Origin: a virus
Lineage: Duplodnaviria > Caudoviricetes
Strand: one strand, 5' to 3'
Virus record (IMG/VR): IMGVR_UViG_3300037467_001195
Coordinates: 1 to 41,990 of that record
Length of the DNA: 41,990 bases
The translations under genes were made by a program, and so were the position numbers. Shown one piece after another: positions 1-41,990 of the stretch (the stretch's first letter is position 1; every line of letters starts with the position of its first letter). The notes under the pieces were generated by a model that saw only the letters and a program-made list of their open reading frames with translations, was not told the origin of the DNA and did not search any database.

Positions 1-152
1 CTCTTCAAAAGCTCTTGCCACCTTCTGGGCGGCGGATTGGAGATACCTGTCATAGCCTTGGACCGATACTCCGATCCGTTCGGCTGCGAGCTGCTTGGAG
101 ATGTTTCGCCCCCGCCTTTCCCGCTGGGGGTACTCGGCCAGGAGGACGAATT
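1..152. repeat. Terminal direct repeat, left copy (circular overlap with 41839-41990)
   Basis: 1-126 identical to 41839-41964; mismatches at 127, 141 and 151. Confidence 0.95.
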
Positions 153-387
153 GCTCAAGCTCGCTTAGTTGGGTGTCGTAGACCTTCTGCACCTTCTTGG
201 CGTGTCTTTCGTTCGGTCTGATCCTCGGGGCTTCTGGGGGATCGTCCGGGTTCCATTCAGGAGGTGAGCGATATTGGGACTCCAGGCTTCCACAATGGTT
301 AGGGGGAAGTGGATGGGGCCAAGGGCCGAGGAAGCACCAACGCATCCAGTTAACTAGCTCTTGGTGGATGGAGTCCGGGATGTTCAC
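1..387 (-). CDS. Putative Q-like late antiterminator, 132 aa, continuing across the circular junction to stop at 41827-41829
   Basis: Manual translation from GTG at 387: MNIPDSIHQELVNWMRWCF...ISKQLAAERIGVSVQGYDRYLQSA. C-terminal HTH-like segment; lies between nin genes and terminase. Confidence 0.55.
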   Translation of the reverse strand, partial: MNIPDSIHQELVNWMRWCFLGPWPHPLPPNHCGSLESQYRSPPEWNPDDPPEAPRIRPNERHAKKVQKVYDTQLSELEQFVLLAEYPQRERRGRNISKQLAAERIGVSVQGYDRYLQSAAQKVARAFEE

Positions 388-390
388 GGC

Positions 391-669
391 TTAGGCGGGG
401 AAAAGCTCGTTGAGGACCTTTTGATATTGCTTCTTGCGGCGCTCCAGCAATGCCACCTTGTCCAGCTTGTCGAGGATTGACGGGAAGCTGATGTCTTCCT
501 TCGAGCACGCTTCCTGAATGTCAGCTTCGAGGCGCACCAGCTCGTCATCGAGCTTTGCCATTTCCAATTCAGCTTGCGAGCGGACCTTGCGGGCGCGGAT
601 CGGGGCGAGAGCTTCGGACAGCTTCTCTTTGGACATCGCAATGATTTCGGCAAACGGTTTGAGCTTCAT
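391..669 (-). CDS. Hypothetical coiled-coil protein
   Basis: 92-aa ORF coupled to upstream gene by ATGA overlap. Confidence 0.75.
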   Translation of the reverse strand: MKLKPFAEIIAMSKEKLSEALAPIRARKVRSQAELEMAKLDDELVRLEADIQEACSKEDISFPSILDKLDKVALLERRKKQYQKVLNELFPA

Positions 670-923
670 TCGTCATCTCCAAGAAGTAAGAGGGTGGCTT
701 CGGATTGGGTCGCAATAGAGACGCGCGGCGTTGCGACGACCTGCATCTGTGCTTGTGGGCTTTGGTTGTATCCTTGATATTGGTTTAACAAAGACCCGCG
801 GTCGCTAGCGCCAAGAAGGCCTCTCTGCTGCACAGCTAGTTGCTGCATGGCCGCGTGGTGTTGCCGCATCTGCATCAACGTCAGTTCGCTTTCATAGTCG
901 GTCACTCGCTCTCTCCACTTCAA
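666..923 (-). CDS. Hypothetical Gln-rich protein
   Basis: ORF track; fits operon; start uncertain. Confidence 0.55.
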   Translation of the reverse strand: MKWRERVTDYESELTLMQMRQHHAAMQQLAVQQRGLLGASDRGSLLNQYQGYNQSPQAQMQVVATPRVSIATQSEATLLLLGDDE

Positions 924-947
924 TCACCTAGAACGGCTAGGCTCCGA

Positions 948-1118
948 TCATTTCCAGAATTTCCACCACGGCGGCTTTAAAAACTCACCTTCCGGCACGC
1001 GAATTACCGCCCCTGACCTAAACATCTCCCTCCGGAGAAGCTCTTGAAAAGCCGCTTCTCTGAGTTTCTCGATGCGAAGCGATTCGCGCTCGCGGATTCG
1101 ATCAATGATCTTTCCCAT
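948..1118 (-). CDS. Small hypothetical protein (56 aa) ending KPPWWKFWK
   Basis: Manual translation MGKIIDRIRERESLRIEKLREAAFQELL...; fills operon gap. Confidence 0.6.
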   Translation of the reverse strand: MGKIIDRIRERESLRIEKLREAAFQELLRREMFRSGAVIRVPEGEFLKPPWWKFWK

Positions 1119-1307
1119 TCAGCACGCACCCTTGCAAGCCATCACAGTCGCAGCCCATGCCCGATCAGCATCGAATGCCGTTTCACTCCAGACTTCAGCG
1201 GGAAGCTCGGGATGGATCTCAGGCTTGGGCGCGGGCTCCATGTAATCGATTCCGTCCTCATCGACGTATTCAACGCATAGGCCGTTTTGGAAGAAGGAAA
1301 TCATCAT
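1119..1307 (-). CDS. Hypothetical protein
   Basis: MMISFFQNGLCVEY...; ATGA overlap with upstream gene. Confidence 0.6.
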   Translation of the reverse strand: MMISFFQNGLCVEYVDEDGIDYMEPAPKPEIHPELPAEVWSETAFDADRAWAATVMACKGAC

Positions 1308-1819
1308 TTGCCCCCGATCAATGCGCCGAATGGGTTGGTGAGGTCGGGCCAGTACCGCCCCGTCCTGATCTTCCAAACCATCGATGGGTGAACGTCGTAT
1401 TCGGCCGCGACGATGCTCTTGCCCCGCGTGTCGTTTCTGATCGCAGCGGCGATTTCCTCATTGAGCTTGATGGGGTTGGCCCTGCGCCACTTCATGATTC
1501 CGTTGCGGTGGCGAATAGCGGCTTCTCCTTCGTGCGCCCTCTTCGCCATCTTTTTCATGTGGGCTACCGGAGTGCGCTGGATGATGTGGGCCGGAAGGAC
1601 ACAACCAGGTGTGCCGCAGGAGCATGCGAAGAACTTGCCCCGAATCTCTCTTCCCTCAAGCGCGCAAAGCAGCTTGCGCACGCCAACCATCTTCCCGTCT
1701 TGATGGACGAGCGGAGTCTTGCCGGGGCCGCAGTAATCGCCCCATACCATGCACTCGCCGTCCTCGATGCATCGGGCTAACAGGGATTCGATGGTGTGAA
1801 CCGTCTTAGGCTTGCTCAT
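1304..1819 (-). CDS. Hypothetical protein, degenerate HNH-like N-terminus and HTH-like C-terminus
   Basis: CMVW...CSCGTPGCVLPAHI pattern; C-terminal IVAAEYDVHPSMVWKIRTG. Confidence 0.6.
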   Translation of the reverse strand: MSKPKTVHTIESLLARCIEDGECMVWGDYCGPGKTPLVHQDGKMVGVRKLLCALEGREIRGKFFACSCGTPGCVLPAHIIQRTPVAHMKKMAKRAHEGEAAIRHRNGIMKWRRANPIKLNEEIAAAIRNDTRGKSIVAAEYDVHPSMVWKIRTGRYWPDLTNPFGALIGGK

Positions 1820-2408
1820 GCTTCGCTTTCAATTCCTTCGTCTTTTTCCTGTAGGTGTCGCGAATGGAGATCAGTTCTTCGCGGGTCCATTTGTGCGGCG
1901 TGTTGTCCGCTTCAATCTCGGCCCATCGTTGGGCACCAATGCGAGAAATTGCACCTGCGGCCTTCTGATGTGGTTTGGCTCCGTAAGGCGCATTGCAGCC
2001 CTCGCACTCTCCAAAACAGTTGTCTTCGGTAAAACGTAAATGTCCCGCAGCGCCACGACTTCTCGCATGACCGGCGTGGATCGCGCGCCCTTTGACATCT
2101 TGGATGAATGGCCGTCTGCAAACGAAACAACCCTTGTCCCTATCGCGTAGGCGGATGTAGGCATTAAATGATTCCTGCGCCTCCGCGATCAGCTCCGGAA
2201 TCGTCTTCAGCGCCTCCCGTCGCGCTCGAATCGAGCGCGACTCCTGCGCCTTTAGCTGCTTGGCCTTCGCCGCCTGCCGTCTTGCCTGTCTTGCCGCGAA
2301 TGATTCGGCGTATGGACCGATACAGTCGGGATGCAAGCGCAAGCCTCTCTCTTTCTCTTCGGGAGAGAATTTCACGCGACAGAATTTGCAGCGCGATCCG
2401 GGCAGCAT
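1806..2408 (-). CDS. ninG: NinG/Rap-family recombination endonuclease
   Basis: AQESFNAYIRLRD..GCFVC, HAGHARSRGAAGHLRFTEDNCFGECEGCN. Confidence 0.88.
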   Translation of the reverse strand: MLPGSRCKFCRVKFSPEEKERGLRLHPDCIGPYAESFAARQARRQAAKAKQLKAQESRSIRARREALKTIPELIAEAQESFNAYIRLRDRDKGCFVCRRPFIQDVKGRAIHAGHARSRGAAGHLRFTEDNCFGECEGCNAPYGAKPHQKAAGAISRIGAQRWAEIEADNTPHKWTREELISIRDTYRKKTKELKAKHEQA

Positions 2409-2522
2409 TCACCGCTGTCCAACGTATAGCGGAATGAATCCAAAAAGGAACCAGCCCTCCCAATGGCTAACGATGTTTGGACGGCACTTATCCTTCTTTT
2501 GCCAATATCTATAGACAATCAT
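2409..2522 (-). CDS. Small hypothetical protein (37 aa)
   Basis: Manual translation MIVYRYWQKK...WEGWFLFGFIPLYVGQR; exactly fills the ninB-ninG gap. Confidence 0.55.
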   Translation of the reverse strand: MIVYRYWQKKDKCRPNIVSHWEGWFLFGFIPLYVGQR

Positions 2523-2947
2523 GTCTGCTCCTTGAAAGTGACGCCACGCTCAGCGCCGAAGGCTTCGATCAGTTCCATCAAGTCGCCCAGCTCGCGCTTG
2601 GTCATCTTCGATGTCGATAGGCCCAACGCCACGAATCCCGTTCCCTCGATGTTCGGAACCACATCCAGCTTGCGCAGGCTCGCTGTGAAGACGTGTTTCC
2701 AATCCTCGGGCGTTAGCCTCTTGCCGTACCACTCGACCTGCTGCGATACGTCGGTGAGCATTGCCCACATGCGCGCGTTCTGCTCGCTCGATCGCGTCTC
2801 GGGCCGGATCTCCAGCACATATCGAACCTGCGCCCCGTCCGCTGCTGCGTAGAGGAACTTGGGTTTGAGCCATTCCTTCCATGCCGAAGTGATGGCTGCA
2901 AAAGCCTGGGTTGGCTCCCATAGGCGAAGGGTCAGGCGCTCGTTCAC
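2519..2947 (-). CDS. ninB: NinB/Orf-family recombination protein
   Basis: RSSEQNARMWAMLTDVSQQVEWYG..LTPEDWK, GLSTSKMTKRELGDLMELIEAFGAERGV. Confidence 0.9.
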   Translation of the reverse strand: MNERLTLRLWEPTQAFAAITSAWKEWLKPKFLYAAADGAQVRYVLEIRPETRSSEQNARMWAMLTDVSQQVEWYGKRLTPEDWKHVFTASLRKLDVVPNIEGTGFVALGLSTSKMTKRELGDLMELIEAFGAERGVTFKEQT

Positions 2948-3141
2948 TCTTGCTCCCACGGCTGCGGCGGCATCTTCACGAGCTTGCACGTCACGTCCCC
3001 TGTCTTTCCGTTGACGGCCATCAGGTTCCACACCTTGTCCGCAACAGGACTGCAAAGGTCCAAGGACTCTTTCAATGGCTCCTTGGTCTTAATCACCGTG
3101 GTAAGCACGTAGAGGTGTTCCATTGCGGCTCCTTTGCCCAG

Positions 3142-3351
3142 TTAGGCTTTCGGTTGGTCTGGTTGGGCCGCTTTGTCATTCGCAAGCCCGTCCATCTTCT
3201 GCACCAGCAATGTCGGCATGTCGCCATAAAACTCGGGGTGCATCCGAGCTAAATCGTTCGCCCGATACCATGCGTGTGCCTTTGCGCCTGGCATCCGCGC
3301 CATCCGCACGAGGTGGTCGAGCAGCGCGCGCTTTTCCGCTTCGAAGTCCAT
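3142..3351 (-). CDS. Hypothetical protein
   Basis: 69-aa ORF; overlaps the tail of 3176-3565. Confidence 0.5.
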   Translation of the reverse strand: MDFEAEKRALLDHLVRMARMPGAKAHAWYRANDLARMHPEFYGDMPTLLVQKMDGLANDKAAQPDQPKA

Positions 3352-3565
3352 CGAGCAACTTCCATTTGCCGTTGATGTGATCGGCCACGCGCGCCTTGCG
3401 CATGTGGCGCAGCACCGCCTCGCACTCTTCGGCGCTCCAATCGGTAATTTCTCGGAACTGGCCGTAGGTCAAGGGGCCGAGCCGCAAGAGACGCTCGCCG
3501 TAGTACGCCTTGGCGATCACCACTTCGCGCGGCACGTTGACGCCTAGCGGCGGAAAGCGCTGCAT
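3176..3565 (-). CDS. Hypothetical protein, possible winged helix
   Basis: Start overlaps rep stop (TGATG); C-terminal part overlaps next ORF and may be spurious. Confidence 0.5.
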   Translation of the reverse strand: MQRFPPLGVNVPREVVIAKAYYGERLLRLGPLTYGQFREITDWSAEECEAVLRHMRKARVADHINGKWKLLDGLRSGKARAARPPRADGADARRKGTRMVSGERFSSDAPRVLWRHADIAGAEDGRACE

Positions 3566-4296
3566 CAGTGCGCCCCCTGCTGGTGAGCGGCCATCACGCG
3601 GGCCTTGTACGTCTGCCAGTTGGCAGTGATCCCGCCGTCCCACGGACTGATGCCAAGTTCCGCCGCGCGCTTTTCAACGCCGGATTTCGTTTCGTGCCAC
3701 TCACCAGGATCTTCGGCAACCTCGATTCGCGTCGAGTTCTCCCATCCGCGCGAGTTCAGCCAGCTCGCCGGATATGGGATGTACCGGCCGTTCTCCTTTA
3801 CCCAGTCTTCGGACTTTCGCTGCTCAGCTAATGCCCGGAGCAAAACCTCGATGGGCACCTTGACCTTTGCAAACGCTTTTTCCGCGTCGGCAGGCGACTT
3901 CTTCTTCGGGTAGGCGTCGTAAAAGGTTTTGAAGTCGCGCGCACGCTTCTCTGTCTCTTCTCTTCTCTGTCTCTTCTCTGTCTCTGGTGCATCATTCTGA
4001 TTTCGCTCTGATATCGAGTCGATATCGTCTTGAATCAGCCAATGAGACAGCTTTTTCAGAACACCAAGAACCTCGGCTTCGGAGGTGCGGAGCCGAAACG
4101 CAAGCGTCTCGACTGCTGGCAGCTCTCCTTCGTTTTCACTGGCGATCAGCCACAGCATCACCAAGGACTTCGCAGCGCGGGGCTCCAACTGGTGCCACTC
4201 GATATCATCGAGAAGGTCACGGTAGAGCTTCACCCACGGCGGGCGACGATCCTTGAAGTGCTGGAACTTGGCCCAGTTCTTGATGCGCAATGTCAC
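3565..4296 (-). CDS. Phage replication initiator (O-like)
   Basis: IKNWAKFQHFKDRRPPWVKLY N-terminus; FYDAYPKK...YIPYPASWLN C-terminal domain; GTG at 4296 has GGAG RBS; downstream of CII. Confidence 0.8.
   Translation of the reverse strand: MTLRIKNWAKFQHFKDRRPPWVKLYRDLLDDIEWHQLEPRAAKSLVMLWLIASENEGELPAVETLAFRLRTSEAEVLGVLKKLSHWLIQDDIDSISERNQNDAPETEKRQRREETEKRARDFKTFYDAYPKKKSPADAEKAFAKVKVPIEVLLRALAEQRKSEDWVKENGRYIPYPASWLNSRGWENSTRIEVAEDPGEWHETKSGVEKRAAELGISPWDGGITANWQTYKARVMAAHQQGAH
3946..3985. repeat. Three CTTCTCTGTCTCT repeats inside the initiator gene, possible origin element
   Basis: Copies at 3946, 3962 and 3973; lambdoid origins lie within the initiator gene. Confidence 0.5.
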
Positions 4297-4395
4297 TACG
4301 ATTACTCCACCCCTACGCGGACCATCAATACCGTCCGACAAGACGCCGAACCGAAGGCGCGCAAAGTGGGATACGTGGGGGATTGCATGGCGTTC

Positions 4396-4728
4396 CTACT
4401 GCACCAATGACCAACGCCTAGCGCCTGCCGTGCCGTTCCCCTTCACGCGCAATCCGTACTCGACGCAGCGGATGCGGTGCCGGCGAGAAAGCGATGAGAA
4501 GACAGACCCATAGGCTCGGTCTTCATGCGGTGTGAGGTCTGCGCGGGCGGTTGCCTTTGCACCGTCCACAATCGCCTCCGACCAGCTCGGGCCGTATTCG
4601 GCCAGCCAGTGCAGCACGAATGCGCGCGCAGCGTCTGTCGAAAAGCCGAGCGATTCGGCCTTGTCGGCGGAGCGCTGCATTCCCTGCTCTCCTGCGGCAA
4701 TGGCGTCCTCGATGGTCAGTTGCGTCAT
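4396..4728 (-). CDS. Hypothetical protein
   Basis: MTQLTIEDAIAAGEQGM...; ATGA overlap with CII-like gene. Confidence 0.7.
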   Translation of the reverse strand: MTQLTIEDAIAAGEQGMQRSADKAESLGFSTDAARAFVLHWLAEYGPSWSEAIVDGAKATARADLTPHEDRAYGSVFSSLSRRHRIRCVEYGLRVKGNGTAGARRWSLVQ

Positions 4729-5093
4729 ACGAGCCCTGCTTTCTTCATCGCGGGGACCATCTGCCGAAGCATCGGCAGCAGCGTTGCAAGTTCGTCCTGC
4801 GCCGTGCTCGCGCGCAGGAACTTGTCGATGAGGTAGTGAATGGGCGTGGTGTCGCCCGTCTTCTCGATGTAGCGCTCCAGCGAGTCCACCGAAAAGTGAC
4901 GCGATGGATCTGAGGAAAGCTGCACCGACAGATTGCCCGGAGCGACGTCCAGGTCGATGGCCGTGTTGCCTAGACCGTTGCGATACACGCCTGCGGCCAC
5001 ACACTCGCGAAGGCACGTATAGCGCTCCGCAAGACCCGGCTCGAAGGAAAGCGTGAGCTGCCCTTCGGTCTCCTTGATAACTGGTGAGCGCAT
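4725..5093 (-). CDS. CII-like regulatory protein
   Basis: Between cro and rep; HTH-like TAIDLDVAPGNLSVQLS. Confidence 0.7.
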   Translation of the reverse strand: MRSPVIKETEGQLTLSFEPGLAERYTCLRECVAAGVYRNGLGNTAIDLDVAPGNLSVQLSSDPSRHFSVDSLERYIEKTGDTTPIHYLIDKFLRASTAQDELATLLPMLRQMVPAMKKAGLV

Positions 5094-5232
5094 TTGTTAT
5101 CGCCTCGCATCAGTGCTTATCAATGCGGCCGAAAAAAATGGGCGCATGAGCAAACGTGAATGGATCAGCGCTTTCGATGCAGCGCTTGCAGCTTTGGATT
5201 CGGATCAGGCTGTGGCGGGGCTGCATGCCGCC

Positions 5233-5264
5233 GAAAGAAAAATGCCCGGCCCGAAGGCCGAGCA
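5233..5264 (-). terminator. Intrinsic terminator after cro (tR1-like)
   Basis: Minus strand TGCTCGGCC-TTCG-GGCCGGGCA followed by TTTTTCTTT. Confidence 0.75.
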
Positions 5265-5319
5265 AAGCTGCGCCCTGGCAACTGCCGTCGAAACAGTGGG
5301 AGGGGCGCAGTGGAGACAT

Positions 5320-5538
5320 CTAGGCGCGGCCTCGACGAGAGTCGTTAGCGGCGAGCGCGTCGGCGAGAGCGCGGAGCTTCCCGATGCGGGGCTCTAAGAT
5401 GTGGCCCAGCCGGAATTTCTCGATGGTCGAGGGGCTGAGGTCTGCCTTGAGAGCGATTGCGCGGGCTTCCTTGCGCGAGAGCTCGCGTAACTTGGCCCTC
5501 AGCGATTCAACGTCCAGAGGGGCTTGGAGGGCTTGCAT
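5320..5538 (-). CDS. cro: Cro-like HTH regulator
   Basis: IALKADLSPSTIEKFRLG HTH; divergent from repressor. Confidence 0.8.
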   Translation of the reverse strand: MQALQAPLDVESLRAKLRELSRKEARAIALKADLSPSTIEKFRLGHILEPRIGKLRALADALAANDSRRGRA

Positions 5539-5545
5539 ACCCTCC

Positions 5546-5573
5546 ATCGTATCCGTTTATGGATAGAATGCAA
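5546..5573 (-). promoter_or_regulatory. pR-like promoter
   Basis: TTGCAT-16 bp-TACGAT with an operator in the spacer; cro ATG lies 7 nt past the -10 (possibly leaderless). Confidence 0.6.
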
Positions 5574-5634
5574 GCGCCATCCTATCCGTACTTGGACAGG
5601 GTTTTCCCTCAGACTCCCTATCCAGATATGGAGA
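5550..5634. promoter_or_regulatory. Three OR-like operators TATCC-N6-GGANA (5550-5565, 5583-5598, 5619-5634)
   Basis: TATCCGTTTATGGATA, TATCCGTACTTGGACA, TATCCAGATATGGAGA; the third overlaps the repressor start codon. Confidence 0.85.
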
Positions 5635-5963
5635 AGGGGAAGACCACCAGCTCGGCGGCTCAGGTTCTCGCGCGGAACCTTGATAGGTTAATGCACGCCC
5701 ATCCTGATCTTGACAGCAACCCAAAGTTAGCTAAGAAATCTAAGGTAGGCATCGCCACGATTTCACGAGTGCGCAACGCCGAGACCGAAGCCACGCTAGA
5801 CACCATTGAGAAGCTAGCGAAGGCTTTTGGCGTAATTTCTTGGCAGCTCCTGGTTCCCGAAATTGACCCCGGCAACTTGCCGGCGCTCCAGCCGACTACC
5901 GAACCTGAGCGCAAGCTTTATGAACGGCTGCGCCAGCTCGCGAGTGAACTCAAGGAGGTGTGA
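5628..5963 (+). CDS. cI: CI-like XRE repressor, 111 aa, no S24 autoprotease domain
   Basis: LAKKSKVGIATISRVRNAETEATLDTIEKLAKAFGV; divergent from cro; start uncertain. Confidence 0.8.
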   Translation: MEKGKTTSSAAQVLARNLDRLMHAHPDLDSNPKLAKKSKVGIATISRVRNAETEATLDTIEKLAKAFGVISWQLLVPEIDPGNLPALQPTTEPERKLYERLRQLASELKEV

Positions 5964-6235
5964 TGAAAGTTATCTTTTTTGCTCTCGCCGCGCTTGTTTT
6001 CTCCGGGCAGTCCGAAGCCGCGTGCGTCTGCCAGTGTGTCAACGGCCAGATGCGCCCACTATGCTCCAGCAGCCTCGATCTGCCGCCGATCTGTCCGCTG
6101 CAACTCTGCCCGATGGTCCCACCCGCTCTCGCGCCGCTGCCGCCCATGCAGTTACCGCCGTTGGGGACGAGCAACTGCCGCAACGTGCAGGTTTGGAACG
6201 GCTATCAGTACGTTTGGCGCGTGATCTGCTCGTAG
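5960..6235 (+). CDS. Secreted Cys/Pro-rich protein co-transcribed with cI
   Basis: Signal-peptide-like MKVIFFALAALVFSGQSEA, 8 Cys, start overlaps cI stop. Confidence 0.75.
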   Translation: MMKVIFFALAALVFSGQSEAACVCQCVNGQMRPLCSSSLDLPPICPLQLCPMVPPALAPLPPMQLPPLGTSNCRNVQVWNGYQYVWRVICS

Positions 6236-6244
6236 CAGAAATCC

Positions 6245-6565
6245 ACCAAAAGGCTCCCCCTACCCCGTAGCCGAGGTTTGGGAGAGGATTCCACCCCGCT
6301 TCATGCGGACCAGCATGTCAGGTCTGCCCTGACCCCCGGGCGTGCTGGTTAGGCGAGCCCCACGGATTCTTTCGGATCTGCCCCGGGCGGCCCAACTTCG
6401 GCCCCTTACCGTGTCGCGGTTTCCCGGGTGCGGCCCCACTTGCGGCCCATCAGCTAACGCGCCCTGACGGCCATCAAAGCGCAAGCCCTCAGGGCCTGTC
6501 GCTCCGTGATCGCACCACGTTGCCCACTGAAGGGCTGAACGACAGAGCCTGAGGGCTCGCCGCGC
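6245..6565. ncRNA. Candidate structured non-coding element, family unknown
   Basis: Dense inverted repeats, e.g. AGCCCTCAGG 6484-6493 / CCTGAGGGCT 6548-6557, CCAGCA/TGCTGG, GTCAGG/CCTGAC; no convincing ORF. Confidence 0.55.
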
Positions 6566-6659
6566 ATTCTGCCGTAGGTGCGATCTATGGCAATGCTGAG
6601 CTTACATCCAGCCTGTCTGCATGTCCAGCCTTTTGTTCGGGTTTTTCCTTAGCCCTGCC

Positions 6660-6701
6660 TATCCATTTGCGGATTGACTTCTGTCCATTTATGGATATGA
6701 T
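6660..6701 (+). promoter_or_regulatory. pL-like promoter with two operators (6660-6675, 6682-6697)
   Basis: TTGACT-16 bp-TATGAT; TATCCATTTGCGGATT and TGTCCATTTATGGATA match the OR motif. Confidence 0.85.
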
Positions 6702-6743
6702 CTCTCCACACCGCCCGAACAGGGGCCACTACTTGGAGAGGTA

Positions 6744-7085
6744 ATGTCACAACAGCAGAAACAGGCCAGCGATGCTCATTTGGCCGCGCCCCATAGCACG
6801 GTCGCTTCGCGGTCCTCAGAGGAAGCATCGCTCCCAGTAGCAGGAGCCGTGTCCACGGAGCTGGAACGATCCCGCGCGGACCACCTCGCGTGGTGCAAGA
6901 AGCGCGCGCTGGAGTACGTGGATCACGGTGATGTTCAAGGCGCGTTTGCTTCGATGGCGAGCGACCTTAACAAGCATCCGAAAACCGCAGGCCACGTAGG
7001 AATCGAAATGGGCCTGATGCAGCTCATGTTCGGAATGCTTTCGAGCCCTTACGAAATGCGCCGCTTCATCGAGGGCTTTAACTGA
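6744..7085 (+). CDS. Hypothetical protein, first gene of early-left operon
   Basis: GGAGAGG RBS; C-terminal RADHLAWCKKRALEY domain. Confidence 0.75.
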   Translation: MSQQQKQASDAHLAAPHSTVASRSSEEASLPVAGAVSTELERSRADHLAWCKKRALEYVDHGDVQGAFASMASDLNKHPKTAGHVGIEMGLMQLMFGMLSSPYEMRRFIEGFN

Positions 7086-7378
7086 TGACCTCCCCCATAG
7101 ACAAACTACCCGTGCAAGCGATGAGAGCTCGATTCGCAAAGTTTGGCCGCTGGCTTCTTTGTACCGCGATTCTGAGCCTCGGCGGTGTTGCTGCCGCCGC
7201 CTGCATCCCGCTTGCCTTCGGAGCCTCATTGAGTGAGCTCGTCCACGCATCGCACGGGCTAGTCGGCTTCGTTTTCGGCTTTGCCTTTTGCGCCGGAGCC
7301 AGCATCACATCACTAATCGGCTGGCTGTTTACGGGCAAGAGCCTGCTTGACGTTGTGATGGGGTTGGACGAGCTATGA
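7085..7378 (+). CDS. Hypothetical membrane protein
   Basis: Two hydrophobic stretches; TGATG coupling. Confidence 0.65.
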   Translation: MTSPIDKLPVQAMRARFAKFGRWLLCTAILSLGGVAAAACIPLAFGASLSELVHASHGLVGFVFGFAFCAGASITSLIGWLFTGKSLLDVVMGLDEL

Positions 7379-7563
7379 GCAAGAAGCAAGCAATCCAAGT
7401 CACGCGCATCCCGACTGTGAGCGGCTATCTCGACCTGTACGAAGACGGTCCAAACGTCGTCTTCAGCGATGGATTGAATGAGCTGATAACTCTCGACATC
7501 GAAGAAGTGCAGCTCCTGGCCGATGCGATCAATGCCGCCGTAGAGAGGATGAAGACGAAATGA
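7375..7563 (+). CDS. Hypothetical protein
   Basis: ATGA overlaps at both ends. Confidence 0.7.
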   Translation: MSKKQAIQVTRIPTVSGYLDLYEDGPNVVFSDGLNELITLDIEEVQLLADAINAAVERMKTK

Positions 7564-7877
7564 GTCCTGCCGCAATTCTCGAATCAGCTCTGGAGCGTAT
7601 TTCCAGAACAGACGTACTAGCTCCGAGATTCACGGTTCGCGAGATAGACGAGCACTACGCCGTGATCCACGACGCAGAGGATGGAAGCGACACAACGAGC
7701 ATGCACATCCCATCGGCAAAACATCTTTGCATGCAGTGGGAGCGGCAGTTTCGCGCCGAGCAAATGGATGCAGCGATGCACGAAGACAAGCTCGTGAACG
7801 GCTACGACAGCCGCCGCATCGAAGCTGGCGCAAAGAAGGAGCGCGATAACGTGCTGTTTGGGGGTGGAAGCAAGTGA
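7560..7877 (+). CDS. Hypothetical protein
   Basis: Coupled ORF. Confidence 0.7.
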   Translation: MSPAAILESALERISRTDVLAPRFTVREIDEHYAVIHDAEDGSDTTSMHIPSAKHLCMQWERQFRAEQMDAAMHEDKLVNGYDSRRIEAGAKKERDNVLFGGGSK

Positions 7878-8236
7878 GCGAAGACCGCAAATTGCTGGAG
7901 CTGGCTGCTAAGGCGGCGGGGATGAATGTTTTGCCGCAGGACGAGCAGTGGCCGCGCGATGCGGTGGGTTGGTTCTTCACGGCGCGTCAAGGCGACAACA
8001 CGCTCTATTCAAATGAGCGCCCCGCAACGTGGAACCCTCTCACTGAGGATGGCGATGCGCTTCGTCTGGCGGTGAAGTTGCGACTGCATGTTGACCACGC
8101 CACACAAGATGTAGCGGTGTGGGTCATCGACGGGACCGGAGCGCGAGACTTCGAAGAACGTAACGACTCCGACCCCTACGCTGCCACTCGTCGCGCAATC
8201 GTTCGCGCTGCGGCTGCTATCGGAGAAGCGAAATGA
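7874..8236 (+). CDS. Hypothetical phage protein
   Basis: RKLLELAAKAAG..WNPLTEDGDALRLAVKL..ATRRAIVRAAAAIG, a common phage early-protein pattern. Confidence 0.8.
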   Translation: MSEDRKLLELAAKAAGMNVLPQDEQWPRDAVGWFFTARQGDNTLYSNERPATWNPLTEDGDALRLAVKLRLHVDHATQDVAVWVIDGTGARDFEERNDSDPYAATRRAIVRAAAAIGEAK

Positions 8237-8394
8237 GCGAAGCCCTCAAGAAGCGTTTACTCGATCGCACCTTCAAGTACACGAAGGCCAGCGAAACCGA
8301 TGTGGCCCGCACCTTCGCACGCATCCGCAAGCAGCAAAAGGAAGCTCAGGCCAAGCGGCCGGCAAAGGTGGAACCGATCAAAAGGAGAGCGTGA
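8233..8394 (+). CDS. Small basic protein (53 aa)
   Basis: Manual translation MSEALKKRLLDRTFKYTKASETDVARTFARIRK...; coupled at both ends. Confidence 0.65.
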   Translation: MSEALKKRLLDRTFKYTKASETDVARTFARIRKQQKEAQAKRPAKVEPIKRRA

Positions 8395-8660
8395 TGTACG
8401 AATGTGTATCGAACGCCTGCGGCCAAGGTCGCATGAACTGCCCCACACCCATGCAGTGCTCCGGCGCTGCCGAGGAAACCGATGCAGCCATTCGCCTGTA
8501 TCGCGCAATGCACGCGCCGATTGAAGACTACCCCATGCCATCGCCCGAAGGAACCATCAGCGCAACAAGGCTTGCCCTGATCTCTATCGGCTGGCTTGCT
8601 GTTGTCGGATTTGTCGCATGGGTGATCTATGCGGCTTGGCCTTTGTTCGGGGTGCTGTGA
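8394..8660 (+). CDS. Hypothetical protein with Cys motif and C-terminal TM helix
   Basis: CVSNACGQGRMNCPTPMQC; hydrophobic C-terminus. Confidence 0.7.
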   Translation: MYECVSNACGQGRMNCPTPMQCSGAAEETDAAIRLYRAMHAPIEDYPMPSPEGTISATRLALISIGWLAVVGFVAWVIYAAWPLFGVL

Positions 8661-8923
8661 TGAACGCACGCCTTCAAATCGTCCACCCTGCTCACTACAC
8701 GGCTGTCGTTTCTCCGTGGGGCTTCGACATGGAATGCGACTACTCGTATGACCCAGGCGAATCGGCCAATTATGACTTGCGCAGCAACCCCGCTCCTGGC
8801 ACCCCGGCAAACGCAGAACTGATCGCCTGCCGCGTCAACGGTGTGGACATCACCGAAATGGTGAGTCTCTGTCAGCGCGAATTCATCGAAGAAAAGCTCA
8901 TCGAGCAAATGGAAGGAATGTGA
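8660..8923 (+). CDS. Hypothetical protein
   Basis: MNARLQIVHP...; TGATG coupling. Confidence 0.7.
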   Translation: MNARLQIVHPAHYTAVVSPWGFDMECDYSYDPGESANYDLRSNPAPGTPANAELIACRVNGVDITEMVSLCQREFIEEKLIEQMEGM

Positions 8924-8925
8924 TC

Positions 8926-9450
8926 GTGAGCAGCAAGACCCACTACCGCAAAGCCTTTGACTCGCCTTACCTGTCCAGCGCGGACATCGTTGATCCCACC
9001 GTCCTCACCGTCAAGTGCGTTCGCTTGGAGTCCGACAAGACGAAGAAGACGAAGGACCAATTCAACACGGCTTATTTCGTGGAGGCGGAAATCCGCCCCG
9101 GCGAAAAGCTCAAGCCGATGATCCTCAATGCGACGAACAGCAAGACCATGAAGGGCTTGACCGGTTCGGCTTTCATCGACGACTGGAACGATGTGCGCGT
9201 GACGGTCTATGTGGATCACAACGTCAAGTTCGGCAAGGAATCGGTCGAGGGGCTGCGCATCAGCCCACAGCCTCCCGCCGTCAAGAAGTGGCTGACTCCC
9301 GAAATGACCAAGGCATGGAACAACGCCAAAGCCGCATACAAGCGCGACGGCAATCTTGATGCGGTGCTGTCTCGCGCCGATATGACGCCGGAGCATCAGG
9401 GGCAACTGATCAAAGAGTGCGCGCCTGCACAGGAGGTTGCCGATGCGTAA
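8926..9450 (+). CDS. Putative ssDNA-binding/annealing partner of the exonuclease
   Basis: THYRKAFDSPYLSSADI...KPMILNATN...GLRI; directly upstream of YqaJ gene; function inferred from synteny. Confidence 0.5.
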   Translation: MSSKTHYRKAFDSPYLSSADIVDPTVLTVKCVRLESDKTKKTKDQFNTAYFVEAEIRPGEKLKPMILNATNSKTMKGLTGSAFIDDWNDVRVTVYVDHNVKFGKESVEGLRISPQPPAVKKWLTPEMTKAWNNAKAAYKRDGNLDAVLSRADMTPEHQGQLIKECAPAQEVADA

Positions 9451-10078
9451 GTTTCACGACATCGAGCAGAACACGGACGACTGGCATGCGCTGCGCCTCG
9501 GAAAAGCGACCGCATCCAACTTCGGGTGCTTCATGGCGAACTATGGTGCGGCCTTCGGCGATCCGGCCAAAAGGTACGCGCTGCAAATCGCGCTGGAAAT
9601 CCTGACCGGCAAGAAGGCCGAATTCAGCTTCTCGAACGAACACATGGAGCGCGGCCACGAGCAAGAACCCGTCGCCAAGATGCTCTATGCCGAAGAGACA
9701 TTCGCTACGGTGGAGCGCGGCGGCTTCTTCGACTGCGGCCGATACGGCGATTCACCTGATGCTCGCGTGGGCGAAGAGGGTCTGATCGAAGTCAAATCGG
9801 TGATCGCGCCGACGCACTACGCCACCATCCAGCGCGGAACATTCGACCCTGCGTACAAGTGGCAGCTTGTCGGCCATCTTGATTGCTCGGGCCGCGCGTG
9901 GGTGGACTTCGTGAGCTATTGCGCCGACTTCCCTCTTGGCTCGCAACTGTTCATCCATCGCCTGCACCGCGACGAGTGCAAGGACGAACTGGCTATGTTG
10001 CACGAACGCCGCGAGCAATTCCTCAAGCTCGTTGACAGCACGGTCGAGACGATCCGCGAGAAGGTGATCGCCGCATGA
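9443..10078 (+). CDS. YqaJ/lambda-exonuclease family protein
   Basis: IEQNTDDWHALRLGKATAS, MERGHEQEP, SPD, EVK, WQLVGHL...WVDFVSY. Confidence 0.92.
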   Translation: MRKFHDIEQNTDDWHALRLGKATASNFGCFMANYGAAFGDPAKRYALQIALEILTGKKAEFSFSNEHMERGHEQEPVAKMLYAEETFATVERGGFFDCGRYGDSPDARVGEEGLIEVKSVIAPTHYATIQRGTFDPAYKWQLVGHLDCSGRAWVDFVSYCADFPLGSQLFIHRLHRDECKDELAMLHERREQFLKLVDSTVETIREKVIAA

Positions 10079-10407
10079 GCCTCGCCTCTTCCGTCATGAC
10101 CCTAATGCGCCGCCTGGAGTGTGCAACAGTGGACGACTTGTGCCCGCACCTTCCCGGATACACGCGAGATCAGGTGATGACGGCGATGCAAAACGCCCGC
10201 GTGCTGGGGCTGCTTACTTGTGAAGGGCATCAGCCGCGCAGATCAGCCGGAGGCGGTCGCGGTTCGGTCCCATCGACCTATCGCTTCGTGGCGATGCCGA
10301 CGCACAAAGAGCGACAGCCGCGCCCTGCCTCGGACTATCTCCCTCTTCGCCGGCGCGAACTTCGGCCTCGCGTTGCGTCCGTGTTTGAGCTGGCACAGCA
10401 CATCTGA
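10075..10407 (+). CDS. Hypothetical protein, possible winged helix
   Basis: Coupled ORF, 110 aa. Confidence 0.65.
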   Translation: MSLASSVMTLMRRLECATVDDLCPHLPGYTRDQVMTAMQNARVLGLLTCEGHQPRRSAGGGRGSVPSTYRFVAMPTHKERQPRPASDYLPLRRRELRPRVASVFELAQHI

Positions 10408-10414
10408 AAACACC

Positions 10415-10804
10415 ATGACATCACCCACCCAAGATGCATCAGAGCGCGCCGAGTTCGAGAAGTGGGCGCGCTCACTGAATGTGAATGTGAGCGACAGGGA
10501 CGATGGCGGCGACTACTACTGGCCCTTCGCACAAGCGGCGTGGCAAGCATGGCAGGCTCGCGCAGCTCTCAGCGCCCCCCAAGACAGCGGATGGCAGCCG
10601 ATAGATACGGCTCCGAAGGATGGGACGCGCGTGCTCATCGCGTTATGGGCATGGAATCAGCCGAACACCGAGAGGCTGTACTACTGGGCTGAATTCTGCG
10701 AGGGCGAATGGTGCGAGCCTGACAACCTCGACATCCAGTATTTCGCGCCCACGCACTGGAGACCACTTCCACCGCCTCCGGGCGAACAGCAGGAGGGGAA
10801 GTGA
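10415..10804 (+). CDS. Ea-region modular protein with DUF551-like C-terminal domain
   Basis: ERAEFEKW..AWQAWQARAAL linker, WQPIDTAPKDGTRVL...PTHWRPLPPPP. Confidence 0.85.
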   Translation: MTSPTQDASERAEFEKWARSLNVNVSDRDDGGDYYWPFAQAAWQAWQARAALSAPQDSGWQPIDTAPKDGTRVLIALWAWNQPNTERLYYWAEFCEGEWCEPDNLDIQYFAPTHWRPLPPPPGEQQEGK

Positions 10805-11058
10805 TGGACAGTCTTGACCGCAAATTCACCTGCAAGGAGTGCGGCAAGCACTGCTACGAAAGTGAAGTGCTGCATGCGCCGAATCCTTTCGACCCCACAA
10901 ACATTCTCGTTGGTTGCCCGACATGCAAGCAGGTCAACGAGCTTCTTCTCGTCTGCGATGAGCCGTTTTGCTGGAAAGAGGCTACGTGTGGAACGCCAAT
11001 CTCCAACGGCGGCTATCGGCAGACCTGTTTCGAACACAAACCGAAGGCATCTAAATGA
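10804..11058 (+). CDS. Cys-rich zinc-binding hypothetical protein
   Basis: CKEC, CPTC, CDEPFC, C..H. Confidence 0.7.
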   Translation: MDSLDRKFTCKECGKHCYESEVLHAPNPFDPTNILVGCPTCKQVNELLLVCDEPFCWKEATCGTPISNGGYRQTCFEHKPKASK

Positions 11059-11639
11059 ACACCCCCGAACCAAAGAGCACAGAGCCCCTAGTGCATGCGG
11101 CGCGAATCGCTTTATCGGTGTTGCAAGTCGCGCGACCCTACGTGTTGGGATACCAAGACCCCGACTTGCTGGCGATCAAGGCGGATATGCAGACCGCTGC
11201 CGATGCATTGCGCTCTGCCCTTGCCGAAGTCGAATCCTCCCTCAAGACAAGAGGAGGGATAGAGCCGCCCGAACAGCGCAAATTGCTGGAAGAGATCATT
11301 CGTGTCATCGGGCCGAATCAGACAAGTGCAACCTCTGTCCGATGCCGTTCCTGCGGCTTCGTATGGGACGCAGGCGGTCCAGCGCATCACGCCGCCGATT
11401 GCTTGCACATGCGCGCCCGCTCTCTTCTAGGACAGGACAGCGCAGCGCCGAGCGGGGCAGCACGGCCACTGACGAGCGAAGAAGAGGAAGCCGCATGGGA
11501 CAGCATCACTGAGCAGGAATGCTCATGCTGCACGGCTGCTGTGCGCCTGTTCTGCCGCATCAACGGAATCGCGCTTGCGGACTCTGGCGTGCCATCCGTC
11601 TTACTGGATGCACAGAAGGGAGGTAACAGCGATGGCTGA
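11055..11639 (+). CDS. Modular hypothetical protein with Gly-Val tail
   Basis: Coupled ORF; CRSC..H..C module; ends SGVPSVLLDAQKGGNSDG. Confidence 0.7.
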   Translation: MNTPEPKSTEPLVHAARIALSVLQVARPYVLGYQDPDLLAIKADMQTAADALRSALAEVESSLKTRGGIEPPEQRKLLEEIIRVIGPNQTSATSVRCRSCGFVWDAGGPAHHAADCLHMRARSLLGQDSAAPSGAARPLTSEEEEAAWDSITEQECSCCTAAVRLFCRINGIALADSGVPSVLLDAQKGGNSDG

Positions 11640-11853
11640 TAAGCCGGGATGGAGAGAAGGCATCCCCTGCCCTGAATGCGGCTCGTTTCTCAGTGAAGTC
11701 ATTCAGACGCGACGATGGAGTGGCTGCATCGTGCGCCGTAGGCGCTGCTTCGATGGACATGTTTTCCACACGCAAGAGCACGTCGGCGGTGACAACTTGT
11801 TCAGAGCCAGCGAGGCGGAACGAAGCAGGTACAGAAAGAAAGTGGAAGCATGA
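11632..11853 (+). CDS. Zinc-ribbon protein (NrdR N-terminus-like)
   Basis: CPECG..SEVIQTR..VRRRRC..GHVFHTQE; GGAGG RBS. Confidence 0.75.
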   Translation: MADKPGWREGIPCPECGSFLSEVIQTRRWSGCIVRRRRCFDGHVFHTQEHVGGDNLFRASEAERSRYRKKVEA

Positions 11854-11894
11854 CTCAGCAACACACAAATGGCGTGGAAGGAACGAAGCGATGA
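11850..11894 (+). CDS. Mini-ORF MTQQHTNGVEGTKR
   Basis: ATGA overlap at both ends; core in frame. Confidence 0.55.
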   Translation: MTQQHTNGVEGTKR

Positions 11895-12196
11895 GTCGCG
11901 AACAGCAACTGGAACAGGCGTTGCTCAGCCTCATGCGCGGCTACGTGAGCGCGCTCGAAAACGGGCGCGACCGCATCCTGATGCTCGGCGGTCAATGTGA
12001 TCCGGTCGAGGTGATGGAACGCAGCGATCCCCATCTTCGAGAAGCCCGCGTTGCTCTCGGCCTGCATCCATGCGGGCACATGAAGGGCAACTGTCCGCAG
12101 TGCCACCAATGCCTGCTGGACAAGGGCGAGGCATCGTGCCCGGTCTGTGAACCCGCCTATGGCGTGGATTCACTTGACGGAGCGAAACATGGCTGA
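11891..12196 (+). CDS. Modular hypothetical protein (helical plus Cys-rich module) with Gly-Val tail
   Basis: MSREQQLEQALL...CPQCHQC..CPVCEPAYGVDSLDGAKHG. Confidence 0.75.
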   Translation: MSREQQLEQALLSLMRGYVSALENGRDRILMLGGQCDPVEVMERSDPHLREARVALGLHPCGHMKGNCPQCHQCLLDKGEASCPVCEPAYGVDSLDGAKHG

Positions 12197-12875
12197 CCTC
12201 AAACAGTGCCCGTGCTGCGGACAACCTTGGCGCGAAAAGGTCGCGCCCGTGCAGGGATACGCGCCCGGAATTCCGTGGTCGATTCACCTTGAGGCATACG
12301 CCGCTTACTGCAAGCGATGGGGGCCGCAAGAGGCATTGATCGACTTGGAAGGCCGCTACTGTCGCGGCGGCTTCGGCACCGAAGAACTCGACGGCTTCGT
12401 GCCGGGATGGCGTGAGCGCGTTTCCGAGATTCACCTGCTACGCAAACGCATCGCAGAACTGGAAGCCGCCTCTGGCGTGCAACTGGCTCGCGCACCCCTG
12501 AGCATCGAGCTACTGAAGCTGTTGGAGGACATCGAGTTGTGGACGCGCCAAGTGTCCGAACTTGCCCAGATTCCGCGAGGCGTCAGGCTCGCAGCCGACA
12601 GGCTCAGCAAGCGCGCCACGGCGGAACTGGACGTCGCCTACGGCGTGGACCCGGATGGCGCATTCACCGAAGCGACGCTCGCCGGATGCGAACAGACGCA
12701 GCGCAAGGTCGAAGAAATCGGCGAGCGCAGTGCGGCCGCGGCCGAGAAATTCGGCCTTGGCTCAGCAGGTACTCGTGGCGTGCAGCCGGATCATTTTCCT
12801 GAAGCCGGGAAGATGATCGGAGAGCCCGGTCGCCTGTCACCCGATGCGCCGAGCGGGGAGAACGGCAATGGCTGA
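12189..12875 (+). CDS. Modular protein with three internal Gly-Val junctions
   Basis: MADLKQCPCCG...SGVQ...YGVD...SAGTRGVQ...GENGNG; GGAG RBS. Confidence 0.75.
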   Translation: MADLKQCPCCGQPWREKVAPVQGYAPGIPWSIHLEAYAAYCKRWGPQEALIDLEGRYCRGGFGTEELDGFVPGWRERVSEIHLLRKRIAELEAASGVQLARAPLSIELLKLLEDIELWTRQVSELAQIPRGVRLAADRLSKRATAELDVAYGVDPDGAFTEATLAGCEQTQRKVEEIGERSAAAAEKFGLGSAGTRGVQPDHFPEAGKMIGEPGRLSPDAPSGENGNG

Positions 12876-13329
12876 CCAACAGCGCACGGAATTCGACTAC
12901 CTGCTGAATTCGATGGAGCACGCAGCGCGCGAGGCTCATCCGGCGAAGGCAGGCTACGCGGGTAAGCGCAAGGCCTTGTTCGCCTACGTCCGAGAGCTGG
13001 AGCGCAAGGCCGCGCTGTATGACGCTCGTGGCGTGCAGCCGTCGCAAGCGCCGAGCTATACGTGGCCGCCGAAAGCATGCCCATGTGGAACGGTGATGCA
13101 GGGCGAATGCCTCGATGACGGCTGCAAATGGCAACGCGATCCGTCGCTCGTCCCCGAGGCCCTTCGAGTGCCCCTTGGCGTGCACCCGCCTGAAGCGCCG
13201 AGCCGCGAAGACCTTGTGAGCCTACTGGATGAAGTGCGCCAGTGCTTCACCCGCGATGACGCTTTGCCCGACGACTTGCTGCCGCGAATCGACACGGCCA
13301 TTGATGGCGTGCAGGAGAACGGCAAATGA
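12868..13329 (+). CDS. Modular protein with three Gly-Val junctions
   Basis: MADQQRTEF...RGVQPSQAPS...LGVHPPEAPS...DGVQENGK. Confidence 0.75.
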   Translation: MADQQRTEFDYLLNSMEHAAREAHPAKAGYAGKRKALFAYVRELERKAALYDARGVQPSQAPSYTWPPKACPCGTVMQGECLDDGCKWQRDPSLVPEALRVPLGVHPPEAPSREDLVSLLDEVRQCFTRDDALPDDLLPRIDTAIDGVQENGK

Positions 13330-13700
13330 AGATCGAACTCAAGTGCAAGTGCGGCGCTGAGGCAACGTGGACCGACGAGCGCGGAGCCTACGCGGCAGGC
13401 GTCAACGGACACGCGAACGAGCGCGGCTTCCGATACCTCATCGAAGAACGTGCAGACGAGTGGCAGCAGCGGCACAAGGTCTGCCTGCTCGCAGACGCCA
13501 GAGCCACGCTGACAGGTGCCGCTGGCGTGGCAGAGCCGACACCAACCGAGCGCAAGGCGGGCGCGACGGTCAGGATTTGCCCGAGCACGCAGCGCCTCTG
13601 CTACGAGGGATGCCGGGCCGGGCCGTGCGCGTACGCCGAAAGCTCAGCAGGTACTCGTGGCGTGCCGGGTGCGGGCAAAACGGCTGACGGAGGGATGTAA
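13326..13700 (+). CDS. Modular protein with two Cys-containing modules
   Basis: MKIELKCKCG...AGVAEP...CPSTQRLCYEGCRAGPC..SAGTRGVPGAGKT. Confidence 0.75.
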   Translation: MKIELKCKCGAEATWTDERGAYAAGVNGHANERGFRYLIEERADEWQQRHKVCLLADARATLTGAAGVAEPTPTERKAGATVRICPSTQRLCYEGCRAGPCAYAESSAGTRGVPGAGKTADGGM

Positions 13701-13940
13701 ATGGAAACAGAAACGATTGACCGGCTGTTCCTTGAGCTGTCGCAGTTCACGCGAGCGACGACGGCCAAAGAGGTTCGATTGCAAGCCCGCGTTGCCGAGC
13801 TTGAGAAGGCAATTCAACCATTTGCCGAACTGGTCCGCACGACGAACGGACGCATCCCGCACGAGCGCCTGTCAGCAGCGGATTGGCACGAGCTTGCGAA
13901 AGTCGCTTCTGGCGTGCAGGAGAACGGCAATGGCCGGTAA
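13701..13940 (+). CDS. Hypothetical protein with Gly-Val tail
   Basis: GGAGGG RBS; ends SGVQENGNGR. Confidence 0.75.
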   Translation: METETIDRLFLELSQFTRATTAKEVRLQARVAELEKAIQPFAELVRTTNGRIPHERLSAADWHELAKVASGVQENGNGR

Positions 13941-14202
13941 CGCTCGCGCCCGCTACTTCACCGAGTTCATGAAGAAGTGGTATCCGATGTTCTCGCGTCG
14001 CGCTACGCAGCTTTGCATCCTGAGCAGCGCGATGGAAAAGATCGCACTTGGCGCGCCTGACGCGCGGGCCATCGCAATTCTGGCGCTTGAGCAATCTGAC
14101 CCGTTCGGATGGAAGCAAAGGCGCGACCCGTTGATGGTTGTAGCCGGATTGCTGCCCGACTCAGCAGGTACTCGTGGCGTGCAGGAGAACGGCAATGGCT
14201 AA
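13930..14202 (+). CDS. Hypothetical protein with Gly-Val tail
   Basis: RBS and ATG supplied by the repeat arm; ends SAGTRGVQENGNG. Confidence 0.7.
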   Translation: MAGNARARYFTEFMKKWYPMFSRRATQLCILSSAMEKIALGAPDARAIAILALEQSDPFGWKQRRDPLMVVAGLLPDSAGTRGVQENGNG

Positions 14203-14347
14203 GCCTCCGCGCAATCCCTTCAAGCCGCACGGTCGGAATTTCCCCGGTGCGCAATTGCCGCCAAAACCACAGCCGAAGAAAGACGTATCTGGCGTGGCGG
14301 GTGCGGGCAAAACGGTTCCTGAAACTCGTAACAACACGGAGAACTGA
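14195..14347 (+). CDS. Small Pro/Lys-rich protein (50 aa)
   Basis: Manual translation MAKPPRNPFKPHGRNFPGAQLPPKPQPKKDVSGVAGAGKTVPETRNNTEN. Confidence 0.6.
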   Translation: MAKPPRNPFKPHGRNFPGAQLPPKPQPKKDVSGVAGAGKTVPETRNNTEN

Positions 14348-14349
14348 CC

Positions 14350-14685
14350 ATGAAGATGGATCGCAACATCAATACGGATGGCAGCGGGAAATACGCCGTC
14401 ATCAACATGCGCAAGCTGCGTGAGCTCCGCGACGACAACCAGCAGTTCCCGCCCGAGGTCGTCGCCGCACTGCACACGCTCGCGGACTGCGGCGCGCTGG
14501 AATGGGGAGCTGCCGGAGCAGACGACGAGTTCTTCCTCATCAAGCTCAAGGACCGCCACGCCCGCGCCGCGCTGCTCGCCTACGAACGAAGCATCGAGCC
14601 GTCCGACCCTGAGTTCGCGCTCGAAGTCGCGGAGCTCGCTGCTCGCGCCGGAAAGCTAAGCCCATTCTGCAAGGAGCCGGACTGA
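14350..14685 (+). CDS. Hypothetical phage protein
   Basis: MDRNIN.DG.GKYA..EFFLIKLKDRHARAALLAY; GGAG RBS. Confidence 0.8.
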   Translation: MKMDRNINTDGSGKYAVINMRKLRELRDDNQQFPPEVVAALHTLADCGALEWGAAGADDEFFLIKLKDRHARAALLAYERSIEPSDPEFALEVAELAARAGKLSPFCKEPD

Positions 14686-14782
14686 TGAGACACGTTGATG
14701 GCGTGGTTGGCCGTGACGGTGAGACGAAATGACGCCACACGTTTCTGATCCGAAATTAAAGGTAGAGGGTGCTACGACATGA
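14685..14782 (+). CDS. Two coupled mini-ORFs: MRHVDGVVGRDGETK (14685-14732) and MTPHVSDPKLKVEGATT (14729-14782)
   Basis: Unbroken TGATG/ATGA overlap chain. Confidence 0.5.
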
Positions 14783-15339
14783 ACTTCGTTCACGAAACAA
14801 TCGAGTATTCGACCGTCAAGTGCGGCGGCTGCGGCGTGCGCTTTGCCTTCGAGCGCAGCTACTACGAAAAAAGGCTGGAGGATCACAAGACATTCCATTG
14901 CCCCAACGGCTGCGTAAGGCATTTCACCGGCAAGTCAGAGGCTGAAAGGCTGCGCGAAGAAGTCGAGCGCCAAAAGCAGATGCGCGAGGCCGAGGAAGCG
15001 CGCCGCCATCGCATCGAGCAGGAGCGCGACCAAATCCAGCGCGCCCACACGCGAATGCGCAAGCGGGTGATGAACGGCGTGTGCCCCTGCTGCAACCGCA
15101 CGTTCCAGAACCTGATGCAGCACATGCAGACGGAACACTCGGGCGAATTCAATCTGCGCACCGTGCGGACAGCCTTCGGCATGTCGCAAAAGCAAGTGGC
15201 CGAGGAAATCGGCGTGCAGCATGCCTACGTGTCGCTGCACGAGCGCGGGAAGCCCGTTCCCGACTACGCCGCCCGCGCGCTGGAATCGTGGGTCGATCAG
15301 CACGCAGGGGCATCCGGGGTAGAGGGTGCTCTGAAGTGA
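14779..15339 (+). CDS. Zn-finger, coiled-coil, C2H2 and XRE-HTH fusion protein
   Basis: CGGC..CPNGC; CPCCNRTFQNLMQHMQTEH; LRTVRTAFGMSQKQVAEEIGVQHAYVSLHERG. Confidence 0.8.
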   Translation: MNFVHETIEYSTVKCGGCGVRFAFERSYYEKRLEDHKTFHCPNGCVRHFTGKSEAERLREEVERQKQMREAEEARRHRIEQERDQIQRAHTRMRKRVMNGVCPCCNRTFQNLMQHMQTEHSGEFNLRTVRTAFGMSQKQVAEEIGVQHAYVSLHERGKPVPDYAARALESWVDQHAGASGVEGALK

Positions 15340-15374
15340 GTGAGCCGCAATTGCAACAAGTACGAGGTCAATTG

Positions 15375-15794
15375 ATGGACGACCTGCTCACGATCGAACA
15401 CATCGCGCAGATGTGGCACTGCTCAACCCGACACGCCCGAGACGTGCTGGTGCGGAAGCCGGGGTTTCCGCCTTTGCGTCCAGTCAACGGCCGGCCGCGC
15501 TGGAGCCGACAAGAGATCCACAACTTCATCCACCGAAAGCCGCTTGATACCCCAGGCGAGCATTGTCTCTACCGGCATTTCGACTCGGCCGGCGTGCTGC
15601 TCTACATCGGGGTATCGCTATCGGCCGTGGAGCGTCTCAGCGCCCATAACCGCACAGCTCGCTGGGCGGACAAGATTGCGCGAGTGGAAATCGAGCGGTT
15701 CCCCACGCGAAAAGCGGTTCTGGATGCAGAAGCAGCGGCGATCAAGGCTGAGTCACCGCGTTACAACTACCAGCATAACCGAGCACCCAAATGA
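15375..15794 (+). CDS. Xis/AlpA-like HTH fused to GIY-YIG nuclease domain
   Basis: DLLTIEHIAQMW...RKPGFP..PRWS, then LYRHFDSAGVLLYIGVS..RL..H..E..AIK.E.PRYN; alternative GTG start at 15336. Confidence 0.78.
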   Translation: MDDLLTIEHIAQMWHCSTRHARDVLVRKPGFPPLRPVNGRPRWSRQEIHNFIHRKPLDTPGEHCLYRHFDSAGVLLYIGVSLSAVERLSAHNRTARWADKIARVEIERFPTRKAVLDAEAAAIKAESPRYNYQHNRAPK

Positions 15795-15985
15795 GCGAAC
15801 TTCTGACCTTGGATGACATCGCGAAGCTCTGGAAGGTGCGCCGCGAGTTTGCCCGCCGCTACATCGTGCGCCGGCCGGGATTCCCGGATCCAGCGCCCGG
15901 ATCCACGCGCAAGAACCTGCGCTGGCGCGAGCCCGACATTCATGCGTTCCTGCTGGGTTCCCACGAAAACGCCCACCAATCGTGA
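15791..15985 (+). CDS. xis: Excisionase (Xis/AlpA-like)
   Basis: ELLTLDDIAKLW...RRPGFPDP..LRW; adjacent to attP and integrase. Confidence 0.75.
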   Translation: MSELLTLDDIAKLWKVRREFARRYIVRRPGFPDPAPGSTRKNLRWREPDIHAFLLGSHENAHQS

Positions 15986-15998
15986 TTTCTCCAATGAC

Positions 15999-16021
15999 TT
16001 CGATTCCGGCCTCCGGCACCA
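15999..16021 (+). other. attP core, tRNA 3'-end fragment (probably tRNA-Leu)
   Basis: TTCGATTCCGGCCTCCGGCACCA = T-loop, T-stem, acceptor stem and CCA; between xis and int; isoacceptor is from recall. Confidence 0.8.
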
Positions 16022-16141
16022 CCATATGGAATGCTCGCGTATCGCAGCGTTTCGTTCCGGTGGAAAACGGTTCGTCGCGGCTCATCAGGTACGATGCCGC
16101 CCACGATCATCCCACGGGAAAGTGGGATTGCGAGGGGCGCG

Positions 16142-17098
16142 ATGTACATCCAGAAAGTCGGAGACAAGTGGCGGTGCCTGGTCGAGAAGCACGGCCACCG
16201 GCCATCCAAGACATTCGACACGAAGGTCGAAGCCCAGCGGTGGGGGAACGCCAAAGAGGTCGAGCTAGACGCCCTGAAAGGATCCAAGGGCAAGACCTTC
16301 GGCGCGGCCACGGCCTACTACCTGCTGACGGTGAGCCCGGAAAAGGTCGATGCGGTCGAGTGGGATCGCCGGCGCTTTGCGTCGATGGCCGAGTTCTTTG
16401 GATCCACAACCCCGCTGGTCAAGATCACGAGCGCCGAGGTGGGCAAGTGGCGCGACTGGCGGCTGAAGTCGGTCAAGGGGTCCACGGTGTTGCGCGAGGC
16501 GAACCTCCTGCGCAACCTTTTCCGGCTGGCGCACGACGAATGGAAGTGGATCCCGCACGAGCCGTGGAAAGGCGTGCGGTGGCCGGAGGACTCCGAAGAC
16601 AAAGAGCTTGTCTGGGGCTGGAGAGAGATCCGGCGGGTGCTGCGCTACTGCCAGCGGGGAGGCCCGAAGCAGCAGGAAGTGGGGCGCGCATTCCACATTG
16701 CCTTACGCACGGGGATGCGGCTGAACGAGGTGTTGGCGGCTCGGCTGGCCGGGACAGTCGCCGTCCTACCCCGCCAGAAGACCTCCAAGAAGAACGCGGG
16801 TCCGGTCAAGGTGCCGCTGACCCGCCACGGTCGGCGCCTGCTTGCTGCTTCGGATCCGTTCGTCGTCGGCGCGAACGAGGCGAGTACGCTGTTCAATCAG
16901 GTCTGCCAACAGGTCGGGATCCGCGCGAAGGGCGAGCCAGGGCTCACGTTTCACGACAGCCGAGCGACGTTTGCAACCCTGATGGCCCGCAAGGTGGATG
17001 TCCTGACGCTCGCGGCCCTGACCAGGCACCGGGACATCAATCTGCTGCGGCGCAAGTATTACCGCGAGACTGCCGAGCAAATAGCCTCACGGCTATGA
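16142..17098 (+). CDS. int: Tyrosine integrase, Rci/HP1-like catalytic domain
   Basis: TGMRLNE, FHDSRAT, LTRHRD, KYY catalytic motifs; ATG at 16142 with GAGGGG RBS. Confidence 0.92.
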   Translation: MYIQKVGDKWRCLVEKHGHRPSKTFDTKVEAQRWGNAKEVELDALKGSKGKTFGAATAYYLLTVSPEKVDAVEWDRRRFASMAEFFGSTTPLVKITSAEVGKWRDWRLKSVKGSTVLREANLLRNLFRLAHDEWKWIPHEPWKGVRWPEDSEDKELVWGWREIRRVLRYCQRGGPKQQEVGRAFHIALRTGMRLNEVLAARLAGTVAVLPRQKTSKKNAGPVKVPLTRHGRRLLAASDPFVVGANEASTLFNQVCQQVGIRAKGEPGLTFHDSRATFATLMARKVDVLTLAALTRHRDINLLRRKYYRETAEQIASRL

Positions 17099-17113
17099 AA
17101 GGAGAATGAGGAA

Positions 17114-17293
17114 GTGAGCGAAACAGAACTGAAGCAATTGCTAGACCGCATCAGAAATGTGGCCCCGATGACCCCTGAGCAGATATTCGAGCAAAAGATC
17201 AGTTATGTATTCGGGATGCTCGATGCAGACAACCCGCTGACCAAAGACGATGTGCGCCGCATTCTCCGAGAACAGGCGGGGTACACCCCATGA
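17114..17293 (+). CDS. Small hypothetical protein (59 aa)
   Basis: Manual translation MSETELKQLLDRIRNVAPMTPEQIFEQKISYVFG... Confidence 0.65.
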   Translation: MSETELKQLLDRIRNVAPMTPEQIFEQKISYVFGMLDADNPLTKDDVRRILREQAGYTP

Positions 17294-17505
17294 CCCCCGA
17301 CCTCCCCGAACTGCCCTTCATTCCAGAATCGAACGAACTGCGCATTCGTCTACTGGCTTGGGGAAGGCAGTGCGTGATGCAGGAGCGGGAGCGGGCGGCG
17401 AAGGTTTGCGAGGAACTGGCGACCACTCACCACGAAATCGATGATTTGCTCGAAGAGCTGATTCACTCCGATTGCGCCGCCGAGATCCGTAAGGAGCCGA
17501 AATGA
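17290..17505 (+). CDS. Hypothetical protein
   Basis: ERERAAKVCE...CAAEIR phage motif; coupled. Confidence 0.75.
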   Translation: MTPDLPELPFIPESNELRIRLLAWGRQCVMQERERAAKVCEELATTHHEIDDLLEELIHSDCAAEIRKEPK

Positions 17506-17828
17506 GCGACTACACCGACGCGCAACGCTGGCAATGGCTAGCATCGCTCAAGTGCAATTCTTTCTCGCTTGGCAGAGATGAGAACCACGCCTGCAACTAC
17601 ATGACCGCGAAGCAGTGGATCGAAGAAACCTGCCACGAAGACTTTCAGGACGTGGCGCCCGACGAGTTGCAGCGCATGAAGGACACGAACACCATTTGGG
17701 CATTGCAGATTTATCCGCATACGCCTGTTGGCTTCAATGTCTGGTACGGAGCGACCGCAGAAAGCGTCGTTGATGCGGCCATGCGTGACTATGGAGTCGA
17801 ACCCGCAGCGGCTGTCCTTGCCAGATAG
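17502..17828 (+). CDS. Hypothetical protein
   Basis: DAQRWQWL..TNTIWALQIYPHTPVGF; AAGGAG RBS. Confidence 0.8.
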   Translation: MSDYTDAQRWQWLASLKCNSFSLGRDENHACNYMTAKQWIEETCHEDFQDVAPDELQRMKDTNTIWALQIYPHTPVGFNVWYGATAESVVDAAMRDYGVEPAAAVLAR

Positions 17829-18000
17829 GGAGTCGAGGTCGCAGGCTGGTTACTGCGCTTTGTCCTCGACATGGGGGTGTCCAATATTTTTGGCATTGGC
17901 CGTGCAAATTGAAGATTCAATCTTCAAACGGCCAAGTTTCAAGGTCGATTCGCACTTCGCCGGATTGAGCTTGAAAGACTGTACGCAAGTTGCGTAGGGA

Positions 18001-18201
18001 TCACACCGCAAAGTGCGATGGCCTGAAGTTCTTCCACGCCTCAAGAATCGATCTGCCGGTAGACCAATAGATGCGATCGGTTCCGGGGAAGCCGCACATC
18101 CAGTAGCCCCGATCCAGCTTAAGACGGGGTTTTCTGCGGATGCCGATGTATTCCCCCGGCTCTGCGAATGGATGCAGGACGTGCGGAGGGATGGGTTTCA
18201 T
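18001..18201 (-). CDS. Hypothetical protein
   Basis: MKPIPPHVLHP...; ATGA overlap with upstream gene. Confidence 0.55.
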   Translation of the reverse strand: MKPIPPHVLHPFAEPGEYIGIRRKPRLKLDRGYWMCGFPGTDRIYWSTGRSILEAWKNFRPSHFAV

Positions 18202-18350
18202 TTCTGCATCCTGTCGATGACGAGAAGACCCACGTTCGCAACGCTGTAGCCAAGATAGACCACAGTGAGCGGCCAATTTCCCTTTGCTCCATAGAGCGCA
18301 GCGGCAAGGCCGTAGCAAATCGTGGGAACTAGGATCAAGGCGAAGGTCAT
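18198..18350 (-). CDS. Small membrane protein (50 aa)
   Basis: Manual translation MTFALILVPTICYGLAAALYGAKGNWPLTVVYLGYSVANVGLLVIDRMQK. Confidence 0.65.
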   Translation of the reverse strand: MTFALILVPTICYGLAAALYGAKGNWPLTVVYLGYSVANVGLLVIDRMQK

Positions 18351-18393
18351 GATCTGCGCTTCATCGGTGAAGCGTGTATTGGGAGGTTGCGCT

Positions 18394-19431
18394 TCACATG
18401 CGCCCAGCTTCGATCTCTTGAGCCGTGGGGACGCTATAGACGGGTTCTGGCGCTTTGATGTGCGGATAGCGACGGTTGATGAATTTCAACGAAATCGGCA
18501 TCAGGTCGTACACCCCATCGCAAACGTCATTCAGGATGAGGAAACCTCTCCAGTGGTTGTTCCCCTGTGGTCCTAAGTACATTTCGGTGTGTTCGTAGCA
18601 AGATCCGGCGATGATGGAAGTTAGCAGCGCACCATCGGCCCGGTAGTCGGTGGCAATCTGCAATCCTTGTTGGTGGCCCGCGATGCAGGAACAGTGCTTC
18701 TTCAGGAGTTGCGCCCGCGCCGTAGAAGCAGGGTTGCCCTTCTGCCCGGTCGTGAAGTAGTGCGAGAACGCGATTCCTTCGACCATCACCACTTCAAGAA
18801 AGGGATAGACCTCCCAGCCGAAGTCCTTGTATTTCAGGTCGTCAATCGACATCACGCCGTCTAGCTTGGCATCGTCGTTGATGGCCCGTAGAACTCTTTC
18901 CTCATGGTTCCCAAGCGTGAGCACTAAACGGGGCTTGTAGGGCCTCTTGGGGTTGCGCTCGTTGTATTCGGTGATCGGCGTCATGAAGGCCGACATCGCC
19001 CAATGCGCAGCTTCTATGTCCCGTTTGTACCGTCTGCCTTCAAACGACTTCTTGCCTTTGTCGTAGGACGACAGCGACGGCAAGTCCGCGAAGTCTCCGA
19101 TGCACACGATAATGTCGGGTCGCTTCTCTACTGCGTACTGCCCGATGCGCATCAGGAACGAGAAGTCAATCCCCGGCTTGGCCTGGACATCCGGAATCAC
19201 CATGATCCGCTTACCCTCGTCGCTTTGGCGGGGTGGAATCTTCTTTGGCTTGTGAATGCCAGCCTTCTTGCACAGGACGGCGACGGTCTTTGAGTAGTAG
19301 GCATGGTTGGCTCCGTCTGCTAACGCAGCGGGCCTCGCACCTCCATACTTTTGAATCGACCTGAGAATTTGCGCCTGCGTCTCGGTTGCGAACTCGAAGA
19401 GAGCCTCGTCAACCTTGGTAGGGGCAACCAC
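18394..19431 (-). CDS. Calcineurin-like metallophosphoesterase
   Basis: VIPDVQ, IGDFAD, LGNHE, FSHY, AGHQQ motifs. Confidence 0.85.
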   Translation of the reverse strand: MVAPTKVDEALFEFATETQAQILRSIQKYGGARPAALADGANHAYYSKTVAVLCKKAGIHKPKKIPPRQSDEGKRIMVIPDVQAKPGIDFSFLMRIGQYAVEKRPDIIVCIGDFADLPSLSSYDKGKKSFEGRRYKRDIEAAHWAMSAFMTPITEYNERNPKRPYKPRLVLTLGNHEERVLRAINDDAKLDGVMSIDDLKYKDFGWEVYPFLEVVMVEGIAFSHYFTTGQKGNPASTARAQLLKKHCSCIAGHQQGLQIATDYRADGALLTSIIAGSCYEHTEMYLGPQGNNHWRGFLILNDVCDGVYDLMPISLKFINRRYPHIKAPEPVYSVPTAQEIEAGRM

Positions 19432-19432
19432 G

Positions 19433-19705
19433 TTAGGCTTTCCGGTCGTACTGCTCTAGGAACTGATGGAGCATGTTTCCTTGGGAGTCCACTTCGGTTT
19501 CGTCATGATCGTCCTTACCCAAGGTGTAGCGGATCGCATGCTGTAGTTCGTGGCAGAACGTCGCAGCCTTCATCTGATCCGTCAGGTCTTTGCGAAGACG
19601 AATCACCGCAGCTTCTGAATCGCAGTGCCCCATATCGGAGATTGCCGCCGACTCTTCGACGGTCCAGCGAGTGCCGGCCAATTGGAATGATTTGAGGATC
19701 TTCAT
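19433..19705 (-). CDS. Small HExxH metallopeptidase-like protein
   Basis: TFCHELQHAI...E. Confidence 0.7.
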   Translation of the reverse strand: MKILKSFQLAGTRWTVEESAAISDMGHCDSEAAVIRLRKDLTDQMKAATFCHELQHAIRYTLGKDDHDETEVDSQGNMLHQFLEQYDRKA

Positions 19706-19842
19706 TGCCCCAGCTCCCAGATCAAAACGCCGCAGAAAAACGCGCCAACGACAAGACCGCCCAGCCAACTGCCCAAGGCATACCCAATCAACCAGCAAGT
19801 CGCCTCTATCGCGCAGCAAGTGGTAAACAGGACGGTGGGCAT
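19702..19842 (-). CDS. Small membrane protein (46 aa)
   Basis: Manual translation MPTVLFTTCCAIEATCWLIGYALGSWLGGLVVGAFFCGVLIWELGQ; ATGA overlap. Confidence 0.5.
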   Translation of the reverse strand: MPTVLFTTCCAIEATCWLIGYALGSWLGGLVVGAFFCGVLIWELGQ

Positions 19843-19845
19843 AGG

Positions 19846-20274
19846 TCAAATCCGCGCGAGTAAAGACTCAGCTTCCATCGCCGCTTGAACTTGCTGGGTC
19901 TGCGCGTTGTTCGGCTTGTCCCAATGAGACTCACCGAATGACCGAACGGCCACGTAGAACGCATTTGCCGAGAACTCGCTATATCCGCAGGCAAGCATGG
20001 CCTCGCGAAGCAGCTTGTCCGCTGTGGCCCTGTCGCAGAATTGCGTGGAGTAGGCCCAGTCGTGGACTACCGCCGCCTTGTCTCCCTTGCCTCCGGCTGC
20101 CAGGTACACGAAAGGAAGTCTCGGCACCGAAGCAAAGTCAGTCACGAACCCCTGAGGGACCGTTAGGACTCGGCCGAGCAAGTCGGAGCGATAGGAGAAG
20201 TCCGCAAGCAGTGTCCATAGCCCCTTGAGTTCGTCGGTTTCCTCCACTCGAAGAGGAGTGAGGAATTCGCTCAC
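19846..20274 (-). CDS. DUF1353-family protein
   Basis: VPQGFVTDFASVPR..KAAVVHDWAY..RATAD..AVR.FG. Confidence 0.85.
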   Translation of the reverse strand: MSEFLTPLRVEETDELKGLWTLLADFSYRSDLLGRVLTVPQGFVTDFASVPRLPFVYLAAGGKGDKAAVVHDWAYSTQFCDRATADKLLREAMLACGYSEFSANAFYVAVRSFGESHWDKPNNAQTQQVQAAMEAESLLARI

Positions 20275-20606
20275 TTCGCACCCGACGCGGCTTGAGCCGG
20301 GACTTGGACCGTAATGTTGATCGGCTGCGTCTTGTCGAACAGGCTGTTCGGATCGGCCGAGCCGTTCGTGCAGGAGGCCTTGATCGCCGCGACCGACTGT
20401 GGGTTGCGGATCGCAGCGCCCACCGATGTCCCTTCGCACAGCGCCGCGAGGGTCACAGCCAGCTTGTTGTCGTTGATCTGCTTAAGGCCGGAATATGCCG
20501 CGCTTTCGTAGCCGGTGACGGCTTGCTGGAATGCTCCGAAACCCGCGCAGCCAGACAAGCATGCGGCGAGGAATAGGGCCGAGAGGATCAGGAATACGCG
20601 TTTCAT
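20271..20606 (-). CDS. Lipoprotein in lysis module, possible spanin component
   Basis: MKRVFLILSALFLAACLSGC lipobox. Confidence 0.7.
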   Translation of the reverse strand: MKRVFLILSALFLAACLSGCAGFGAFQQAVTGYESAAYSGLKQINDNKLAVTLAALCEGTSVGAAIRNPQSVAAIKASCTNGSADPNSLFDKTQPINITVQVPAQAASGAK

Positions 20607-20776
20607 TGAGAGGCTCCTTGGTTGGATGCGAGGTGATAAGCCCCAAGTCCCGTCAGGACGTTGGAACAGGCAAGGGTGATTTGGGAGACATCGATGTCTG
20701 CCCAGAAGTGCTTTGCAATGACAGCGGCGCACCAGACCACGGCAGCGAACGTGCCGACATAGAGTTTGTCGAGCAT
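20603..20776 (-). CDS. Small holin-like membrane protein (57 aa)
   Basis: Manual translation MLDKLYVGTFAAVVWCAAVIAKHFW...LACSNVLTGLGAYHL; AAGGA RBS. Confidence 0.55.
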   Translation of the reverse strand: MLDKLYVGTFAAVVWCAAVIAKHFWADIDVSQITLACSNVLTGLGAYHLASNQGASQ

Positions 20777-20823
20777 AGGAATCCTTCGGGCTCACGCGGC
20801 CCGTGTTGCGGGATGAGGAAAAT

Positions 20824-21291
20824 TCAGTGCGCCGGGTACTTTTCGGCGCAGGCTCGCCAGTCGGCGTAGATGCAGCTCTGTGCTTCCCTGAGATCAATCT
20901 GACCCGAGCAAACCAGCTTGTGAAGGCGCACTTCGAGCGCGTCTTTCAGGTGGGCTTGTGTATCCAGCCCATCGGCATCCTTGGGTGTTTCGACCGGATT
21001 TCCGTACCACTGCTGGATGCGAAGGTTTCGCGGGTCTTGCGGAGCGCCGCCAAGGACAAGGCTGATAACGTGGTCCAACTCAAAGCTCGCCGCATCACTT
21101 CTGGCGATGCCTAACGAGTCCATCTTTGCAATCTTGATCTTGTTCGTGATGGAGACTCGTGGGCGAACCGGTTTGTCCCAATTGGGGACACAGACGGTTG
21201 ATTTGATGTTCTCCGGAGTGACATCCGGATTCACCGGTAGATCCTGGGCAAACACTGAGCATGCGAGCAAGAGCCCACTCCATGCGGTCAT
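20824..21291 (-). CDS. Putative exported HNH-like (His-Me) protein
   Basis: Signal-like LLLACSVFA; FELDHVISLVLGGAP.DPRNL; start uncertain. Confidence 0.65.
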   Translation of the reverse strand: MTAWSGLLLACSVFAQDLPVNPDVTPENIKSTVCVPNWDKPVRPRVSITNKIKIAKMDSLGIARSDAASFELDHVISLVLGGAPQDPRNLRIQQWYGNPVETPKDADGLDTQAHLKDALEVRLHKLVCSGQIDLREAQSCIYADWRACAEKYPAH

Positions 21292-21342
21292 GGTCGCGCG
21301 AATAGTAGGCAAGCCTGATCTCCGTCTTGAGTTGTTCAAGGT

Positions 21343-21786
21343 TCATGTTCCCGGCGCAAATTGCCAAAGGCCGGAGCGCATTTGCTCTGCGAGTCTCTTG
21401 GCACGCTCTGGGGTTTGCTGCGCCCACTTGCTTTGCATCATGTCGAATGCTGCCTCGTCGTACCTGCCTCCAGCCACCGCTGAGAGCGTGTTTTTGAAGG
21501 CAAGCAGTCCGTCGACTCCCATCTGATAGGCCATGTTCAGCAAGACCCCTTTTCTGGCGTCATCGAGGCTGTCAAACCAAGTAAGCGACGAGTGCAATGC
21601 ATTGATTCGATCGTCCACCCTGTTGTTCAGGATGTAGGAGATTTCATCGTCTCGCAATCCCGCCTCAGGGTGGCGAGAATCCACCAGAAACCCGACTCCG
21701 ATCGTGTCGTAACCGAGGGAATCCTTGTAGACGCACCGGCGCACTCCCTCATCGCCTCGAAGCTGGCGGATAAGGTCGGTTTTCAT
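21343..21786 (-). CDS. Endolysin, T4-lysozyme/GH24-like
   Basis: DEGVRRCVYKDSLGYDTIGVG, NMAYQMG, SKWAQQTPERA. Confidence 0.92.
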   Translation of the reverse strand: MKTDLIRQLRGDEGVRRCVYKDSLGYDTIGVGFLVDSRHPEAGLRDDEISYILNNRVDDRINALHSSLTWFDSLDDARKGVLLNMAYQMGVDGLLAFKNTLSAVAGGRYDEAAFDMMQSKWAQQTPERAKRLAEQMRSGLWQFAPGT

Positions 21787-21788
21787 CC

Positions 21789-21953
21789 TTACCGCCCGTG
21801 AATCCAGCGTTGCACTGTCTTCGTCTCGTAGATGCGAATCGCGCTCCAGATCAGCGATGCGAGAGCCGCCAACGGGGGAAGCCATGCCGCAAGTGCAGCA
21901 AGAGCTGTCCCGACAGAGATCGCGTCTATCCAGTGCTTAACGTGGTCGTTCAT
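21789..21953 (-). CDS. Putative holin (54 aa)
   Basis: Manual translation MNDHVKHWIDAISVGTALAALAAWLPPLAALASLIWSAIRIYETKTVQRW; AAGGAG RBS; precedes endolysin. Confidence 0.7.
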   Translation of the reverse strand: MNDHVKHWIDAISVGTALAALAAWLPPLAALASLIWSAIRIYETKTVQRWIHGR

Positions 21954-22002
21954 TGGGCGCGGCTCCTTTTTGTCGCGGCATGGGTCGTGGCCCTTTCGGG
22001 TG

Positions 22003-22035
22003 AAGAAAAACCCGCCGCGATTGCTCGGGGCGGGT
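22003..22035 (-). terminator. Intrinsic terminator after HNH gene
   Basis: ACCCGCC...GGCGGGT stem followed by T tract on minus strand. Confidence 0.75.
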
Positions 22036-22068
22036 AAGAAAAGAAAACCAGCGAAATCGGATTAGTAA

Positions 22069-22572
22069 TTAAATAGTGCAGCCTGCGTGCCGCTCGCGTT
22101 TGGCTGCCAGATAGGCAGCATGCGCCTCTTCTGGCGTTTTGAAATCGCCAAGAAATCTCGTTCGTCCATTCACGTAAATTCGGGCCGAGTAACTTCCCCG
22201 GTCGGCCCTGACGTGCGCCCCAAGCAGTCCACTTTGGGATGCCATCGTAGCCCTGCGCATATTCTGCAAATTGACGCATCTCGGAACGTCGCGGAGGTTT
22301 GCGATGCGGTTATCTGATTTGTCGCCGTTGATGTGGTCGATGTGCAATTGAGGCCACGAACCATGCATGTACAGCCAAGCCAGGCGGTGCGCATACTGCA
22401 AATGACCATTAACTCGAAGCACGATGTACCCATCGCGATTAGGACAGCCAGCTTCCGCGCCAGCCTTCCATCGCCCTTGATGCGAGTTTCTCTCCCGCGT
22501 GAACACGCCAGAATCGGGATCGTAATGAAGCAGTTCGCGCAGTCGTTCGGCAGTAAGATCGGTCTTAGCCAT
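22069..22572 (-). CDS. HNH homing endonuclease with AP2-like C-terminus
   Basis: LLHYDPDSGVF, AHRLAWLYMHG, IDHINGDKSDNRIANLR, LGDFKTPEEAHAAY. Confidence 0.92.
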   Translation of the reverse strand: MAKTDLTAERLRELLHYDPDSGVFTRERNSHQGRWKAGAEAGCPNRDGYIVLRVNGHLQYAHRLAWLYMHGSWPQLHIDHINGDKSDNRIANLRDVPRCVNLQNMRRATMASQSGLLGAHVRADRGSYSARIYVNGRTRFLGDFKTPEEAHAAYLAAKRERHAGCTI

Positions 22573-22650
22573 GAAGCGGTCCTTTCGCTGATTGGTCAGA
22601 GGCTCGCAGGTGTTAGCGCACTCTGCGGGCTTCGTTATTTTGCCTGATCG

Positions 22651-22666
22651 CTGTATGAAAAACCAG
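22651..22666. promoter_or_regulatory. LexA (SOS) box
   Basis: CTGTATGAAAAACCAG fits the beta/gammaproteobacterial CTGT-N8-ACAG consensus with one mismatch; intergenic. Confidence 0.7.
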
Positions 22667-22700
22667 CGAATTCTGACGATCTGCGGGCTATCATCGCGGC

Positions 22701-22844
22701 GTGCAGTTCACCGCCTACCTCTGGCTAAAACTCGTCGTACTGTGCGTCTTAGCTGTCTACCTTGGTTGGCGGCGGGCCAGACCATTGCCGCCCAAGCCGC
22801 GAAAGGCTACTCCAAGTGGATACACCGAAGCCGAGCGTCTTTAG
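22701..22844 (+). CDS. Small single-TM protein (47 aa), superinfection exclusion candidate
   Basis: Manual translation MQFTAYLWLKLVVLCVLAVYLGWRRARP...; stop overlaps stop of the convergent ejection gene. Confidence 0.6.
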   Translation: MQFTAYLWLKLVVLCVLAVYLGWRRARPLPPKPRKATPSGYTEAERL

Positions 22845-24307
22845 TTCGGTTGCGACGCCAACAAGCCGCCCCTAACGATCGGGTACGCCTCCGGACCTGA
22901 CAGCAACCCTGTAACTCCCGCTGGCATCACATTCCCAGTGGAATTGACCATTCGCGCTGCCAGAGACTTAAAGAGCGCGCTTTTGTCGGCCATGAACGCC
23001 GCCCAGCCGATAGGGTTCTTTGCTAGAACCGACAAGCCCATTGGATTCTTGTTCAGATCCATCAGGGCGCGGCGCTCGGTGACGCTTAGGGTCGCCAGAA
23101 GTCGAGATTGCTCGGCGTTCAAGTCCGAGATTCCCGGAACCGCCGTCGCAATTTCTTCCTTAAGGCCGCGAGCCAGAGCTTTTTGCGCCTCCGTTGTGGC
23201 ACTCCCCTGCTCGCCAAATTTGCCGGCCAGAACTCGATACGTCCCCTGCTTCAATGCTTGCGCGTCCTGCACTGGAATCGTTGGGCCAGGATATTGCGGA
23301 TGCGCGGAAAAGGCGTCCCCAACGGCCTGAATTGCGCTCAAGTCGGCTTGCGGAGCAACTTGCTGAGAAAAGCGAGAGCTCGTGTCCCCGAGCCGACTTA
23401 GGACGGCTTGCTTGTCAACGGTTGCCGGGGAGTTCTGAATTGCGGAGACGATCTGTTTGTCGGTGTCGTTGACGAGTTGTTGAAGCTTCGCGACGCCGCC
23501 GCTCGTCGGGTTGATGCCGCGATCAAGGAGCGTCTGTACAGCGGTAGCCGCGTCTCCACTCTCTTTCTGCGCCAGGGTGGGTTTGAGTGCACTGTTCATC
23601 AGTGAACGCCCAGCGTCATTTAGCTTGTTGCCCGCCCACTCAGACACCCCGCCGAGCCCCATTAAAAGAGGGGGCGCGACACCGCCCAAAAGCGCCGCTG
23701 TATTCGCTTGGTCTGGATTTACAAGACCACCGCTGATGTACCCGTTTACTGCACCGCCAGCACTGCGCAAAGCGGCATTAGCCAGCGTCGGAAGCTTCGT
23801 CCCGGTGTTCGTGCCAGCGGAAACAATCGACTCACCAAGTGGACCGAGCCCGGGAATCGCGCCGACAGCCTTGCCAACAAATGATGTCGCCGGAGTGGCC
23901 GCCAACAGATTGCCCAAAATTCTCCCCGTTACGTTTCCGGCCGTGCTCGGTGTTGCCGCATATTCGGCGCGCCCGGCTTCATTCATTGCCTTAACACGGT
24001 CGAACTCGCTCTGCGGCTTTTGCCCGGTGATTAAGCCGCCCAAGGTTTGCTGATCCGCTCCGGTCGCCTTGTCGTACAGCCATGCCAACCCTTGCGCGCC
24101 AGTATCCAGGACATCCTTGACACCGCGCCGAACTCCGGCGGAAAGGTCGTTTGTTTCGCGCGCAAGCATCATCTGCTTGAACGTTTGTGGCTGCTGCGGC
24201 GATGGCAGGCTAAATGCGTTGGACTTGATCGCGGCCTCGATGTCACTTGCTGCCATGCCATCGGGAAACTCGATCCTTGCCCCGTTGTAATCAACGATTT
24301 GCGGCAT
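22841..24307 (-). CDS. Putative DNA ejection/internal virion protein
   Basis: Ala/Gly-rich, 488 aa; IEFPDGM N-terminus; position after tail genes. Confidence 0.7.
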   Translation of the reverse strand: MPQIVDYNGARIEFPDGMAASDIEAAIKSNAFSLPSPQQPQTFKQMMLARETNDLSAGVRRGVKDVLDTGAQGLAWLYDKATGADQQTLGGLITGQKPQSEFDRVKAMNEAGRAEYAATPSTAGNVTGRILGNLLAATPATSFVGKAVGAIPGLGPLGESIVSAGTNTGTKLPTLANAALRSAGGAVNGYISGGLVNPDQANTAALLGGVAPPLLMGLGGVSEWAGNKLNDAGRSLMNSALKPTLAQKESGDAATAVQTLLDRGINPTSGGVAKLQQLVNDTDKQIVSAIQNSPATVDKQAVLSRLGDTSSRFSQQVAPQADLSAIQAVGDAFSAHPQYPGPTIPVQDAQALKQGTYRVLAGKFGEQGSATTEAQKALARGLKEEIATAVPGISDLNAEQSRLLATLSVTERRALMDLNKNPMGLSVLAKNPIGWAAFMADKSALFKSLAARMVNSTGNVMPAGVTGLLSGPEAYPIVRGGLLASQPN

Positions 24308-25815
24308 TAGTTCCCCACTGCTTCAAGTTTTCGGGTCTGCGGGTTCCAACGGAAATTGGGCGCGCCGACCCCAGTCGCCGGAGTCGTGCCGGGTGTAACG
24401 CTTCCAAAGTTGTATTTCGGCAGTGTTGAATCAGGCAAACCGGCTGCGCGACGCTGTGCCAAGAGGTTCTCGTATTGCGCCGCCATCAAGCTTCGATACT
24501 GCTGAATCACGCCCTTGAGCTGCTGAGGACTTTTTGCGTTATCCATCGTCTTCTGCAATTCTTCGCGCTCGCCGACGCCGCCGCCCCCAGCGACGATTGC
24601 CTTCATAACTTCCTTGGAAACGATGTCTTTCGCTGCGTCGAAATTCGTCACCGCAGGCGAGCCAGTCTGTTGCGAGAAGGTGTTTGCGATCTTGTTAACC
24701 AGCGGCGTATTGCCGTTGCCCATCGCATCCACAAGATTCCCAAGCTGATCCAAGTGTTCTCCAGCCGTCGCAAATGACCTGATGGCGTTGCCTTGCTGGC
24801 CAGTGGTGAAGGCGGCGGCGGCCGTGCGCTTAGCGGTCACGTCCGTAAAGTCGTAATTCGGGTTGATCTCCATCACCCGAGAAAGAATGCGCTGGTTCCG
24901 AGGGTTAGTCAGCGCCATCCCGGACGGCGGGGGCAATTGGCCGTTAGCAATGGCGCGTGCAGTGATGTCGAGATCGGAGGCGGGAGTTCCATCAGGGTTG
25001 AACCCAGCCACTGTGTAATCCTTCGCCAGCGTCTGTCGAAACTGCGAGCGTTCACGCGAATCCGACAAGAGGGCGTCAGGAGACGGCGTTTTGTTAACGG
25101 GCGATGCCATCGGGCTCATCGTCAACTGATTAACAGGAACGACACTTCCGCCCGTGTCTAGCCAATGAACATCCGGCTTCGGCGTCAAATTCGTGATCTG
25201 CTGCGTACCGTCCTTGTAGGTGATGACATTCACAGGCTGGCCGTTTTGCATCAGCACGCCCATTTCCTTAACCTCGGGCATGAACTTTGCCGCCTGCTCA
25301 TACAGCTTGTTGGCGTTCTCAAAATCGCCATAGCGCGAGTAGATATCGGCCTGGTGTACGAGGTGCGCAGAGGTGTTCCTAGCAATACTGTCCTGCTGCG
25401 TTCCGGAAGTGGACGGCGATGGGGCTTGTGCTTGCGGCGCTGCCTGCGGGGCCACTGAAGTACCCATGCTGAACATGGGAATGCCGCTGATCGTCGGCGT
25501 AGAAAGCGAAGATCCCTGCGCCGCAGGCGCAGCACCCGCCCCAGCCACAGAAGGAGCGCCATTTCCAGCCTGTTCACGGGCCAGTGCATCGCGGATCGCG
25601 TTCGTGCGGGCGACTTGCTCCCGCATTAACTGAAGCTCCAAGCCGCCCTTATCGACGTTTTGCTGAAGCGCCTGACGCTGCAACTGCGCTTGCGGCGACA
25701 TCAGTTGGCCCGCTTGCAACAACCCCGCGCCGAGGTTATGCGAGAGCAAACCAGCCGCGATAGGGTACATCGTGTTGGAGTTATCGCCTCCGAACAGGTC
25801 ATTAAGCAATCCCAT
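24307..25815 (-). CDS. Putative DNA ejection/internal virion protein
   Basis: MGLL N-terminus, Gln/Ala-rich, 502 aa; synteny. Confidence 0.7.
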   Translation of the reverse strand: MGLLNDLFGGDNSNTMYPIAAGLLSHNLGAGLLQAGQLMSPQAQLQRQALQQNVDKGGLELQLMREQVARTNAIRDALAREQAGNGAPSVAGAGAAPAAQGSSLSTPTISGIPMFSMGTSVAPQAAPQAQAPSPSTSGTQQDSIARNTSAHLVHQADIYSRYGDFENANKLYEQAAKFMPEVKEMGVLMQNGQPVNVITYKDGTQQITNLTPKPDVHWLDTGGSVVPVNQLTMSPMASPVNKTPSPDALLSDSRERSQFRQTLAKDYTVAGFNPDGTPASDLDITARAIANGQLPPPSGMALTNPRNQRILSRVMEINPNYDFTDVTAKRTAAAAFTTGQQGNAIRSFATAGEHLDQLGNLVDAMGNGNTPLVNKIANTFSQQTGSPAVTNFDAAKDIVSKEVMKAIVAGGGGVGEREELQKTMDNAKSPQQLKGVIQQYRSLMAAQYENLLAQRRAAGLPDSTLPKYNFGSVTPGTTPATGVGAPNFRWNPQTRKLEAVGN

Positions 25816-26673
25816 TTACGTCCCCGACTTTGGAGTGTTGCCCCACCAACCACGGTCCCATCCGTACTGACCGAGACCTAGCAAACCGCCTAACGCACCA
25901 TTGGTGCCGCCTCCGGTTTGGGTGCTTCCAGTAGTGCTACCAAACCCACTCCACGGAGAGAGCGTCCCAGTGAATTGCCCGTATGGCATCCATTGACCGA
26001 GCTGCCCCAAGTTGTAAAGTGAGCCGCCGAGAGCTGCGCCGGATTGGTCAAGTTGCCGGTTCGTGTTGTAGAAGTTATTGCGGGCGTTTTGGTATCCGAG
26101 ATTGAGACCACCGAGACCCAAGTTGTACCCTTGATTGGCTTGGTAGGCTTGCAAATTACGGTTCTGGTCCTGATTGAATTGACCGTAATGGGATTGGGCT
26201 AGTGCGTTCGCAAGCCCCGTTCCTGCTTGGCCGATCGCAAGACCTTGCGCAATGCCTTGACGCGATCCCCCCAGCCCACCGGTTGCTACCGATTGCGATT
26301 GGATCGAGGGAAGCCAATCGTTCATTAACGTGTCGTTGAACGGCTTGGTGATCGCCGCGTCCATCGAGTTTTGATAGGGGTTCCCGTAGCTCGATGAAAG
26401 CGTGGGAGCACCGGGCATCGAGAAGTTATCGGACATCGGGTTGGAGGTATTCGCCCCCGCCCCCGGACCCGCACCGATCCACGATCCTCTTGAGTCGCTT
26501 TGAATCTCGGAATTGGGGATGTAGCCCAAACCGGGCATGTACGTGCTATTGGCCTTGACGGAGCTGTAGTCGGTGGGAGTGACGCCAGCAAAGGGGTTCG
26601 CACCGCTCATCGTGGGCGTGTTCATCGACATCGTTCCGAGTGGAGAGATGCCGCCGAAAAACGAAGTCGCCAT
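25816..26673 (-). CDS. Putative DNA ejection/pilot protein
   Basis: NPY..GGLGGSRQGIAQG; Gly/Gln/Asn-rich. Confidence 0.7.
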   Translation of the reverse strand: MATSFFGGISPLGTMSMNTPTMSGANPFAGVTPTDYSSVKANSTYMPGLGYIPNSEIQSDSRGSWIGAGPGAGANTSNPMSDNFSMPGAPTLSSSYGNPYQNSMDAAITKPFNDTLMNDWLPSIQSQSVATGGLGGSRQGIAQGLAIGQAGTGLANALAQSHYGQFNQDQNRNLQAYQANQGYNLGLGGLNLGYQNARNNFYNTNRQLDQSGAALGGSLYNLGQLGQWMPYGQFTGTLSPWSGFGSTTGSTQTGGGTNGALGGLLGLGQYGWDRGWWGNTPKSGT

Positions 26674-26676
26674 GTC

Positions 26677-27723
26677 TTATCTCCCCCCGTAGAACCGATT
26701 GAATCCGTTACCCGCCATAGGTTGCGAGAGCAATCCCATGCCGACGTTTTGCATTTGTGCGTATCCGGGCATCGCGCCGGGTGCGGTCTGTTGCTGGAAC
26801 AACTTCGCAGCCGAATCGAGCAAGCCACCTTGCCCATAGACATAGGGCTTGAGCTGCGCGGGAATGTCGTGCGTTTGCGTCTGCGTCGTGGTTTGAGGTT
26901 TCGAGCCAGCGACTGCGCCGAGAATTGATGCAGCGGGACCGAGAAGCGAACCGGCGCCATTAGGGATCAGGTTGGATAGCCACGAGCTAGCAGGGCCTGC
27001 CGCACCAGCAGCGCCTGTCACAGCGCCAGGGCCTGCAAAGGAATCACCCAGTGCGCCCGCACCGCCTGCGGTTCCCGTGTCGGTGAAGCCAGTTGCCATC
27101 CCATTTCCGCCGAAGATGTCGGTTGCACCTCCTGCACCACCCATCCCCGCCCCGCCAGCTCCGCCTGCGCCCATGACTGCGGTGTTGGGAACTCCCGCGC
27201 CCGGAGCTGCGCCCATATCCCAGAACGCACTTGCATCCGCGCCAGCGGGAAGGCCGGTCACTCCAGCCGTGCCAGCTCCAATGCCCGACCCGCCAATACC
27301 GCCGGCAGAACCGGCACCCATCGCGCCGAGTCCTGCGCCGATTCCATACATCGAAAGGACCGTTAACGCAGCCTGCCCAAGATCCTTGAAATCGGAGAGC
27401 TTGAAACTGTTCCCGTTCATGATCGGGTGCGCCCACCCGTCATTTCCCGAAAGGTCATAGCCGGTGTAGTAATCCCCCGGCTTGGCCCCTTGCGCCATGC
27501 TCTCCCAACCCGTCAAGGGCTGATTGAGCTGGTTGGAATCGACCGACGTAACCCCGTTGTTGAAAACAGGGTTGTAGACAGTCCCATTGGAGACGACTCC
27601 ACCCGCAGGGCCGGTCCAATATCCACCGTTCATCCCGCTTTGCAGGAGTTTCAAGATCTCCGGCGGAATAGTTGCTCCCGTCGAATATCCAACGTCTTCC
27701 GTCTGCTTGTTGTAGATGCTCAT
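26677..27723 (-). CDS. Gly/Ala-rich putative ejection protein
   Basis: Low-complexity GA tract, C-terminal TTTQTQ..IP..LKPY; start MSIYNK. Confidence 0.65.
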   Translation of the reverse strand: MSIYNKQTEDVGYSTGATIPPEILKLLQSGMNGGYWTGPAGGVVSNGTVYNPVFNNGVTSVDSNQLNQPLTGWESMAQGAKPGDYYTGYDLSGNDGWAHPIMNGNSFKLSDFKDLGQAALTVLSMYGIGAGLGAMGAGSAGGIGGSGIGAGTAGVTGLPAGADASAFWDMGAAPGAGVPNTAVMGAGGAGGAGMGGAGGATDIFGGNGMATGFTDTGTAGGAGALGDSFAGPGAVTGAAGAAGPASSWLSNLIPNGAGSLLGPAASILGAVAGSKPQTTTQTQTHDIPAQLKPYVYGQGGLLDSAAKLFQQQTAPGAMPGYAQMQNVGMGLLSQPMAGNGFNRFYGGR

Positions 27724-27728
27724 GTGTT

Positions 27729-28025
27729 TCAGCCCAGAAATGTGTAGGTGACGGTCGAGCCGGAGACAGATACTCGGTAGGCCCCTTGGCCTGACCCCGG
27801 ATTCCATAAAGTTCCATCGGCAAGCAAGATGTCGCCGTCTTGCACGCGCTCAGGTTGAGCGGTGAGGTATCGACCCTTCAATGAATCGTTCGATGCATTC
27901 GCCGCTGCCTGGACATCCTGCGAATTACGAATGGCCCACTTGCGAAATTCCTCCAGGTGAGCGCGAATCTCAGGAGGGAGGTTTGCAGGAACCGGCGGGG
28001 GAAGTTTGGGGCGGTAGGTCTGCAT
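27729..28025 (-). CDS. Small tail-associated protein
   Basis: ADGTLWNPGSGQGAY; TAATG coupling to tail hub gene. Confidence 0.6.
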   Translation of the reverse strand: MQTYRPKLPPPVPANLPPEIRAHLEEFRKWAIRNSQDVQAAANASNDSLKGRYLTAQPERVQDGDILLADGTLWNPGSGQGAYRVSVSGSTVTYTFLG

Positions 28026-29770
28026 TACTTCGTCCCGCCCAAGGAGAGATCGAGGTCCACCGATCGACACTTGCCCACTTCCGCAGTCGTCGTTCTTTTC
28101 AGCGCGAGGAACCGTCCACCGTTTGCGATGGAGTAAACAAAGTCGTCCGTCCCTAGAGTCCCTGTCGCAGCACTCGAATAGGTAGGAGTCGCGTCGGCAG
28201 TCATGGCCGAGCCGTGATAGACGGAGTACGTCGCTCCTGCGGTGCCGTTGTCCTGCCACCTTGACCCTTGGAGGATCTTCACCGTGGAGGGGTCGTCCAT
28301 ATCCATCCCGGTCCTTTCGACCATCGAGGTAATGGAAGAGCCCAAGTACGTCGTTCCGCTATCGGTCAATCCGATCTTCGGACCTGTCGTTCCGATGACG
28401 AGCCTTTCCTCGGTGGCAATGGAAGAAGGCAGCATCCCCGATGCAGCGCAAGTAACGCCCGTGATGTCGCGCTCGCCCCATGTGTCATCGTTCCAGTTCC
28501 ACAAGAGAGCCTTGTTGCAAGTGCTGTTTCCCGTGGTGGGAATGCATACCCACACCTCGGAATACTTGTTATTGACCGCGAGGAAGGAGGCTTTGTAGTT
28601 CGTGGAATCGATGTTGTCGCGAATCCATTGCTTGATCCGTCCCTCGGCCAAGCTCTCAGCCTGACCTCCTTGGTGAATCTTCACGTCGAAGTTCTGCGTG
28701 AAAAACACCTGCCCTTTCGGTGTGTTGACCACGCAGTTGATGGCGAGCAATCCATCGTTTCCGGGAAGATATTGAAAAGCGAATACATCGTTTCCGCCGA
28801 TGTAATGCATCTCGATCCGTGAATCTTCCTTGTAGACGATCATCGAATCGCCATAGGGAAGCATGTCCACCAAAGCGCCAGGTGTCTCCGCCTTATCTAC
28901 GCTTCCTGCGTCGTTGGAAGCGGCGGCAGCGAACTGAGAGGTCGAGGGAACTGAGCCAGGATCAACCGAAGCCGTCCAATTGATGCGATAAGGCAATTTC
29001 GTTGCCGATGTCGAGGTGCGCGCCCCAAACATCACTATGAAATTCTTATAGGGACGAGCAACGTCACAGACAAAGGTGTAAGGAAGGCCGACCGGAGTGT
29101 TGGCGTACAGCCTTCGCATCCGGATCGTCGTGTCTCCGGACCAGTAATAAAGACCATCCACCGGACTGTTGGCAAGAAGGACACCGTTGAATGTCCCACC
29201 CGTCCATTTATCGGTTGAAGCTCCGGTGAAGTTAACCGTCGTGTTGATCTGCATCACCCCGACAAAGCCGGAGCCACTCAAAGCAGACCCGGCCAGAGTG
29301 AAAGTCACCTGTGTCGCACTCGGGACCGTGGCAACTGTGTATGTCCCGTTAAACGCCGTGTTGAAGGCGTTCCAGATCGTGAAGGAATTTCCTATCGACA
29401 GTCCGTGATTCGATTGGGTCGTTGCGCTTCCCGTCCCTGCCCCGTCGCGAGACAGGGCAGTAATCACGATGTTGGTGTATCGGGTAACTTCGGTCTGCGT
29501 CGTCCCGTCATCGACATAACACTTGGTCAATCCTGCTTGAAACAGGAACCGGGCAATCGATGTCGTTGTCCCCGCTCCGAAGGTGGACAGCCAGTAGGGA
29601 GTAACAGCAGGGGTGGTGAAGACACTTGCAACCCCGCCAACTCTTTCATCGCATCCATTGCGAAACCGCATGTTCTGGCAGTCCGACCATACCCCCGGCG
29701 CTAGTTCTTTGGAGAGTTGGTCGCGGTTGATGCCTTGACCGGTCTTGAGGGTTAGCTGCTTGCGCGCCAT
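28025..29770 (-). CDS. Tail hub/nozzle protein (P22 gp10-like position)
   Basis: 581 aa, beta-rich; WSDCQNMRF, EVWVCIP..CNKALLWN; follows adaptor. Confidence 0.7.
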   Translation of the reverse strand: MARKQLTLKTGQGINRDQLSKELAPGVWSDCQNMRFRNGCDERVGGVASVFTTPAVTPYWLSTFGAGTTTSIARFLFQAGLTKCYVDDGTTQTEVTRYTNIVITALSRDGAGTGSATTQSNHGLSIGNSFTIWNAFNTAFNGTYTVATVPSATQVTFTLAGSALSGSGFVGVMQINTTVNFTGASTDKWTGGTFNGVLLANSPVDGLYYWSGDTTIRMRRLYANTPVGLPYTFVCDVARPYKNFIVMFGARTSTSATKLPYRINWTASVDPGSVPSTSQFAAAASNDAGSVDKAETPGALVDMLPYGDSMIVYKEDSRIEMHYIGGNDVFAFQYLPGNDGLLAINCVVNTPKGQVFFTQNFDVKIHQGGQAESLAEGRIKQWIRDNIDSTNYKASFLAVNNKYSEVWVCIPTTGNSTCNKALLWNWNDDTWGERDITGVTCAASGMLPSSIATEERLVIGTTGPKIGLTDSGTTYLGSSITSMVERTGMDMDDPSTVKILQGSRWQDNGTAGATYSVYHGSAMTADATPTYSSAATGTLGTDDFVYSIANGGRFLALKRTTTAEVGKCRSVDLDLSLGGTK

Positions 29771-30376
29771 TTACCTGTGCCTCACGGCCAGCACGCCCGC
29801 AAACTTGCGGTCATCGTTGTTCTTGTTGATTCGATCGATGGCCCTCTCAAACAGTGGGAGCCACCTCTGAGCCGCTTCGTCATCCAGACGGAACAATGCA
29901 GCCTGGAACAAGGATCCGTACAAATAGGCGTCCGGGAAGTTCGTCAGGAGAGAGTTCGTCGTGTTCGAGTTCGACAGCGCCGTGAACTTCACCGGGCCTG
30001 TGATGACCAGCGACCCACTTCCCATCGGGGTTGTAAGGATCGAAGAGCCGGAGATCGTGTAGTAGTCCGCATCCCCCGAATCGTTGCCCCTTAGGTCGTC
30101 GTACTTTTCCGGGGTGATGTAGACCAACGGATAGTTAGGAGAACCCACCCAATAGGCCGAGCGAATCCCCACATATCCAGTGGGCAACGTCCCCGTCCCA
30201 GAGGTGATCGTCACGGTCGAAAGCGTCTCGAACTCCATCAGCTTGCAGCGAACCTGCATCTCTGCTTCACACAGAGCGATGAAGTCGGGAACGCTTCCCG
30301 TATAGGACGTGTCTCCCGTGCGATGGTCCCAAGCCGCAATCGCTGTTTGCAGCTCGGAATACGTGGTGATCGACAC
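29771..30376 (-). CDS. Head-tail adaptor
   Basis: ITTYSELQTAIAAW..DFIALCEA..NSLLTNFPDAYLYGSL. Confidence 0.75.
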   Translation of the reverse strand: MSITTYSELQTAIAAWDHRTGDTSYTGSVPDFIALCEAEMQVRCKLMEFETLSTVTITSGTGTLPTGYVGIRSAYWVGSPNYPLVYITPEKYDDLRGNDSGDADYYTISGSSILTTPMGSGSLVITGPVKFTALSNSNTTNSLLTNFPDAYLYGSLFQAALFRLDDEAAQRWLPLFERAIDRINKNNDDRKFAGVLAVRHR

Positions 30377-30386
30377 CTAAGACCCC

Positions 30387-30698
30387 TTAGAAGCCGAAAG
30401 TGAATTCGACCGTGCAAGTGCCGGAGTCGGTCTTTGCCGCAACGTAGGTGTCACTGGCGTTGATGCCAAAGAGCACTACCGAAGCGTTTTGCACGAGCGG
30501 ATCACCCGCCACAGCAGCCGTGCCAGACCCGACACCGGATCGAACACGAACCGGCGCAGTGCCCGCGGAAGTCGTGACGCGAACTGCCGTCGCACCCAAT
30601 GCAGCAGTGGGTATTGCGACGTTGGCTGAGGTCGTCGTTGCCGCGATCGTGACCGTGGAACCCCAGATGGGACGGAATTGAATGTTGCTGTGTTGCAT
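30387..30698 (-). CDS. Hypothetical virion protein
   Basis: Thr/Val/Ala-rich, beta-like, in structural operon. Confidence 0.7.
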   Translation of the reverse strand: MQHSNIQFRPIWGSTVTIAATTTSANVAIPTAALGATAVRVTTSAGTAPVRVRSGVGSGTAAVAGDPLVQNASVVLFGINASDTYVAAKTDSGTCTVEFTFGF

Positions 30699-30700
30699 GA

Positions 30701-31003
30701 CTAGATCCGTCCTTTCCAGATGCGGAAATGAGCGATGGCGGGGTCATTCAGAAGACGCCCCATGTGTTCGTCGTTCTGGCAGAACTCGCGAAAGGTGATG
30801 CCGTTGTCGTTGAGGTATTTCTCGACAATGACCTTGGGAACTCGCGCTGCGTGGCGAAAGTCGTTCGACCCGTGAATCCCCTCGTTGTGGAGTTTTTTCG
30901 TTCTTTCAACGATGGGCGTGCAGTCCTGCACCCGTTCAAAGATGGTCTTGCCGTCTTCCTGGTGAAAGCGGGTCTGGACTTGTCCCCTAGATAGGATTCG
31001 CAT
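30701..31003 (-). CDS. Hypothetical protein of head module
   Basis: QDCTPIVE..RHAARVP..LLNDP..FRIWKGRI; GGAG RBS. Confidence 0.75.
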   Translation of the reverse strand: MRILSRGQVQTRFHQEDGKTIFERVQDCTPIVERTKKLHNEGIHGSNDFRHAARVPKVIVEKYLNDNGITFREFCQNDEHMGRLLNDPAIAHFRIWKGRI

Positions 31004-31030
31004 AGGTCTCCGACGCTTCGCAGCGGTGAG

Positions 31031-31059
31031 AGAAAAAGAAAACGGCCCCGAAGGGCCGG
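31031..31059 (-). terminator. Intrinsic terminator
   Basis: CGGCCC-TTCG-GGGCCG followed by TTTTCTTTTT; related hairpin at about 31513-31530 after the capsid gene. Confidence 0.75.
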
Positions 31060-31062
31060 GGT

Positions 31063-31491
31063 TCAGGCCGGAGCCAGCGTGACGGTAATGACACCAACCG
31101 CCGCCGTAAGGACGCCGGTGAAGTCGATGCCAATGGACGTACCCGCAGCAATTTGCAGGTCGCTCGCCGTCGTGGACAGCGTGAGGGATTGATTCGTATG
31201 AATCGTTCCCTTGAGGTTGTACGTGCTCGAATGCAACGCCGTGCCGGAAGCCGAAGCGGTGCCGGAAGCAGCTTTCTTGACCACTGCCGTCACCGCGCCT
31301 GCGTCCGTGCCAGCCACAGTAGGACGCCCCGTAATCGCCTTGACCACATACGCGCGGTTGGCGACAAAGAAGGCACGGTCCACCGAGTTGGCGTCGTACA
31401 GCATGTTGATGGTCTCGAAACCGCCATCGTCCAGATCGGTCCCTTGCATACCAAGAGAACCATCGGAGTTTTGTTTGAGGTTGACGCTCAT
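31063..31491 (-). CDS. Putative capsid decoration protein
   Basis: Directly after capsid gene, strong AGGAG RBS, Thr/Ala-rich. Confidence 0.6.
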   Translation of the reverse strand: MSVNLKQNSDGSLGMQGTDLDDGGFETINMLYDANSVDRAFFVANRAYVVKAITGRPTVAGTDAGAVTAVVKKAASGTASASGTALHSSTYNLKGTIHTNQSLTLSTTASDLQIAAGTSIGIDFTGVLTAAVGVITVTLAPA

Positions 31492-31533
31492 GTTTGCTCC
31501 TAAAAGGAGACAAGGCCCCGAAGGGCCCTGTCA

Positions 31534-32457
31534 TTAGGCGATGTCGTACACCGCGCCGTTGGCCTTGGGATTGCGGTTCTCAAGCGTCCACTCGCCGATG
31601 AGCATCACCTTCTCGCTGTCGCCCGTTGCCGAGATTTCCTTACGGAAGATCGGGCGCAGCCACGCGATGGCGAGCTTGTCGGACTCCAGCACGAACACAT
31701 CGCGAGTGCGCTGGAACAGGTTCGGAACCGCCTTGAGCTTGCCGAAGTCGGAGACGTAGAAGTCCACCGCCGCCGTCACGCTCTTGTCTTCCGAGTTGTC
31801 CAGACGCGAAGCGCCGCCCGTGAAGGACGAGAAAGTCTGCTTGGCAGCAGCGCCCATCATCACCACGTCAGGCTTGCCGCCAGCGATGTAGATCTGTTTG
31901 ATGACGCTCTTGAGTTGCGTTTCCGTGAAGGAGCGGGTCGTGCCGTCCGTCACACCCGTATTGCCCGAGTAAGAGGCAAGCGTCGTGTCGGAGGCTTTGT
32001 CGTAGTTGTCCACCGTCCAACCCAGAAGGCCACGGGACTTTCGCGGCGAAGTGGCGTTCACGTCGTTTTGCGTGAGGCCGAATTCGATGTCGCGCTTGAG
32101 TTCCAAACCTTTGAGGGCCGTTTGGTAGTCCATCTCCGACTCACGGCCAGCTTTGTCCACCTTCTCCTGCGTGCCCGAGATCACCACGGCTTTCGTGGAA
32201 ATCTGGGTACGGTTGGAAAGGCGAACGGTGGCCGTCACCGCAGCAGCGGAGAAGTCATCGCCTTCAGCCTGCGCGTTGGACGCGGCCGAAGCCAGGGACT
32301 GGGTTTGCCACTCGTGCAGGGTTGCCGTGGCCTTGGTCTTGCCAGCCATCGAGAACGTCGGGCAGTCGGTCGGGTCGATCCGGCTGATGATTTCGGTCAG
32401 GTCCTCACGGTTGCCAATCGCGGCGGTCGTGAGGAACGTATTGGTAGGTGCGGTCAT
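31534..32457 (-). CDS. Major capsid protein (DUF5309-like)
   Basis: GNREDL..I..IDP...HEWQT..L..NAQAEG..NRTQI; follows scaffold. Confidence 0.88.
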   Translation of the reverse strand: MTAPTNTFLTTAAIGNREDLTEIISRIDPTDCPTFSMAGKTKATATLHEWQTQSLASAASNAQAEGDDFSAAAVTATVRLSNRTQISTKAVVISGTQEKVDKAGRESEMDYQTALKGLELKRDIEFGLTQNDVNATSPRKSRGLLGWTVDNYDKASDTTLASYSGNTGVTDGTTRSFTETQLKSVIKQIYIAGGKPDVVMMGAAAKQTFSSFTGGASRLDNSEDKSVTAAVDFYVSDFGKLKAVPNLFQRTRDVFVLESDKLAIAWLRPIFRKEISATGDSEKVMLIGEWTLENRNPKANGAVYDIA

Positions 32458-32482
32458 TTACTTTCTCCAGCGCCTCTCGGCG

Positions 32483-33469
32483 TTAGGACTTGTTGCGAAG
32501 GAGCGAGAACACCGCTGCGGCGTCTCGCACGGAACCGGACTTCTCCAGCCTCTTCATGGCTGAAGTTCTCCCGTCCGTTGGACTGATGTCTGCGCCGCCG
32601 CCAGGCCGCTCTACCTTCTGGGGTAGTTGCGAAACCTTCTTTGCGGCGGCGTGGGCCTTTGCCATCATCTGGTCGTAAAGCATGGCTTTGTGCGACATGA
32701 CGACGGCGCGATGGTCCGTGATGGAATTGACTTCCTGATCGGTGAACCCCTGATCTTTCAGGTAGTTCGAGATGGCTTGCTGGCCTTGCTTGGCTTTGGA
32801 TTCATCCTTCCAGTCCGGCAGCTTGGCAAGGAGTTCTTGCTGCTGCGTTTGGAGGAAGGCCTGCATCTGCTGCGCTTGTTCGGCCTGAAACCGGGCGTGA
32901 AGTTGATGCTGCTCCTGCGCGATCTGCTGCAACTTTGCTTGCCTCGTGTCTGCGAGGTGCTTTTGCTTCAGATATTCGTGAGGGTCAGTCTCAATCAGCT
33001 TCTGCCAATCGATCTGGGACTGTTCTTGCAATTGGGCTTGCAAGATGGCTTGGGCTTGTTGAAGGCCCTGTGCATACCTTGCTCGCTCTTCTCGCGCTTT
33101 GTTGGACTCCGCTTCCGCAGCTTTACGCTGTTCGGCAGCTTCCATCGTCTTGCGCGTGTAGTCAGCCTGTCTCAGCCCGTTCTTGTAGTAATCGGCCAGC
33201 TCCGCTTTCTTGATTTCAACCGGCTTGCCATCGACTTCGATGGTGACGGTTTCGTCAGAAGCGGTGGCGTCTTCTACCTTCTCGGTTTCGACTTCGGCTT
33301 GGGTGTCCTCGGGTTCCTTTACAGGCTCGACCGGGGAGGCTGTCGGTTCCTTTTCAGGTTCCTTGGCCGGGGTTGCTTTTTGCGGCTCGCGGGCTTGTGC
33401 AAAAAGGCTGGCTGCCTGATTCACGCTCAGGGGTGCGGTGGATTCCGTTGCCGGAGTATCCTGACTCAT
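32483..33469 (-). CDS. Scaffolding protein
   Basis: TIEVDGKPVE..GLRQADYTRKT, long Gln-rich coil, C-terminal RLEKSGSVRDAAA. Confidence 0.85.
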   Translation of the reverse strand: MSQDTPATESTAPLSVNQAASLFAQAREPQKATPAKEPEKEPTASPVEPVKEPEDTQAEVETEKVEDATASDETVTIEVDGKPVEIKKAELADYYKNGLRQADYTRKTMEAAEQRKAAEAESNKAREERARYAQGLQQAQAILQAQLQEQSQIDWQKLIETDPHEYLKQKHLADTRQAKLQQIAQEQHQLHARFQAEQAQQMQAFLQTQQQELLAKLPDWKDESKAKQGQQAISNYLKDQGFTDQEVNSITDHRAVVMSHKAMLYDQMMAKAHAAAKKVSQLPQKVERPGGGADISPTDGRTSAMKRLEKSGSVRDAAAVFSLLRNKS

Positions 33470-33528
33470 CGTCGTTTCCTTCGGGGGCGCATCACTGCGA
33501 TACCCTTGCTCCAATCTTGCCTTTCGGC

Positions 33529-33666
33529 CTAGTGGCTGGGAGCTATCAGCCTGCTAACTTCTGCATATTCCTCTTTGAGCTTCTTCAGCCCTTCGGGAGT
33601 GGTGATGTCTTGTCCGCGACGGTAGGCCGCTAGGACGAATTGATAGGCGCGTTCTTCGTCGGTCAT
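33529..33666 (-). CDS. Small hypothetical protein (45 aa)
   Basis: Manual translation MTDEERAYQFVLAAYRRGQDITTPEGLKK... Confidence 0.5.
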   Translation of the reverse strand: MTDEERAYQFVLAAYRRGQDITTPEGLKKLKEEYAEVSRLIAPSH

Positions 33667-33672
33667 GAGCCG

Positions 33673-33888
33673 CTACCGAATCGGCTTGCCCTGCATCCAC
33701 TGCAAGTCTCGCCACGCTTCGAGCGCAATTAGTTTGAATCGGCTCTCCACGTACTTTTCGCTCATCGCGTCATGCAATACGTTGAAGCTGAACAGCTTTT
33801 TCGTTGTGTGCCCGTTCTCAGAAAATTCGACGTAATACCGTTTGTTATCGCCTGCGGACGGACTGCGCTCGATGCTTTCAATGTTCAC
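33673..33888 (-). CDS. Hypothetical protein
   Basis: GTGA-coupled ORF, 71 aa. Confidence 0.6.
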   Translation of the reverse strand: MNIESIERSPSAGDNKRYYVEFSENGHTTKKLFSFNVLHDAMSEKYVESRFKLIALEAWRDLQWMQGKPIR

Positions 33889-34238
33889 AGCATCACCTTT
33901 TCGCCGTTCTGAAGCACATAGCCCACAGGACCGACCTCGACACGAATACCGCCGAACTTCGGGCTATCCACCGTGCCGGAAGCGTTGGGATGAGAGATGG
34001 ATGTGATCCTGAGATCAGGTTCCCATCCGTTTCTCTCATGCACTAGCGAAACGAGTCCATCCCAAGAAAGTCCTTGGCCTGTTCCCTCATCGTCGGGTTC
34101 TGGTGCCGCAGTTCCAACAGGGCTAATTTGCCCGTGTCCACTGTCTGCGTCAGGGCTAACTTGATCTTTTGGAGCATCGTCAGCGCCAGGAACAGCTTTT
34201 CTCGGCCGTCCGCGTCTCTTTGTGGGCTCGTTTTCCAT
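33885..34238 (-). CDS. Hypothetical protein with RRGRPRK motif, overlapping 34043-34345
   Basis: ORF track; 3' half is non-overlapping and coupled to the next gene. Confidence 0.45.
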   Translation of the reverse strand: MENEPTKRRGRPRKAVPGADDAPKDQVSPDADSGHGQISPVGTAAPEPDDEGTGQGLSWDGLVSLVHERNGWEPDLRITSISHPNASGTVDSPKFGGIRVEVGPVGYVLQNGEKVML

Positions 34239-34345
34239 GCTTGGGTAAGTTCTTCCTCGATCGATTCAAAGGCTCGCTGGAATTCCTCGTTTTCAAGGAC
34301 TTCCTTGGCCCGCGTTCCTCTGCTTAGCTTTTCTTCTTCGGTCAT
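34043..34345 (-). CDS. Conserved small head-module protein
   Basis: RGTRAKEVLENEEF..W..S...DGREKLF; typical between portal and scaffold. Confidence 0.75.
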   Translation of the reverse strand: MTEEEKLSRGTRAKEVLENEEFQRAFESIEEELTQAWKTSPQRDADGREKLFLALTMLQKIKLALTQTVDTGKLALLELRHQNPTMREQAKDFLGMDSFR

Positions 34346-34827
34346 AGGGCCATCAAGAGCATTTCAATGTCTTCCTCATCCTGCATTCGCTGGACGAGGG
34401 CCATGAGAGCTGCGTATTGGGCCGCAGCAATCATCCGGTTCACCGCATCGATCTCGCCCTGTCTCTTGGCGAGCTCTCGAATGTCGGGCAGGGGAACAAC
34501 TTCCTGAACCTGCCTTTTCGCCTGCTTGACTTCCTTGGGCTTGGGCGTCGGTACAGCTTTAACCTCTGGCTCGATCTCCTGCGGCTCTTTAGTCGATGCA
34601 AGGACCGTCAGAGCTGCTTTTTTGTCCGTGAAGACTAAAAGCTCTCCGTCCTTCAGGACGATCCACTTGCGCTTAGCCTTCGGTCGTCTTTCGCGTCCAA
34701 CCGTTGTCCCGCCGCCTGTCTGGAATGCTCCAAACTGGAACGCACCTCGTTGAAAGGCCTCGCCGGAGGCTACTAGCGACTGAAACGATGTGCCCTGAAA
34801 TGCTCCGGGCTGAAATGCGCTAACCAC
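34342..34827 (-). CDS. Hypothetical protein with AFQxxAFQ repeats
   Basis: AFQPGAFQ..AFQRGAFQFGAFQ; acidic DEEDIEMLL tail. Confidence 0.75.
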   Translation of the reverse strand: MVSAFQPGAFQGTSFQSLVASGEAFQRGAFQFGAFQTGGGTTVGRERRPKAKRKWIVLKDGELLVFTDKKAALTVLASTKEPQEIEPEVKAVPTPKPKEVKQAKRQVQEVVPLPDIRELAKRQGEIDAVNRMIAAAQYAALMALVQRMQDEEDIEMLLMAL

Positions 34828-35260
34828 GATAAATGCATTTAAGCGTCTGGTCGTTGGCTAGTTGACGATGGATTGCACATGCTTTCATGAATTCGCGCTC
34901 GCCCTCGCCAGAGGCCCACAGACCAATTGCTACCATCACACCAAACACGGGAGACGCCACCCCAGCACCCATAAGCGCCAAGACATTGTTCGCCGCTGCC
35001 GCGCCCCACACTGCATTGACAGAATGAAGGGCTTGCGTGCGTGCAGGCTCATCCTGCCCCGCAGCCATTTCAACGATCGCACCTTTCAGCGCACAGGAGG
35101 CCACAGGACCAATGGGGTTCATCTCGGTCAATCCAAACGCAATCCCCGCTCCTGTCGTCACGCAATCCATCGCTCCATCACGAATAGCATCCGCTTTCGC
35201 ATCGGCAATCGCAGCACCGCTCGCGAAGAAGAAAAGCGAGACAACGAGAGCGCGGATCAT
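34820..35260 (-). CDS. Hypothetical membrane/secreted protein
   Basis: Signal-like N-terminus, hydrophobic segments, EMNP motif. Confidence 0.65.
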   Translation of the reverse strand: MIRALVVSLFFFASGAAIADAKADAIRDGAMDCVTTGAGIAFGLTEMNPIGPVASCALKGAIVEMAAGQDEPARTQALHSVNAVWGAAAANNVLALMGAGVASPVFGVMVAIGLWASGEGEREFMKACAIHRQLANDQTLKCIYRG

Positions 35261-35478
35261 GTCGCCGCAGGGTCCGTGATGGTCGCTTGACTTAGACGAT
35301 ATTGCCGAGTGACGCTTTTAATCATCGCGATCACCTCTTGGCGCATGTCTTCGAGGATCTGTGCATTGGTCGGGTTAGGAACTCCCACCGAGGCATAGCG
35401 CAGTTTCAACGCAGCTTGCACATCGGGAAAGTCCGCATCGGGAATTGAGATTGCGCCAATATCCAGAAGTGTTGCCAT
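35257..35478 (-). CDS. Hypothetical protein
   Basis: 73-aa ORF after the fibre-like gene. Confidence 0.65.
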   Translation of the reverse strand: MATLLDIGAISIPDADFPDVQAALKLRYASVGVPNPTNAQILEDMRQEVIAMIKSVTRQYRLSQATITDPAAT

Positions 35479-35481
35479 GCT

Positions 35482-36690
35482 TTATCCAATCAGCCAGTTC
35501 GTACCATCGGAGACCACTGGAACCTTGTTCGCCCCACCACCAGCGACAGTCGAAAGGAACGTTGTCGCGGTCGCGTCCGTCACAAAGGCTCTTGCCCCCG
35601 CTCCTGCTGTTGCGGCAGACGCAAGGTTTGCAACCGTCATGCTCGGCGTCTGGACATACGAGCCATTACCACCGCCAGCGAGGAGGTTGCGCAGCTTCAA
35701 GTCGCGGTATGTTCCGCCTGTGCCGCTATCAACCTCGACAACCCCGGCCGCATTCCTTTTGAGTGCCACATCCCACGCCGAGCCGCTCGGATCGGTACCG
35801 GAGTCGAAAGCGAGAATCTTGCCGCTTGGGATGTCGATTCCGCTGGCGTTGAGGCTGGCCCAATGCGTGCTGGAGCCGCCAAATGTGATATTCGAGCCCT
35901 GCGCATAAATTCCGCTCGCGCCGAAGTTGCCGACGTTCGATGAGCCAAACGACAAGGCGGGGTTGTTCACAGACCCGGCAGCAAGAACGACAGCCGGGCC
36001 GTTCGATCCCGTTCCGCCCTGCGCGCTCACCGCCATTTGAAGTGTCGATCCTGCCGCTCCACCCTTCCATTCCTCGATCACGGAGGCTAGTGCAGCAGCC
36101 GTAACAGAAACCTGATTCGTCTTCGCGGCAAACGTGACACCAGAACTATTCAGAGTCTGGGTGATCTTGAACGGATCACTCGCCGTGATCGTCCCAGCGC
36201 CCCACGTCGGCATGCCGTTCGTGCTGATGGAGGAATTGGGCACCGCACTGAAGGTCGAAGCACCGCCCCGATACTGAATCTCAGTTCCCGAGCCGCCAGG
36301 AGAGCTGCCCCCACCCGTTCCCGTTGACGCAGCAGTGACACGTCCCTTTGCATCTACTGTGATGCTGGCGTTCGTGAAACTGCCCACATTGGAATTGACG
36401 GTTGCGAGCGTGACCGCGCCCGTACTTGCCAATGTCGCATCGCCCGACACCGCAACAGGCGCATAAGCCGTCCCACCAGCGTTCCCAACGGGGATTTGTC
36501 CCGCACTCGGAGCCGTGCTGGGAACGATCGCCGCATTCGTCGGGGTGAAGCCCAGAGCTCCTGTCACATCACCGGAGACGAGGGAAACCGTGTGATTGGC
36601 GTTCCAGTGCGAAGGAAGAACTTCGCCGGCCGCAGCAGCCGTCGCATCATCAGCAATCGCGCTGACGAAGGTATGGGTGACTGTTGCCAT
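35482..36690 (-). CDS. Fibre-like virion protein
   Basis: Gly/Thr/Ser-rich; ITVDAKGRVTAAS, GARAFVTDAT, VPVVSDGTNWLIG patterns. Confidence 0.65.
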   Translation of the reverse strand: MATVTHTFVSAIADDATAAAAGEVLPSHWNANHTVSLVSGDVTGALGFTPTNAAIVPSTAPSAGQIPVGNAGGTAYAPVAVSGDATLASTGAVTLATVNSNVGSFTNASITVDAKGRVTAASTGTGGGSSPGGSGTEIQYRGGASTFSAVPNSSISTNGMPTWGAGTITASDPFKITQTLNSSGVTFAAKTNQVSVTAAALASVIEEWKGGAAGSTLQMAVSAQGGTGSNGPAVVLAAGSVNNPALSFGSSNVGNFGASGIYAQGSNITFGGSSTHWASLNASGIDIPSGKILAFDSGTDPSGSAWDVALKRNAAGVVEVDSGTGGTYRDLKLRNLLAGGGNGSYVQTPSMTVANLASAATAGAGARAFVTDATATTFLSTVAGGGANKVPVVSDGTNWLIG

Positions 36691-39131
36691 TACTGAATCC
36701 CCACCGCACGCCCGGATTGGTCACGAACGATCTGTTTGGGTCTTGCATGGGCTTGCGCAAGTCCTGCAATCGAATTAGCGAGGTTGGACAGGTGCTGTCC
36801 CATCTGCTGCTGTCCTTGAATCAGAATGTCGGCCTTCGACTGACCTTGCCCCATCAGGTCGCCCTCTGCGCTCAATTCGATGTCGCTCTCGTCTTCCTTG
36901 GCGGAAATGCGCGAGGAAATGATCTGTGCGCGTGCCTTGATAAGCGCAATCCGTTCATCAAGATCCGTGTCCCGCTGGTGCTGGATGTCCTTGTAGTGAG
37001 CTTCCAGCGCGGCGAGACGGGCATCGTTCTCCACCTTCATGGCGTGCTGCTGCGCCTCGGACGCTTGTCGATTGTTGTCAACCTGCGCTTGATATTGAGC
37101 CTTGAGTTGTTCAAGTTGGGCTTGATGCTGTCTGTCGGCAGCCTCGGACTGCGCCTTGAACTGGGCTTGCATCTGGGCGACTTGGGCACTCGATTGCGCC
37201 TTCATCTGCTCAATCTGCATCTGCCCTTGCATCGGGTTGGGAAGAGGTTTAGTCGGGTCCGGCTTGGTAAAGAACTTCTCGCCGTTCTTGAACCCCATGT
37301 TCTTCGCCAGTTCGACCGCAGCGTTGTAGACGTTCTCGGGATTCGCCACACCGATCTGAAGCGCGTTTCCTTGGGCCTGCATCAGACCCATAAGGTGAGC
37401 GACGTTCTGGTCCTTGTTCCCCGTTCCCAATCCAACATTGATGTTGATGTCGAATTGGTTTCGCCACTCGCGCGGGTCCATATCGACCCACCCGCCGGAT
37501 AGCTTGATGGACGTTCCCTTGTCCTGATGCTGGCAAACGAGCTTGAGCATCACGCGGAACAGCTCGACAAACCCCTCGGCAAAGTTGCGGGCGATCAGGT
37601 CAACCCGCATATCTGCTTTGTTCGCGACGATGTTTGCCTTGGTCGCGGTCTCAGGACGATTCAGGCTCGACGGGTCATTGCCCATCGACATCCTCGACCA
37701 GCCCGTGGCGTCTTCGTTGTACGCCTTCATGTATTCGAGCATGGACATCGTTTCTCCGATGTTTCCCTTGCCCTGATCCAATCGGCCCACAGCATCCGCG
37801 CTCTTGGTGCGGACAATTCCACCGGGCCGCGATGAGAGAAGGTCGTCCAGATTGACCTGCCCCTCTACCGCGAAGTAACGCCCGTTGACCTCCAGATAGA
37901 GGTTGTCCAGCGTGGCTCTCAAAAGAGCGGTTTCTGTCTTCTGTCCCTCTTGTGCCAAGTCAGAAATGGACAGGCCGTAGAACTTGTGGGGTTCTGGAAT
38001 CGGGCAGATGGAGACGAACGGCGCTTCGTCCGTCACTTCGTCATCCAAAGTCACCCCACCAGCGCGAGTGACCTTTCTAAGCTCCGCAATCCCGTCTCCA
38101 TCCTTGTCAACGCGGATATAAGCCTCGACAACCCACGTCTCACGCTGCGACTCGTCGAGGACCGGGTTATCCCAGTTGGAATACTCGTCATCGAACGCCA
38201 TGCGCTCAACCCATTCCAGATTGGTCGACTGAGCTTCGTCGCCCGCTCCAATCTGATCGATCTTGCTGGCTGGATAACCCATCGAGCGAAGATGGGAAAT
38301 GGTCCTGCGGAACCTGTGTCCCACAATCCGCGCGTCCTTGATGCTCTTGGCATTGCGCGAGATGAAGAACTCTTCCGGAGGAACGTTCTCGATCGTGATC
38401 TTGCCGCCTTTTTTCGTGCGCTTGCACGTCAGGTCATACAACATCGCCTTCGGTTGGGCCTGGATCTGCGCAATCTGCGCTTTCATCTGATCGCAGGCTT
38501 GAGCGGCTTGCTGGTTTCCTTGCTGGGCGGCTTGTTCAGCCTGAGCACACTGCTGGGAGAGTTGCTCGATGGCCTGTTTTCTCTGCTCGGCGTCTTCTTC
38601 GTCGGGGTAGGACTTTTGCTCCGTCACCTCGACTTCTTCATCGTCCATCAACTGGGCGAGTTCAACCTCGGTGATTCCCTTGTATTCCTCGCGCGTTTCC
38701 TCGTTTCGCGTGTCCCACCAGACCTTGAGAAACCCTCGCTTGAGCTTCAGCGCGTCCTTGAACCAGTTGTAGATAACCGAGTGACCGTTGTTCTTCTTGA
38801 AGAACAGGTAATTGAGGTAATCCGTGCAGTTCTTGGCCGCCTGCTCGTCTTGGGGTTGGGTCGGCTCGAATTCGATCACCGTGTCGCCACCAACAAACTT
38901 CACCATGAGCTGGGGAAGCATCGACTCGATGGTGTTGCGAACCACCGGAACGACGACGGACGAACGGCCTTCGATCTCCGGAGGGGCTAAGTCACCCTTG
39001 GCCTCGGCGTAGAAATACTGCTCGGCCTTTTGTCGTTGTTGGGCGAGCTTTCCACCAAAGAAACCAATGGCGTTGCGAAGCTCCGCTTCTACAAGTACGC
39101 CAAGTTCTTCGTCGGAGAGTTTGTCTGCCAT
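36690..39131 (-). CDS. Portal protein (P22-like)
   Basis: 813 aa after terL; GRSSVV, GFLKVWWD, IENVPPEEF, long Gln-rich C-terminal coil. Confidence 0.9.
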   Translation of the reverse strand: MADKLSDEELGVLVEAELRNAIGFFGGKLAQQRQKAEQYFYAEAKGDLAPPEIEGRSSVVVPVVRNTIESMLPQLMVKFVGGDTVIEFEPTQPQDEQAAKNCTDYLNYLFFKKNNGHSVIYNWFKDALKLKRGFLKVWWDTRNEETREEYKGITEVELAQLMDDEEVEVTEQKSYPDEEDAEQRKQAIEQLSQQCAQAEQAAQQGNQQAAQACDQMKAQIAQIQAQPKAMLYDLTCKRTKKGGKITIENVPPEEFFISRNAKSIKDARIVGHRFRRTISHLRSMGYPASKIDQIGAGDEAQSTNLEWVERMAFDDEYSNWDNPVLDESQRETWVVEAYIRVDKDGDGIAELRKVTRAGGVTLDDEVTDEAPFVSICPIPEPHKFYGLSISDLAQEGQKTETALLRATLDNLYLEVNGRYFAVEGQVNLDDLLSSRPGGIVRTKSADAVGRLDQGKGNIGETMSMLEYMKAYNEDATGWSRMSMGNDPSSLNRPETATKANIVANKADMRVDLIARNFAEGFVELFRVMLKLVCQHQDKGTSIKLSGGWVDMDPREWRNQFDININVGLGTGNKDQNVAHLMGLMQAQGNALQIGVANPENVYNAAVELAKNMGFKNGEKFFTKPDPTKPLPNPMQGQMQIEQMKAQSSAQVAQMQAQFKAQSEAADRQHQAQLEQLKAQYQAQVDNNRQASEAQQHAMKVENDARLAALEAHYKDIQHQRDTDLDERIALIKARAQIISSRISAKEDESDIELSAEGDLMGQGQSKADILIQGQQQMGQHLSNLANSIAGLAQAHARPKQIVRDQSGRAVGIQ

Positions 39132-39166
39132 GTGTTGGGTCGCTTCTCAGCGATGCCGTGTGTTCT

Positions 39167-40465
39167 TTATGCCGTGTTCAGCTTTGGATATTTCAGGGGT
39201 GCGGAGCTTTGTGGCGGTTCATATGCCACGCACATAAGGCCAAATGCATCCGCTCCGTGAGAGGACCAATCGTGCTCGGGACCAAGCCCAATACCGCGCT
39301 CGTCGTCCTTTTTCTCGTGATACCAGCCCAGCGCAGCCCTTCCAGCGTCTGTGGAGGACTCGTTGAACCAGATGGATGGGAACAGCCGCCTAGCCGCCTC
39401 AATGCGCATCTTTGCTGCGCCTTTGCCTTGGTTCGGAATAACAGTCACCGTGTATCCCGCCTGCCGGAAGGCCGACGCGAACGAAACGTCGTTGATCCGG
39501 TCGTTCGTGTCTCCGTCGTGCGGCAGCCAAATTCCGGCCTTCTCGTAGTTGCGCTCACGAAGCCACGCCAAGTGGGCTCCAAGGGGTTGACCGACCGCCT
39601 CGTAGTAGTCGAGAACCCTAATCTCTTTGCCGATGAATTGAGCCACCCACATTGCGAAGGCATCGGCCTTGGCTCCCGTGCCACCGAGGTCGCAAAACAC
39701 TCGCAGAGACATAAGAGGGTCCGCAGATACCCTGCCAATCCGACCCTGCTGCCTCGCTTCTATTAGGCCAGCGGCGAAATATGCGCCGTCAATGACCGAC
39801 ACATAGTCGCCCTCCCAGATATGAGCGTACTGCTCCGGCTGAATACGCAAGCAGTCGAGCCTTTCCTGCTCCAATTCGGCCGTGAACCATGGGTTGTCGC
39901 GCCAGTTCGCCGTCACCACGACAGCGCCAGTCGGCTTTTCTTGCCCCATGAACAACACGTCAACGGGATCTGTCTTGCGCCGAGGGTTGTAGCTCCACCA
40001 CATCTGCGAGCCACTAGCCCGCATCGTCGGGCGATACAAATTGATTGAGTGGCGGGTCGCCCCCTGCGCCTCTTCCCACCACCCTCGCTTGAATCCCTCC
40101 AGAGACTTGATTGAGTCCGCTGTGTAGTCGTTCATCCCCTTGAAGATGATGAGTCCATCTCCGGGCGTCGTAATGACATCGCGATAGACCTTGAAGCCAT
40201 CTGCCTCGGAAAGACCCAGCGCACTCAGCTTAGTCTCTAGCAGCAGCTTTGATGACTGCGCCAGATCCTTTTGAACTTCTCGGATGCAAACTGCCCGCAT
40301 CCCCTCGCCGCCAGAGTTGCCAGGCTCGGAGAGGCAGTCCTCAATCAACAACTCGGCGAAGAAATGTGACTTCCCACTTCCCCGACCACCTCGCCCAACC
40401 TTGTCGCGCGCTGGATCAAGCAGCGGAAGGAACACCTCCGCCGTCTTTAGTTTCAAGTCCCTCAC
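39167..40465 (-). CDS. terL: Terminase large subunit
   Basis: GGRGSGKSHF Walker A, CIREVQ, WWEEAQ Walker B, DLG, SHGADAF. Confidence 0.95.
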   Translation of the reverse strand: MRDLKLKTAEVFLPLLDPARDKVGRGGRGSGKSHFFAELLIEDCLSEPGNSGGEGMRAVCIREVQKDLAQSSKLLLETKLSALGLSEADGFKVYRDVITTPGDGLIIFKGMNDYTADSIKSLEGFKRGWWEEAQGATRHSINLYRPTMRASGSQMWWSYNPRRKTDPVDVLFMGQEKPTGAVVVTANWRDNPWFTAELEQERLDCLRIQPEQYAHIWEGDYVSVIDGAYFAAGLIEARQQGRIGRVSADPLMSLRVFCDLGGTGAKADAFAMWVAQFIGKEIRVLDYYEAVGQPLGAHLAWLRERNYEKAGIWLPHDGDTNDRINDVSFASAFRQAGYTVTVIPNQGKGAAKMRIEAARRLFPSIWFNESSTDAGRAALGWYHEKKDDERGIGLGPEHDWSSHGADAFGLMCVAYEPPQSSAPLKYPKLNTA

Positions 40466-40896
40466 GCCACCTGGGGACGAACGATTTCCCGCGTAACCTT
40501 GCCGATCTGGACGAACCCGCTGTGCTCTTGCTCGACCTTATCGCGCCACTCGGCAGCCTTGCGGTTCTTCAGCCAGAAAATGCAGGCAGTCGTGTCCGGC
40601 GGATAAAACTTGCGGATTGGCGTCTGGATGATCTCGCCGCCGACGACGCGAATATCCACCTCGTCATGCTCGTATCCGTTTGCGCGGGCATACAGGCTTC
40701 GCTCCACCCGCTCATCAGCCTCAGTCTTCCCAGCCTTTAGGGCCTGACAAAACGCCTCGTGCTCGCCTTTCCAGCGATACAAGGTGCGGGCGTCCACGTC
40801 GAAGAAGTCGGCGATTTCGATGTCAGTTGCCCCTAGCTTTGCTAGCTTGACGGCTTGCCCGACGAACTCGGGCTTGAACTTTGTTGGGCGGGCCAT
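40462..40896 (-). CDS. terS: Terminase small subunit
   Basis: MARPTKFKPE..GATDIEIADFFDV..LYRWK; PPDTTACIFWLKNR. Confidence 0.9.
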   Translation of the reverse strand: MARPTKFKPEFVGQAVKLAKLGATDIEIADFFDVDARTLYRWKGEHEAFCQALKAGKTEADERVERSLYARANGYEHDEVDIRVVGGEIIQTPIRKFYPPDTTACIFWLKNRKAAEWRDKVEQEHSGFVQIGKVTREIVRPQVA

Positions 40897-40940
40897 TTCG
40901 GGTGCCTCTCGGCGTGTCCGACAGTTGAAATTTGTGTCGA

Positions 40941-41216
40941 TCAAATGGGCTCGTATTGAGCCGTGAACTCTTCGCGCGTTAGACCCTTGATTCCGTCGGG
41001 GGTCATCACCAAAACATCGCCACAGCGAGCCCACGAGTAAGGCGCGCCAGCAATACCCAGAAGCTCGCGATCACCATCTGCACGGACAACATGCCCGCTT
41101 TCGATGAGATCCATCAATACCGGAGGCAGGAAATGGGTGGAGCGGTTTTCTATCGCGTGAAGAACAACGTCCGCATCCCAATAGTCGGTCTCCACACTTT
41201 TTGTTGCGCATCGCAT
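40941..41216 (-). CDS. Hypothetical protein
   Basis: C-terminal GDVLV..EEFTAQYEP; start uncertain. Confidence 0.55.
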   Translation of the reverse strand: MRCATKSVETDYWDADVVLHAIENRSTHFLPPVLMDLIESGHVVRADGDRELLGIAGAPYSWARCGDVLVMTPDGIKGLTREEFTAQYEPI

Positions 41217-41220
41217 GGGG

Positions 41221-41376
41221 CTATTGCGCCTCAACCAGCTCCACAACCGGAGCGACGTATTGCTTTCCGGCTGTCTGGCAATTGGGGTTGGGGCACTGAA
41301 GATTGGTTGATTGGGGAGCGGGTACAAGAATCCATCCGCAGATACAGCGGTACTGGCCTGTGATGGTGACTTGCAT
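41221..41376 (-). CDS. Small zinc-ribbon protein (51 aa)
   Basis: Manual translation MQVTITGQYRCICG...CPNPNC..GKQYVAPVVELVE. Confidence 0.55.
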   Translation of the reverse strand: MQVTITGQYRCICGWILVPAPQSTNLQCPNPNCQTAGKQYVAPVVELVEAQ

Positions 41377-41476
41377 GACGTAGGTTTGGGGATACGTTGC
41401 GTCTAGGTGGCGCGCGGACTCATGGCCTCTATCCGGCCTGCGTTGGCCTCACGATGACTGTTCGTTGCCCCAAATG

Positions 41477-41506
41477 AAAAGCCGCCTCGTCTTTCAACGG
41501 GCGGCT
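41477..41506 (-). terminator. Terminator before late operon (tR'-like)
   Basis: AGCCGCC...GGCGGCT followed by T tract on minus strand. Confidence 0.7.
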
Positions 41507-41569
41507 GTGAATTGGTTGGAGCTGTATAGCTTTTACTGCCGACACTGCCCCACCGCCAATGTGCCAGTT

Positions 41570-41830
41570 TTAGTGCCACTCTGCAAATTCCTCATGTGCC
41601 ACTTTCCATCTGTAGAACGCCGAGCACCCGCGCCTCACGCTAGGCCTTATCTCGATTGCGCGGATTTCGCGCATTACATCGAGCACGCGCAAAACCCCGA
41701 CCTTGATTGCGTGCCGCTCTTTACGATCGATGCTTCTGCCGTGCGCCACATAGCGAATGATCTGTGCCATCTTGAACCAGCGTCCCGGATAGGGGCGAAG
41801 CAGTTCCTCAATATCGTTGTAGAACTTCAA
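41570..41830 (-). CDS. Hypothetical basic protein, possible winged helix
   Basis: TTG start overlaps the stop of the Q-like gene. Confidence 0.6.
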   Translation of the reverse strand: MKFYNDIEELLRPYPGRWFKMAQIIRYVAHGRSIDRKERHAIKVGVLRVLDVMREIRAIEIRPSVRRGCSAFYRWKVAHEEFAEWH

Positions 41831-41838
41831 GCCCGCTC

Positions 41839-41990
41839 CTCTTCAAAAGCTCTTGCCACCTTCTGGGCGGCGGATTGGAGATACCTGTCATAGCCTTGGA
41901 CCGATACTCCGATCCGTTCGGCTGCGAGCTGCTTGGAGATGTTTCGCCCCCGCCTTTCCCGCTGTGGGTACTCGGCCAAGAGGACGAACT
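41839..41990. repeat. Terminal direct repeat, right copy
   Basis: 149/152 identical to 1-152. Confidence 0.95.

Follow-up and report, generated by a model that had tools for sequence, protein, structure and literature searches.

A seven-base core as a candidate fixed exchange point for in-frame cassettes in otherwise unrelated phages

Why should one seven-letter word, read in one codon phase, recur at joint after joint along a row of tiny phage genes? The question is raised by the window, the whole 41,990-nt stretch of viral DNA analysed here, in which a first-pass annotation had picked out 15 copies of GGCGTG and proposed them as crossover points between shuffled cassettes. Rechecked in the sequence, all 15 positions (11586 to 14700) lie on the + strand; T precedes 14 of them and C the remaining one (12642), and this T fills the wobble position in seven different codons. 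The copy at 12409 is out of frame, and the GGC-GTG pairs downstream (14833, 15076, 15211 and 15591) are each preceded by C. The Gly-Val reading of the cores also holds, with two of them lying in mini-ORFs of 14-15 codons (11850-11894 and 14685-14732) that the gene caller used had missed. The array (Table 1) comprises 14 in-frame TGGCGTG cores and one C-variant, and no minus-strand core was found from 8102 to 22504.

Table 1. Sites, cassettes and neighbouring genes in the window
Feature	Position	Strand	Details
Upstream recombination module	8926..10078	+	Unnamed phrog_21613 protein and YqaJ-type exonuclease; context, a candidate only under a rival explanation
Whole cassette array	11576..14714	+	15 sites of 25 bp in one orientation, each with a 9-bp arm on either side of a 7-bp core; early-left operon, between YqaJ-type exonuclease and xis/int genes
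Core 1, left border of array	11585..11591	+	Left arm fits consensus poorly (leave-one-out score -8.4); block from here 100% identical over 105 nt in G001, other left flank
Core 2	11870..11876	+	Within 14-codon mini-ORF 11850-11894, whose head is joined via 8 other letters to core 4 in at least 4 runs
Core 3	12160..12166	+	67 nt from here 87% identical in G002; left flank differs
Out-of-frame TGGCGTG	12408..12414	+	No arms, score -3.6; a chance copy outside the system
Stop-free domain cassette, core 4 to core 6	12473..12782	+	303 bp; core-to-core piece in runs X5 and X10 (among the matches listed); last 127 nt 100% identical in G001 and G003, right flank different in each
Variant core CGGCGTG	12641..12647	+	In frame, good arms; probably an inactivated site, because shared pieces cross it unbroken
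Recurrent 15-bp left-end module	12761..12775, also 13643, 14160	+	Precedes 8 different right flanks in four phages
Cassette, core 6 to core 7	12776..13035	+	Tail of 32 codons whose stop overlaps the next start, then the body of gene 12868
Two stop-free domain cassettes	13029..13311	+	147 and 129 bp; cores 13029, 13176 and 13305, inside gene 12868-13329
Cassette	13305..13529	+	7-codon tail with ribosome-binding site, then start and body of gene 13326
Stop-free domain cassette	13523..13664	+	135 bp; core-to-core contig in run X4
Cassette	13658..13916	+	13-codon tail and body of gene 13701
Cassette	13910..14181	+	98.9% identity in unrelated 64-kb phage G001; runs X6 and X10
Recurrent right-end module	13917..13934, also after 13305, 14175	+	Carries a ribosome-binding site plus a start codon; exact matches follow 6 distinct left flanks
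Cassette	14175..14296	+	95.9% identity in G002, exactly core to core, neighbours differ; also run X10
Last cassette	14290..14705	+	Tail; gene 14350-14685, from an unnamed viral family with 46 relatives; mini-ORF 14685-14732; G002 relative stops on core
Excisionase-like gene and 318-aa tyrosine integrase	15791..17098	+	Downstream of array; context

The proposed enrichment of this word persists under codon-aware nulls. The array genes hold 14 in-frame T-GGC-GTG in 1,244 codons, versus 0.53 expected when the protein is fixed and synonymous codons are redrawn (maximum 5, 20,000 draws) and 0.19 when codon order is shuffled (maximum 3, 5,000 draws); the genome outside the array has 2 in 11,476 codons. 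Over both strands of the whole window, TGGCGTG occurs 22 times, against a shuffle mean of 8.3 and maximum of 14 (100 shuffles). A motif kept at the level of protein, as a Gly-Val linker or cleavage site, is countered by the finding that 15 of the 17 Gly-Val pairs have the identical two codons and the preceding wobble T. The idea that inter-core segments are mutually unrelated stood for their bodies but not for their ends, where modules of 15-25 bp recur beside cores (families D3, D4, D7 and D8).

The same core forms arrays in 13 further phage contigs, giving 114 sites with those of the window, in phages that are otherwise unrelated. The 98 cassettes have a median length of 203 bp, and every core is on the coding strand. 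Among sites inside called genes, 94 of 95 are in frame, the phase is always T-GGC-GTG, and all 39 stop-free cassettes have a length that is a multiple of three. Because the core phase is fixed, each cassette has one of two effects on the protein encoded upstream: it adds a domain, or it closes the protein with a short tail in which the next gene has its ribosome-binding site and start.

Comparison of these phages places the breaks at the cores. Shared pieces of 96-100% identity start or end on a core with different neighbours; one in G001 spans 273 nt, from the T of one core to one base past the next, and differs from the window on both sides, and one in G002 spans 122 nt. Among untruncated ends of shared blocks of at least 50 nt, 13 of 26 lie no more than 1 nt from a core edge in each of the two partners; 40 of 129 distinct block starts lie on the core T, and 37 of 128 distinct block ends on its last G or one base past. 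Relatives are not colinear with the window, and homology does not break off at random. Comparison thus bears out the cores as crossover points at which cassettes, whether genes or domains, have been inserted, lost and reordered. Secondary breakpoint peaks lie at -15 to -18 and +24 to +27, and a tyrosine-recombinase mechanism leaves them unexplained.

Every sequence is an uncultured assembly, in which repeats of 22-40 bp might mislead the assembler. Against chimeras, core-to-core pieces are present in the assembled public runs X4, X5, X6 and X10 (among the matches listed), alternative joints are bridged by single contigs with hundreds of letters on each side (X7, record 19; X10, record 11), and the cassette order of the window recurs in contigs of X1, X4, X5, X6 and X8. 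Assembly chimerism and the protein-level motif are largely refuted, and we consider them very improbable. In the contigs of 8 of the 13 listed runs, among the matches listed, no excised circle or clean core-to-core deletion was seen.

Joints might also be made without any dedicated enzyme, by phage annealases, RecA or end-joining at short shared ends, with selection for frame and expression concentrating them on the core. Ends do often have modules of 22-40 bp in common, the extra breakpoint peaks include -15 and start codons, the general recombination genes of array phages vary (YqaJ, ERF, RecA-like, Gp2.5-like), and the shuffling of PeSLs has been attributed to such recombination (excerpt of PMC2839356). 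However, exchange within a shared end module cannot make a new left-right pair, and such pairs abound: 112 junctions fall into 86 left classes, 66 right classes and 110 pairs, exceeding a one-to-one history by at least 49 (34 at a stricter cut-off) and including two four-way cycles. Outside the core, the sequence common to alternative partners averages 0.61 and 0.48 nt, compared with 0.49 and 0.59 for random pairs; identity is 7 bp alone and therefore too little for ordinary homologous recombination, lying below the minimal pairing segments of Red-beta (23-27 bp) and RecA (31-34 bp) (excerpt of PMC3945230). Selection for frame, moreover, needs no single 7-mer, no wobble T and no mirror-image arms; the wobble T is present in 56 of 56 cases versus 10.3 expected, a count that follows from how the set was constructed. 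We regard pairing at short ends as unlikely; if it were right, the array would be less of a novelty.

The arms lend the core a recognizable anatomy. Flanks and core read ASNCRCYNN-TGGCGTG-NNRGYGNST, with the core as spacer of a degenerate inverted repeat. A left-arm profile applied to reverse-complemented right arms scores z=5.95 in training and z=9.2 on 35 right arms that had not been used for it. This holds for no register other than the core-centred one (z of 1.6 and -3.7 at offsets -1 and +1). At synonymous positions, given the amino acid, the signal persists (-9A z=7.7, +9T 8.1, -6C 5.4, +6G 3.2, -3Y 6.8, +3R 3.9), and A/T at positions 12, 15 and 18 stays between -1.9 and 1.9. By leave-one-out arm score, 45 array sites exceed 40 non-array TGGCGTG (p=2e-12, the sites not being independent). 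The arms are weak signals of about 4.6 and 3.0 bits; agreement with the consensus at every position is seen at 1 of 112 sites, and the right flank that occurs most often is a poor match to it.

In sites of tyrosine recombinases such as those of lambda and Cre, the binding arms are inverted and enclose an asymmetric spacer of 6-8 bp, whose sequence has to be the same in both partners. The array sites share this simple-site feature, and on sequence grounds inverted arms with a 7-bp core have the anatomy of a tyrosine-recombinase site; arm, 7-bp spacer and arm is also the layout of sfx, used by a tyrosine recombinase (excerpt of PMC11852207). The left arm is in addition complementary to the core GGCG (0.46-0.81 per position, -3 to -6), which allows a second dyad reading. 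A sequence-specific enzyme of another class, for nicking or strand transfer (HUH/Y1, topoisomerase IB-like, or nuclease plus repair), might then cut the core, perhaps via a CRCY-GGCG mini-hairpin with a 3-nt loop: in left flanks, resemblance to the reverse-complemented core exceeds that of controls (z=5.5), G-T pairs can form with the pyrimidines found at -3 and -4, and G011 encodes a PHROG-annotated topoisomerase. The hairpin nevertheless accounts for neither the right-arm signal nor the -9A/+9T pair, with pairing at position 9 of 0.15 versus 0.36 under the 7-bp model; 12 folds of six sites stay at background (z -0.95 to +1.09), and arms do not co-vary within a site (z=0.02) or between a cassette's own ends (z=-0.86, 97 cassettes). 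Such an enzyme appears doubtful.

We looked for the recombinase itself. No protein family was common to more than 5 of 13 array phages, G001 and the window share only cassettes and two tail-region genes, and no tyrosine integrase was found in the complete phages G001, G011 and G013 (the scan covering 43 of 75 G011 and 44 of 68 G013 proteins of 100-900 aa). This absence is soft, because a real integrase in G012 was missed by both PF00589 and our own profile. On these two grounds, the lack of a common protein and of an integrase in three complete phages, the enzyme likely acts in trans. Neither chromosomes nor viruses yielded a "home" site beside a recombinase: the consensus matched in 1 of 151 Burkholderiaceae genomes versus 3 control matches, and of the 17 matches in viruses 15 stood alone.

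A nearer candidate would be the window's own integrase (16142-17098), or that of each temperate phage in cis, using cores as secondary attachment sites, and a tyrosine integrase does lie 0.4-2.7 kb downstream of the array in the window, G003, G006, G008, G010, G012 and G014. The end of the early-left operon is, however, the ordinary location of int. Array-phage integrases form several groups, mutually 22-32% alike, while the core is identical; G003 and the window have cassettes in common with integrases 47% identical; and no array was found beside the five examined of six Burkholderiaceae relatives (38-55% identity), nor any core near int. We find this cis role improbable.

The comparison drawn earlier with integrons holds as a concept, in that both are co-oriented arrays of small unrelated mobile cassettes; in substance there is no attC hairpin (own-end pairing z=-0.86, 97 cassettes), no GTTRRRY core and no integron integrase, with six array-phage integrases (two partial) all below the TIGR02249 cut-off of 265 (best 55.7 bits). 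CALINs lack IntI by definition. Phage-borne CALINs are integrase-less arrays usable in trans by a bacterial enzyme, and the integron R-box is defined by a core G-TTRRRY with inverse core RYYYAAC, in contrast to TGGCGTG / CACGCCA at the 114 sites (excerpt of PMC9892861). Here, too, sites lie within coding sequence in one phase, and domains and tails shuffle besides genes.

In the shufflon, in-frame crossover switches the C-terminus of PilV. Its Rci/sfx system likewise comprises numerous sites whose arms enclose a 7-bp spacer that does not vary, and it needs no cis cofactor beyond the enzyme (excerpts of PMC11852207 and PMC4176322). However, the sfx core is GTGCCAA with a fully conserved right arm and the other arm free (sfx table, excerpt of PMC4176322), whereas both arms here are degenerate mirror images. 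Inverted sfx sites allow inversion only; the array sites are co-oriented, and cassettes differ in content rather than orientation and are gained, lost and moved between genomes. The rci gene is adjacent and encodes an extra C-terminal domain, whereas no adjacent enzyme is shared here and the 318-aa window integrase ends about 12 residues past its last tyrosines.

In dif sites, arms of 11 bp that are AT-rich and differ from each other flank a spacer of 6 bp; the array sites, with GC-rich symmetric arms and an invariant spacer for which the register test favours 7 bp, appear to differ. In Acinetobacter plasmids, pdif sites resemble the array in flanking accessory modules that host XerC/XerD moves in trans among unrelated replicons, but they are inversely oriented and outside genes rather than direct and in frame (excerpt of PMC9455709). 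The PeSLs of T4-type phages, and with them the Botstein-Campbell linker model, resemble the array in having repeats in a hyperplastic early region where small ORFans insert, delete and replace; PeSLs place a promoter and stem-loop between genes, long enough for homologous recombination (excerpt of PMC2839356), whereas 11585-14705 has no + strand promoter-like or terminator-like match, folds are at background, joint identity is 7 bp and sites cross phage types. The array is set apart from the known kinds by these failed feature tests and by its absence from the literature, no paper on a TGGCGTG core having been found in open-access sources.

Collectively, we favour, at slightly better than even odds (about 0.55), the reading that TGGCGTG is the fixed exchange point of a shared array, a 7-bp spacer in a site that a tyrosine recombinase likely binds and recombines, the enzyme coming in trans from the host or from a mobile element resident alongside. 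Two monomers per site would bind the arms on double-stranded DNA, and strand exchange would require identity over the 7 bp, which would explain an invariant core with drifting arms. Co-oriented sites could release circles that re-enter at any other core, or arms could be swapped between co-infecting or resident phage genomes, and selection would keep the array where it is, in an early operon that is not essential. New bodies may enter the array through an additional, coarser kind of exchange, which uses start codons and the -15 module.

More tentatively, and at somewhat less than even odds, lytic and temperate phages without common genes may share one 25-bp site, kept within early genes, and a phase-locked exchange driven by a host or element tyrosine recombinase. 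If so, the phages of a single bacterial group would trade and splice domains, tails and whole mini-genes among themselves. Such a network would be the phage equivalent of same-phase exon shuffling, and would resemble an integron while acting on double-stranded DNA and within reading frames. The cargo is almost without family matches, and the cassette products are probably host-interaction factors. A recombinase that tolerates degenerate arms and demands a 7-bp match in coding sequence would be a useful tool for in-frame assembly. How phages acquire their mosaicism, at the level of genes and of parts of genes, has long been asked, and the usual answers are illegitimate joins filtered by selection or relaxed homologous recombination. 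Exact 7-mer joints and mirror arms across phages that share almost nothing point instead to a dedicated route, testable with a 25-bp substrate, in which the fixed codon phase would make exchange a generator of new multi-domain proteins.

Every coordinate and count in the first-pass annotation held on recheck: the window array comprises 14 TGGCGTG cores reading T-GGC-GTG, one in-frame copy with C replacing T (12641) and one out-of-frame copy (12408). A synonymous-codon null with proteins fixed (20,000 draws) gave a mean of 0.53 in-frame cores and a maximum of 5, an enrichment that bears out the earlier claim that the constraint acts on DNA; the remainder of the window genome holds 2 in-frame cores in 11,476 codons.

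Exact flank patterns retrieved three IMG/VR contigs with further cores: G001 (64 kb, complete, 15 cores), G002 (15) and G003 (2). Three scans for two cores plus the left-arm pattern returned 81, 71 and 55 loci, from which ten further arrays (G006–G014 and L301) were chosen by core density and by eye, with limits set by eye, a selection that is built into the frame and tail counts. In total, 14 contigs yielded 114 sites (one doubled via a terminal repeat) and 98 cassettes, the segments from core to core, of 75–860 bp (median 203). The array phages include 40–57 kb temperate types and 64–86 kb types encoding their own DNA polymerase. One of them, G011, carries a 7-deazaguanine pathway (QueC, FolE, QueD-like, QueE-like and tRNA-guanine transglycosylase-like; L405 2310–13672, L404 12783–13235) that probably serves DNA modification. 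A metagenome scan using the −15 module gave 4 loci and 0 arrays, 121 loci from a three-core viral scan were rejected as tandem repeats or chance, and all 39 loci from a genome scan were rejected as chance. DNA of the window array had no match among cultured phages and plasmids, and two other arrays had matches at domain level only; an array was lacking from five such regions of cultured phages and from Variovorax phage VarioGold.

All 39 stop-free cassettes have lengths that are multiples of three, the remaining 59 contain an in-frame stop, and 67 of 108 sites sit within 25 codons of a stop; 94 of 95 sites within called genes are in frame, with 13 sites outside called genes. This fixed phase and stop placement indicate that exchange either joins domains together or puts on the upstream gene a different tail, one that doubles as the start of the following gene. 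The segments had been described as mutually unrelated, which does not hold for cassette ends, where copies of a 15-bp left-end module and of several right-end modules are found repeatedly. A 15-bp module reading Ser-Ala-Gly-Thr-Arg (window 12761, 13643 and 14160, and in G001–G003) closes many unrelated cassette bodies, and the letters before it often start like a core; one copy, at G002 15360, is directly followed by a mutated core. Such a module could be what is left of a second site, or a route of capture for new bodies.

Comparison of inter-core segments with other phages, the check proposed at first pass, found shared pieces that start or end on cores, with differing neighbours. Apart from array pieces, G001 and the window have just two tail-region genes in common. 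Window 13910–14182 recurs in G001 at 98.9%, its first base being the T of one core and its last lying one base past the next; two further G001 blocks are 100% identical to the window, with their untruncated ends on cores, and 14175–14296 recurs core to core in G002 at 95.9%. The 15 shared blocks of at least 50 nt have 26 untruncated ends, of which 13 lay no more than 1 nt from the edge of a core in each partner, against about 0.4 expected from spacing by our own estimate; a single block present in three genomes accounts for three of the rows. Resolved more finely, 129 block starts included 40 placed on the T, and 128 block ends included 37 placed on the core's final G or one base beyond; lesser peaks stood at −15 to −18 and at +24 to +27.

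Parts of the window array are present in 13 public sequencing runs (X1–X13), every one labelled soil or rhizosphere; nine hold half or more of it, X11–X13 hold small shares, and three of the runs may be where it came from. Among the contig pieces listed for eight runs (32 of 254 and 32 of 102), core-to-core segments were found at 12473–12782 (X5, X10), 13910–14182 (X6, X10), 14175–14296 (X10) and 13523–13664 (X4), a mini-ORF head at 11850 was joined to the core at 12473 (X6, X7, X10; protein recorded as P0173), and no circles were seen. The X6 and X10 contigs repeat the order and flank of G001, and are therefore further samples of that phage rather than new arrangements; a joint from 14296 to 14699 in X9, and joints at 12782, 13329 and 13932, were kept out of the deletion count, the letters between the joined ends being unspecified. 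In G001, a 32-codon membrane-like mini-gene (L177:2717–2815) carries the array's ribosome-binding tail module at its end with no core before it, showing that the tail module itself serves as an exchange point there.

Breakpoints of this kind might also come from general recombination at short common ends, with no dedicated enzyme. A crossover within a shared end module swaps bodies and makes no new left–right pair. Among 112 junctions with full flanks, 110 distinct pairs were formed from 86 left and 66 right classes, exceeding the best one-to-one matching by 49 (34 at a stricter cut-off) and including two four-way cycles. Alternative partners have about half a base in common beyond the core, the same as random pairs; the minimal pairing segment for Red-beta is 23–27 bp in the accessible text of PMC3945230. 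Array exchange is not ordinary homologous recombination, and our probability for the core as exchange point is roughly 0.93.

The 9-bp arms on either side of the core, with distinct left flanks A-S-N-C-R-C-Y-N-N and right flanks N-N-R-G-Y-G-N-S-T, are mirror images around its middle base. A left-arm profile from four phages scored z=5.95 on reverse-complemented right arms and z=9.2 on 35 unseen right arms from ten new arrays, the latter being free of the search pattern that partly forced the new left arms; other registers gave z between −3.7 and 1.7, and a mirror control gave −1.4. On either side, positions 3, 6 and 9 fall at wobble bases; the preferences persist when the amino acid is fixed and when gene-end codon usage is the reference. 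The out-of-frame copy is without arms; the C-variant has them and, in a small sample, is crossed uninterrupted by shared pieces, as would be expected of a dead site. No arm covariation was found within sites or between one cassette's own ends, and folding of six sites on either strand did not exceed background, observations that together make recognition of duplex DNA by a protein more likely than an attC-type hairpin. Two points count against that reading: the arms hold few bits, and GGCG within the core is mirrored by the left arm as well. Operator-like GCGAWTCGC palindromes in the G002 immunity region (L181:7821–7852 and L181:9381–9411) reach the top arm-profile scores, probably by coincidence; less probably, a repressor-like fold reads the arms.

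The leading candidate for the enzyme is a tyrosine recombinase working in trans, which we favour at slightly better than even odds. No protein family occurred in more than five of 13 array contigs (BLASTP 1e-4, L301 excluded), and array-phage integrases, where found, fall into several distant groups. No integrase was detected in the complete G001 (74 of 101 called proteins scanned), G011 or G013, negatives of limited weight, since the G012 integrase escaped two of the three methods. G013 encodes a small serine resolvase; in G011 there are an annotated topoisomerase and a RecA-like protein. Scans revealed no high-scoring site near int, and no home site beside a recombinase in Burkholderiaceae genomes or viral contigs. 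The two-core pattern occurred in 13 of 401 Burkholderiaceae genomes, about equal to a reversed control, with 0 arrays. Integrase relatives exist in Burkholderiaceae at 38–55%; the nearest cultured relatives (34–38%) are Burkholderia, Pseudomonas and Ralstonia phages.

The window, one 41,990-base virus record, is laid out like a temperate short-tailed phage.

Features of the window phage (window coordinates)
Feature	Position	Strand	Content
Terminase, portal, scaffold, capsid, ejection proteins		-	
NinB, NinG, repressor region			
Early operon	promoter match 6674	+	sigma-70-like promoter match, YqaJ-type exonuclease, excisionase-like genes, tyrosine integrase
phrog_21613 protein	8926-9450		precedes YqaJ exonuclease
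Fine mosaic	10379-11466		5' of first core; joints 10453, 10582, 10797, 11084, 11091, 11460
Array	11576-14714	+	TGGCGTG cores
Excisionase-like fusion	15336-15794		excisionase-like HTH fused to GIY-YIG domain, then second excisionase-like gene
Small genes	17114-17828	+	three genes, 3' of integrase

The fine mosaic lacks TGGCGTG, includes a DUF551 domain and has 39–49 nt blocks in common with G002; its joints are present in several runs, and it may represent a junction system that is older, or of another kind. Around the three small genes the search for an attP or tRNA piece came up empty; in this region G003 and G004 exchange differing integrase and downstream blocks. The unnamed phrog_21613 protein, also found in G010 (32898–33422), occupies the usual place of an annealing protein and has neither a known family nor a known structure. 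A tRNA search found none, Rfam gave no match across 9000–19000, a defence-system search of cassettes gave no match, and an Atlas look-up returned only unnamed viral clusters.

The array works like a site-specific cassette system, and this part of the earlier integron-like reading stands; the integron label does not, as the array departs from the defining features of integrons (PMC9892861), and likewise of shufflons (PMC11852207, PMC4176322) and T4-type PeSL cassettes (PMC2839356), as far as the accessible portions of those sources describe them. In comparison with pdif modules (PMC9455709, accessible portions), the array's register test favoured a 7-bp spacer (z of 1.6 and −3.7 at offsets −1 and +1) and its arms are GC-rich. 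Accessible portions of PMC9658991 were covered as well, and neither the TGGCGTG motif nor a phage cassette site locked in phase was found described in the mostly open-access literature. We regard the finding as real, surprising and directly testable.
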